Below, piece after piece: positions 1 to 57,917 of a DNA stretch of 57,917 nucleotides. The DNA comes from Bigelowiella natans CCMP2755 (taxonomy: Eukaryota; Protista; Cercozoa), in the NCBI GenBank assembly GCA_000320545.1, contig ADNK01000127.1:1-57917 (forward strand). The letters run 5' to 3'. The translations under genes and the position numbers were made by a program. How positions within the stretch are numbered: position 1 is the first letter of the stretch; each line of letters starts with the position of its first letter. Below the pieces are notes generated by a model that did not search any database, was not told where the DNA came from, and saw only the letters and a program-made list of their open reading frames with translations.

Positions 1-24
1 CGACAGAGAGATAGAGCTGGCTGC

Positions 25-68
<44 letters not shown>

Positions 69-99
69 CTCTCCTGATCCTAGCTAAAAAAATGATGAT

Positions 100-791
100 C
101 TTCGAGAATTCCACCTCTGGCTGCTAATCGTACTCCCCTCCTACCGCCCAATATTATCACTATTGTTTATCCTCATGATGTAGCATTTCCTACATATAAT
201 TCACCTCAATCGCCTGGTTCTTGCTCATGCGGCGCACTTGCTGAGGAATTGGAGTGTGAACGACTCTGTCGCCATGCCCTGCAATTGCAGATAATCTTCA
301 ATACTTTTTTGGTGAGAAATAGCCTTTATATCCACTCAAAGTGATGGATATGTCAATCGACGATTCCCTGAAACCTCTTTATTTTTCTGTCTATTTTTAA
401 GTAACAGAAATAGAGGGATGTTGCACCGCAATGGCAGAAGTTGTAGGAGAGTTCTGATGTGGTGTCATACCGCATTGGCCGTCTTTTCCGTATCCCCATG
501 TGAATACCTTCCCCTGGGGATTTTGTTGTTAATTACGTTTGTATTTTAATATCACATGGCCATTTGGATCAAAGACCGATGTGTATATTCGGAAAATGAC
601 ACCAATAGCGTAACATATGTGCGTGCGTGTGTGTGTGTGTGTGTGTGTGCGTGTGTGATGCCCGTGTATTTGTCACGCACATCCTCGGTGATCGCAGCAC
701 TATGGTACAACCCAGCGTCAATCTAAGCAGCAGAATAAGGATGATCATATCGACACTCGCACAAGCTTTCACAAGTAGTAGAAGTACCGGC

Positions 792-826
<35 letters not shown>

Positions 827-1747
827 AAGAAGAAGAAGAAGAAGAAGAAGAAGAAATAGCAGTAGTATTGACCTTCACTATTTTTTGAGTCGGGCCAAAC
901 GCTTTTATCTGTGTCGGGGTGCGCGTGTATCGATCACTGCTGGACCCACCACCTTGGACGATGATGAGACCAATAACAGAAACAAAAAAATAATCAGGGA
1001 TTGCGTGCATCTATGCATTTTTGCGTGGGTGCGGATGGAAAATAGCTCAACTCTGCTAGTAGTATTGCGGCTAGTACTGCAGCCCACCTAATCCTGTTTG
1101 GCCGTAGTCTCCCGCCCCAAAAGAATACAGCTTTCCGTCCTACCAGCGGATGAGGATGAGGAGGAGGAGAAGGAAGGGAGGGGTGGTGGGGGGAGGGAGG
1201 GAGGGAACAAAACAAAAGTAACAGACGCAGGAGGAGGAGGAAGAATAATCAGGATTTGGTCGTATCGGTATGCTTTCTATCTCGAGCTTTCTGTTTGGAT
1301 GCAAACGGCAGCGGCAGCAGCAAAAGGAGGAAGAGTAATGACAACACTAGCATTGATGACGATGATGATAGGGATGATGATGATGATGGTGATAATGAAG
1401 ATGATACCTTGGTAAGGGCGAGTGAGAAGGAGTTTCCGCACTTCGCATCAACCACATCGGCCAAGGTTCCCACAAGGGTCTTAGGTCATCATCAATAGAG
1501 ACCGATATTCAGAACGGGGTTTCAGCGATGAAGATGGTGGTGGTGATGATGATGATGATGATGATGATGCGGAGGACAATAGATGTGAGAAGGCAGAGGA
1601 GAGAATTTAAAAAGACCGGTGTTTGCACGTAGTAGTTATCATCTTGAAGGTCAGTTTCATCGCCAGCATAATCTCCGGTACGTTCTCTACTTCCTAACCC
1701 TAGGGCACCTTCGTACTTGGATCCCCAAGCATACAACTCTCCCTTGA

Positions 1748-1780
<33 letters not shown>

Positions 1781-2580
1781 CAGTAGTGGTGGTAGTAGTA
1801 TGTGTATCATTCTTCATAATTTCGTCGCTCGTTTGTGTCGTTTGTGTCACGGTAGTTGGCGATGCTTTTCTTCGCATTCTTCTTCTTCTTCTTCTTCTTT
1901 ATATTCTTCGTGTTTCTCTCCTTCTTGAAAGCGGTAGAAGATATTGTGTGACGTACTGGCTACTACCTGTTTTGTGACAGCGAGCATGTGTGTAGGCCCA
2001 CATGACACGCTTTCTACCTGCTTCCCTATCGCACAACAATCCCACAACTATATCAGACACATATCCCATATTTTAATGCGTGCATGCGTGCGTCCGTGCG
2101 TGCGTGTGTGTGTGTGCATGTGTGTGTGTGTGTGTGTGTGTGTACGTGTATTTTAATGTATATTCAGCGACGATATATTTAAGATCTCTGAGTAAGGAGA
2201 GGCCCCACCACGATCGTAATTATCAGGTGTTGTTATACTGCATCAATAAACTGACAACTCGCTTATTATCACCTTCCAGTGCGGATACGAGCCCAGGGGA
2301 CTTACCGTTGCCTTCTCGGCCTAATGCCTCCCCCGCGCCCCAGGTGTACACTCTTTTCCGATATTTGTTGTCAGAGTGACCGGAGAAGGAGCAGAGGTAG
2401 CAACGAAGAGGAAAGAAGAGAAATAGAGAATTCAATCGAGACAGGTGTTGTTGACATGCATTGGCGCCTTTGTGGCAGCATGGATTTCCATTATAAAACT
2501 AGGACTTTTCATTCCCTTGAAAACTTAGCTGTTCTTCAGGCAAAGAGTGCCGTTTCGCATGTTGGCGAAAGTACTATTTC

Positions 2581-2648
<68 letters not shown>

Positions 2649-2655
2649 TTTGCAT

Positions 2656-2697
<42 letters not shown>

Positions 2698-3689
2698 ATG
2701 GTTTGCTCACTTTCCGTCTTTTGAGACCGCCACCGCCACCTTTACAATGTAATTAGTGGTATCATTATTTTCATCGTCACCATCATTGTCGTGGGTTTGA
2801 GTTCGGTCATGATCGTTGTCACTATCACTATCATCATCATCATCATCATCATCATCGTAGTCATCATCGTCATCATCGCCGTCATCTTGACAACATTTTC
2901 AGAGATGTCCACGTCCTTTACGATGATGTCTGTCAACCCCTCCACGCGTCGTGGATATGACGTTTCTGAGATATCACCATGTCCTAGCACCATCCTCTTC
3001 CCTTTTTACAGTGAACATAACAGAAAGAATGATGATGATGCTGCTGATGATGATATACAGTCTTCCTGGCTCATCACGCAGGGGAAACGTCGAGACTTAC
3101 CCCTCCCCCAAGTGTATACAGCCCCATCCGATGTCACCTAATATGTGATGGTGATAGGACACCGTTGGGGACGACACGATAAAAAATTCTGTTTTTCTTC
3201 ACCCACGCAATTTTGTGTGACGCAATCGCTTTGTGTTTGTGTTTGAGTGTGTGTGTGTGTGTCGGTGTGTGTATGTGCACAAAACATGACAAAATATATA
3301 TATCATATTTGTTACAGTTCTAAACTGTATGAACATCCGACCTACCGCCATCGATGCGTAGAGCCCTGATGATAAGTAGACATAATGACAACAGGAACAC
3401 GATCATCAGCGAGCGACAAGGGCAGCTACAAAGCAAAGCCATATCTCTTCTCACTGCGAGAGGATACTATCTATGAGAGGGATATAGGTAGGAGAATATA
3501 TGGTAAGGAAATATATTCTTGACCATATATAGTACCTGCCGCAATCTTGACAACTTCCTCTACATCAAGAGCCTCAACACGGGTCGGTGTTGCCCTGTTC
3601 TTTCCGTCGCCCAGCCCTAGCTGATTCTGAAAGAACGTTACAACAGACGATGGGGTTTGTACGTGCAGGTATCCACGGTACACACACTT

Positions 3690-3720
<31 letters not shown>

Positions 3721-3726
3721 CTAAAT

Positions 3727-3789
<63 letters not shown>

Positions 3790-4118
3790 GCTCTAGTACA
3801 GACATATTGTGCGCTCCCGAAGCTGTAGACTCCATCACTGTCTTCATTGCCAGCAGCGGCTTCAGCAGCATTCTGGAACGATGTTGCCCCCGAGAAATAA
3901 AGAATTGACGATGAAATGGCCACTGCAGCAGCACTTGCAGCTCCTGCCGCTGTGATAACACGGGAGCCTCGACTGAACCGACGAAATCCCTTGCTAAATG
4001 GTAACTCCAAGACTCGAGAATGCTCATTTCCTAAACGTTTAGGGCCTTCCGCAAAGATGGACGATGATCGGCGCCGCAACAATGAAAACGACCTGCTCAG
4101 CAAACCGCCGCCACTCAT
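100..4118 (-). CDS. RCC1-repeat (beta-propeller) protein, multi-exon host gene; 3' end approximate, may extend beyond the window
   Basis: Exonic peptides VYSFGSAQ..NQLGLGDGKNRATPTRVEAL, VYTWGRG..VLGHGDISETSYPRRVEGL, VYTWGAGEALGREG, VESVSCGPTHMLAVT, GELYAWGSKYEGALGLG and DAKCGNSFSLALT are typical RCC1 repeats. ATG at 4118 is followed by an Arg/Ser-rich presequence-like N-terminus. Confidence 0.8.
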
Positions 4119-5430
4119 GGTTGGACCTCGGCGACGCCACGAACGAAATGACCAGGCTACCAAAAGGAATTAACGATTAAGTTATTCTCGGGCTCAGAAA
4201 AGGAGACAGCGCTCCAGATAGCGAGGGCTCTCGAAGGTTCAGCGATCAGTATTATGGCTAAAGTACTTCCTCCCAGCATCATGGATATGAATTAGTGTCT
4301 CTCCCTCAACATTTGTTACAGTGAACAATGTTGCCAGTCTCCGTCCCCCCCTCCATCCCCTAAGCCAAACAAGTTGATACCGCGCATGTGTGCCCTTAAA
4401 TTGAAGCAGAACCGTCCCGGCTACGACTGGCTAAGCTTGCGATTGATTCACTTCCCGTTTCTTCATCGCGACAACATTTCGTGCATCGTCGGATGTCAAG
4501 AAATAATGGGGAATCAGAAGGATTTAATTTAACATTTTTTTGCGCTAGAAACATCCTAATTTATCGAGGAATTGAAGAATGGCCAAAAAATGTTGCCATT
4601 AGCGTTGGTTCCCTTAAATTGTGATGTTCTCGAAATCTTTTGGTCGTATCCTCGACACCTGCTGATGATCAAGCGCTTGGGCGATCTGATGGAAGAAATA
4701 CTATGTCGCAGGATTGTTAATGGATTTGTTTCATACATTTATTATCTACCTTCTGCTTTAGTATTCTCAAATAAGGAACAATTTTCAGACTTATGGAGGC
4801 GGAAAACTCTCTCGCCTGTAGAGATTCGGCTTCATATTTCACCTATTTGAGATGGAAATACAGTATTTTCTAAGTTTTGATGCTACATTTCAACCCTGAT
4901 CAGGGAAACCTGCATCCATTAATTTCTGAAAATTGCATATGCCGTTGTGGGGGGTATGTAAACTTGTTGCAACTTTTTCGTGCACAAAATATTGAAAATA
5001 ACGAAAACGCTTGTCATCTTCCCTCTGAGACAATCATAAAATTTGCCGCCTTCGGAAACGGGTGTCAAACGGCGTCACCGTTCATTGCGGGCGGGAAAGG
5101 TGAGAACCGGATGATGATCGTAGAATTCCCCTCGAAATGCACCATGATGCAAGAGAGAAGTGCTTATGTGATCGGGAATTCAACGGCGTTTCCTATATCT
5201 AGGCCTCACTCATCCCGAAACAAGTCTATACATCTGACTCATTTCGTAAGGCAGCCCTCCACCCAAACTTTATTTCGTGCAGATCTTCGTTTCTCGAATG
5301 GAGGATTGTGTCCTGCATGTACTTCGATGTTTCTAAATCCGTGAGCAATAGGTTGGTCCCGAAGTCCATGTACTGACTGACATCATCCATTTTTCTTTGG
5401 ATAGAAAGGTGCCAAGATTTAGTCGAATTC

Positions 5431-6816
5431 ATGGAGGAGAACATCCCATTTGGAATGTCTGTTGCGGTGGAAGGAGTGAGCTCGGAGGAGACCCAGCAAA
5501 ACTCGTTCCCAAAAAGCATGTTTAACAGCAACGATGATGGCACTCTTTCGAGTGCAGTGACGAAAATTTCCTGGAGAGGGGGCACATACGACTGTCAGAT
5601 TATCCTGAGCCCTGAGATCGTGAGAATGGTGGCAAGAATCTTAGACCTTCACTTCCGTGCACCCCTGAGAGGCGTCTGTACAGCATGGCGAGACGCGCTT
5701 TCTGCTCGTCCAGCACTCTGCACCCCTTATTCGGATGTTTTTTACCCAAGGCTGAACAGCAATCTTCCAGGCTTAAACCCAGATCGAGTGGCCCTGTCAT
5801 TCACGGTTACTGCTCCGATGACGAGTGGAAAATCCAAGAAGCAAGACGCTGCGACTGCTACAGCAAGGGAAGTAATAACTTGTCGCAAAAGACGGGCGCC
5901 TTCCATTGTGAGTGAGCGGCGTCGTCCCTGTAGGAATCTTGGCCACGCAGAGGATAAAAGCTGTGATTGTCGATGCGAGTGCCGATTGGTTTTGTACGGC
6001 TTATACTTGCGCAACGGCTGCGGAGAGCATGTTCGGTCCAATTCAATGCGTATACGCTTTCCTTGCGAAGTATGCCGGCACCGATCGCCTGCGGGCAGCA
6101 GTCTTGTTAGTGAGGGAAAATTTGGAAGAAAGGCAATGAAGAGAAAGAGGAGATACAACATGCTGACACCGCTGCCCCCCTCATCCCCGTCGGTACCCCT
6201 AATACAGAAACCTAATGGCCAAAAGTATGAGAAGGATATCACTTTCCGAGGCGCTGACCACCGTTGCAGCTTTTCTCTCCCCGAGAAATTATTATTACAC
6301 GACGCCTGTGTCAATTGCTTAGATCGATGGAAGCATGAGAGCAGAAGTAGCCGTCCGTCTTATCTTTCCCGCAGCTTTTGTATATGCTCGCTATACGACG
6401 AAATGGGAAGTAGAGGCGATGAGAGTGCTGGGAGTAATTGGTACTTTAAACGAAGAAAACGGACAGGAATGTGTTATATAGATGGCACTAGAGGAGGGGA
6501 GGCAAAGACAAATGAACGGCAACGGTATCGACGTTCTCGTGCAATCACTGAATCGTCGCGCTCAACGCCCCCTCGGACCCCAGATCATCACCCTCTTGTT
6601 GGAGATGTAGATCTAATGCGACCCCGAACAATCACTCCTTCTGGCACTGTTTTGTTGCCGTCTTCATCATCGTCTAGATCGGCTGCGTCGTCGAGCACCA
6701 TCCAACGTTTAGCCCAGCTGTTCAATCCTTCCTCCGTTCCGGTGTCGCAGATGCTCATGCTACACGACGACGCGACAACTATGACATATCCTGATTTATG
6801 CCTCCCCTTTATCTGA
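5431..6816 (+). CDS. F-box-domain protein, single exon, 461 aa
   Basis: Long ORF containing ILSPEIVRMVARILDLHFRAPLRGVCTAWRDAL (F-box-like), followed by Cys/His-rich and Ser/Arg-rich regions. Confidence 0.65.
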   Translation: MEENIPFGMSVAVEGVSSEETQQNSFPKSMFNSNDDGTLSSAVTKISWRGGTYDCQIILSPEIVRMVARILDLHFRAPLRGVCTAWRDALSARPALCTPYSDVFYPRLNSNLPGLNPDRVALSFTVTAPMTSGKSKKQDAATATAREVITCRKRRAPSIVSERRRPCRNLGHAEDKSCDCRCECRLVLYGLYLRNGCGEHVRSNSMRIRFPCEVCRHRSPAGSSLVSEGKFGRKAMKRKRRYNMLTPLPPSSPSVPLIQKPNGQKYEKDITFRGADHRCSFSLPEKLLLHDACVNCLDRWKHESRSSRPSYLSRSFCICSLYDEMGSRGDESAGSNWYFKRRKRTGMCYIDGTRGGEAKTNERQRYRRSRAITESSRSTPPRTPDHHPLVGDVDLMRPRTITPSGTVLLPSSSSSRSAASSSTIQRLAQLFNPSSVPVSQMLMLHDDATTMTYPDLCLPFI

Positions 6817-7540
6817 GAATATGCGATTAGCTGGAATTGAAAGCAGAGAAGCAGAGAATATTATCATGTCTCCCACCTGTATGCGGTACTAGGATCATAG
6901 GCTAGTGCGAGTTTAAATTTAGAAATCTTCGCGGAGCTCGTAACTCAAAGTCGACGATCTGTTACAAATATGACATAATATCTGTTTATCTAGTTATTGA
7001 CGATTTGGGCTTGCTATCTAGCTATCTAGCTATGTTTTGTGGCTTTATTCGCGTTAGATTGTCATGCGAACAATCGTGTCTATGCGCATGCTAGCACGCT
7101 AGCATGCATCTTTCGTTGCTTTCAACTTGTGATAGTATATCTAGATATCGTCAGCAAACGCAGACTATATCTGATCTAGCTGATCCGCGCCACGATACAG
7201 CACGCACATGCTAGCATATACTTGCTAACTATATCAACGATCGTAAGGCCGTCACAGAAGCAGCAGCAGCGCAAATTTAGAGCAGCGCATGTTTATTAGA
7301 TGAGCATACTAGCACAGCACATGTAAATATTACTGTAGATTGCTAGACAATTAATCATCTGCGATTTAATTTGCGGCGACTGCGCGAGCACAGCAACCAC
7401 TCAGTGCGAGAGGCATCATTGCAATAAGCTAACGCACACAATGTAGTTCGAAAAAATACTATTAATAGACACATATAATATGTAAGTCGCAAAGCATGAA
7501 CGTGCGCTGATAACCAAGAGAGAAGATGTAAATATATCAA

Positions 7541-8027
7541 TTAATCAATCGCCTGCGTCTGAGCGCGTTCCCTTCCCATAAGATTTGCCGGGTTTTCCTT
7601 CGTTGTTGACAACGGAGAGTCGTTTGATGACATAGAATTCTGTAATTGTCCGCCGCTTCCTGCATTTCGCAACGATCCAGTTGGTGAATAACTGTTGTTG
7701 TTCCTTGTGACTCGTTTGATGTCTTCCAAAACGGGATCCTCCATAGATCGGATTTCATTGAAACGATTTGGTCGAGATTGGCGAGGAAATATAGCCCTTG
7801 GTGATGCAGCCTTTGTTAGGCGAGCAGTGGCATTCGAATCGCTAATAGAATTCCTTCCACTTGGATTTGTTGATAAGACGATCTTTGAAAAACCTTCGTT
7901 TTTGGCTGTTGGGTGAGTTGAAGTATGACCGCTATCCGTTAGCCCGCCTGGTTGATGAATGATGAAAGTACACAGGAAAAAAAAATTAGGAAGCAATGAA
8001 TGGCGGACCAACGTTATATCGCACGAT

Positions 8028-8062
<35 letters not shown>

Positions 8063-11000
8063 CACACGCACACACATACACACCTTTGCGTTGCATCATG
8101 AAGTGCATTGCATAGTAGCCTGCGTCTTTTTTGCGGAAGACGACGAACCAGAAGCAATACCCAAGAACAACGAAGTTAACCAGAGCAACCAGAAACACGA
8201 CGTATGAAAACCCTGAGAGAGTGTGCGAAGTGTCATTCAAACGAGGCATTGAAACGAGGCACTGTAATAATTAGCTGAGATATAAATAGTGCCTTCTACA
8301 AAGCTTCGAGGCAACACTCCCTCCTCGGAGAACAGGTAATTAAACATCTCCAGCAGGGACGTCAGCATCAGTAAAAAGAGAAGAGAAAGCTGAACAGGAA
8401 GCTTCCACTTCATATGGCGAACGTGCGGTCGGAGCCATAGCTGTTGTATCATCACATCAAGGTACACAGAGCCAATCATTTGATGGAGGGAAGTTCCTCA
8501 CATCCTTTCTTGCAAGGATTCTGGTTTTGAATTTTCTACCAGAAGTCCTCCAAATGTCATCATAGCCATTAAGTTCAGCGCAAGCTTCACAATCTGCGGT
8601 TAGCGAAACTTTGCTCTGCTGCATATCGTCGCTCTCATATAGATTTAACGATTCTCGTCTTTTACTGTGTAGTTTTTCACATCTTACAAGCACCTGCTCC
8701 TTGATGCCGTTGCGGGAGAGGTAGACTCGAGTCATACACAGAAAGAAAGCCAGAAGCATTTGGCATTGCAGCACCTGTAATATCATCGGGGGGAAACGAG
8801 GATCTGACGCATTCGAAAACCTGAGAAGGTCTTAGGTGGTGAGCACGAACCCAGTATCGGTTTGGAAGGTAGTCGTCGCCAAAGAATCTGTCGATGAGAA
8901 CATTCCAAAACAAAATACTTAGCATGCGACCCACTTTCCCACAGGACTCAAATTATGACAACAATGTTCCCAATCCTTTCGAGGGTGGGGGGTACTTTCG
9001 GTAGTGCCGTTGCAGAAGCTTTTCCTCACGGCGAGTCGAGTTGTAGACGCTGCGAATCTTGAGCAGCGACCAAATCGGGAAAAAGAGGCTGTGGAAACAG
9101 AGCACGACCAGACCCAACACCATAACAGGGAGATGCACTGGGCCAGCGCATTCAATGTTTGGATTCGCCCAGGAGACGAGCTCACCATTTGAGCCTATAC
9201 AGTACGATGCTCCAGCACCCAGCAGCGTCGCAGGAGTGTAAACTGCTATAAGGAAGACGAACACGTTGCCTCGGAAGTTTTTGGCCATCTCAAGCTTGCC
9301 GAATGGCCCTTTGCCGGAAAGAACAAAGGCCAGGATTAGTGCTAATAAGGAAGCGCCTAATATGACATACTCTCGGAGAAAGGCTTCGTTGTTGTCAGAG
9401 AAACACTCCGGCCCCACAGCTTGGAAATCGAAGGAGGCGACGTTTATCCACGCCAGTACTACGGTTGCAGCAGGGGCATTGGCACTCGCTGTAGTAGTGA
9501 CGAGCGCGAAAAGCTGGAGGACAAGCACGGTCCAAATTGCGAAGTCTTTTGCCTGCCAGGTTATCAAATCCCTGTATTCCTCTCCCGATCTTCCAAGCTC
9601 ACTACACCGCAAGCACGTGTACACTGAAATGAAGATAGTCGCTGCAAGGCCGATCAAAACAGCGAGTGGTAGTCCCCCCTCCAAGGACGACTCTGGGCAT
9701 GCAAAGCACTCTCCAAGCTGCTCGAAAAAGCCGTCCTGGCAGGACGAGCACAGTACCCCTTCGTAACCAGAGCCGCAATCTGCTTCACTCCCCGAGATGT
9801 CCCAGCCGCGACAGCGCGTCGTGGACGGCGCGCCGCACCTGCTGACACTACCAATCTCCTCGCTAGCAGTCCAGTACCCTGTTGAATAGCGTTTTAGCAA
9901 TGCATCAGCACGTCATTGAGTACACCAGCATCGATCATCTGCATGCTTCAAGAGCAGTCGAAGATCACGGCTCACCTTCTCGAGGCCACATTCGGTTTCC
10001 TCCAGGGCAATACGCATTGGAATCGCACGGTCGGCAGCCATCTCCAACCCCGAAGGCACAACCATCGGGATACTCCTCGATTCTCGCGCACTGGACCGAG
10101 GAGGTGAAGCGCATCGTCTCACTACATTCTGGGGTGTAGAAGAAACCAAGGCCACTCAGCGGACACTCGCCCGGGCAGGCAATTGAACCGCCTATGGCTT
10201 CGTCCGGCTGCCCCCCCCTGATCAGGCCATTTGGAAAGGAGATCCGGACAGGCTGGTATCCGCATTCCTCGTCGTCGCCACAGAGCGAGGAGTAGGAGGG
10301 CGACAAGAACGTTACGTTTGATGCGGAGCATGAGAGAACCTCCGCCTGGAGCGAGCCAATTGTCACCATAGGGCAGTTTGTAGTGCTGCCGCCACCGCTG
10401 CTGCTGCCGCTGCTATTTCCACTGAAATCAGCGCCAAGAAGGAATGGGTCCTGAATCAACGCAACGACTTCAGTGGCACCGTTTAGCGTGACCGAGTATT
10501 CTACTCTCCCATCCCCGGCCGTTTCTGTGACCGACGATAAAAGAGACCCTTCGAACCGAATAGCCCAATCAGCAATTAAAGGCCAAATCACGTCCCTCAC
10601 AGTCACTGAGAAAGGGATGCTGACGCTTTGGCCAGTGGCCTCCTCAACGATGCTGCAATCAATGAGCCCCGTACGTTCCTCGTGGACGGGACTATACACC
10701 GAGTGTAGGGTATACTCGGCACTCTCGCCGCTGCCAGTGAGGAAGGCCGCGCCATCTGCGGGATCGATAACCACCATGCTAGTATCCGACGAGACGCAAC
10801 GAATCGTAAGGTCTGGATTTCCAAGCAAGTCATTCGTCAGCGTAATGGTGGAGACTCCCTGCCCGCTAACATCCCTGTCAGCAGCCCAGGGAGGGAAGCT
10901 CTCGTGCAATAGCGTGTTTGTATTGGATATAGAGAGTTGGGCAAGGTTTTCGATAGGCGACGGCGTTGTTGGTGTTAGAGTCGAGGGAGATTGAGTTAAT

Positions 11001-13184
11001 GGGGCCTGAGTCAATGGAGCCTGAGTCAATGGAGCTTGTGTAGGCGAATATGTGAGTACGGACGTTGAAGGGGACTGGGTGAGTAAGTTTTCGCTCAATT
11101 CGAAGATTCCACCAACCTTTGATAGCCGAAGAAGGGTGGGAAAAGAACAAAGGCATATAGAAGCGTCCAGTAAAAATTGGTTGTGATGACCCGAGTACAA
11201 GTTTTAGCAGATTCATCATTCAATGCAGAAGTGGCTACCGTTGCCATGTACACAACTTGATTGTTAAAGTCAACTTCGAGATCCTAAGATTTCACTCACA
11301 ACACTTAATCGTGATTCTCTACCTCAGTTGGAAAAAGAAAGAGGTAACCGTTGCAAGTACCTGCGGCATAGCAAACCGGGCAGTCTCGATGGTCCCTCCT
11401 ACTCGAGCAGGGTCGGTCACAGCAACTACGGGGTTTCCTAAGGTGGAAATGACGAAGAATTTTTGATATTATTGTAAGTAGAGAAGCGTTAGATTGTTTG
11501 CAGATTGGACCTCCACCAAGCACAGTATCGACTGCAAAACCGTTGCTCACAACTACCCTCTTCAGCGTGTCGTTTCTCTGAGAAATGGTTTCACAACGAA
11601 GAAGAAGAAGAAGATGCGTATTACCAACCACAAATGCATGTTTACAACTAGTAAATCACGTTGTCAGAGAAGAAGAAGAAGCTTGGTACTTGCCCCCCTC
11701 CTGCGGCAAGAAGTCCTCGAGGAACTGTCTGCTCCACGGGGCTATCATATTGTAGCGAATCTATGATCAGAGCGTTGCTATATCCTATATAGTACTTCAT
11801 CATCCAAACCCTATTGTTGATAGCGTTGTTACTTCGTTCGAGGAAGGGTCCATTACTCGGAGATACGCAATTAGATCATTCTCGTCGATCAGATATCTAA
11901 AATACAGAAGCGTCAGTTTGCATCTCTCACACTCCTTGATTTCCGACGTTTAAAATTAAAGATCGTACATGTTTCCGTTGTACACATGTAAGCTTTCTAT
12001 AAATCCAAACTCTGCATTTGTTCCAACGCCATCTTGTATCGGATCCGCAGTGGAAGTGAATCCTGCAACTACTGTTGGCTGCGAAGGCATATAGAATCTA
12101 AATGAGTCTCAAGATCGTCTGCTTGCTATTACTGCCACGCAATACATTGTAAGGCTCTTCGAAGTTGATGGTGTAAATGAAGTCTGTACCACCGATATAA
12201 AACGTATTATCCGGCTCATAAGCGGCTATAGAAGTTGGTTGCTACGACAAAATGAAATCCAATATGAGCTCTGGAACAATGCAGATAGATATATCTTTGT
12301 TTTTACGAGGAAGACTGCTGCGCTGGAAGTGCCATCTTCAAAGACCGTTTCGACCTTCACATTATGGCCCAACGAATTTAGAACTTCCTATAAATATACG
12401 TTTAGAGACATTAGGGTTACCTCGCCATCTTCAACATCGACGACTCTGATAGCGTTGTTGAGCTGAAAATATGGAATGTGAGTGAAGAAGATAGGTTTTA
12501 CATCGCACTATATCTGCGGGCGGACCGTGTCACAAATAAAAAGGTCATCATTGTCGTCGCCTATCCTGAGAGCAATGCCTCTGGGACTTGAAAAACTAGA
12601 TGGATCAGGGGAAATAGGAGGCTAAACATGAGTAGGAAAAGAATATCACTTTTTAACCAAACCTGGACTGAGAACCATCTCCATCAGCAAATCCCGTTGA
12701 TTGAGGGGTTCCAGCTATTGTCCTCACTACCCCCGTGTCAAGTTGAAGAACTCGGATCGTATGATGCTCCTACAAAATTTCATCACCATTTTGTAATACC
12801 AAAATGTGTACCGTAATTCCATTGAACCTCGTCACTGAAGTAGAGAAAATTGTCCCCTTCATCTTCGATATATGCAAGGCCATATGCTCTTCCAACTAGA
12901 TCGATCCGAGTAATGAGGGAAAATAAGTTAAAACTAACCATCTGAACGTTAGACAATGTTGTCCGTACTTTGAGCACTCGATGCTGGACCATCGATGTTG
13001 GGACCTGATGCACTCGGGTTGAATCCGACAAGAATGTCCGCCATGGGCTGCAGATATATGATATGTGCGTTGCGGATTGAAACAAGTATCTAATGGTTAG
13101 GCTTACTCTTTGAAGTTGGTTAACTTGCGCTGTGACTAAGCATGGCAATACTAAAAGCAACAGCTGGAGATGGAAGCCGCCCAT
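7541..13184 (-). CDS. Large multi-exon surface protein: signal peptide, NHL-like propeller, Ser/Thr stalk, Ig/IPT-like and Cys-rich repeats, multi-pass TM C-terminus
   Basis: MGGFHLQLLLLVLPCLVTAQ signal peptide at 13184. NHL-like exons at 11.5-12.9 kb, TQAPL repeats, CxxC repeats (CRPCDSNAYCPGG, CGSGYEGVLCSSCQDGFF). Several hydrophobic helices in the 8953-9900 and 7986-8479 exons. Stop at 7541. Confidence 0.7.
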
Positions 13185-13590
13185 TGTTCCACCGGAGCTA
13201 AGGTTGCCGGAAGGGCTGTTAGTGCCAATTTGGGAAAACAACAGTTATGACACGCGATTTTCACTTGAGTATTAGTGGTGACCGCAAACGGGCAATAAAT
13301 AACCTCAACTCAACCTCACTTTTCAATCCGAGAAAAGTGCCCCTCTCTTCCCGACTGTATGATGTGGGTTTTGCAGCACCATCCTCGTCAGAACAAAAAC
13401 TGTCGGGAATTCAGCACGTTAGCCTTCAACGACAACCTCTGCTTCTTTAAATTCGACCGCAAGGATAAAATGTTATGACGCACAGCATAAATCCCCTGTT
13501 TTCCCCCTGAATTTTATGCTTTCTGGTAGCGCATCCGATCGATCGTATCTCCCCTAGCATCATCGAAACCTCTACCACTCCCCGGCGACG

Positions 13591-14396
13591 ATGCCGTGAG
13601 TCTTGCCTATTCATCTCATCTTCAAGAGGTAAAGCTTATAACACCCATTTGTATCATCTCTCTCACCATGAAATGACCTGAATTCTTTTTGCAGCTCAGT
13701 GACCGTTGCCGTAGTTGGAGCAAATGCTGCCGGATAGCGCGAAGAAAATAATATTCGTATTCTTCTTTGCCTTTATTGAGCAGGTTAGAGCTATTTAGTT
13801 TCGCTTAATTACTGTTGAGGAACTGATGGCAAACTTTTTGTTCGAATCTCAGTGCGCTGCTTCAAATGCATCAGATATATGTTGGTGCAAATGCTGCTCT
13901 ATGGAAAATGAATGCGAGCAAATCACCTTTCCAGTGAACGGATGTGGAGGCAGCTGCGACAAGGCATGTCATGAAATCACACAGATTGCGTTTGTGATCT
14001 TTTGCTACCGTTTAGAGGTGCCTCCCCCGCCAATGTCACGTTTATATCGCAATCGCATTCCATTAGGGTGTCTGCAAGGAACGCTTCCCAGAAAGATGTG
14101 ACGTCACAGAAATATCTGCCCTCTGTGTCGGTAAAATGAAGTGCCATAAAACTTTAGGCTGGATGAATATTTATCATCTAATCTCGTGCGAAATGAATAT
14201 TAGAACGGGACAGCATTTGGACAAAGGCAATGGTGCTTACTTTCATCGTTGTAGCTGCTATGCTTCTTACCGTAGCACTCCTCTCACGCTATGTAAGTGT
14301 CTACAGAATTAATTTGAATATGATATATATGGTAAAAATAATATCCATAATTCTTAGATTTCCCCGTTAAAAAGAGTGGTGGCAATCTTCAGATAG
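13591..14396 (+). CDS. Small Cys-rich single-pass membrane protein, multi-exon; 5' end uncertain
   Basis: Exons join as WCKCCSMENECEQITFPVNGCGGSCDK / GVCKERFPERCDVTEISALCV / RDSIWTKAMVLTFIVVAAMLLTVALLSRY / ISPLKRVVAIFR*, using GC-AG and GT-AG introns. Confidence 0.5.
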
Positions 14397-15412
14397 CATC
14401 TCAATATCTCAGTGAAACTGTGCGCCACATTAGCTTGTATAAACTTAATCACGTGTTGGCAAAGACCACGAATTCAGCACTCATACCGTTTATCCCGGCA
14501 ACCACAGCATATGAAATTAATCAATTAAATTGAAGTCTATTCGAGATAGGTCTTCAATGATGCGATGTTGTCACAGGCCTGCTACAATATAAAGAGCTCG
14601 CAGTACGTTGTGCTGTTTGTGCTAGTAGTAGATTTCATCACGAATAATGCAATACGAAGAGCTTATGTACAGATGAAAGTATACGTACGTGTACGTAGCA
14701 CATGGGCACATGCAGGTCGTTGTCATAGCACTCCTCTATCATCTCTCGCGTTTTGTCGCATGCGCGATGCGGCAGCCCACCTGCTAGCTACGACGCCAGC
14801 AGCGCTGCAGCAGAGTCATCGCATCTGCTATGCTAGCTCATGCATGCTAGCATGTCATTGTGCACATCACTGGATCATTCGTTGCTTTGATCATCACCAA
14901 CCAAGCTCATTGCGCGTGGCCTGAAGGCACGTGCTAGCGTGGTGCCACACCAACGTCCGTCTCACATCACTGGATCAATCGTTGTCGTTCATGCTTTGTT
15001 GTGATCATTGCTAGTCAAGCTTGTGCGTGGCCTGAAGGCACGCATTGCCATGCCAACATCGTGTTGACTTCAGAACATGTGGGCTGCGACAGAACAAGCC
15101 ATCTGAAAACAAAAATTCATGCTTGCAGAGCAGCGCGCATGCTTTGCAGATGCCAGCGTAACTGAACAATGAACAATGAACAATGATGACGAACTACATT
15201 TCCAAAATGTTGCAAGACACTGAAGCTGTGCAAAAAAATGTCGTATGACAGTTTTTCTTGGTTATTTTCCGAATAAAATTTACAACACCTCATAAGATTT
15301 CATCCAATGCACTACTGCCCATGATATATGCTAAAATCGCTATTCTTATGAGGTTTCCCTCCGCAACAACTCCACAACACACGGCGGCTTGTTCACCACC
15401 TCCCCAAGCCAA

Positions 15413-16069
15413 ATGGAAATTTCCGGGGAGCAGAACACGGCCAACGAGGGGGGCGAGGACTTGTTCCCTTATGATCCAAAGTCTAACAACATTCCAGAGG
15501 ATATCATCGAGCGGTACTACTCTGAGTACTTCTTTGTTGGTGGAATCGAAACTAACACTCCAAAAGCTGGTAAGTGCTGTGACGGGGGTACGTTGATTGG
15601 CATCAGCCATGTTTTCACACGCGATCTGGGCTCGTATTATTTTTCAGGGGAGCAGCACCTTGATCAGTATGCGCAACTACACTCAAATGGACTCGTGGTG
15701 GTAGGAATTGCTCCCGGCCATCCCCTCCTCAGAGATGGCCGGAAAGTGCGGAAGGTAGAGTGGGATTTCAAGGCCGGTTCTAACAAGGTAAGCGGTAAGA
15801 TGAAGAAGGGGGGGCTTGTCTGCTACCCTCACACGCCAATAGCCACAGTATATTGCACGGATAATTCCGAATACTCGATTCTAGCGGGCGTGATGGGAAA
15901 GCTAGTGGAGGTTAACGACCAACTAGCTGCCAACCCAGAATTACTCACTGAGGAGCCCCGGCATCGTGGATACGTTTGCATTATAATACAGAATAAAAAG
16001 CAGAAGGGGAAAGTAAGAGAGAAACTTCTAGCCTCTGGGGAGTACAAAAAACTTCGGTCCTTAAAATGA
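15413..16069 (+). CDS. ABITRAM: Actin-binding transcription modulator (FAM206A/Simiate family); probable in-frame intron 15570-15647
   Basis: HSNGLVVVGIAPGHP, NKVSGKMKKGG and GKLVEVNDQLAANPELL..EPRHRGYVCII are hallmark family motifs (GCV_H-like fold). Confidence 0.85.
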   Translation: MEISGEQNTANEGGEDLFPYDPKSNNIPEDIIERYYSEYFFVGGIETNTPKAGKCCDGGTLIGISHVFTRDLGSYYFSGEQHLDQYAQLHSNGLVVVGIAPGHPLLRDGRKVRKVEWDFKAGSNKVSGKMKKGGLVCYPHTPIATVYCTDNSEYSILAGVMGKLVEVNDQLAANPELLTEEPRHRGYVCIIIQNKKQKGKVREKLLASGEYKKLRSLK

Positions 16070-16710
16070 TGACAGGTCACATCGACCACAATAAAACAAA
16101 ATGAAAATAAGACGAAAAATTATATGAAGTACAATTTCTTCATTCACAAAAATGCACCTTTACCCTCGACGTCTTTGCAAATCGTGGGAATACAATTTAT
16201 ACTGCTCTGTGCAAAGAAACAAGCTAGCATATGGGACTCATTAATATGCCAGCCAATCGTCGTCACTGTTGCGATGTCACTGCTCCCCAATGAAGAAAAC
16301 ACAGCCGGCGTAGTACGCGTGCGCGACGTACACACACCCGCAAGGTCATGCACATGTCTAGATGTGTGGGCGCAAAATGCGTATGTGATAGTCTAGTAGC
16401 AATTCTCTATATGTATGATGCACGAACGCATTACAATAAATGGAACGCATGCACGCGCAAGGCCATCTATAGCTAGCTACCCATCGTCATTGCTATGTCA
16501 TATACGCTATGATGATACGTGTCTCGGTACTAATTAACACATCTAGATGCATAGGTCATGAAGGAGCATAGTATATATCACAAATATCCTGATGACAATT
16601 GACAAGATTTAATCACTTCATTAAAGCCGCATTATGCACAGCTACATAAGGATGACCATTGAACAAATTTAATTGATTTATTACATCCGTCTTACATCCG
16701 TCTCATCTAG

Positions 16711-16826
16711 TCATATACACCCTGATGTAGTGCAAATAGATTTATTGAAGCCTGAAGTGCCTGACGCTTTACAAAGTCTCTTTGCTGTAATGGCTGGTAG
16801 CTTAATACCGAAGCCGTCATCACACG

Positions 16827-16867
<41 letters not shown>

Positions 16868-19312
16868 TATTGATGCATTGTGTGTGTGTGTGTGTGGAGA
16901 TGCTTAGTGTCTAGAATAAGTCTTGCTCGTCATCGTGTCCCTGGAGTCGATCTCCACGACCTGCAAATAGGAAGACGGGCATGTGATCAACCATGCGGAC
17001 AGTACCGATTCATCAACAAAGCACACTAACTATGCGGGTAATACGTGTGAGAAAAGAGGGATACCTTGACGGTTTTTCTTCCGTATCCGTGGCTGCTTGA
17101 TCGCGCCAGCACCTTCAGTGTGGTATAAACACATCCACAATCAGCATAATCTCCATCACTCGCCAGAATTCCATCTATCTCATCACCCGAAGATCTATCG
17201 TCTCTTCCCTTCACCCCAGTACCTTTCTCGCCTTCTTTCCCGCCATTATCTCCTCCAAAGTCATCCGAGGGCATTGAGCTTTCCGACTCCTCAGAGGTGT
17301 CGTAGATGACCCTGGGCTCCCAATTCGATGCCTTCATGGGCGGCGTGTACCCGTACTTCGGAGGCTTTTTCCCTGCCGCTCTTGCCGCCTTTAAGCATAA
17401 ACTTTTAGATTACTTAAGCAAATGCACATTACATACAGAGTTGCGGAGCAGCTTTCATAAAGTTTGTTTCTTCTTTGTTTCTTCTCCTTCTTCTTCTTCT
17501 TCTTCTTCTTCTTCTTCTTTTTTGTTTCCATAACACTTGCCTTTATTTCGTCGTCGGCATGGTCGAGATAATACTTTAAACCTTCACGAGACATGGAGCA
17601 AGGGGGGGGGGGGAGAACGGGGGCGTAAGCTTAGGAATTAGCTGAGGGGGTGATATTGTGAGAGGAGAGGTGGAGAGCTGCCTCTAGACGGTACCTTTCC
17701 TTGCAATCTGCTCAAAGGAGAGAATTCCAGGTTCTCGGAGCACGTTCTCATTTAAGTCGACCCTGCCACAAGAATTACGATACATTAATAAGAGGATTTG
17801 CAGAGGGGCGGGAAGACATGAGGAGGCAAAGAGAGAGAGAGAAGAATAGGGGTGAGTGGATGGAGAGACCCGCGGGCAAGCTGGCGTTCCCTCGATTCCA
17901 TACTCTCCTTTACTTCTAGTTGCTGGGGGGGAAAATAGTCAAGACAAAAAGTTATAATACAGACAACAGCATGTCACTATTCATTTAATGCAGTTTGCTT
18001 CATTCATCTTCTTCTCCTCTTCTTCTCCTCTATCGTACACCCTCAACTTCCCCCCTCGCTGCTCCCCTGAAATCAACCCCTATCTCATCACCGTTTTGTG
18101 CATCCGCATGTATGTGGCAAATCGATCGGCAGACAGCTTATCAGGGTCAAAACTGTACGAATGGGAGACGAGAGAGAGAAAAGAAATAGGGGGGGGGGGG
18201 GGGTTGATGTTGTAAGTCATCTTTTCACTCGCGGACGCATCGTCAGAGTAAGTATTTTTATTGCTGATGATATATTGTACGAGTGCTCATATTTGATATG
18301 TGAGTGTGTTTGTACGGAATCTCATCTTCGTCCCACTTGAGCCTGCGTAGGTGGGATGAAATAGGGGGTTGGGGGGAGGGAGGGGGATAATGACGTCCCA
18401 AGAAATCATATGACTCATACTAATAATGACAAAGCAAGTAACTATATAATAGCACGGGGGAGAGGAGGAGGAGGAGGAGGAGGAGAGATGAGAACGCTAA
18501 AGATAGAAGTAAGGAAAATGTAGTACCACTCAGGCCGCCTATCACGTATATGACGAATGAACCCTGGATCGCTGTATCTAACGAAAACATTGATGAAGGA
18601 GATTGAGAAGGCACGCCCCATTCCTCAGCTATCAGACAAATGGATTATCAGCAGCAGGAGGAGGGCGGGAGAAGGGAGGAAAGGAAGGAAGACTCCTTGA
18701 AGAAAACATCAACATTGGCATGAGAGACAGGATTGCTTACGGGCGCTTTTCGATGCGTTTCAGCTTGAATTCCCAATTGTCTGCAATGTACAGCTGCGGC
18801 GGTTCTTCTTCCTTTTGAGACTTTTACGTTACAATCACACACACACACACACACAGGAAACATATACACACAGAAATGTATCACTACCTTACATTTTATT
18901 GGGTGTTTGTGTGAGTATCATGCTCGTGTCCTCGAGCAGTTCGGACTTCAATCGTCGGTGCGTACAAATAACCGCTACCATCTCCCTCTTTCTCTCCCCT
19001 CCCCCCCCCCCCCCCCTCTCTCTCATATACACACACTACCGGTGCGAAAGCCAGGGCGCTGGGGCAGTTTAGAACCGCAGCCAACGGAAGGCCATCCACA
19101 CAACCTGTATTCGCCCCATATCATAAATATTCCAAATGAGGAGGCGGCGGGGGGTGGGATTAGGCCATCAGCAGCACGCTAATACGCAAATAATCAGCAT
19201 GTATAGACGCGACGGTGTGTAGAGTGGACGAATGCGTATTTATATTGATGATGCTGCTGAACTCGAGGCAAAGACAACAGCTCCCCGGCACAGTATTATT
19301 TCACACAGGATT

Positions 19313-19345
<33 letters not shown>

Positions 19346-19761
19346 CGCGTTCGTTGCGTATGCCGACGTGCAGAGAGATGCTTCCCATTGGAGTTATCTT
19401 AATAACATGTCCGTGGATGATGAGGAGGAAGAGGCAATGATGAGATGATCTTATTAACAAAGAGCGTTGGGGATATAATCTTGGAACTCTTTCCGGCATC
19501 AATCCCCCCCCCCCTCCTCTCTCTCCCTCTCTTTCTCTTTTTGTTTCTTTCTCTCTCCTCTCTCCTTCTCTCTTCATTGCATTGGAAGAGGTGGAAAGAG
19601 AGGAGGCACCTTTCGAATGACTGACGCAAATTTGTCCGTCCAGTACACGTTGGAAGCAGCGTCGGTCGTGATACCGAAGTTTCTACCGCGGTACTGGCTA
19701 GATATAAGGCGCTGATGAGCACCCGAGGAGGAGGAAGAAGAAGGGGGGGTAAAAGAGCGAG

Positions 19762-19813
<52 letters not shown>

Positions 19814-20059
19814 AGCCGGATAATAAGAGGGGGGGTAAGTAAAGAAAGAAGAAACTATGAACGCTGTGATTATCATCATCATATCCATGGTATGCGTTGA
19901 GGGAGAGACACACACAGAAGTAGTAGATTGAATGGTATGGCTTATTTGCTCTGATGATGCATGATTGTATGATTTTATCGCACTCCTCGAAATTTGCCTG
20001 CCTTCCTTTCTTCTTTACTGGCATGTCATTTTTAATATTATGCTGCTTGTCACTTCTTT

Positions 20060-20103
<44 letters not shown>

Positions 20104-20118
20104 GTCTCTCTCTCTCTG

Positions 20119-20166
<48 letters not shown>

Positions 20167-20924
20167 CCGCTTCTCCTCCCCCTCCCTCCTTCCGCACTTC
20201 GTTCTCCTATTCACACAGCAGCAGCAGCAGCAGCAGCATCAGTATGAGCACCTTATGATGTACTGGCGCCATATCAAACATAGGGCCTGTAAAGCTTTCC
20301 TGACACACTACCGTCGTTGTCTGGTATATCATCATATCGTCGTCATCGTTGGCAGAATTATCAATTCCATTGCTAGTATCCCCACCCCACACGCAAACAA
20401 ACACACACAAGATAGAGAAGAGAAATAGAGAGGGGAGAGAAGAAGAAGAAGAAGAAGAAGAAGAAGAAGGGGCAACAACGAAGACTGGCTGAAAGATTGA
20501 GAGGAAAAAGGAGGTGAGGAGGAGTCGAGTAACGAAATCAGTCCTCCTCCTCCTCCTCCTCCTCCTTCTAACCTCTATACAATGTGTGTTCTGGACGAAA
20601 AAGCACGGATGATTGAATGATTGCCATGTGATCACACGGCTATCATAGCATCATCATCTTGATGCCTCCGTTTATGCAAGTTTGACCCAATGGCGTACCC
20701 TACTCCTCCCCCCGTCCCCATGAGTACCTCTCCACTGGGTGTGATTTTGCGTATTGAGTAGCGCTGAAGCTCTCCCATGTACACCTGATGATTTAATACA
20801 ACAGACACGCACACACACACACACACACATAAATATAATATAATATGTATATAATCATGCTCTCTTGAACGATATGTCGACATGCATTTTATGTGTCTGT
20901 TGTCTGCCTCTCCACTCGCAGATG

Positions 20925-20958
<34 letters not shown>

Positions 20959-21830
20959 GAGAGGGAGAGGGAGAAACAGAGTGCTGAGTAGTGTGCTTTG
21001 GACAACATTTCCATGTCCATCGACGGCCAAGGGAGATGGCAGCCAGAATAAAGCGGCCGAGCCTTGTTACGCACACACACACACACACACACACAAACAC
21101 AAACACAAATGTGCTCGAAAAGATGTTCCTCCAAGATATCCCTTCAAAGCCACTAGCAAGCACATATCCCTACACGCCCCTTTCCCCCCATACCTTTTCC
21201 GTCTGGCTCTCCAAGAGCTCTTTTGAGACGAAATGGAAACTGTTCTAGCCTTTTCCTCTCCTTGATGATAGCAGCAACGATCAGGGGTGATATACCCGAT
21301 CAAAACACGAAAAGAATAATAATGGGACTCTCAAATGCGATGGAGGCCGCATCTCAGAATGGAAAGCAAGTAGTAGTGAGAGGAAAGATTATAGCAAATA
21401 ACTCACTTAAAAAGACTGATGCTGTCATTTTCATTCACACACATGTACGCACGCACGCGCAAACGTAACGTGCATACTACGAAAGGAAAGCACGTGTCAT
21501 GTAATGTCATCAACATCACTCACCACTTTTCTCTTTGCAGTGGCCGATCCCGCCACAGTGACTACCTGTGCATAATATGTACCAGATTGTAAGAAGGAAA
21601 GAAGGCGGTGTTGGGGGGGGGAGTGGGTGTAGCGAAGAAACAGCGAGCGATGAGGAAAAGATGCATTCATTTAAGAATTTCCATAGAACATTGAAGCATA
21701 GTGTGAGGATGATATCATCATCAGCATACATTACGTCATCTGCGACTTACAATACCTCTTGGGCTGCGAATCCTCCTGTAGAAGGCCCAGGCAGCCTTAT
21801 AATCTTGCGAAGAACGTTATTCGTGCTGTC

Positions 21831-21863
<33 letters not shown>

Positions 21864-22164
21864 TCAGCGACAACGGCGTGAAGAATTGCGAAAGAAATAG
21901 TAGAAAGGATGGAGATGAATACGATGATTGTAGGACACCTCGCTCCCCCCCCCCCGCCCTCTCTCTTTCTTATACTCGCTGGCGTAGATTTACATACGAT
22001 GGTATACTACTCCGCATCATCCAACATATCTACCTATCCGCTACAAAGATATTCCCAGTGGTAGGATCCCATCCCACCCCAGCAGGATGGCTACGAAAGG
22101 ATGGTGACAATTGATAGGAAAAGTGTGAGAGGAGGGGGGTGGGGTGAGAGCATATGGAGATAGC

Positions 22165-22209
<45 letters not shown>

Positions 22210-22879
22210 CCTTATCTCTCAAATTGCATGATGGGAGGAGGGAAATGGTGGTGTTTGTTGCAGAGTGATATATCGTTCGTGTTGGCTCTTTCTCATGTGA
22301 ATCGTCGTTATCTTCGCCATCTTCCTCTTGTGCAGTTATACTAGGTGTGATCATTTCGGGGAATCTAGGCGGAGGAAAGACGCACGGGCGAGAAAGGGGG
22401 ACGATAACAACTACTAATTGCGTGTGGTTGTGGCAACTTGAATGTAGCGCGTGTGGGCGTGCCGTCCCGTTTCCCTAGTGGACACGAAGAAGTAGCAGTA
22501 GTAAGAGGGGGGGGGAGGGAGGGGAAAGGCGAATATTCAGAAACCAAGGACACGAGATTTAAGATTGAGGAAAGTGCAATAAAAATGAAATATGACGGAG
22601 GCGACGATATAGGTGCGAAACTGCATGTGCACGCACACACGCAAGCACTTACGCACAATCTCTGCATTTCAAGTAAGATGATGTGATCTTTTTTACACCA
22701 ACATCAAATGCAAAGAAGTGCTTAACATACTGAAAATATGTGCGGCTACTATGCATGCAAAAACTGCAACGTGGAAGAAGCACACACCAACAGCTCCTCT
22801 CCCTGCGATGGTGGTAACCTGGTGAAAGAGAACAGCAAGCCACCGTGCAAGGGAGTAGTTAGCGCAAGTTCAGGTACGC

Positions 22880-22936
<57 letters not shown>

Positions 22937-23563
22937 AAGAGAGAAATTATGGTTTATTCATCCCCTTCCCCCCCCCCTTCCGATGGATTGAAATTCGCTG
23001 CTGCATGGCTACATTCAGTTAGTTCTGTTGGTTTGGGATGGTGGAGTAACACCTCTCCATCAGGCTGCACCCGCCTAATACGCTGGTTGTGCGTGTCCGA
23101 AACAATGGCTAGATGATGATGGAGGCGTGTGTACACAGCAATCAGCTTTTCACCAAATTCTCTTCTTCCAGGAGGATGGATGCAACGTGTATATGTGAGA
23201 TATAGGAGGGGGGAAGGGAGGAAGGAAGGGGGGGGGGCGGCCGTGCTGTACTACTACTACTACTACTACTACTACTGCTGCTACTGCTGCTACTACACCT
23301 GAGCCATCCCACAGATCCGCAGTGATACAGAAATACTCTGAATCGTATTAGAAACAACATGTGGGAAGACGATTTCCGGTAGACTGTTGATTGATTTGGG
23401 GAGGGGGGGGGGTTACCGCCAAAGATAGCGTTCGTTCCTCTGCCGTCTTGGAATTGCTTGATGTTCATCCCGTGCCAAAGGGGAAATGGCAGTCTCCGCC
23501 TTCGACCGCACACAACACATGCAACACACCATACTCATAAGAGAAGGCGATATGTTACACACA

Positions 23564-23635
<72 letters not shown>

Positions 23636-24556
23636 TCATGTGTTGTATTCTGAGGTCTTACCCTGCAATGGTGGTCACCTCCCCGTTTACCGTGTCAACA
23701 CGACGGATTCGTCTGCGTTAAGGGGGGAGAGCAAGGGAGAGAACAAACCACGATGATGCTAGTGATAACAGCGACCATTGAATGTAGCCATAATGTCTGT
23801 GTATGTGCCCGCACGTGTGCGTACGCGTATGTTTCTCTGCCTACCTGCATTCGGTATCTGCCACGAGAATACCACCCCTCCCATCATAGGCAATAGTAGA
23901 GAAACTCTGCCAAAGATCATATCATCACATCACGTCGCACGGGGTGTGGAAATACAGAGCAGCAATAGCATGCACCACGGGCCATCATGGTAGTCATCTC
24001 GAGCATGAAGAGATATTATTATTATTAGTAGTAGTAGTAGTACTTGGAGGTTAGCGTCGGTGGCAAGGCCATCAACTGGATCGGTTCGGTTGTTCCGATT
24101 TCCTCCGGCAAACGTCACCACCTGGCGATGGTGAATTGCCCATTGGCACGGAAAAGGGGGAGGAAGAAATGAGAAAGGAGGGGGGGAAGAGAAAGATGAT
24201 GCGGGGTGATGGTGGATTAATTATCAACTTAAATCGCTTTCTCTTCGGTCTATTCTTCGTGCGTTCGAATACCCGAAAAACAAAGTCCTTTATTTCCCCA
24301 TTGCATGTACGCGCGCACACACGCACACACATACACACCCCGATCATCGTATTCTCAATGTATTTCTTCTATATATCACCATGTCCCATTTCGCCATATC
24401 TCTGACTCTATTGCGGCCATTTGGCGAAGGGTGTCCTTGAGGAGGGGGGGGGATCGCTGGGTGGAAACGAGGAGGAGCACCAAACTTGCTGCCGTGCATG
24501 TTCACGAATTCTGGAAAAGCAGGAACACCAGGCACATTGCACAGTTTGTGTGTTTG

Positions 24557-24617
<61 letters not shown>

Positions 24618-24689
24618 TTGTGTGTTCTTCCCGCATCTCTCTGCTTCGAAGGGCAGCGTCGTCAATTTGTCCTTGTCGTACCAACTTTC

Positions 24690-24724
<35 letters not shown>

Positions 24725-26200
24725 GCTCTGCACGTTTGTATCACCGTTCTCCCCATTTATTCTTAGCGTTTGAAGGTCCCTCTGAGCATCCATGACACCT
24801 TTCTGTAGATGATGTACCTTGAAATCTAGTAAGTAGGCGAATAATTAATGAGGAGTAGGAGAGAAGGGAGGGGTACAAGAGGAGAGAAGAAGGTCATGAT
24901 CACGACGATGCTGACGATGCTATAATCAATCAGCACCAGGAAGTTTAATGCTCAGTAATAATACCTTCGGAGCCATCATCAGATAGCCTATACGTGTACT
25001 CGGTTTGATCCTGCTGCTGCTGCTGCTGCTGCCGCGTGGCGTTCTTTGCTCGCTCTAATTCCTTCCATTGAAGTCCTTCCTCCCTGCCTATAATTTCGTC
25101 CCAATATGCACCGCGCGGAGGGAATGGCCTGTCTACCAAAGTCTCCCCCGCTATTGTTTTCGATCCAGAATTGAGAAGCAGGTCCACCTGTAAATCGATA
25201 ATGGAGAGAGCGGGGTTTTTTTGGGGGGGGGGGGGGGGCATATTTATCGAAGAGAGCGGTACGAAGGAAGATACGAACAAGCGTAGGCAAGCTACACTGA
25301 TTTGTAAATTTTCGTAAATTTTCGATGACGATGGACTGTTTGGGCGTTAAAGACGCACAATACTACTTATCTAATATGCACTGTGTGTGTGTGTGTATGT
25401 GTGTGTGTGTGTGTGTGTGTGCTTGGATGAATGTAAAGAGTACAGCGAGGAGCAGGGACCCGTACCTCATTGTTAGTGGCTGCGCGCAGCTTTCCAAACA
25501 GCGTAGTGTTGAAGGACACAGTCTTTGGTTCATCACTGTCGCTCCCCCCCTCGGCACCCTCATCCTTATCGACTCCAAGCTCTTTGAGGACTTGTTCGCG
25601 TCGCTGCTCGTGGGATTCACGGAAGGCAGGGTGCACGTCATCATTGAAAGAACATCGAGCGAATCTATCCACCTCATCCTTGGAGCCGCCACGCAAACGG
25701 CAGCAGCAGGGGGAGGAGGAGGAGATCGGAACGGACGCACGAGGAGGGGGGGTGCGAGGAAGTGTGGCACTCATGGAGAAGTAGTAGTTGTAGTAGCTTC
25801 TGTGTAAAGCAATACTTAAGTTTAATGCTATCGATGGTACTCGATGAATAGTGATTCAAGAGACAACACTACTTATCACACCATACGTTATCGTCCTTAT
25901 GAAGGATGGCCGCTGTCGCCGCTCTCGTCGTCTCAGAGGCGATCCTAGCCCAAAGGCTAAAACAACGATGGCAGTGAGAAGACGGTGCGTATAATAATGA
26001 CAAACTGTTTTGAGTGACGCACAGCAATATTTATTACCGAACCCCCTGCTTCTGCGCCTATTTTCGCAATTCGTCCTCTCATCCAACACTCTTAATCCGG
26101 GGGACGGGGATAGAGGAGAACTTCTTTCCACAGCGGAATGAAGCCTGGAGTCACACCCGAAGAGGAGAAGGGCGAGGAAGGTTGGTAGGGGGGGGGGCAT
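16711..26200 (-). CDS. Large NHL-repeat protein with many short exons in microsatellite-rich introns; boundaries approximate
   Basis: Exon peptides VVTFAGGNRNNRTDPVDGLATDANL, IRRVDTVNGEVTTIAG, IVSDTHNQRIRRVQPDGEV, DGTPTRATFKLP, YSIRKITPSGEV and GITTDAASNVYWTDKFASVIRKV are NHL repeats. Confidence 0.65.
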
Positions 26201-26835
26201 AGCTGAAGTCCACGTTTTGATACTAGTTAAATTCGCATCACTTTGCGATTTTATGGAATAGATCGAAGTACGTCGCTTCGCTTGCAGTGCTCAGCCCGTC
26301 ATCCATTTCTCGGCCCCTTCTTAACGCAGCGACCTCTATGAAAACCAACCATTCGCATCAATCAATCATTCAAACCACGACTACCACCAGTAAGCTACAT
26401 ATCTGCTGCAATTCACGCTGGTTCTAATGTATATCTTTGCTCGCTATGTAACGTTGGCTTGGAATGAGCGGTCACCCATTCTCCGTGGTCGGCCTCACCC
26501 TCCATGCTGCCGTCTTCTGGGGGCTGTGCTTGACTCCAAGACGAAGGACTTCATAAATAATCGAAATAATTACGTAAATTTATTACCTAAATGAACGATA
26601 AGGGATACACAGGATTCATGGATCGTGAGACCGGAATACCTAAAATTCTGTCCAGAAACTATCAGGAGGATATCTATACTTTTGGTCCATGATTGGTGTG
26701 TAAATGATCTACACTCCTCAGGATGTTTCCTGGTCAAAAAAGAGCCAGAAACTGTAACGATTTGGGGGAATCCCGAGAGATTCTCGAAGGAATCTCGAGA
26801 AATTGCCTCAAAACTCACCGTGCATCCATCGTCCG

Positions 26836-28735
26836 ATGCCATTACTGCTCGTGATTGTTGCCGCTACCTGGGCCGTGCCACCTTCATCACTCGCCCAACC
26901 TGTGTATGGTACTGATAACGTGGCGCTTAGTAATGGGGTCATCATGCCAATGGCGGCGACTGGGGTGTGGCGCTTCTCCGACGCCGAGGCCGAGAAGGGT
27001 GTTACTGACGCTATCGCTGCTGGTTTCCGTCACATCGACACGGTGTTTTCGTTTTCGTTTTACTCAATAGAAGTCTTCCAGGCGTACAAAAACTTGCTGC
27101 CTCTGATCTACATCGTGTGTTCTCACAAGTTTTCACTCTCAAAAATTCTCTTCCTCCATGTTTTTACGTTGATAAACCCCACCTTTTTCTCTCTTTCACA
27201 ATCGTTTTCTTCGTGCCGACACATTTCCTCTTTCTTTTATCATTCCATTTCTTCCTCCTCCGATATTCAAGGCCAACAACTACAGCAATCAACACGGCGT
27301 GGGTGTCGCATTGAAAGGGCACGATAGAAGCTCAATATTCCTCACAACAAAGATCGAAAGCTGCGACTCATTGAAAGCGCTTGAGACCTGCCGTGTTTTC
27401 ACCCAGACTAAGCTAGAAGAGGATCTCTCCCAACTAGCTCTAGACTACGTGATGGCCCTATAAAAGAAATTATATATTTATATATATATATATATATATA
27501 TTTAATTATTGTTTGCGGTGATCGGCCACACCTGAATTCGCACCAACTAACAGTTGTCTTTTGAAAGGAAGAGAGAATGGAAAAGGCTCCCACCTTCAAT
27601 ACTAATATCCTACTAACAGGTCGATCTAATGCTGCTCCATAATCCACCCGGAGGCGGCTGCAGGATTCCATTAAACTGTCAGATAATCCAAGAACAATGG
27701 CGCGCGATGCAAGAATTCTACTTTAATGGATCGGCACGAGCTATAGGAGTCTCGAATTTCTGCCAGGACTGCTTTGAATGCCTCGCTTCCTCAAAGCATA
27801 GCACTGTAATGCCCATGGTCAACCAAATTCGCTATCACGTAGGTGAGGCGAGGGCAAGAGGGGAGGAGGAAAAGATTAGTGCTAATGGAAGAAGATTAAG
27901 AATATATAAAAAATCGTTTTTTATTCTTTATATCTGAAACATCCACATCCCTAAGGAGAACATAACAAAATAATTACAAGCGTGGCTGCCTCCCTCCTTC
28001 CTCCTTTATCGTATACACCCTGCAGGAATGGGCCGTGACCTCTACGGATTGATTTCGTATATGCACGATAAAGGGATTGTACCACAAGCGTGGTCGCCTC
28101 TAGCTCGGGGCACGCTGGCTCATGACTTCGATACAAAAGCAATTGCAGCGGGACTTAGCACAGACAAGCTGGACATAACAGCGGCACAAGTGGCGCTCAG
28201 ATGGCTAGTGCAGCATAGGATTGCCGTCGTTTCCGCCGCGAAAGATCCTATATTTTTGGCCCAGAACTCCGCTATCTTCGACTTTGAGCTGGCTGAAGCA
28301 GATATGGCACGGCTGGATGCAAAGAACGACTCCTCAGACACGCCCTCCTTCTTGGGTAGCCTGCTACTTCTACTATTATTGCTACAGCTGCTACTACTAT
28401 AGCGTTCTTGATGTGGGACGTAGTAGTACGAAACACGTATGAAGATGGTATATCATCATGATCAGCACAAGAACACCTTACGCAAAATTGAGAAACTAAT
28501 ACATGTCAGCGCGCTGTACATCTCTCCCCTCCCTCTCCTTTCTTTCCCTCCTCTTTCCTCGCATTGCCCTTCGGAAGGTCCGTGCATACGAAGTGAGATC
28601 TCCATGTCTCCTACCACGATTGAGCTGAATAATGGTGTGATGATGCCCATGGTGGGGGCAGGCTTCGGTCTTTTCGATGACTCCCAGGCACTCTCTTGAT
28701 GCATACGCGCGCACAACTTATAACATATATCTCCC

Positions 28736-28771
<36 letters not shown>

Positions 28772-29591
28772 TACTAAAACGAAATATGGAAAAAAAAAAA
28801 GGCCCATGCACTATCGTTACGAATCCGAAGATACGCCTTAACAACGATGTGATGATGCCGATGATGGGGGCTGGAGTGTGGGGATACGGAGATTATTGGG
28901 TGTGCACATGCACACATTACGTGCCGCTGCTTCACACACACACAGAGAGAGAGAGAGACAGACACACAGACACAGACAGACACACAGACACAGACACAGA
29001 CACCTTGTCATCAGCATAGACATAAAACCCTGGCGTTATGTGTATATGTGTGTGCGTGTGTGCGTGTGTGCGTGTGTGCGTGTGTGTGTTAGAACACCAA
29101 TCATCTCCATTATCACAATCATCATCATCTTTTTTTCCTTCATTCCTACCTAGGCTGAGAGGGGTGTGTTACTGGCGTTTGCTGCCGGTATCACCCACAT
29201 TGACACTGCGAATGACTATCACAACCAACGCGGAGTGGGAAGAGGTCACGAGTTATGAAGAGTCTTTCATTTTAAAAACGTGTGTTCTTCCTTCCTAGCA
29301 CTAGCATGATGACAAATAGAAAATCCTCCTCGATCGAGTTGCATTTATAGACACATAGTAGACGTCATTAGTCGCGCTCTTGACGCTGTAGTTTTCTCCC
29401 TCGAGGCAACGCCGCTGACTCATAATATGCGAGCTTATGAAATGCTTGACCACTGCTGACAGCACTACGTCGTTCGGGAAAAGAACGTGAAGAGTACTTC
29501 TTGACATCAAAGGTTCCTGGTTGCGGCCGTCAAAACGCTGGTAGCTCTGTGTGTGGGTCACAAATAACTCACACCCCCCCCCCCCCCCCCA

Positions 29592-29640
<49 letters not shown>

Positions 29641-30300
29641 ATATGCACTGCACAGCACATACCTGCTTATCGATAAAAAGCACCAATCTATAACAACAGG
29701 CAATCCTGATGACTGCTACGAATGGACAATGAGCTTTCTCGAGGAGGATATGCGGCTGCTTAATGTCAGTTACGTCGACCTTATGCTCCTCCACCATCCT
29801 CCAGACCAAAAATGTGAGGAAAGCGGGGATTCTTGTAGCAGGTAGAACCTATGAAAGTTACCAAATTGTGTCACTATGCGTGTCACCCTGTCGCCCCATT
29901 GCCCCCCCCTCTAAGATACTAAAATAGAGAATAATAAAGTAGTATGGCAGTATGGCAGCATGCAACGCAGAAAAATGGGCGGTTATTTCCACAATGCTGA
30001 CAGTCCGATGACGAACGGAAATCTCCTCCTATGTATATCCACAAGGCTACAAAGTCAATGGCGCGCAATGGAGGATTTTCTGCTGGTAATGAATAAGTCC
30101 CGGACTATCGGAGTCTCTAACTACTGCATGGGTTGCTTCGCGTGTCTGAACAAAACGCAAAGCGTTGTCCCTGCCGTTAATCAGGGTGAGCAGTGAGCAG
30201 TCGCATGCATTGATGTACACGTAATCACGTAATACTATCACATATATGTTGGCTTTGAATACAACGATCTTCGCCATGGCAGATACTATTATGTGCCTGT

Positions 30301-30343
<43 letters not shown>

Positions 30344-31493
30344 TTGATATCAGTAAAATATCACATCGGAATGGGCAACGATCCATTCAGCATGGTTTCT
30401 GCCTCCAGAGATCTTGGCATCACCTTACAGGCCTATTCTCCTCTTGGAAGTTCGTGAAGTAGCAATAGTGTCGTTTGTCACCTTGAGGTATCTCCTCATG
30501 TGTTCTAAGGAATTTAATTTTGGCATTGTTTTCCACGATAGACGGTGACAAATTTTTCACGGAGGGCGTTGCCACCACTGAAATCGGCAAGAAGTAAGTG
30601 TTGATAAAAGACTCATGAAATATCAAAGTATTTTCATTGGTGCGCACGCGTGCTCACTTGCACAAACCCACACTCAAGAGGGCATACGAATCAAACACGT
30701 TGAGAGCCTCATAGATTGACCGAGAGGAAGCAGAAATATATATGGAGAAAGCGTCTAAATCTTCATAAAATAAAATGTGGCAGGTACGGGAAAACTGCAG
30801 CACAGATCGCCCTCAAATGGGTGATACAAAACGGCGTCCCTGTTCTAACAAAGAGTTTGAATCCGGTCTACTTGGCTGAAGATATTGATATTTTCGACTT
30901 CAATCTTACCGATCCTGACATGCAGCGACTGAGCGATGAAAACCGCTATTATACTCCGTCTGGATGCCTTAAGGTTCTTTCCAACTTTCCAACGCTATAA
31001 ATAAACAGGGTTGCAACAATGTGCACCATATACAACGCATGCATTTGCTTTCGCTTACCGAGGCAAAAAGTCATCTGTGAAAGGGCAAAGGCCATTAAAA
31101 AAGTCAATTTTGCATATTTATTTATAAATAATGTAGGATGGGAAGAAAGACTTTCCCGTTGGCGCAATTGTGGGAATCTTTATTGCAACAATTTTCGTAG
31201 TCACACTGGTTGTCATACTCTTCATGAGAAGACGTGTCTACTACCAGAAATTTCAGAAATTTCTGACAATGTTGCGCGGTCGATCATCAACATCCTCATT
31301 GGCATTAGGATCGGCATATAGAGAGGTCCATCTTGAGAGCAGAGACTTTGATGAATATGAAATTGGTACACAGCAGAGAGATGCGGGGGGGGTTGAAGCC
31401 GATTACAATGGGGAAGCGGAAGATGCACTGCATAGGGCTATGTCCGGTCAAATTGACGATGATGATGATGATCATGATGATGATGATGTGTGA
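26836..31493 (+). CDS. Tandem aldo-keto reductase (two AKR domains) with N-terminal signal peptide and C-terminal TM plus acidic tail, multi-exon
   Basis: Domain 1: LSNGVIMPMAATGVW..AGFRHIDT, ARAIGVSNF, PMVNQI, PQAWSPL, AAQVALRWLVQ, IFDFEL. Domain 2: LNNGVMMPMVGAG, GITHIDTANDY, YVDLMLLHHP, IGVSNY, AQIALKWVIQ, DIFDFNL. TM segment IVGIFIATIFVVTLVVILF. Confidence 0.8.
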
Positions 31494-32289
31494 ATCGTTT
31501 GGTCTCGACAGCTGACCACGCTAGAACCCATTGCATGCTACATGCACATGATGCACAGGACAAGCACGTTCTGTCTGAAGCAGTAACTGTCATGATGTCG
31601 CTACACATGCAGCCATCATGACAATCACAAAATGCGTCATGTGCATGTTCGATCATTGCAGTTGCGATCGTTCATCGTGTACTATCCATCTTTCGCTGCA
31701 CTAGCCACATTCAAAGACACCCATGCTGCACGCCTGGATTGCACTGTGCACCATCGATTGTTAATTGCTCAAAGTTGCGCGATGGCAGCGAAGGAAAATG
31801 ACAGTCTAGTAGCAATCTGGAAATGCGTTGTTGCCAGGCGGTGCGTCGAAAATCAATGCTGGAATGGACTCACAGTTCCACACAAAAAAATGCTGTCTTT
31901 ACTTTCCTTCCTTTGTTGTCATCACCATGTGTGTGATGTGTAAGTAATAATAATAATAATTATTATAACCGCCAATGGCGGTATCTGCGATGTGGGCAGA
32001 GCCCACCTGCTCGCAAAGCGATGCGACAGCATTATGCGACTGTATCATTATGCTGTATCATATTACCTTATTATACTCATGTTTCCCAGGGGGTGTTTTC
32101 CGGGGGCGGGGGTTATATATATAAAGTATGTAAGTATTTTAATATATATATATATATATATTAAAAAGTTTGGTTTTTAAAATGCCCCATAAGCCCTCAT
32201 TAGTTATAAAATGAATGAGGTTAGAAAAAAACACTAATTAAAGTGGGGGTCTGAAAAAAAATGAAGAAGCATACGATGTCATTATATGC

Positions 32290-32435
32290 GATGTGCTGTG
32301 CTGTGCGAAGCGATATGCCGTGCTATGTATGTATGTATGTTGCGAAGCGATATGCCGTGCTATGTGCCGTGCCGTGCGAAGCGATTTGCGGTGCTATGTG
32401 CCGTGCTATGCGACTGCTGACTAATATGCGACTGG
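32290..32435 (+). repeat. GC-rich short repeat array (AAGCGATATGCCGTGCTA family), copy 1
   Basis: Units at 32308, 32345 and 32379 (degenerate). 32303-32362 matches 33146-33205 at 59 of 60 nt. Confidence 0.85.
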
Positions 32436-32509
32436 TTTGATAGGCATTGTGTTGTGAGATGCTCATACGAAAAACTTGTTTAAAGAAATGTGTTATATGT
32501 AAGTTAGTT

Positions 32510-33127
32510 ATGAACAAATCTAACGAATTGGTGAAAAAATTATTAATTCTTTCTAAATCTAATGACATTGAGAATGCTATTGAAGAATGGAAATCTCTGA
32601 AAAGTTGTGCGATAGGTAAGCATAAAAAATGTATGATTTCTTATCAACGATATTGTAGAAGTTTCATAAATTTAGAAACTTGTAATGTCATATACCTCAA
32701 AAACAAATATAGTGAATTAAGTGAATATAAAAATGTTGATGTGGAAGCATCTGCCAACTTTTCAACGAACGAAAAACTCTTTTCATATGGTCTTTACAAT
32801 TACCTAAATGAAAAAAAACGAGTTTTACAACAATTAAACAAAACAAAATATTCGCACAGTTTAAGTCTCAAATTAAGAGCTAAAAAATCAATCAGTTTCC
32901 ACGATTTTTTTGAAATTTACAAAAATAAATTAGGCTTTGAAGGATTAATCAAGTTGTTTTTGAAAATTAAAAAAATGAGAAAATTCAAAAACATTTCTAA
33001 AAGACACAAAGAATTATTTGATTTCTGTTATGATTTGTTAAAAAGAAAATACAAAAACAAATATTCCATTTATCTATCATACAATTATCCAGAAAAAATA
33101 ACACAACTAAAAAAGAATGTCGTTTGA
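32510..33127 (+). CDS. Hypothetical viral protein (~205 aa, Lys-rich)
   Basis: ORF with ATG at 32510, preceded by a TGTTTAAAGA motif; flanked by the 60-bp direct repeats. Confidence 0.6.
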   Translation: MNKSNELVKKLLILSKSNDIENAIEEWKSLKSCAIGKHKKCMISYQRYCRSFINLETCNVIYLKNKYSELSEYKNVDVEASANFSTNEKLFSYGLYNYLNEKKRVLQQLNKTKYSHSLSLKLRAKKSISFHDFFEIYKNKLGFEGLIKLFLKIKKMRKFKNISKRHKELFDFCYDLLKRKYKNKYSIYLSYNYPEKITQLKKNVV

Positions 33128-33137
33128 AAAACAGACA

Positions 33138-33290
33138 CATATGCCGTGCGAAGCGATATGCCGTGCTATGTATGTATGTATGTTACGAAGCGATATGCCG
33201 TGCTAATACATATGCGACTAAGCGATATGCCGTGTTAATACACTGCTATTACGAAGCGATATGCCGTGCTAATACACATGCGACTGCTAC
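33138..33290 (+). repeat. GC-rich short repeat array, copy 2 (four 18-nt units, 14-19 nt linkers)
   Basis: AAGCGATATGCCGTG(C/T)TA at 33151, 33188, 33220 and 33254. Confidence 0.85.
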
Positions 33291-33394
33291 AACATACATA
33301 CTTAACAACATATGCTATTAGCAAAAGGATTCCTCTTTTACAAAACATCCAACTATGATTTCTATTTAAAGAATTGTCTCACTATAAGATTAAT

Positions 33395-33592
33395 ATGAGT
33401 AATATTAATCAAGTAAATAAAAGTAGCACAGCAGATAAAATCTATGATGTTGACTATAAACTTAGTGAAATCGTCCTCGTAATAGATGAACTAAAAGCCG
33501 AACTGAATCCTGAATTCTATCGCAAACTAAGAGATAAACTGATGGAAGTCCACATTTGTCTAATGAGCGAAGTTGTAGATGGCTATAAATAA
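33395..33592 (+). CDS. Small hypothetical viral protein (65 aa)
   Basis: ATG 22 nt after TATTTAAAGA (33363-33372); helical-looking sequence. Confidence 0.55.
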   Translation: MSNINQVNKSSTADKIYDVDYKLSEIVLVIDELKAELNPEFYRKLRDKLMEVHICLMSEVVDGYK

Positions 33593-33636
33593 CCATATTT
33601 TCTCCAGACTGGACCCGATGTGTGTGCGGAAGCAGT

Positions 33637-36223
33637 CTACATAGCGATGCGAAGATACTCCCCAGATTTGTAAGGAACATCTTTATCGTTAGCTCCACCA
33701 ACAGCAAACAGTTTGCCATCCCCAATAGCCACTTTTAAACCCCACCTTATGCTCCTCATATCAGGCAGTTTCTTCCACCCCGCTTTCATATTATTCAAAT
33801 CCAGATACTCCCCATTTTTAAGAGTATTACCATCATACCCACCAACAGCAAACAGTTTGCCATCCCCAACGGCCACACCCAAATTACTCCTCTTAGTATT
33901 CATATCAGGCAGTTTCTTCCACCCCGCTTTCATATTCTTCAAATCCAGATACTCTCCAGATTTGTGAGTATTACTACCATCATACCCACCAACAGCAAAC
34001 AGTTTGTCATCCCCAACGGCCACACCCAAAGCATTCCTCTTAGTATTCATATCAGGGAGTTTCTTCCACCCCGCACCCACATTCTTTAAATCCAGATACT
34101 CTCCAGATTTATCACCCCGCCCACCAACAGCAAACAGTTTGCCATCCCCAACGACCACACCCAAACCATATCTCTTAGTATTCATATCAGGGATTTTCGT
34201 CCACCCCGCATTCACATTCTTCAAATCCAGATACTCCCCAGATTTGAGATAATTACTACCATCACCCCCACCAACAGCAAACAGTTTGCCATTCCCAACG
34301 GCCACACCCAAACCATATCTCTTAGTATTCATATCAGGGATTTTCGTCCACCCCGCATTCACATTCTTCAAATCCAGATACTCCCCAGATTTGAGATAAT
34401 TACTACCATCACCCCCACCAACAGCAAACAGTTTGCCATTCCCAACGGCCACACCCAAATACCGCCTCTTAGTATCCATATCAGGGATTTTCGTCCACCC
34501 TTCTTTGAGATAGTCCTCAATCGCCTTCTTCGTTTCCTGCTGTTTCTCCTTGGGCGAACTCAGTCGCGAGATTCGCTCCAGCTTTTCTTCCAGCAACCGG
34601 TTTGCCTCCAACAATTTCCTCTTATCCGCTTCTGCCTTCTGCTTCTCCTCCAACAATTTCCTCTTATCCGCTTCTGCTTTCGCTTCTGCTCTCGCTTCAG
34701 CCTCCCTGACGGCCTCTTCTTTGTTCTTCTCGGCCATCTCCAACTTCTCTTTAAGCTCCTCTGCTTCGTCGTCCAATCCAAGTTGCTTCAAAAACTGGAG
34801 AGAACTCATTTTAGGAGCAATCTTATTAAGCCCTTCGGCCAGTTGACCTGCCTTGGGTCGCTTGGTTCTGTCTGTGTTCAGGCACAATTTTATGGTTTCC
34901 TTGAGAATCGGGTCTGTCTCATCCATCTTATCATACTTCAGCCTCCCGTTCTCTATAGCATCCCTCAAGACATTCTTACTCACCCCTTCAAACGGCATCC
35001 TCATCTCTACGAGGTGATACATCACCAGTCCCAGTCCCCAAATATCCGACTTGTAACCGTATTCACCACTGAACTGTTCGGGAGGCGACCACTCTGGTGT
35101 TCCCCCAGTAGACATTCTCGTCTGCGAGAAGGTGGAGCTCGTGTGGGTAGAGGCCAGACCGAAATCCGCCCATTTCGCCACCCCTCGCTCATCCACTAGC
35201 ACATTCTGGCTTTTTATATCGTGGTGAATGACTCGTTTTTCGTGTAGAAAATGAAGTCCGTTCGCCAATTGCTTAGACCAAATGAGGCGATGCTCGTTCC
35301 CAATTGTATATAAATCATCGTCACCAATCACATCACTCAAGCTTCCGAGAGAGCAGTAGCCCATCACAATAAAGACATTCGGTTCCATCGCCCCTCCAAA
35401 CACCCGAACTACATTCTCGTGCCGAAGGGAAACCGATGTAGTAAGCTCTTTCTTGAAAAGCTCCATTTCCTTCAGGGCAGTTTTGGAGCTATTAAACTCA
35501 ACCTTGGACTCCTTGAAAGCGACTTCCATCCCCTGATACTTGGCCAGATACACGATTCCCATTCCACCTTTTCCTAATTCCTTTGTAATCTTGACATTCT
35601 CTCTGCGAATCACCCACTTGGCCTCTGAAATCCGTTCCCTCTCCAGCAGTCGTTTCAGCTCTACGACATCTTTCTTACTAGCCTCCACCTAAAAAATAAA
35701 TATTATTGTATTGATAGGGACAGGGCTAAAATTAAAATAATCTCACCTCCTTCCTCCGCTGATTGCTCTTGGCCATCTGTTCCAGTCTATCAATCACCTC
35801 GTCGCGGAATTTGCGATGCTCCTCCTCGCAACGATTCAGTTCCACGAGAAGGTCGGTCTGGAGTAGCTCATTGATGCGGAACATCAGTTTCATCAGGCGA
35901 TTAGATTCCGATTTGTTCTCAGACCGTTTCCAAAAGTATTTCTTAAACCAGCCCTGACCTTGGAACGATACGACAAAGTCTCGCACTTCATCAAAACAGT
36001 CCTTCATTTCTTTGAGAACTCCCTGATTCAGCTTCCGATTGTGTAGATTGACCACGGAAGATTTCAAGAGGCTGAAGCACTTCTTCAATTCCTTCACCAT
36101 TCGGTTGTTCTCTTTAGCCTCGTCCAAGACGGAGCATATGTAATTGTAGGCCTCCAAGATTTCTCCCACATTGACCACCATAGTGAGTGAATTGAGATAT
36201 ACGATTTCGTAACTATTCGCCAT
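33637..36223 (-). CDS. MLKL-like 4HB / TKL protein kinase / coiled coil / 6x Kelch protein; join(36223..35747, 35688..33637), ~842 aa
   Basis: A phase-0 GTGAGA...TTTTTTAG intron (35746-35689) fuses ...RRKE to VEASKK.... Kinase motifs GKGGMG, VAFK, HHDIKSQN, DFG, GTPEWSPPE and SDIWGLG. Kelch units W..IPDMNTKR..LGVAVG.GKLFAVGG. The N-terminal helical domain resembles the MLKL N-terminal domain pattern. Confidence 0.82.
33650..34500 (-). repeat. Six ~132-144 bp Kelch-coding tandem units, two essentially identical
   Basis: 34154-34458 shows an exact 144-bp periodicity. Other units differ mainly at loop codons. Confidence 0.9.
35689..35746 (-). other. Predicted 58-nt spliceosomal GT-AG intron inside the virophage
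   Basis: Donor GAG|GTGAGA, AT-rich body with an in-frame stop, acceptor TTTATTTTTTAG|GTG. Splicing joins the two ORFs in frame. Confidence 0.8.
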
Positions 36224-36344
36224 TTCTAAGAGTTTCTTGTGCGGTTTCCCTAAATATCCCTAAAAACCGCCTTCATTTTAATATTCATTCAGTGAAGTGC
36301 GAACTTCAGTTTTCGTTTCCTAATATTTTGCGATTTCAACACCT

Positions 36345-36752
36345 TCAACCCACCCCTACTAAGGTTGCTGTGGGGATACAGACATTCTTCACATAACACC
36401 CTCTGTGTTTGAGATAAGTGGTTTTTATTTTGAATGTATCAAATACTTCTTTATCGTATTGGATATATTTGACTCCATCTGTGAACTTGAAGAAGAAATA
36501 AATGGTTTTGCTCGTATCTACATTCTGTATCTTCTCAATATTGATGTAGGTGGTATCGTATTTATCGCTCCTTATTTTTCTTCCTTTTACTTCTACCAGT
36601 ATCTTTTTGAGTGTATCTTCAAAGTCAAACTTTGAATACCTGCTCTTTGCTATCAATTTTACTTTTAAGAGGTTTTCTATCAGCGGTTTTATCTCTACTT
36701 CGGTCTTATGACCTGCTATATACTCCTCGTTGCTACAGATGTTTTTACTTTT
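36345..36752 (-). CDS. PD-(D/E)XK-type nuclease; frame open to 36752 but lacks an ATG
   Basis: GHKTE...KFDF...ILVEVKGR motif. The upstream sequence ATATATAT-AAA-AGT looks like ATG missing its G. Confidence 0.6.
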   Translation of the reverse strand, partial: KSKNICSNEEYIAGHKTEVEIKPLIENLLKVKLIAKSRYSKFDFEDTLKKILVEVKGRKIRSDKYDTTYINIEKIQNVDTSKTIYFFFKFTDGVKYIQYDKEVFDTFKIKTTYLKHRGCYVKNVCIPTATLVGVG

Positions 36753-36802
36753 ATATATATTAAAAATAATTTATATAATATTTTATTCTAAACGAATATA
36801 AT

Positions 36803-37948
36803 ATGACAAAAGATAAAATACCTTTGTTAGGCAACCTACTACTGCGGAAAGGGTTTTACAGCAAGGAGATAGAGGGCATACTATCCCTGGTCGCATTCAA
36901 TAAGAAGAATGTAGAGGTGTTAGGTAGTTTTCAATTGCGGAGTCAGTTCTATTTCAGTGATATTGACCTCTTTGAAAGCAATGTTAGAATACCAATCAAC
37001 AGAATAGCAGATGGGTTCAAAAAGAAAATAAAGAAGATGCTGAACGACGATAAATACTACATCGGTGATATAAAATGCGGAGTAGCGGAGCATTTGAGGG
37101 TAATAAATGATAATATATACATCCACAACAATAAGGTATATAATTACAACCGAAAGGAGATATTAGAGAGATTACACAGACTGAGAAAGCACCTACCTGA
37201 CTACAAGAAACTAAAAAGACTGATTATCACCAATCCTAATGAGGAGCAGATAAATAAAATAAAACAAATATTTAGGTTTCATATCGTCAGGTGGACCCCA
37301 AGGGAGATATTACAAGGTTATAAGACTTTGATAGATGATAGTAAATACAAATTAGTAGAGGGAATGAAATCTCCTGCTCTATTCAAGTTGGATTTTTACA
37401 AGTATATGAATAATAATAATTTTTTAGAGTTTAGTATCATTTATGATTTACGGAATAGCAAAGGGCAGAAACTAAACAATATTCCATACGATACGAAGCA
37501 AACACTACTTAATGACATTAACAAATATACAACAGAGGGTCAATATTTTAAGGTTTTGAAAAGGAGGTTTTCTTTATTACGATACGAGTATGTTTTTGAG
37601 AAGAAGAAGAGTAATAAGTCCAAGTTAATCGTTCTCTCAAAGATACTAAATAGCAACTTGGGAAATTTATATCAAGTCAAAGCACTCATAGACAATCTAC
37701 TCTTCTTAATAGAGAACTTTAATGATTTAAACAAGGATAGAATAAACAAATCTATTGACGACATCATAGATAAATTATCCTTTGTAAGTTTAAGCAAGTT
37801 TGTGAGAGAGGAAGATGACATCATAGATGATTTAAAAATGATGCTAAAGGGCAAGTCTATCGGTGATATGAGTGGAAACCTGGAGGATATTTATAATACC
37901 ATAGGAGATATTATAAATAAAGAAAGTTATAAGTATATCAAAATATAA
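36803..37948 (+). CDS. Pol-beta superfamily nucleotidyltransferase (Sputnik V21-like)
   Basis: VLGSFQLRSQFYFSDIDL fits hGS-x-DhD, with a candidate third Asp in FKLDF. TCTA motif 12 nt upstream of the ATG. Confidence 0.7.
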   Translation: MTKDKIPLLGNLLLRKGFYSKEIEGILSLVAFNKKNVEVLGSFQLRSQFYFSDIDLFESNVRIPINRIADGFKKKIKKMLNDDKYYIGDIKCGVAEHLRVINDNIYIHNNKVYNYNRKEILERLHRLRKHLPDYKKLKRLIITNPNEEQINKIKQIFRFHIVRWTPREILQGYKTLIDDSKYKLVEGMKSPALFKLDFYKYMNNNNFLEFSIIYDLRNSKGQKLNNIPYDTKQTLLNDINKYTTEGQYFKVLKRRFSLLRYEYVFEKKKSNKSKLIVLSKILNSNLGNLYQVKALIDNLLFLIENFNDLNKDRINKSIDDIIDKLSFVSLSKFVREEDDIIDDLKMMLKGKSIGDMSGNLEDIYNTIGDIINKESYKYIKI

Positions 37949-37990
37949 ATTCAACCCTTTTGAGAGTCTTGAAGGTGTTGAAATTGAAAT
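37949..37990. repeat. 42-bp hybrid palindromic site left of the fibre gene (A-core-B')
   Basis: ATTCAACCCTTT-TGAGAGTCTTG-AAGGTGTTGAAATTGAAAT. Confidence 0.85.
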
Positions 37991-38001
37991 TCACAACAAA
38001 T

Positions 38002-41000
38002 TTAAAACATTCCACTATTATTGAAAAGTGGACTATCAGTTAATTTGTTTATTAATTGATAACCTGGAATTGTTAGGTCAATACCATTGTTATTACCATT
38101 AGAAGGATTATTATTACCACCAAATTGTGTAAGGGTTCTACAAGCAAATTCTCCCTGAACTAGACAATCTCTATATTTATTCCAATTTGCTATGTATGGT
38201 CTTGTTCCATTTTCCACAGGACCTTCCAATCGTATGGATTTGTAATCAGGGTTTGAAATTCCATCATCCCCAAAGTTTGAACCTCTAAAGATGAAATCAT
38301 TGATACGAATTTGAGGGAAATTATATTCACCTGATAATACTATATCCAATTGAGTTCTTAAAATATCTATTTGGTCTTTCAAATAATTATTTTGGGTTTC
38401 TAATTGCTGTAGTTTGTTGGATAATAAAACACCATTTTTCATCTTGATTTCTCCATTAAATGTAGTCTCACCACCTATTTTTACATTGTTCATATGTGTA
38501 TCACCTGTAAAGTGAATACCATCACTATTTGATAAAATACGATTCGTATAATCTGTGCCTGGTTGGTGAACAAAATCAATGTAGCAGGTGCCAGAAACCA
38601 TTTCTATTGAAGAAGCATTATTAATGTCTTTTCCTAAATAAATACCATCACTTTGTGGTTGAGTGGTGCTTCTTAAACCATTCACAAAAATTGAACTTGA
38701 AAACTGATGTTCATTAGGATTAGATGATAAAGTTATTGGATTTAATTTCGTTTCTAGCACAGACACTTGTGTCATAAGTTCGGTTGTTTTTGTTCCCATA
38801 TCTACAATCTTCTTTTCGTATCCAAATAATTCTAACTCGTTGATGGACCAGTAATTAAATTGCTCTATCTTTTTAACAATCCAGCGATAGTGTTTGTAGA
38901 AATTGGTCGTTTGAATGGTTTTATCAATATAAACCCTACCATTCACTGATGTTCCTTGAACTGAAGTTGTTTGAATTGTATTTATGGTTGATAATGGAAC
39001 TTTGCTTTTAAAATCGGTAATGCTAGTAGTTATTGGGAAATGAACAAATGTATCGCCTACTATCCTTTCGGTGGTAAAGCTATAATCCTGGATGTGTTCC
39101 CAAGTTGAATTGTTGTTAGAACCAATCAATACAATTTCCTGTGGTTGACTACTAAAGTCATTCAATTGATTAAATAATATCCACCTGGATATTTGAACTG
39201 GTAGGGTAAAATTCGCTTGGAAATATTCACCGCTTTCTGTAATGCTCGTTCCATTTTTCGTGTAAACTGTTGAGGTGCTACCTATGTAATCATCACCTGA
39301 ATTTTGATAAACATCTGTTCCAAAAGCACTATTAGGGTCAGGTTGCCTCACAATAAGTCGTTCAAATACATCAACATTTTTATTATATAGTATATCAGGA
39401 GTGGAAGGAACATTATTTTGGGTTAAATCCACATAATTACTCAATTCTGCGGTGTATGGTAAATTCTCTAGCAATCCAACCACATTTTTCAGGGTCAGTT
39501 TTTCAAATGTTGATTCATTTCCTGTGATTACCAAACCATTCGTAGTATCATTTGTTATTTTATTTGACAGATTATAATCGCTTAATGTGGTGAGTTTCTT
39601 TTCAAATTTAGATTTGGTGCTAAAGGTTAATCCATTTATGCTATCGCTTGTAATCCCACTTATGCTGTTGTTCGTTCCAGTGGAAGGATTAAATATGCTT
39701 CCATTCAGGTAGAGGTTGGTGAATTTACCATCTACTCCTTCAATCTGTTTCGCTTTTATCTTGGTATCACTTGCTGATGAGAGAATGATAGTTGATGGTA
39801 AAGAGTTTTTATTTATCTGTATGGTTTCATCGTTTAAGGTGTAGGATATGGAAGGACTTTGAGTTGTTGTAAATTCAAGACCTTTAATATTTTCTATAGT
39901 GTTGTGATTCAAACTAAGGTTCCTATTCATATGGACACTTTTCGTATCAACAAATAATGGGGCAGAATTGTTTGTATCGCTAATGAGGTTGTCAGCATTC
40001 GCTGTCGTTGTGTTATTGGTGGTGGTTGTCAGGTTATTTAAATCAAACGATTTATATGTTCCGTCAGTCTGCTTTTGCGATATAGTTTCAACATTTATGC
40101 TCTTGGTTGTGAGATTATTGGTGTTAATTATATTATCACTCTGTAATTTTTTAGAGATGACATCCCCATTTGTTTTTAATTGGATGTTCGTAGTCCCTGT
40201 AGTTGAACCTGTTGGTAATTCATTCACAAGAAAGTCCTTGTTAGTGATATTAATGTTCGTAGGATTGATAGTGAAATGGTCTATTTTCGTGCCTATATTA
40301 TTAATATTGGTTGTATTGCTACCAATGTTGGTTGTATTATTGCTCATAGTAGTGGTATTGTTGGTAATGTTAGCTGTGTTTGTGGCTACATCAGTTTTAA
40401 TGGTGTTTATCCCACTTTCATTCGTAGCTATTCGGTTAGTATTGGAAGTGATATTGCTTGTATTGGTGTTAGTTCTTGTGCTGTTGGACTGAATAGAAAC
40501 ATTATGTCCGTTTATTGAACTCTCGTTGTTAATAATCCTATTGGTATTCTGTGTTATTCTATCCCTGTTGTTAGCAATATCATTATCATTGGAAATTCTT
40601 TGAACCAAGTTCTCGTTGATTTTGGTCGTGTTATTAGCAATGTTGGTGGTATTCTCACTTATCTTTGTCAGTTGGGTCGCAAGATTACCACCATCCAGGT
40701 TAATACTTGTGAAATTCGCAGTATCTCCTGTAATAGTCTTACCAGCATTCAACTGAATGTTCTTACTAAAGTCTATTCTGTCATTCGTCGTAGTTGTTAT
40801 ACCATCTATCCCAGCTGAAATGTTGTTGTTGTTCGTTGTAAAGTTTTGATTGTTTAAGGTAAGTGAAGCAGATTTGATATTATCTTCAACTATTATGTTT
40901 TTCACCTTAATCGTATCTTGAACCTGTATTCCTTTCGCTTCTAATATTCCGTCGTTGTTTACATCCATTATCAATCTACCATCACTTAATCGTGTAAAAT

Positions 41001-41016
41001 AATTTGCCGCACTCAT
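38002..41016 (-). CDS. Putative virion fibre / receptor-binding protein (1004 aa)
   Basis: N-terminal IxxNTxx heptad coiled coil and Thr/Asn-rich beta repeats. Discoidin/F5-8-like segment (IVLIGSNNNSTWEHI..YKHYRWIV..INELELFG). Phage-fibre-like YIDF..DYTNRI motif and a C-terminal coiled coil. Confidence 0.7.
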   Translation of the reverse strand: MSAANYFTRLSDGRLIMDVNNDGILEAKGIQVQDTIKVKNIIVEDNIKSASLTLNNQNFTTNNNNISAGIDGITTTTNDRIDFSKNIQLNAGKTITGDTANFTSINLDGGNLATQLTKISENTTNIANNTTKINENLVQRISNDNDIANNRDRITQNTNRIINNESSINGHNVSIQSNSTRTNTNTSNITSNTNRIATNESGINTIKTDVATNTANITNNTTTMSNNTTNIGSNTTNINNIGTKIDHFTINPTNINITNKDFLVNELPTGSTTGTTNIQLKTNGDVISKKLQSDNIINTNNLTTKSINVETISQKQTDGTYKSFDLNNLTTTTNNTTTANADNLISDTNNSAPLFVDTKSVHMNRNLSLNHNTIENIKGLEFTTTQSPSISYTLNDETIQINKNSLPSTIILSSASDTKIKAKQIEGVDGKFTNLYLNGSIFNPSTGTNNSISGITSDSINGLTFSTKSKFEKKLTTLSDYNLSNKITNDTTNGLVITGNESTFEKLTLKNVVGLLENLPYTAELSNYVDLTQNNVPSTPDILYNKNVDVFERLIVRQPDPNSAFGTDVYQNSGDDYIGSTSTVYTKNGTSITESGEYFQANFTLPVQISRWILFNQLNDFSSQPQEIVLIGSNNNSTWEHIQDYSFTTERIVGDTFVHFPITTSITDFKSKVPLSTINTIQTTSVQGTSVNGRVYIDKTIQTTNFYKHYRWIVKKIEQFNYWSINELELFGYEKKIVDMGTKTTELMTQVSVLETKLNPITLSSNPNEHQFSSSIFVNGLRSTTQPQSDGIYLGKDINNASSIEMVSGTCYIDFVHQPGTDYTNRILSNSDGIHFTGDTHMNNVKIGGETTFNGEIKMKNGVLLSNKLQQLETQNNYLKDQIDILRTQLDIVLSGEYNFPQIRINDFIFRGSNFGDDGISNPDYKSIRLEGPVENGTRPYIANWNKYRDCLVQGEFACRTLTQFGGNNNPSNGNNNGIDLTIPGYQLINKLTDSPLFNNSGMF

Positions 41017-41070
41017 ATATATATTTAATATAGTTTAGATAAAAAAATATTAAATATATATTTATTCCAG

Positions 41071-41112
41071 ATTTCAATTTCAACACCTTTGAGGGTGTTG
41101 AAAGGGTTGAAT
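41071..41112. repeat. 42-bp hybrid palindromic site right of the fibre gene (B-core-A')
   Basis: ATTTCAATTTCAACACCTT-TGAGGGTGTTG-AAAGGGTTGAAT. Both arms are exact reverse complements of the arms at 37949-37990. Confidence 0.85.
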
Positions 41113-41152
41113 ATCAATATTGGATTAAATATATAAATACACATAATTAAAT

Positions 41153-41758
41153 TTAACTTTGAATGAAATTTCCTGATACTTCAAATTGAACTCCTGCCTT
41201 GATTCTCACAACTGGATTAGAAGGGTCGGTTTCATCAATTTCTAAATACTCTTCAATCTTGCTTAATCTTGGTAAAGTGTTGCTTAAATCCGCATTGTGA
41301 GCATCAATTCTTGCCTGGATTTTTGCTTCAATGTCAGTATTAACAGTTGCTTGTGCTGCTTCAACGGCATCTAATCTGGCACTATCGTTTGTATGTAATC
41401 CATCTAATCTGGAAATCTCACCATCCACAAAGGTATTTCTTGTGTTGTGAGCATTTTCTAAGGATAATCTCGCACTGGTTTCAGTAGCGAGTTTGCCTTC
41501 AATGTCAGTTTTATTGTCATCAATTTCTTGCTGTAAATTTGTGATTGCATTTGTAGTAGCAGTATTAGCATTATCTATCTGTGTTTGTAATCCTGCTCTT
41601 GCTGTAGCATTAGCAGTCTCGCTGTCATTATAAGTTGTTATGTGAGCATTTAAAGAATTTAACACAGCGGTCTTCTCTGTATCAATCCTTGTGATGGTCA
41701 AACCTGTAAGTGCTCCATCTATTAATACGGTATTTCTAAAATGTGCAGTGGCGGACAT
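41153..41758 (-). CDS. Coiled-coil fibre-like structural protein (201 aa)
   Basis: Heptad repeats (ETSARLSLE, EISRLDGL) and an upstream TCTA motif. Confidence 0.65.
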   Translation of the reverse strand: MSATAHFRNTVLIDGALTGLTITRIDTEKTAVLNSLNAHITTYNDSETANATARAGLQTQIDNANTATTNAITNLQQEIDDNKTDIEGKLATETSARLSLENAHNTRNTFVDGEISRLDGLHTNDSARLDAVEAAQATVNTDIEAKIQARIDAHNADLSNTLPRLSKIEEYLEIDETDPSNPVVRIKAGVQFEVSGNFIQS

Positions 41759-41797
41759 TATATAACATAGTTTAGAAAATAATTATTTTTAAAGATT

Positions 41798-42127
41798 TTA
41801 TCCCTGCTCTAAGTTGCCTGTGACCTTCAAATCATAAGCGGTCGTTATGCTCTTGTTTGTATGGTCTATCTGTAGTGCTTGTAGTATTTGATTTATTGTA
41901 TCCAGCACATCCGCTTTGAACGATATAATATCGTTCTTTATCGCATTTATTTCGCTCTTTATATCACCTACTTCATTTTGTAGACTTGTGATTTCAGGTG
42001 CTTGTAATTGGTCATTTACTTTAATTTTATCACATTCAATATCATCTAAATCAAAGTCAACATTGCCGACATTAAACTCTACTGCCTTAGTAGTCCTATC
42101 AACATTTAAATAGTTCGCAAAACTCAT
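41798..42127 (-). CDS. Short coiled-coil structural-type protein (109 aa)
   Basis: Heptads ITSLQNEVGDIKSEINAIKNDI. N- and C-terminal motifs are shared with the neighbouring fibre genes. Confidence 0.6.
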   Translation of the reverse strand: MSFANYLNVDRTTKAVEFNVGNVDFDLDDIECDKIKVNDQLQAPEITSLQNEVGDIKSEINAIKNDIISFKADVLDTINQILQALQIDHTNKSITTAYDLKVTGNLEQG

Positions 42128-42215
42128 ATTTATTATAATATACTATATAATTTATTTGAAAAGAAAAAACATTATATTTATTGAGTAATAATTATAATAT
42201 TTTTTTTAATAACAA

Positions 42216-43406
42216 TTAATTCATTTGTATAAGCATACTTTTCTCCACTTTAAAGTGTTTAGGAAGTTCCTCCTCTTTCCATTTCCCAAGTTCATCACTA
42301 ATTTCAAAATGTATTGCTTTGCTTCTTGCTATCACTAAACTATCGGTATGACTATACACAACATCATCTTTGTATTCATTTATCAAACCAACCATATAGG
42401 TTCTCACATAAGAGGTAAGAAATGGTGCTATTCTACAGGCATAGTATTTAAAATACTTCTTTTCTTCTTCAAATTTAGTCAAGGATAATATCGTATATCC
42501 ATCAGGTCCTATTTTGTATGTAGGGGTTTCATTACTTTCTCGGTCATCAATTTCTATCACTTGCTTTGTGTTGACCTTTCTTCTTAATTTGGTTTGGAAT
42601 ATACCCCACAGTTTATTCATTGTTAGTTTTACTAAATCTTGAGATTTTGAATGAGGTAATAATCTGTGAAAGAATTTACCAAAGAGCTTTATGGACTTTA
42701 ATTTCTCTTTGTAATACAGATAATTGGTGTCCAATAGGTTCAATTTCAATCCTAATTCTTTTGCTTGTTTTAGTTCAAGATGAGTATAAATATTGTGTTT
42801 GTTGTATTTAAAAAATATATCATCATCTTTGCTTATTTCAACACAATACAGACCATAATTGAATTTGTAATACTTATCAACTTGTTCCTGTGTTATGGTT
42901 CTTGTCATAGGTGTCCCTAAAGGAATAGTGAAATAATTACTACATAGCACGGATGTGTATTTTTTATTCAAATCCAATTTGATATAGTCTTTGTTTTGAT
43001 ATTCTCCATCCACACTATATCGTATTCCACCTCTACTTGCTTTGTATACCCATTCTTCTTCCATTTCTGTAGTCCTTCCAAACTCTACCTCCTGTGGTCT
43101 AAACTGATTCCAAATGTATAAACTCATCTCTGTATCATCGTAGTTGCTTCGTTTGTAGTCATAACCTGTGATTGCTTTGAACTGATAAAAATCGTTCATT
43201 TTCTTTCCATATTCTTCAATCACATTGCTGTTCTTGGATGGTTTAAGAACATATAAATTATACCCTTCCAGTGTTTTGCTTCGTAATATGTTCTCACCAT
43301 CTACAGTTAAATGGTATTCTTTCTCATCTCTGTTGTAATGGTAGACACCAAAGGTTTTTCGGTTGTAATTGGTAGCACATCTGTATTTCTTTTTTTTCGG
43401 CAACAT
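42216..43406 (-). CDS. Minimal family B DNA polymerase-like protein (396 aa, no recognisable exonuclease domain)
   Basis: SRGG; motif A DLNKKYTS; motif B KLTMNKLWG; motif C YSHTDS; ELGKWK. Confidence 0.78.
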   Translation of the reverse strand: MLPKKKKYRCATNYNRKTFGVYHYNRDEKEYHLTVDGENILRSKTLEGYNLYVLKPSKNSNVIEEYGKKMNDFYQFKAITGYDYKRSNYDDTEMSLYIWNQFRPQEVEFGRTTEMEEEWVYKASRGGIRYSVDGEYQNKDYIKLDLNKKYTSVLCSNYFTIPLGTPMTRTITQEQVDKYYKFNYGLYCVEISKDDDIFFKYNKHNIYTHLELKQAKELGLKLNLLDTNYLYYKEKLKSIKLFGKFFHRLLPHSKSQDLVKLTMNKLWGIFQTKLRRKVNTKQVIEIDDRESNETPTYKIGPDGYTILSLTKFEEEKKYFKYYACRIAPFLTSYVRTYMVGLINEYKDDVVYSHTDSLVIARSKAIHFEISDELGKWKEEELPKHFKVEKSMLIQMN

Positions 43407-43457
43407 ATATATTAATATATATATGAAAGAGTATTTCTTTAAATACTTTTTCGTATA

Positions 43458-43844
43458 TTATTTGAAATAATTAATAAGAACGGATTGTATAAAAAAATCG
43501 TCCCTATGAAGGTCTATACTACCGAACCCTTCCTGTCTGTTGCTTGGGTAGTGAACACCATCACCGAGTGTTGTTATTCTTCCTGATATTGGTATGTTGT
43601 ATTGTAAGATATAAACGACTTGGATTTCTGTATTATCGTTTATTTTCCCTCTGTTTTTCAGTTTGTTTATTTTCCTCGCGATGATTTCATTTGCTGTAGT
43701 AGCATCAGGGAGATACTTTTTACCTTCTTTTTTGAAGTCATACCTTCTTGTGTATAGGAATTTATTCCTTTTCTTTATATTTTGTTTTCTTTCCTTTGAT
43801 TTATTATCATATGCTTGAAACTTTAATCTAACTCTATTACTCAT
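43458..43844 (-). CDS. Hypothetical protein in the replication cluster (128 aa)
   Basis: ORF with its own TATTTAAAGA motif 25 nt upstream. Confidence 0.6.
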   Translation of the reverse strand: MSNRVRLKFQAYDNKSKERKQNIKKRNKFLYTRRYDFKKEGKKYLPDATTANEIIARKINKLKNRGKINDNTEIQVVYILQYNIPISGRITTLGDGVHYPSNRQEGFGSIDLHRDDFFIQSVLINYFK

Positions 43845-43883
43845 ATATTATATATATATAAGAGATAAATCTTTAAATATATA

Positions 43884-45407
43884 CTATACATTTATATCTA
43901 CCTCTTCTTCATCATCTTCTTTCTTTATTAATTTCTTAAAGTAGAACCTTCCTCTCACTTTACCAAAAAGAAATTTGTTTGCTAACATTTGCTTTTTGAA
44001 GTTGCTTTTAGATATGTAAACCGGAGACCAACTTTTAAAGTGTTTATAAATATCGTTGTATAAAATTCTATCTCTAACATCATCAGTAACATCGTAATTC
44101 TCTTCAATGAAATTTAAGGTGTGATTGTTATCGTTTAAATAATCGTTTGTGAATTTCAATACCTTTTCAGGAGGATTTAATTTCTCCATATCTACATGTT
44201 CTAACAATAGTTTGATGTATTCTCTACGATATTCTTTGTTGTTTCTGAACTTATCTTTGAGAGTGTAATCCCTTTTCTTTTCATATTTGTTGTTAGGGTC
44301 AGGTTTTTCTTTGAATTGAAAAGGGAATTGGATGTTTAAGAACCTTCGTTTAATGCTATCATCTACACTATCTAATTTAGGAGCATTATTACATAAGCAG
44401 AAGATGCTAAAATCAGCAAGGAATTCCACAGGAGTATCATACATCTCTCTACAACTAACTGTATCATTATCCGTAATCTTTTTGAGAAAACTTACATTGA
44501 AAGATAGTTCTTTATCGCCTTCATTTTCTTCAGGTTCATTGACGACAACCAATCGCTTATCCATACATTTATATAAATCACTATTAGGGGCATTCGCTTT
44601 GTATTTAGTTGTTAGGAACTGAGAAGAAACTATATTGCAATATTTAGAAGTTGCTACTTGATGAAGAGCAGTTAAAACACCTTTACCGTTCCCTCCACTG
44701 CCTAAAAACATAATTAGCAATCCAAACTTATTGTAAAAGAGACTGTTTGCTAATAATTTTAGCAGAAACAGAGCATCTTGTTGTGTTTCTTGTATGCCGA
44801 AAATGAAATCCAATATGTCCTTTCTCACCTCTTGTTTAATCGGTCTTCTGGGTTTAAGTTTGAATTTGATATAATTAGAAATAAAGTCTTTCTTTTCTAT
44901 ATCTCTATATTTCTTTGTTTCAAGGTCATACACACAATCTTTAAATGCTAATAGGTTCTTATTTTTATCTATTTTGTTCAATATGTCCTCATCATTGTAG
45001 TATTTCATTAGTTTAGCGATGATGTTCTTACTAAAGGCATTGCTTCCTACCTTTCTAAAATTCTTTAAATATTCTCCTCTATATCTCTTATCCTTTCCAA
45101 TCTTAGCAAACTCTGTTTTTAGGACATGCTGTAAGCATGTGGATATGTGGTTGTTTAGAAAGACCGGTGCCTCCTTTTTGTAGGATTTCACAATATTGTT
45201 CTTATCGTAGAAGAACCAAATCTTATGTTCCTGATTGTATATGTAAGCATCTTTGTTTAAATCATAAAATAGTTTTGCCCAACATTCGTCACTGTAAGTA
45301 GGCAACACATCGGTAAAAAATCTGTAATCAACAGTGATGACAGGTTTCCCATCAGGCACACTGATGCTGTTCGCATAGTCCAGAATAGCAGGATTAATAT
45401 TATCCAT
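43884..45407 (-). CDS. D5-like superfamily 3 helicase (D5_N + SF3 + C-terminal winged-helix-like region), no obvious primase domain
   Basis: NLLAFKDCVYDL (D5_N), Walker A GSGGNGKG, Walker B VVVNEPE, motif C CLCNN, Arg finger SIKRRF. Confidence 0.9.
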   Translation of the reverse strand: MDNINPAILDYANSISVPDGKPVITVDYRFFTDVLPTYSDECWAKLFYDLNKDAYIYNQEHKIWFFYDKNNIVKSYKKEAPVFLNNHISTCLQHVLKTEFAKIGKDKRYRGEYLKNFRKVGSNAFSKNIIAKLMKYYNDEDILNKIDKNKNLLAFKDCVYDLETKKYRDIEKKDFISNYIKFKLKPRRPIKQEVRKDILDFIFGIQETQQDALFLLKLLANSLFYNKFGLLIMFLGSGGNGKGVLTALHQVATSKYCNIVSSQFLTTKYKANAPNSDLYKCMDKRLVVVNEPEENEGDKELSFNVSFLKKITDNDTVSCREMYDTPVEFLADFSIFCLCNNAPKLDSVDDSIKRRFLNIQFPFQFKEKPDPNNKYEKKRDYTLKDKFRNNKEYRREYIKLLLEHVDMEKLNPPEKVLKFTNDYLNDNNHTLNFIEENYDVTDDVRDRILYNDIYKHFKSWSPVYISKSNFKKQMLANKFLFGKVRGRFYFKKLIKKEDDEEEVDINV

Positions 45408-45470
45408 ATATATATTATATTATATATTTTTATCTTTAAATAATAACGATTATTTCTAACCTTAATAATC

Positions 45471-45707
45471 TTATAACAAGTTACTAAAGGCAGTCAGCAA
45501 CTCTTTGTCAAGCAGTTTTAATTGTAAGTATATTTTTTTGTGCTTTCTAAACTTCTCAAGTTTCTCTTGAGTATCAATAATGCCTGAATACTTATGCTTA
45601 TAGTTTGCTAATACTCGCCTTTTGTTTAATTTGTCCTTATTGCGACGATAATATAGTTTTTGGTGGCGGAACATGTCTGTTTTCGCTATAGTATTTTTAT
45701 TGCTCAT
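45471..45707 (-). CDS. Small basic hypothetical protein (78 aa)
   Basis: YYRRNKDKLN basic helix; TATTTAAAGA motif upstream. Confidence 0.6.
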   Translation of the reverse strand: MSNKNTIAKTDMFRHQKLYYRRNKDKLNKRRVLANYKHKYSGIIDTQEKLEKFRKHKKIYLQLKLLDKELLTAFSNLL

Positions 45708-45866
45708 TAATATGATATATATATTAATATATCTTTAAATAGCATTCATATATAAGCGACCGCGAAATGCAAGTGCAGAGAGGCAGAAACAAGAGACTTT
45801 ATTAGCATATAACATTTGCAAAAAGCAGTCCTTGTCCATTTGTCAGTCGTCCTAATAAAAAGTAAA

Positions 45867-46727
45867 TCAAGTCGCATCTCCTGATACATATTCTACATCA
45901 TCTTCACTTTCATCACCTACTGCATCTTCTGGTATATATTCAAAATCATCTTCACTCTCATCACCTACCGCGAAGCATATTTTTTGATGCTTTTCTTCCT
46001 TTTCGCCTTCTTCAAACCTTGAAGCAAGGTTCTGCTTCACCAAAGGAGACCCAGTGAATGGGTTAGAAGCAGAAACATCCATCGTCTCAGTCTTGGAATT
46101 ACTACCAGGAAGTTTAAGTTTCGCATTCTCAAACTTGATAGGCGACTTGACTTTGTCAACATACAGAAGTTTCCGTTCCTCGTCAACTCGCACGATTTTC
46201 TTCGCGGATTTCACATATCCCTTGTCAGGATTCAGCAAATTCTTGTATATGATTTTATCTCCCTCTTTAAATGCAACTCCTTCAGCACTTGTTTTGGGTA
46301 GATGTTTCACAGCAGAACTCTTAAGTCTCGCATTCTCAAATTTAATCGGAGACTTAATATTCTCCACGAAAAGCAGTTTCCTCTCCTCATCCACACGAAC
46401 GACCTTTTTCGCGGTTTTTACCATACCCTTTTGAGGACTCACCAAGTTTTGGTAAATAACCTTATCGCCAACCTTGAACTCAACATTCCCATCGCTGTTC
46501 AAACGATTTGAAGGCAAACTTGGCACACACAGCAAATCTTCCATAGGGATACACCTATCAATGCTTTTGAACCTTGTAGTCGTGTAATCGCTCTTCTCAT
46601 ACGGAGTTTTCCAAGTGACATAGTCCTCCTTCTTGTCTACCACACCGTGTGCTTCCAGTACCCTTGTTTCACCATTTTTTTTGGTGAAAATAACAACAGC
46701 AGGGAATTGCTTGGGGAGGAGGGACAT
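45867..46727 (-). CDS. Cargo protein with a duplicated SH3/KOW-like domain and acidic tail
   Basis: Two ~57-aa repeats, FKVGDKVIY..VRVDEERKLLFV..KSPIKFENA and FKEGDKIIY..; VGDESEDD occurs twice. Likely ATG at 46727. Confidence 0.7.
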   Translation of the reverse strand: MSLLPKQFPAVVIFTKKNGETRVLEAHGVVDKKEDYVTWKTPYEKSDYTTTRFKSIDRCIPMEDLLCVPSLPSNRLNSDGNVEFKVGDKVIYQNLVSPQKGMVKTAKKVVRVDEERKLLFVENIKSPIKFENARLKSSAVKHLPKTSAEGVAFKEGDKIIYKNLLNPDKGYVKSAKKIVRVDEERKLLYVDKVKSPIKFENAKLKLPGSNSKTETMDVSASNPFTGSPLVKQNLASRFEEGEKEEKHQKICFAVGDESEDDFEYIPEDAVGDESEDDVEYVSGDAT

Positions 46728-46953
46728 AGTTGATTTATTAAGGCAACTGGCGACATAGGTCACCTAATTTGCTCCCCTACGACAAGGAATTGTGATAAAA
46801 AAAATAAATAAATGCCCTCGTAAAAGATGTGAGGAAAATGGCAGGATAGTAAGATAATACGACAAGCAGGGCGAAAACAAATCGCCTTCAATTAATACCA
46901 AGGGGTGTTATTAATAGGATTTTGGAAATACCCAATTGCAATGAGTCCAAATC

Positions 46954-47060
46954 TATTTTTAACCCATTGGAATGGGTTATTTTTAGACCCACTCCAATGG
47001 GAGTGGGTTATTTTTAGACCACTCCAATGGGAGTGGGTTATTTTTAGACCACTCCCATTG
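46954..47060. repeat. Tandem ~30-bp hairpin repeats (TATTTTTAGACCCACTCCAATGGGAGTGGGT)
   Basis: Two full and two partial units, each an internal near-palindrome. Confidence 0.85.
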
Positions 47061-47128
47061 AGATTGCCTTTTCGCTTCGGTAAATTCACATAATTTAAAT
47101 TCTAAAAATAGAAATATTTAAGTATACG

Positions 47129-47240
47129 GTTTCATACTCTAAAATGAAACCCCAAAAAGTTTCATACTCTAAAATGAAACCCTAAAAAGTTTCATACTCT
47201 AAAATGAAACCTCAAAAAGTTACATACTCTAAAATGAAAC
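47129..47240. repeat. Four tandem 30-bp units containing the GTTTCAT-N8-ATGAAAC inverted repeat
   Basis: GTTTCATACTCTAAAATGAAAC at 47129, 47159, 47189 and 47219 (last has one mismatch). Confidence 0.9.
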
Positions 47241-47426
47241 TACCATACGGTTATATTTTCGTGTTGCACCTTTCATTTTGTGGTGTTGCACGATTTTTAG
47301 TGAAGATAAACCCCCTGCAATTTTTAAATACTTTTATTATTTCCACAAGGGGCAAAAATGTTCTCAAAATGCCCTACAATTTTAATATGTTCATCAAAAG
47401 GCGACATACGGACCTTCATCCTTGCA

Positions 47427-48967
47427 ATGGCGGAAACACCACTATTTAGACTACTTGCTCAAAGTCAGAGACTCGGGTCTTGGGACGAATTGTGGAATTC
47501 TGCTCCAGTAGAAAAACCTGGATTTAAACATTACGAGAAATACTTGGAAAAGCGAGTAAAATGGTTGAGCGATTTTAATGAAATCCTAATGGATGAAAAT
47601 GAGGAAGCATTTAAAATTGGTAGTGATGATTGGAATGCTAATATCTCCATAATCGTTTCGGCACTGGAAAAGGACAAGGGAAACAAGAAACTACTCAAAT
47701 ATATGCGAGATGTCGCACATATGTATACAAATCCACAACAAATACGAGACCTGCTTAATGGTGTTGGACCGCCTCCAGCAGACCCTTACTACGACAACCT
47801 CAGGGAGCAGTTCGCAGAGCAATACAAAGTGCCTATCCCAGTTGATAAAAGCAAAATATTGGGTGGTCTTAAGGAGTCTGCAGACAAGACCTGTGATAAG
47901 AAAAGCAAGAAGAATAAGTCTACAGACAAGACCTGTGATGAGAAAAGCAAGAAGAATAAGGTCTTGACCCTGACTTTGGGTGTGACAAAACTTACGAAGG
48001 GAGGAACGATTGACAAGCGGTATCAAACTCCTCAGGATACAAGGTAATAATATATATTTATATTTATTTTATTTTAATTTGTAATTTCAACCCATTAGAG
48101 GGGGAGGAGATACATAGTTACTAATTATTTAATTATTCTTTCTTTAGCACTCCTCTTAACCTTACGAAAAGACTTCAGGGAGGTGCTGACAACGGCAACC
48201 AGATGCAGATGCTTTGTGATGCTACGAGCAATCTTAGGGTCAACAACGGCGATGCAAAGATGACATCCATTTGCAAAAAATTGAATTTTCAAATGGAAAT
48301 CTGTGACCCAAATGCATCATTACAATTACAGGTCAAGCAAATAGAGAACTACAAACCTCAAAACTTTTCACAACCTGCACGAATTGCATCAAATGGGGTT
48401 GCTTCACAATGGTATGCTAACTTGGAAAGTGTCAAAAAGAAGATTAATCAGGATGCAATCAACATAGAACAAATCCGTAAGCATTCTTGTAAAATATATG
48501 GTCAAGAAATGCAGAAACTTAACAAAATGCAGAAAGGCAGTATGCAATGTTTCCAAAGAGATGCACAATTACAAGCGATGTGGAATTATATGGTGACAAC
48601 TTTCAAATCAAAGTTAGCGGAAATGGAAGAAGCATTGGAAGACATTGACAAAACTATGAAGTGGTTGTTGCCTAAAATGAAAGAGGATGAAATCAAAACG
48701 GCGACAAGAAATGTAATGGAAGTTGTGGAAAGGGAGATGGGTTATGCAAAGCAATACAGAATTGGTTTCACTACTTATGTGACACAAAATGGAAAAAGAT
48801 ATTGGTTTCAAGTTAATAGAAACCGAGAATGGAAAGCAGTCACACTGGATGATTTGAGAAATGTGCATCAAAAGGCATTTTGGGGCAAAAGTAGGTTTGA
48901 TGATGAAGAAAAAGAGGATGATGTAGATTATGACCAACTGATGGCAAGTGAACTTAAAGCAGAATAA
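47427..48967 (+). CDS. Two-exon cargo protein, join(47427..48043, 48148..48967), ~478 aa, unknown function
   Basis: A phase-2 intron AG|GTAATA...TCTTTAG|C (104 nt, AT-rich) joins ORFs 47358-48047 and 48203-48967 in frame through STPLNLTKRLQGG. Confidence 0.7.
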
Positions 48968-49010
48968 TAAAACACTTGTTGCTTTCGCATATATCAGCAT
49001 CCGCATATGT

Positions 49011-49190
49011 CAGCACATAGCATAGCACAGCACATAGCACGGCACAGCATATAGCACGGCACAGCATATAGCACATAGCACAGCACATAGCACGGCACAG
49101 CATATAGCACGGCACAGCATATAGCACATAGCACAGCACATAGCACGGCACAGCATATAGCACATAGCACAGCACATAGCAGTCGCAGTA
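49011..49190 (-). repeat. CATAGCACGGCACAG-type array, reverse complement of the left-end TGCCGTGCTA family
   Basis: Repeated TAGCACGGCA/TAGCACAGCA units between convergent genes. Ends in GCAGTCGCA, the reverse complement of TGCGACTGC seen in the left arrays. Confidence 0.85.
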
Positions 49191-49206
49191 TTCGCTTTGC
49201 TTCACA

Positions 49207-49521
49207 TTATTTATTATCCTTCATCTTTGGCGACGGCAAGAATGTGCCCAGTATTAATATAACTATATTTAAAAAAGCATTCCGCTCGGACGAATTATTA
49301 ACTGTGATAACTTGTAACATACTAAATACAAGCACACTAAATATGACTCCGCTCTTTAAGAAGAACTCTAATGCTCTTTTATCGCTAGTTACACAGCAAG
49401 ATTGATATGTGTTCTCTAATTTCGCATCCTCCACTTCCATTTTGTGTAGTATCTCCTGCTCCAATCGCTTTTTGAACTCTTGTGAGTGCTTCACATCCAA
49501 GACCAGTTCTTTATTATCCAT
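49207..49521 (-). CDS. Small two-TM membrane protein (104 aa)
   Basis: SCC motif, two hydrophobic helices, C-terminal LPSP; TCTA motif upstream. Confidence 0.7.
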   Translation of the reverse strand: MDNKELVLDVKHSQEFKKRLEQEILHKMEVEDAKLENTYQSCCVTSDKRALEFFLKSGVIFSVLVFSMLQVITVNNSSERNAFLNIVILILGTFLPSPKMKDNK

Positions 49522-49584
49522 ATATACAATAGAGTTAGATAATTATATTATTTAAAGAAATAATGACTAACAAAAGTATGAGAA

Positions 49585-50409
49585 ATGAGTAATGAAGAAA
49601 TCAAATACGAAAAATGTAACAGGTGCAAATGTCATAGATTACCTGAAGATTTTTTAAATGAGAAAGGGAGAAAATTAAAAACTTGTATTAAATGTAGGGA
49701 CATACAAAAAAAATATAGAAACAATGAAGAAGTTAAAAAAAAAAAAGCAGAATGTGATAAAAAATGGAGACAAAAAAGCAAATGTGAACACGGAAAGAGA
49801 AGAAATAGATGTGTCTGTTGTGGAGGTAGTCAAATATGCGAACACGGAAAAAGAAAAAGTATATGTAAAGAATGTAAAGGTGGTTCTATTTGTGAACACG
49901 GAAGACAAAAAAATGTTTGTAAAGAATGTAAAGGAGCTTCTATTTGTGAACACAACAAAATAAGAAGTATTTGTAAAAAATGTAAGGGTGGTTCCATTTG
50001 TGAACACAACAAAATAAGAACAAATTGTAAAAATTGTGGAGGTGGTTCTATTTGTAATCACGGAATACAAAAAAGATTTTGTAAAATCTGCGACCCACTA
50101 GGATACTTACAATCTACCGTTTCAAATGCTGTGAGAGGAGCTTTAAAAGCAAACAAAAGTAAAAGGTCTATTAAATATTTAGGCACAACAATTAAAGAAT
50201 ATAAAAAATATTTAGAAAGTAAATTTAAAGAAGGTATGACTTGGGAAAATTACGGAGAATGGCAAATTGACCACATTTGTCCTCTAAAATACAAAGCAGA
50301 AGGTAGAGCACCTGATTTAGAAGAAGTCATTAAACGATTGCATTATACTAATACTCAACCCTTGTGGGCTACTGAAAATATGAGCAAAGGTAATAGATTT
50401 ATTGGTTAA
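49585..50409 (+). CDS. Cys/His zinc-finger-repeat protein with C-terminal HNH-type endonuclease
   Basis: About six CEHxxxxxxCKECKGGSI repeats; GMTWENYGEWQIDHICPL..HYTNTQPLWATENMSKGN. Confidence 0.8.
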   Translation: MSNEEIKYEKCNRCKCHRLPEDFLNEKGRKLKTCIKCRDIQKKYRNNEEVKKKKAECDKKWRQKSKCEHGKRRNRCVCCGGSQICEHGKRKSICKECKGGSICEHGRQKNVCKECKGASICEHNKIRSICKKCKGGSICEHNKIRTNCKNCGGGSICNHGIQKRFCKICDPLGYLQSTVSNAVRGALKANKSKRSIKYLGTTIKEYKKYLESKFKEGMTWENYGEWQIDHICPLKYKAEGRAPDLEEVIKRLHYTNTQPLWATENMSKGNRFIG

Positions 50410-50411
50410 TT

Positions 50412-50449
50412 ATTTTAATAACATATTTGATTAAATATTTTATTAAAAT
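50412..50449. terminator. AT-rich hairpin between the convergent HNH and ATPase genes
   Basis: ATTTTAATAA/TTATTAAAAT outer stem plus inner ATATTT/AAATAT pairing. Confidence 0.55.
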
Positions 50450-51309
50450 CTAAGTTTGATGAAGGATTTCAGCGGAATATTGACCTATTATGTATTGAGG
50501 ATAGTTCTTATGTGTCACTACCCATCGAGAGCCCATTTTCTTTAAATTTGATATTTCTTTTCTCTCTAAGCCTAAATACTTGTTTAACACATAATATAAT
50601 TGGTTTGTTGCCGTTGATTGAGGGTAAAGGACATAATGGGTTGCTTCATTCATAATCAATCGACTTTTTTTGTAATTTGATAAGAAGTGTGTGATAAAAA
50701 ACAAACTTATCCCACCTTGTCCTGTGTTATTACCATCTTCGTCTTTTTTTTTGTGATGGAGTCGGCCCATTGAACTCACTTGGTCTATTAAATCTTGAAC
50801 TGCTTTATCTTCATTTTTATCTGGTAAAGCATCACAGTCATCAACGATAAAACAACTTTTATAAAATAATGGATTGTTAACATCAAATGGTGTCTCTACT
50901 AAAGATGGTATGTCTAATTTTATAATATTTTTACTTCTGATACAATCTAATGTCTCGTCTTCGTCTAAACGAGAGACTATAAATATTTTTCGTTTAGGAT
51001 ACAGTTTCGCATAATTATTCACTATCTGTTTGGTAATATAACTTTTACCTGAACCACTCGCACCAGCAATATACATCACATCTCTCTTGTCTGAATTTGT
51101 GTTCGGTAGTATCTCAAATTTTTGGTGGAAATCCAACTCAATCTTTGTCTTCTTCTTTGAATTCGGTTTATCATCCATATCTAAGTATAAAAAAGCATTA
51201 TGTAAGGGGTCTTTGTCCTTCTTCTCACTCTTAACATCGCTATGGGTTTCAGGTTCTTATTCTCATTTTCATCAATTCTATTTAGTTTTTTTAATAATAA
51301 ATAAGGCAT
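50450..51309 (-). CDS. FtsK/HerA (A32-like) genome-packaging ATPase; probable true start 51309 with a 1-nt frameshift at ~51236
   Basis: Walker A GASGSGKS, Walker B FIVDD, MGR and NEATH motifs. An upstream frame MPYLLL..KPIA with a TCTA motif joins VKSEKK..LYLDMDD if one base is restored. Confidence 0.9.
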
Positions 51310-51325
51310 AGTTTATTATTAAAAA
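51288..51325. terminator. 14-bp-stem hairpin downstream of the 554-aa gene; its loop holds the predicted ATPase start codon
   Basis: TTTTTAATAATAAA-TAAGGCATAG-TTTATTATTAAAAA. Confidence 0.55.
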
Positions 51326-51351
51326 TTAGATATTATTTTTTATAGTAAATA

Positions 51352-53016
51352 TTAATCACTATCAGGTTCTTCGTCATCAACTAATTCTTGTAATACTTTG
51401 ATGAGTTGTGATGCTGTTAATACCTCGTCAAAAAATCTATACTTTTCATTCTGCTTCTTCTTCCTAAGTAGATTTATGGCAGTTTTCGCTTCAGGTAAAA
51501 CCGAGTCATCGTCTTTGACATAATTTTCAACCTTTAGCAGATTGCTTTCAATCGTATTTCTTTGCTTCCTTTCCTTTTTTCCAAAGGAATCAACCTCTGC
51601 TTGTATCACCTTTTTGACACCATTTTTATCAATTCTTTTACCATCATAAGTGAATTTGTTTTTAGGGTTCAAACTGTTGAAATTCTTATTTATCTCCTTT
51701 TGAACTTGCTTCATATATTTTAGAGTTAAATTACCATTACTTTTTTTACTTTCAACATCGTTAAGAATAAGACTTACCTTCTTTTGAGTATCTGTTTCTG
51801 TGTCGGTCTTCTTCAAGGAAGCACGAAGGTTGTTGATAAATGTCCCTATTCTTACATTCTTGTTGAAGACCTTTATCATAGTATTTTTAGGAATCTTGTC
51901 AAGTTTGTATTTGTTATTGTCTAATAAATCCTTTCTTACATCTGTCTTCACTTCATCTAAGTTATTGCTACCAGTAAATGCTGTGTTGATTGCTTTTTGG
52001 TAATCATCTACAATTTTTTTATCTCCTTGCCTATTACTTGTAGCACTTGACCTTAATTCTTTCGCAACACTATCAATTTCTTTATCTCTGACAGATTTAT
52101 CCACCTCTGCTCCTAAACTTGCTTCTATTGTATTTGTCAAATCTATTGTAGGGATGCTTACATTATACTTGCTCTTTAAATCATTGTAAAGGTCTCTTCC
52201 TGCCTGTGGGGTTTTAGGAGCATTCAACATCTTGCTACTTCCTTCAATGACGATTTTCAGTTCCTCGTCAGACTTATTTTTATTGCCTAATATGATAACA
52301 CTTAAGTTTAATATCTTGAAGAAGACCATTAACTTTGATTTAGAAAAACTCTTAGCAGTCACTCTAAGTTGTTTGCCCCCAACATTACGAGTGAATGTTT
52401 TGTTTCCTTCAAAATGATACTTCATCACTGATGCGATAAATTTAGCACATTTAACAACATCATCTTTTTTAATCGTGTTGTATTCCTTTTTTAATTGGGA
52501 ATAAGCATTTCGTAAGTAGGTTAGTTTTATCTCACTATAATCACCTTCCTCAAATAAATCAACGACTTGGTCAAGCATCTTTACATAAACACTCTCGCCT
52601 TTGAAGATGCTTTCCTTTTCAGTAGCAGGTTTCTCTTCATCTTCTTTCACCACAGATAAACCCTGTTTAAGAGCATCTCTTTCAGCAAAGAACTGCCTCT
52701 TGTTGTCAAGCATATTTTTGAAAATGTTGTTGTAGTACCTACCTGAACCGCTTTTAGTAGTAGCATAAGCACTATTGCTATCAATAGGCATCGCCGAATG
52801 GAGAGATTGGATGTGTAATCTGTTGAATGCTCCTGTTGGTGTATCCGGAGGAAGGATATTGGGTAGTGATTTACCATTTATATATTCATTCATTTTCTTC
52901 TTATTATAATCAATAGACTGCTTTGCCCTCTGTAAGATGAATCTTCGTGTGTTATCAAAGAAGGGGATTCGTCTTTTCTCGTCGTGTCCTTTTATCATAG
53001 CATTATTTTTTTTCAT
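51352..53016 (-). CDS. Hypothetical Lys-rich helical protein (554 aa)
   Basis: Long intact ORF with a TCTA motif upstream; no recognised domain. Confidence 0.75.
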   Translation of the reverse strand: MKKNNAMIKGHDEKRRIPFFDNTRRFILQRAKQSIDYNKKKMNEYINGKSLPNILPPDTPTGAFNRLHIQSLHSAMPIDSNSAYATTKSGSGRYYNNIFKNMLDNKRQFFAERDALKQGLSVVKEDEEKPATEKESIFKGESVYVKMLDQVVDLFEEGDYSEIKLTYLRNAYSQLKKEYNTIKKDDVVKCAKFIASVMKYHFEGNKTFTRNVGGKQLRVTAKSFSKSKLMVFFKILNLSVIILGNKNKSDEELKIVIEGSSKMLNAPKTPQAGRDLYNDLKSKYNVSIPTIDLTNTIEASLGAEVDKSVRDKEIDSVAKELRSSATSNRQGDKKIVDDYQKAINTAFTGSNNLDEVKTDVRKDLLDNNKYKLDKIPKNTMIKVFNKNVRIGTFINNLRASLKKTDTETDTQKKVSLILNDVESKKSNGNLTLKYMKQVQKEINKNFNSLNPKNKFTYDGKRIDKNGVKKVIQAEVDSFGKKERKQRNTIESNLLKVENYVKDDDSVLPEAKTAINLLRKKKQNEKYRFFDEVLTASQLIKVLQELVDDEEPDSD

Positions 53017-53036
53017 ATATATATATGTTTAGATAA

Positions 53037-53600
53037 TTATTTATTTAAAATTTCATTTGTATATAAAACACTCAATTCTAATGAATTGATACAGGTTTTA
53101 TTTTTTATATGTTTTAAAATCCTATCAAACTCTTTGAGGTTGTATTTTGAAAAAGCGAACCTTAAGAGAACCCATCTTCCGCAGGTAGCATTGCTTTTAT
53201 CGGTCCTGTTTTGGTATATTTTCTTATTAAATATAGGTTTGTATCCGCCTTTCTTAATGAGGTTTAACAACACATCAGGCGAGATGTTCATTTGGGAGTT
53301 TAGGTGCTTGTTGATATTCTTAAAAGGAAATCCATAACTATCAAAAATTTCTATCGTGTGCTGTTTCCGTATTAAACCCAACCAGTGTCCTGAATTCTCC
53401 TCATTCAACCACAACAAGACACCGATATTACCATTGAATAGTTGGTCGGCAAATCGCAATTTCGGTAAGTCGGCAGATGTAGTTATTCTGATATTAGGGT
53501 GAGCATTTGTTAAATCATAATTGGAAAGAGGGTATGATTTTAGACTGCTGACAAGATTATCTAAACTTTTATGGAAATCTACATTCTTACATAAATTCAT
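53037..53600 (-). CDS. Virophage maturation cysteine protease (adenain/Ulp1-like, clan CE)
   Basis: SGHW, EIFDSYG, YQ and TCGRW provide the His-Asp-Gln-Cys catalytic set. Confidence 0.9.
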   Translation of the reverse strand: MNLCKNVDFHKSLDNLVSSLKSYPLSNYDLTNAHPNIRITTSADLPKLRFADQLFNGNIGVLLWLNEENSGHWLGLIRKQHTIEIFDSYGFPFKNINKHLNSQMNISPDVLLNLIKKGGYKPIFNKKIYQNRTDKSNATCGRWVLLRFAFSKYNLKEFDRILKHIKNKTCINSLELSVLYTNEILNK

Positions 53601-53607
53601 ATATATA

Positions 53608-54375
53608 TTATTTGAGATTTATAATTTTAGAGATAATCTTTTTGTATTTACACTTACATTTCTTTTTCTTTTTACATCCGCCTTCTACATAGTCGTTCCG
53701 TAATATCGTTGGGTTTCCATCCTCGTAATTATATAGTTTCCTAAAAGCAGGTTGGTCTAAACTGTGTGCTTTTATCATTGTCGGTGTAGGGTCTACTCTT
53801 CTTTTTATCCAATTAAAGAAACCTCTAACTTGCTCAGGATTGTATTTCAACACCTTCAACCTATCATATCTGTATCCGTTGTTAAGTCTATATAAAAAGT
53901 CTTTGTTTATGTATATTCTCTTCACCTTATCGTTATTCTGTATCTTTATATCTTGGGGTTGAGATGCTCCATTGAAGGTTGTAGCATATTTAATAAAAGG
54001 ATACCTCCTTATAAATTCATTCACTATCGCTCCACCCAAAGAATGACCTGTTATGAAATACAGATATTGATTGGGTTTATATTGCTTTATTATTTCATCC
54101 ATTCTCTTTATATCAGTTTTAAATCTATTACTTGCTTGTAGATTGTTCCAAGCAATCTTGTAATCCGCATACAAATCACCCATACTTGTAGGTACAGTCC
54201 CTCTAATTGTTATCAATATGACTTTTAGTTTCTCATCTATATATACATCAAAAGTATCACTATTATATTTTAATTTTAGGTTTTGGTTTATGTCTGTAGG
54301 TGTTTGTTTATAGGAATTCACAGAACCTATATAGTAATCTTTCTCATCAATAACATCTTTAAATTTTTTCACCAT
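53608..54375 (-). CDS. Class 3 lipase (alpha/beta hydrolase)
   Basis: IRGT, GHSLGG nucleophile elbow, C-terminal AHSL. Confidence 0.88.
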   Translation of the reverse strand: MVKKFKDVIDEKDYYIGSVNSYKQTPTDINQNLKLKYNSDTFDVYIDEKLKVILITIRGTVPTSMGDLYADYKIAWNNLQASNRFKTDIKRMDEIIKQYKPNQYLYFITGHSLGGAIVNEFIRRYPFIKYATTFNGASQPQDIKIQNNDKVKRIYINKDFLYRLNNGYRYDRLKVLKYNPEQVRGFFNWIKRRVDPTPTMIKAHSLDQPAFRKLYNYEDGNPTILRNDYVEGGCKKKKKCKCKYKKIISKIINLK

Positions 54376-54435
54376 ATTAATTATTATATAGAAAATTTTA
54401 TTGAGAAAAAATAATATCTAATGATTTATATATAT

Positions 54436-55146
54436 ATGTCACAGAATGCTGATAAATCAAGAGCATTAGAGTTAGGATTACACTATGCTAAAAACATTAT
54501 GGAAATGGATGACGAAGTTAAACAACTAAAGAATTTAATGGGTACTGGGTTTTGGAAAGACTTTCACAAAGGATTTAAGAAGGGGTTTTCAATACCTATG
54601 AAAGTAGGTAAAAAATTAATACCTGAGATAGCACCTGTCCTGGATGTAGCGAATGAAGTCGTCCAAGCATCTGGAGTAAAACACAAAAAGAAGAAGAAGA
54701 AAAAGATTAATGTGAAGGCACTCATTCAAAAAGTCAAAGGGAAAGGATACCACTATGGAGGTGCTGATAATAAGAAAGAAGGTGGAACAAAAGCACAGGA
54801 AGCAGAACGAGAAAGACTGAACAACATCGCACTTAAATACACAGGCAAATCGCTGGATGAAATCAATGAGGTAGATGTTACAAAAGGAAGGAAAACTAAA
54901 AAATCCAAACCGTCTCGTCGCATAACACCCACCATCATCAGTACAGAAAAGAAAAGGAAAACCAACCGAAGCAACATCATCCAATGTGATAAAGGATTGA
55001 AGATTGTTAAGTCAAGGGTCAAATCCACAAATCCAAACGACAGAAGGAAACGAAGGGGTGCTTTGATTAAAAAATTGATGAAAGATAAGGGACTAAAGTT
55101 TATTGAAGCATCACAATACATCAAAAAAAACAATTTAAAATATTAA
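54436..55146 (+). CDS. Basic core-like virion protein with an amphipathic helix
   Basis: LMGTGFWKDFHKGFKKGF, poly-Lys tracts, C-terminal LIKKLMKDKGLKFIEASQYIK. Lies directly upstream of penton and MCP with a TCTA motif. Confidence 0.65.
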   Translation: MSQNADKSRALELGLHYAKNIMEMDDEVKQLKNLMGTGFWKDFHKGFKKGFSIPMKVGKKLIPEIAPVLDVANEVVQASGVKHKKKKKKKINVKALIQKVKGKGYHYGGADNKKEGGTKAQEAERERLNNIALKYTGKSLDEINEVDVTKGRKTKKSKPSRRITPTIISTEKKRKTNRSNIIQCDKGLKIVKSRVKSTNPNDRRKRRGALIKKLMKDKGLKFIEASQYIKKNNLKY

Positions 55147-55154
55147 AAAAATTA

Positions 55155-55171
55155 TCTAAATTTTATTAATA
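55155..55171 (+). promoter_or_regulatory. AT-flanked TCTA late-promoter-like motif (representative copy before the penton gene)
   Basis: TCTA lies 12-19 nt before the ATG of penton, core protein, lipase, 554-aa ORF, ATPase, TM protein, the 201-aa and 1004-aa fibres and the NTase. This matches the CroV/mavirus late motif. Confidence 0.65.
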
Positions 55172-56461
55172 ATGAATAGTTATATATTTGCTATGAATAA
55201 TTTTAACAAAGAGCATCAAGACCACCTTTATTACAATTTAGATATTGTGAATAACGAGACCATAGACAGCAATAAGGATAATCCTGTGGTGAGTTATACA
55301 GACACATTATCAAAGGCATTATTAGACGATGTCAGCAGTTGGTATTTCTCCATCATTCGGTTTCAATTAAATGGTGTAGGTAGAGAAATCCCTATATTCA
55401 TACCTGAAATTGAGCGAGACCAGACCGATGCGAATAAGACCATTTACAAGATAACTCTGTTCTACCACTTTATTCAAAATGGAATACATCACAAAAAGTC
55501 TCAGACCGAAACTGTCTATTTTGAAACCCAGAACAAAAACACCAGTCCACCCACAACTGTAGGGAAGCAGATGGACTTATCTACAAATTATTACTATGTC
55601 TCTACCTATAGTCATATAGCACACTTGATAAACAAAACTCTTAAACGATGTCACGACAACCTGATTGCTAAATGTAAAGCAGAAGTCCCAGGTCTTCTTC
55701 CTGATGAAATAACACATTTAGACAATCTCAAAGCACCTATACTTTATTATGAGGAGAGTTCGCAGTTATTTAAACTTTATTTAGACAAGGATGTACACGG
55801 AAAGAAAAACAACAGGTTCAACAATACCATTTTTGATGTGAAAGGTAGATTGTTTTTTAACAGCAATCTCTTTTTACTGTTTAGCAATTTTCATCACAAC
55901 TATATAGGAGGCGACCTTAAAAACACTATAGAATATAACAGAGGCACGATTACTGATATAGTAGAAAATATATCTATACCAGGATGTGCCTACGATATTC
56001 TACCAATTGAGGATGATTTAGACATTCATTCACTCACCAAAGGAAATAAAACATATAGTATTTTATCCCAAGACTATGAGAGTGTGAGCAGTTTATGGTG
56101 TCCAGTCAGTGCGATTGTATTTACTACCAATATCATTCCCATTGAGAGTGAAATCACAGGAACACCTTTAGAATTCGTAGACAAACAGCAAGTAAGCGAT
56201 AGTAGACAAGATACCTCCCAAAAGGTTATTAGTGATATGACAGTAGGTATTAGTAGTGCCGATGATTACAGCGGAACGATTACCTATGTCCCAAGCGGTG
56301 AATACAGATATATTAACTTTACCTCTGCGAACATCCCCTTGAAAAGTATACAGATTTCGGCATTTTGGAAGCATCGGTTGACAGGTGATTTAGTCCCTAT
56401 ACGAATGCCTAACAAAAGTAGCATCCATCTAAAACTAATGTTTCAAAGAAAGCAAAAATAG
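55172..56461 (+). CDS. Virophage minor capsid protein (penton)
   Basis: HLYYNLDIVN, YFSIIRFQL, IPIFIP, WCPVSAIVFTT, YVPSGEYRYI, AFWKHRLTG and LKLMFQRK motifs; adjacent to MCP. Confidence 0.88.
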   Translation: MNSYIFAMNNFNKEHQDHLYYNLDIVNNETIDSNKDNPVVSYTDTLSKALLDDVSSWYFSIIRFQLNGVGREIPIFIPEIERDQTDANKTIYKITLFYHFIQNGIHHKKSQTETVYFETQNKNTSPPTTVGKQMDLSTNYYYVSTYSHIAHLINKTLKRCHDNLIAKCKAEVPGLLPDEITHLDNLKAPILYYEESSQLFKLYLDKDVHGKKNNRFNNTIFDVKGRLFFNSNLFLLFSNFHHNYIGGDLKNTIEYNRGTITDIVENISIPGCAYDILPIEDDLDIHSLTKGNKTYSILSQDYESVSSLWCPVSAIVFTTNIIPIESEITGTPLEFVDKQQVSDSRQDTSQKVISDMTVGISSADDYSGTITYVPSGEYRYINFTSANIPLKSIQISAFWKHRLTGDLVPIRMPNKSSIHLKLMFQRKQK

Positions 56462-56491
56462 TTTAAATTTTTTTTCTCGGTGTAATTATAT

Positions 56492-57917
56492 ATGAATTTA
56501 AGTAAGAAAGCAGTTTATGATGCTAGAACAGTTCAGTTACCACCTGAATACAAAATCTCTAAGAGTTCTATGTCAGTCAATAACAAACAGATTAAATCCT
56601 TATCCGCAAGTGCGAGTAATCAAAACTATAACATTACCATACCTTCTTTGAATGTCTTCGTTGACCGAAAGATAAACTGGACTAGCGAGGTCACCCTTTT
56701 AGTCACCTTAAATAGAGGTGATTTTAATACTAATGCTGATTTTGGTGCTGGTGGAAACCCTGCTGCCGGTGCTAAAATCGCAACCTTAAGTGAAATCTTA
56801 TCCTTAAACAACTTCCCTTTACACAGAATGGTTTCCACAATGAGTTTACAAATCAACGATACAGTATCCACAACCAATTTAGACCAATCCATAAACGAGC
56901 AATTGCTTCTAATGACTACTGACCCAAAATATGACAGTAGCAGTGCGATTTGCCCTTCCTATTTATCACCTTATGGAAAATATAGCGAAGGCAAAGGGGC
57001 ATTCAATAATAGTATTACTGGGTTTTTTGACGGCGATAAATTCTACCACAAGAATGGAGCACATTTTGATGTGAACTTTGTAGATGAAAATGGCGATGTT
57101 TTAGCGGACAACTTTAATGGAAATGTGACCATAGGTGGTATTGCTTATCCATATGTAGATGGCGAACCAGTCGCAAGAGCAGTTGGAAATGCTGTCCAAG
57201 CAGAATATAAATTTTACCTAAAATTTACATCCAAAGAGAAACTTATGATTAGTCCGTTATGCTATGTTCCTGAGAATTATCATAGTGTAGGTTTATACGG
57301 TGTTAACAATGCTACCCTCCAAATCAATTTTAAAGACCCAAGTAGAGCAGTCTGCTACGATGGAAACAGAATCGGCACTCAAGCAGGTGATGTAACATGT
57401 AGAGCAGAATTCGTTACATTAGCGAATAAACCAGGACCATTTTTACAAAGTTATATAGATGTTGTGTATTTAACTCCTGCTTTAGACCTCAAAGTCAGTC
57501 CTGAAAATATTGTCCCATATATGGAGTTCCCTACATACAGAACTATTGATAGTAATGGTTTTCCTCAAGGGATAAACAACAGTAAAACCATATTATCATC
57601 CACCATAACATTACCAAGTATCCCTGATAGTTTAATTATTGCTGTTAAGAAAACAACATATGATGCGACCGAAAACGAATTCTATTTTCCCATCACAAAT
57701 TTAAACATTACCTTTGATAACAGAAGCGGTCTTTTAAACACAATGCCTGTGGATAAATTATACAAGATGAGTTATGATAATGGATTAGAAATTGATTTCC
57801 ACACCTATATTGGAAGCAGTAGAAGTAAAGGCAGAAAAATCCACACCAGTGGTGGTTTTGTCATTGCTAAAATGGGTAAAGATATTGAATTAAACCCTTC
57901 TCAAGCACCAGGTGTGA
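56492..57917 (+). CDS. Virophage major capsid protein (double jelly-roll), 3'-truncated by the window edge; absent from the supplied ORF track
   Basis: MNLSKKAVYDARTVQ..IPSLNVFVDRKINW..ITLPSIPDSLII..FDNRSGLL..KDIELNPSQAPGV; start and end read in the same frame (475 codons to the edge). Confidence 0.92.
   Translation, partial: MNLSKKAVYDARTVQLPPEYKISKSSMSVNNKQIKSLSASASNQNYNITIPSLNVFVDRKINWTSEVTLLVTLNRGDFNTNADFGAGGNPAAGAKIATLSEILSLNNFPLHRMVSTMSLQINDTVSTTNLDQSINEQLLLMTTDPKYDSSSAICPSYLSPYGKYSEGKGAFNNSITGFFDGDKFYHKNGAHFDVNFVDENGDVLADNFNGNVTIGGIAYPYVDGEPVARAVGNAVQAEYKFYLKFTSKEKLMISPLCYVPENYHSVGLYGVNNATLQINFKDPSRAVCYDGNRIGTQAGDVTCRAEFVTLANKPGPFLQSYIDVVYLTPALDLKVSPENIVPYMEFPTYRTIDSNGFPQGINNSKTILSSTITLPSIPDSLIIAVKKTTYDATENEFYFPITNLNITFDNRSGLLNTMPVDKLYKMSYDNGLEIDFHTYIGSSRSKGRKIHTSGGFVIAKMGKDIELNPSQAPGV

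What the first reader, a model, noticed from the sequence alone, without database searches (positions are those of the whole stretch)
35689..35746. Spliceosomal intron in a virophage gene implies nuclear, provirus-stage expression
Seen: a canonical 58-nt phase-0 GT-AG intron containing an in-frame stop. The gene lacks both viral promoter motifs found before the core genes. Known: virophage genes are normally transcribed in the cytoplasmic giant-virus factory, away from the spliceosome. Inference: the full protein can be made only from the integrated copy by host Pol II (a eukaryotic analogue of lysogenic conversion). An unspliced transcript would yield the free 163-aa 4HB-like domain alone, so loss of splicing could itself act as a kill switch.
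Basis: partly seen in the sequence, partly recalled or inferred. Interest (0 to 1): 0.75.

Follow-up and report, generated by a model that had tools for sequence, protein, structure and literature searches.

The report
Spliced host-type gene inside provirophage
A gene lying inside a virophage genome integrated in the alga Bigelowiella natans carries a real 58-base intron that RNA data show is cut out, so it is likely read in the host nucleus like a host gene, and it encodes a kinase whose front end is predicted to resemble cell-death switches.

Summary
Observation confirmed. The 58-nt GT-AG, phase-0 intron (35746..35689, minus strand) is exactly as described. The junction 35688^35747 stands in contigs of 5 of 5 RNA runs laid (two culture runs, three marine metatranscriptomes) and in 0 of 1 DNA run. 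Two intron-free homologues run colinearly across the junction.

The gene (36223..33637) encodes a helical N-domain, a kinase with intact catalytic motifs, a coiled coil and six Kelch blades. It lies 1.7 kb inside a multi-copy, AT-rich Sputnik-type provirophage. It is flanked on both sides by ORFs carrying the element's promoter-like motifs, but its GC, GC3 and closest relatives are those of the host, Bigelowiella natans.

Interpretation partly supported. Nuclear, host-style expression is the straightforward inference. The gene is better called a host-type cargo gene than a virophage gene. "Only from the integrated copy" and the intron-retention kill switch are untested. The MLKL/RPW8-like four-helix-bundle reading of exon 1 has convergent but weak support.

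Transcribed B. natans provirophages (recalled; paper not held) and intron-bearing latency genes of an endogenous giant virus are precedents. New variant of a known kind; interest 0.6.

The parts
31956..57917 (.). Integrated, multi-copy, AT-rich virophage-like element (provirophage). Left end about 31929-31956; right end lies beyond the window.
   Evidence: DNA run X1: exact single-copy contigs (depth 69-83) cover 26001-31955 and stop at 31955. Summed depth is then 350-930, about 5-12 copies. GC drops from 0.43-0.56 to 0.28-0.37. Sputnik MCP, penton and D5-type helicase by Pfam.
35747..36223 (-). Exon 1: 159 codons, helical N-domain (predicted four-helix bundle plus a long helix running to the junction).
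   Evidence: AF2 with 7-row alignment: pLDDT 77.3, helices 19-35, 41-62, 67-87, 101-158. MLKL_N/RPW8/MCAfunc clusters are nearest in the ESM Atlas. MLKL and NRG1 CC-R are among the best fold matches. No Pfam hit.
35689..35746 (-). 58-nt GT-AG phase-0 spliceosomal intron, GC 0.24, with an in-frame TAA after 4 codons.
   Evidence: Sequence. Joint present in 5 of 5 RNA runs and 0 of 1 DNA run.
33637..35688 (-). Exon 2: linker, protein kinase (about 34840-35589), coiled coil (about 34504-34791), six Kelch blades (about 33640-34503), stop.
   Evidence: Pfam Pkinase 3.8e-44 and Kelch_1 3.4e-42. 147-nt repeat family. GxGxxG, VAFK, HHDIKSQN and DFG motifs read in the translation.
36224..36344 (-). Upstream region of the kinase gene, without TCTAAM or TTTAAAK motifs. 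It belongs to the multi-copy part.
   Evidence: X1 summed depth 866 at 36221-36421 against 209-429 over exon 1.
33396..33592 (+). Small AT-rich ORF convergent with the kinase gene (44 nt lie between the two stop codons), with TTTAAAG at -31.
   Evidence: RNA contigs of X4, X15 and X16 run from it into the 3' end of the Kelch part (33318/33472/33476 to 33669/33670).
32511..33127 (+). AT-rich ORF (GC 0.25) with TTTAAAG at -32, bracketed by repeat arrays.
36803..37948 (+). [quoted passage not shown]
   Evidence: No Pfam hit.
43884..45407 (-). D5-type primase-helicase.
   Evidence: Pfam D5_N 4.1e-13, DUF5906 1.9e-07.
55172..56461 (+). Virophage penton (minor capsid) protein.
   Evidence: Pfam V18-19 2.9e-17.
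56492..57916 (+). Sputnik-type major capsid protein, cut by the window end.
   Evidence: Pfam Sputnik_MCP_1st 1.6e-37, MCP_V20_C 2.9e-26.

Best explanation
The 58-nt GT-AG intron at 35689-35746 is real and is removed in RNA, and the gene that holds it is a host-type (likely host-derived) kinase gene embedded in a multi-copy integrated virophage, so it is likely transcribed by host Pol II and spliced in the nucleus rather than expressed in a giant-virus factory.

Shown:
- the splice junction is in RNA and not in DNA;
- the spliced reading frame is colinear with intron-free homologues;
- the gene lies 1.7 kb inside the repeated element, between AT-rich ORFs that carry the element's upstream motifs;
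- its base and codon composition match the host gene next door, not the element;
- its Kelch part belongs to a B. natans family, and its N-domain plus kinase module also occurs in a transcript of another chlorarachniophyte.

Inferred:
- the gene was captured, intron included, at the DNA level by an ancestor of this provirophage family, and now exists in about 4-6 near-identical copies;
- it is expressed from the provirus whether or not a giant virus is present;
- the protein would work as a sensor-switch-effector chain, with the six-bladed Kelch propeller binding a ligand, the catalytically competent kinase as the switch, and the N-terminal MLKL/RPW8-like helical bundle as the output. This is the layout of cell-death and immune signalling proteins, so a role in the host's or provirophage's response to infection is the most likely function (about 30%).
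For: Splicing: joint 35688^35747 in X4, X15, X16 and X4, X12, X17, 5 of 5 RNA runs. It is absent from DNA run X1, which also lacks the 11 host-intron joints seen in X4 and X12. RNA contig X4 35914-36132 matches exon 1 with 0 other letters.

Colinearity:
- P0011: exon 1 residues 19-150 align to 4-134 (5e-36) and exon 2 residues 1-312 to 144-458 (7e-112). Nine residues are left on each side, so there is no indel at the junction.
- The Lotharella globosa transcript protein P0131 aligns likewise, with a 2-residue difference.
- The paralogue model jgi/Bigna1/144140 (P0118, 85% identical) ends ...KEVRPF, i.e. it reads into the same intron.

Embedding:
- Single-copy exact host DNA ends at 31955, followed by 5-12x depth.
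- 15 of 21 AT-rich ORFs carry TCTAAM (-16 to -23, one at -31) or TTTAAAK (-30 to -37), against 5-7% of background windows. These include the ORFs on both sides of the gene; the gene itself has none.
- Repeat arrays left of the gene recur inverted at 49004-49179.
- Capsid, penton and helicase genes are present.

Host type:
- Gene GC 0.46, GC3 0.63 (exon 1) and 0.52 (exon 2); host gene GC3 0.56; element ORFs 0.18-0.51.
- Best protein hits are B. natans Kelch proteins at 57-79% identity.
- Nearest kinases are P0011 at 54%, a B. natans paralogue at 89% and L. globosa at 44%; all others are at or below 35%.

Copy number: summed DNA depth over the kinase part is 268 at >=97% and 318-429 at >=90%, against about 74 for single copy.

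Fold:
- ESM Atlas gives MLKL_N/MCAfunc/RPW8 clusters at 0.93, with 185 of 256 features shared.
- Foldseek puts the MLKL executioner domain at ranks 1-4, 6, 10, 31 and 35 (prob 0.97, TM 0.48/0.52, but E 0.26).
- VIA-align gives NRG1.1 CC-R Z 9.5, MLKL Z 8.3 and 8.0.
Against: - Contigs cannot say which of the near-identical copies is transcribed, nor give strand, start, end or intron retention.
- At 35945 and 36044 the DNA run X1 shows only another letter than the window, while the RNA runs show the window's letter. X1 therefore does not hold exactly this copy there.
- The intron is unlike the 11 host introns next door: 58 nt against 92-254, GC 0.24 against 0.33-0.50. It may not have come with a host gene.
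- The right end of the element is outside the window, so its terminal repeats and intactness are unknown. Whether the cargo is ever packaged is unknown.
- No flanking duplication or inverted repeat marks the borders of the GC-rich insert.
- The fold evidence is below the level the tools call decisive for helical bundles, and Pfam finds nothing in exon 1.
- The function is pure inference.
Confidence: 0.8

Rival explanations
1. The gene is an ordinary host gene that is not part of any virophage genome. It sits on a sliver of host DNA between two independent viral or repeat insertions, or it was inserted into an already dead provirophage and spread only by segmental duplication.
For: Host-like GC, GC3, relatives and intron. 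Copy number of the gene (about 4-6) is lower than that of its flanks (about 8-12). The right end of the element is not in the window.
Against: The GC-rich stretch is exactly one gene long. Its stop codon is separated by only 44 nt from the stop of an AT-rich ORF carrying the element's motif, and the element's multi-copy sequence starts at its ATG. Repeat arrays and both promoter-like motifs are shared by the left flank and the capsid-side part. A paralogue model (P0118) carries a similar in-frame stretch before its ATG.
Confidence: 0.12
2. The N-domain plus kinase module is an old viral gene (virophage or giant virus) that gained the intron, and host-like composition, after endogenisation. On this view it was not captured from the host.
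For: The intron is short and as AT-rich as the element (58 nt, GC 0.24), unlike 11 of 11 neighbouring host introns. The homologue P0011 and its cluster member P0126 are unbroken ORFs on DNA contigs of 47.5 and 17.4 kb, so that lineage has no intron here.
Against: No relative was found in the viral contig collection with exon 1 or with P0011. The module occurs in a Lotharella globosa transcript. The Kelch half is 57-79% identical to B. natans proteins with other N-terminal domains. GC3 equals that of the host gene.
Confidence: 0.08
3. The copy in this window is silent, and the spliced RNA comes only from paralogues elsewhere in the genome.
For: There are several copies at 90-99% identity. The metatranscriptome contigs differ from the window by 1-2%.
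Against: RNA contigs of X4 (35914-36132, 0 other letters) and X12 (35914-36118, 1 other letter) and the spliced X17 contig (1 other letter in 450 nt) fit this copy as well as any.
Confidence: 0.07

Closest known systems
Provirophages (virophage-like elements) of Bigelowiella natans, Blanc et al. 2015 PNAS (not held; content recalled, and summarised in PMC5127031, passages seen)
   Same: Same host by protein names. Integrated, multi-copy, Sputnik-type capsid genes. Reported as transcribed.
   Different: I could not check whether that paper or its supplements describe this kinase gene or any intron. Here the strongly covered transcript is a host-type, spliced cargo gene.
Latency genes of the endogenous giant virus punuivirus in Chlamydomonas (bioRxiv 10.64898/2026.10.09.758095; abstract and passages seen)
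   Same: Two-part architecture: host-like genes with spliceosomal introns expressed without virus production, alongside structural genes behind a conserved AT-rich viral promoter.
   Different: That is a giant virus with 61 intron-bearing genes of 506. This is a virophage with one intron-bearing gene seen in the window. No epigenetic or single-cell data here.
Endogenous mavirus-like elements (EMALEs) of Cafeteria (PMC8547959; passages seen) and the general working rule that endogenous viruses lack introns (PMC10120064; passage seen)
   Same: Integrated virophages of a marine protist with core morphogenesis genes.
   Different: EMALE genes were found to contain no introns. This element holds a spliced one.
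Cargo genes of Maverick/Polinton elements in nematodes (bioRxiv 10.1101/2022.07.12.499685; search listing and start of abstract only)
   Same: A virus-like integrating element of the same wider supergroup carrying cellular cargo genes.
   Different: Animal host and other cargo. Not read beyond the listing.
MLKL (four-helix-bundle executioner domain, brace, pseudokinase) and RPW8/NRG1 CC-R domains
   Same: Order of parts: N-terminal helical bundle, long connecting helix, kinase fold. MLKL and NRG1 CC-R are among the best structural matches and the nearest language-model clusters.
   Different: The kinase here keeps its catalytic motifs (MLKL as a pseudokinase is recalled). It has an added coiled coil and a six-blade Kelch propeller. 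No Pfam MLKL_N hit. Scores are not decisive.
Lysogenic conversion and prophage-borne abortive-infection genes of bacteria
   Same: An integrated virus carrying a host-expressed gene unrelated to virion production.
   Different: Analogy only. No fitness or defence effect has been tested.

Membership tests
Spliceosomal (U2-type GT-AG) intron | GT at the 5' end and AG at the 3' end, with a pyrimidine run before the AG | tested here: met
   gag|GTGAGA...TTTATTTTTTAG|gtg.
Spliceosomal (U2-type GT-AG) intron | Exact removal in RNA, presence in genomic DNA | tested here: met
   Joint in 5 of 5 RNA runs and 0 of 1 DNA run.
Spliceosomal (U2-type GT-AG) intron | Removal restores a reading frame colinear with uninterrupted homologues | tested here: met
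   P0011: no indel at the junction. L. globosa P0131: 2-residue difference.
Spliceosomal (U2-type GT-AG) intron | Size and composition typical of the host's introns | tested here: not met
   58 nt and GC 0.24, against 11 neighbouring host introns of 92-254 nt and GC 0.33-0.50. This is a local sample only.
Virophage (Sputnik-type, integrated) | Double-jelly-roll major capsid and penton proteins | tested here: met
   Pfam Sputnik_MCP_1st 1.6e-37, MCP_V20_C 2.9e-26, V18-19 2.9e-17.
Virophage (Sputnik-type, integrated) | Packaging ATPase and maturation protease | tested here: inconclusive
   ORF 50450-51178 gives only weak P-loop hits (8.6e-05 and weaker). No protease family was found in the part inside the window.
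Virophage (Sputnik-type, integrated) | Integration in a host chromosome | tested here: met
   Single-copy spliced host gene(s) run up to 31955, then multi-copy AT-rich DNA.
Virophage (Sputnik-type, integrated) | The intron-bearing gene is part of the element | tested here: met
   Flanked on both sides by multi-copy AT-rich ORFs with the element's motifs. The right end of the element and packaging could not be tested.
MLKL-like / RPW8-like four-helix-bundle executioner domain | Sequence-profile match (Pfam MLKL_N, RPW8) | tested here: not met
   No such hit even at E <= 10. No PDB sequence hit.
MLKL-like / RPW8-like four-helix-bundle executioner domain | Four-helix-bundle fold superposable on MLKL or CC-R | tested here: inconclusive
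   Foldseek best rows are MLKL (prob 0.97, TM about 0.5, E 0.26). VIA-align gives NRG1 CC-R Z 9.5 and MLKL Z 8.3, below the level the tool calls safe for helical bundles. ESM Atlas 0.93.
MLKL-like / RPW8-like four-helix-bundle executioner domain | Followed by a pseudokinase | tested here: not met
   Gly loop, VAFK lysine, HHDIKSQN and DFG are present in the translation. A competent kinase is predicted.
MLKL-like / RPW8-like four-helix-bundle executioner domain | Membrane permeabilisation or cell killing | not testable with these tools
   Needs expression experiments.
Kelch beta-propeller | Repeated Kelch motifs forming a propeller | tested here: met
   Kelch_1 3.4e-42 in 5 stretches. Six GW(T/K)K(I/L)PDM units in the translation. 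147-nt DNA repeat.
Provirus-stage (latency / conversion) gene | Expressed from the integrated state without virus production | tested here: inconclusive
   Spliced RNA in culture runs and metatranscriptomes. The infection state of those samples is unknown, and contigs cannot compare expression levels.

The most novel reading that the evidence does not exclude
The intron is a compartment sensor built into a provirophage-borne death effector. In the nucleus the message is spliced and yields a full-length, self-restrained bundle-kinase-Kelch protein. If the element is transcribed in a cytoplasmic giant-virus factory, out of reach of the spliceosome, the message stops four codons into the intron. 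That releases the free 163-aa MLKL-like bundle, which kills the infected cell or the factory. This would be an abortive-infection switch carried by a virophage.
Probability: 0.05. Interest if true: 0.92.

Novelty: new variant of a known kind. Interest (0 to 1): 0.6.

Why it matters
Surveys of integrated virophages and polinton-like viruses are usually run with prokaryote-style gene callers, on the stated assumption that such elements have no introns (PMC10120064). Cafeteria's endogenous virophages indeed had none (PMC8547959).

Here one gene inside a provirophage is demonstrably spliced, in cultures and in the sea. Such elements can therefore carry host-style genes that intron-blind annotation cuts in two. 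The public model of a paralogue stops inside the intron.

It extends to virophages the two-programme layout just described for an endogenous giant virus: host-regulated genes beside virus-promoter genes. It also points to a candidate effector, with a cell-death-like domain order, for the long-standing idea that provirophages serve host defence.

Tried and rejected
- No whole genome is held for the window, so other copies could not be read directly.
- Blanc et al. 2015 is not held. Its text and supplements may already list this gene.
- Exon 1 against longer proteins by word search: none.
- Pfam on exon 1: nothing. PDB sequence search: nothing below E 0.6.
- Foldseek on the single-sequence model: no MLKL rows, best E 0.16.
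- Viral contig scans with ORF 36803-37948, exon 1 and P0011: no relatives.
- Metagenome contig scans: exon 1 found none. P0011 gave 12 loci that match only its Sel1 or generic kinase part; these were not used.
- Search for target-site duplications or inverted repeats at the borders of the GC-rich insert: one 10-nt direct match and one 8-nt inverted match, taken as chance.
- Earlier findings of this scan: none.
- RNA cover of the virophage core genes: X12 and X17 have next to no contigs on 37340-45343 and X4 only depth 0-5. A part without cover is no evidence of silence.
- Intron retention: no unspliced RNA contig of this copy was listed, but the tables are cut and contigs drop minor forms.
- Literature: no paper holds both 'Bigelowiella' and 'MLKL'. 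Searches for 'provirophage' with 'intron', 'Bigelowiella' with 'virophage' and 'intron', and 'virophage' with 'spliceosomal intron' gave no listed title or abstract start on a spliced virophage gene. Of the listed papers I read passages in only some.
Full report
**What is at the coordinates.** On the minus strand an ATG at 36223 opens 159 codons that end at 35747. Then come 58 bases, gag|GTGAGA...TTTATTTTTTAG|gtg (35746..35689). A second open frame of 683 codons follows, to the stop at 33637. The intron is in phase 0. Read through, it adds V-R-L-F and a TAA, giving the 163-aa ORF 35732..36223.

**Is it spliced?** The gene's DNA is held by DNA and RNA runs of one organism (coded A) and by marine metatranscriptomes. 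I laid contigs of six of these runs.
- At >=90% likeness, a joint that skips exactly the 58 bases stands in X4 (depth 30.3, shorter side 69), X15 (side 255) and X16 (side 255), and not in DNA run X1. It is listed as 35685->35744, ends CT..AC, 'cut +3', i.e. 35688^35747, which is GT..AG on the gene's strand.
- At >=97% it stands in X4, X12 (59.6, side 70) and X17 (15.5, side 115), again not in X1.
- That is 5 of 5 RNA runs, from four coded studies (the three metatranscriptome studies of one year may be one campaign), and 0 of 1 DNA run.
- X1 behaves as genomic DNA. It covers 26001-31955 with exact contigs that include the introns, and it shows none of the 11 GT..AG joints that X4 and X12 show there.
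- The spliced X17 contig (450 nt) differs from the window by one letter and a compensated indel pair. The X15 contig (764 nt) differs by 11 letters and the X16 contig (1157 nt) by 25.

**Does the spliced frame make sense?** Yes.
- A 1091-aa protein from an unnamed DNA contig (P0011) aligns to exon 1 (19-150 to 4-134, 41%, 5e-36) and to exon 2 (1-312 to 144-458, 54%, 7e-112). Nine residues are left on each side of the junction, so there is no gap.
- A transcript-derived protein of Lotharella globosa (P0131, 993 aa) aligns the same way, with a two-residue difference.
- A public model of a B. natans paralogue (jgi/Bigna1/144140, P0118, 85% identical to exon 1) ends ...KEVRPF. It reads into the same intron and stops. 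The intron is therefore shared by paralogues and was missed in that annotation.

**The protein.**
- Exon 2 holds a protein kinase domain (Pfam 3.8e-44), a lysine/glutamate-rich coiled coil and Kelch repeats (3.4e-42). I count six GW(T/K)K(I/L)PDM units.
- The kinase keeps the glycine loop, the VAFK lysine, HHDIKSQN and DFG (read), so it is predicted to be active.
- Exon 1 has no Pfam or PDB sequence match.
- With a 7-row alignment, AlphaFold gives pLDDT 77.3 and helices 19-35, 41-62, 67-87 and 101-158. The last helix runs to the exon junction.
- Foldseek's best rows for this model are the MLKL executioner domain (ranks 1-4, 6, 10, 31, 35; prob 0.97, TM 0.48/0.52), but the best E-value is 0.26.
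- VIA-align ranks NRG1.1 CC-R at Z 9.5 (rmsd 3.3, 103 aligned), MLKL at Z 8.3 and 8.0, and Rx-CC at 7.7. An unrelated GCP4 row scores Z 9.6, and the tool warns that helical models reach such Z by arrangement alone.
- The ESM Atlas independently puts exon 1 nearest to MLKL_N/MCAfunc/RPW8 clusters (0.93, 185 of 256 features).
- I take the four-helix-bundle, MLKL-like reading as likely (about 65%) but not shown. The intron falls in the long helix between bundle and kinase, where MLKL has its brace (MLKL layout recalled).

**The surroundings.**
- Bases 1-31955 have GC 0.41-0.56. At least from 26001 they are exact and single-copy in X1 (contig depths 69-83), with 11 spliced host introns.
- X1's exact contig stops at 31955. 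From there summed depth is 350-930, about 5-12 copies, and GC falls to 0.28-0.37.
- The AT-rich part encodes a Sputnik-type major capsid protein (cut by the window end), a penton protein, a D5-type helicase, a lipase-like hydrolase and a weak P-loop ATPase. It is an integrated virophage.
- Best protein hits name the host as Bigelowiella natans, the one alga long known to carry provirophages (PMC8547959, passage; PMC5127031, passage).

**Is the gene inside the element?** Yes, as far as the window allows.
- It lies 1.7 kb from the left end.
- Of 21 AT-rich ORFs, 15 carry TCTAAM or TTTAAAK upstream of the ATG. TCTAAM occurs in 7 ORFs, six at -16 to -23 and one at -31. TTTAAAK occurs in 10 ORFs at -30 to -37. 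Only 5-7% of background 60-nt windows hold either motif.
- The ORFs on both sides of the kinase gene (33396-33592, 32511-33127; 36803-37948) have these motifs.
- Arrays of a GCGAAGCGATATGCCGTGC-like unit left of the gene (32283-32411, 33130-33285) recur inverted at 49004-49179.
- The gene's stop codon is separated by 44 nt from the stop of a convergent AT-rich ORF.
- The multi-copy sequence resumes at its ATG: X1 depth is 866 at 36221-36421 against 209-429 over exon 1.
- RNA contigs from two metatranscriptomes and a culture run cross from the small AT-rich ORF into the end of the Kelch part. That junction therefore also exists in natural populations.

**But it is not a virophage-type gene.**
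- Its GC is 0.46, against 0.25-0.42 for the 21 ORFs.
- Its GC3 is 0.63 (exon 1) and 0.52 (exon 2). The neighbouring host gene has 0.56. The element's ORFs have 0.18-0.51, with 19 of 21 below 0.42 and the highest three at 0.43, 0.41 and 0.51.
- It lacks both motifs, although 6 other ORFs lack them too.
- Its Kelch half is 57-79% identical to B. natans proteins that carry other N-terminal modules, such as SAM or a GAAD-like stretch.
- Its N-domain plus kinase module is otherwise found only in P0011, in B. natans paralogues and in L. globosa. The next kinases are at or below 35% identity.
- It is present in about 4-6 near-identical copies: 268 at >=97% and 318-429 at >=90%, against 74 for single copy. 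That is fewer than the flanks.
- The simplest history is capture of a host gene, intron included, by an ancestor of part of this provirophage family.
- One feature does not fit neatly. The intron (58 nt, GC 0.24) is shorter and more AT-rich than all 11 host introns next door (92-254 nt, GC 0.33-0.50). A later gain inside the AT-rich element cannot be excluded.

**How it most likely works.**
- Shown: the message is spliced.
- Inferred from established knowledge that spliceosomal splicing is nuclear: the gene is transcribed and processed by host machinery from the integrated copy, in cultures and at sea.
- Inferred from the domain order: a Kelch propeller as sensor, an active kinase as switch and an MLKL/RPW8-like bundle as output. 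This is the grammar of cell-death and immune signalling proteins, and a defence-related role is my best guess (about 30%).
- Nothing here tests whether giant-virus infection changes its splicing. The gene has no viral promoter motif, so transcription in a factory would need read-through.

**What is known.**
- Transcribed B. natans provirophages were reported in 2015 (paper not held; recalled, and summarised in PMC5127031).
- Cafeteria's endogenous virophages have no introns.
- A large survey assumed endogenous viruses have none.
- A 2026 preprint describes intron-bearing, host-like latency genes beside promoter-driven virulence genes in an endogenous giant virus.
- Maverick elements of nematodes carry cellular cargo (listing only).
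- Among the titles and abstract starts listed by my searches, and the passages I read, I found no report of a spliced gene in a virophage. I could not see the 2015 paper or its supplements.

**Verdict.** Observation confirmed; interpretation partly supported. This is a new variant of a known kind: a host-regulated, intron-bearing gene in an endogenous virus, here in a virophage, with a cell-death-like domain order. Interest 0.6.

Noticed in passing
window 35661-35761: A contig present both in DNA run X1 (depth 73, about single copy) and in RNA run X4 replaces these 99 bases (the intron plus 41 exon bases) by 27 other letters. This is a genomic paralogue without the intron. By eye its junction fits use of the next AG, 11 nt downstream, which would suggest a processed (retro-) copy with a shifted frame.
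   Followed up: partly
window 36345-36656 (-): A 103-codon open frame without an ATG lies between the kinase gene and ORF 36803-37948. It is AT-rich, multi-copy and has no Pfam hit. It may be the remnant of an element gene truncated when the cargo came in.
   Followed up: no
window 32283-32411, 33130-33285, 49004-49179: Arrays of a 17-19-nt unit (GCGAAGCGATATGCCGTGC-like) bracket ORF 32511-33127 as direct repeats and recur inverted 16.7 kb away, inside the element. Their role is unknown; they could be an origin, internal terminal repeats of a nested element, or regulatory.
   Followed up: no
window 45344-48967: Three ORFs (45867-46763, 47358-48047, 48203-48967) have higher GC (0.37-0.42) than the rest of the element. 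RNA contigs of X4 and X12 lie on 45344-46000 (summed depth 47 and 67). This may be a second host-expressed island.
   Followed up: no
window 43329-43523: A weak joint that skips 193 bases with CT..AC ends (GT..AG on the minus strand) links ORF 43458-43844 to ORF 42216-43406. It is seen in X4 only, with a shorter side of 23 letters. It could be cryptic splicing of a virophage transcript, or an artefact.
   Followed up: no
window 31956-57917, upstream of ORFs: Two position-fixed promoter-like motifs: TCTAAM at -16 to -23 (7 ORFs, one of them at -31) and TTTAAAK at -30 to -37 (10 ORFs). Two ORFs carry both.
   Followed up: yes
proteins P0003-P0012: B. natans has a family of near-identical six-blade Kelch propellers ending ...GEYLRIAM, joined through coiled coils to different N-terminal modules: SAM, a GAAD-like stretch, or the bundle-kinase. 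This is domain shuffling of the kind seen in immune receptor families.
   Followed up: partly
protein P0118 (jgi/Bigna1/144140): The public gene model of a paralogue stops inside the homologous intron (...KEVRPF). Another model (P0003) starts in the middle of the kinase domain. The reference annotation therefore seems to have split this gene family.
   Followed up: partly
window 46963-47270: Two sets of 30-nt tandem repeats with internal palindromes (46963-47066 and 47099-47270) lie in the intergenic region between divergent ORFs.
   Followed up: no
window 35945, 36044: DNA run X1 shows only G and C here, where the window and the RNA runs X4, X12 and X17 have A and T. The provirophage-borne copies seem to differ between the sources of the DNA and RNA runs, although the host flank is identical.
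   Followed up: no
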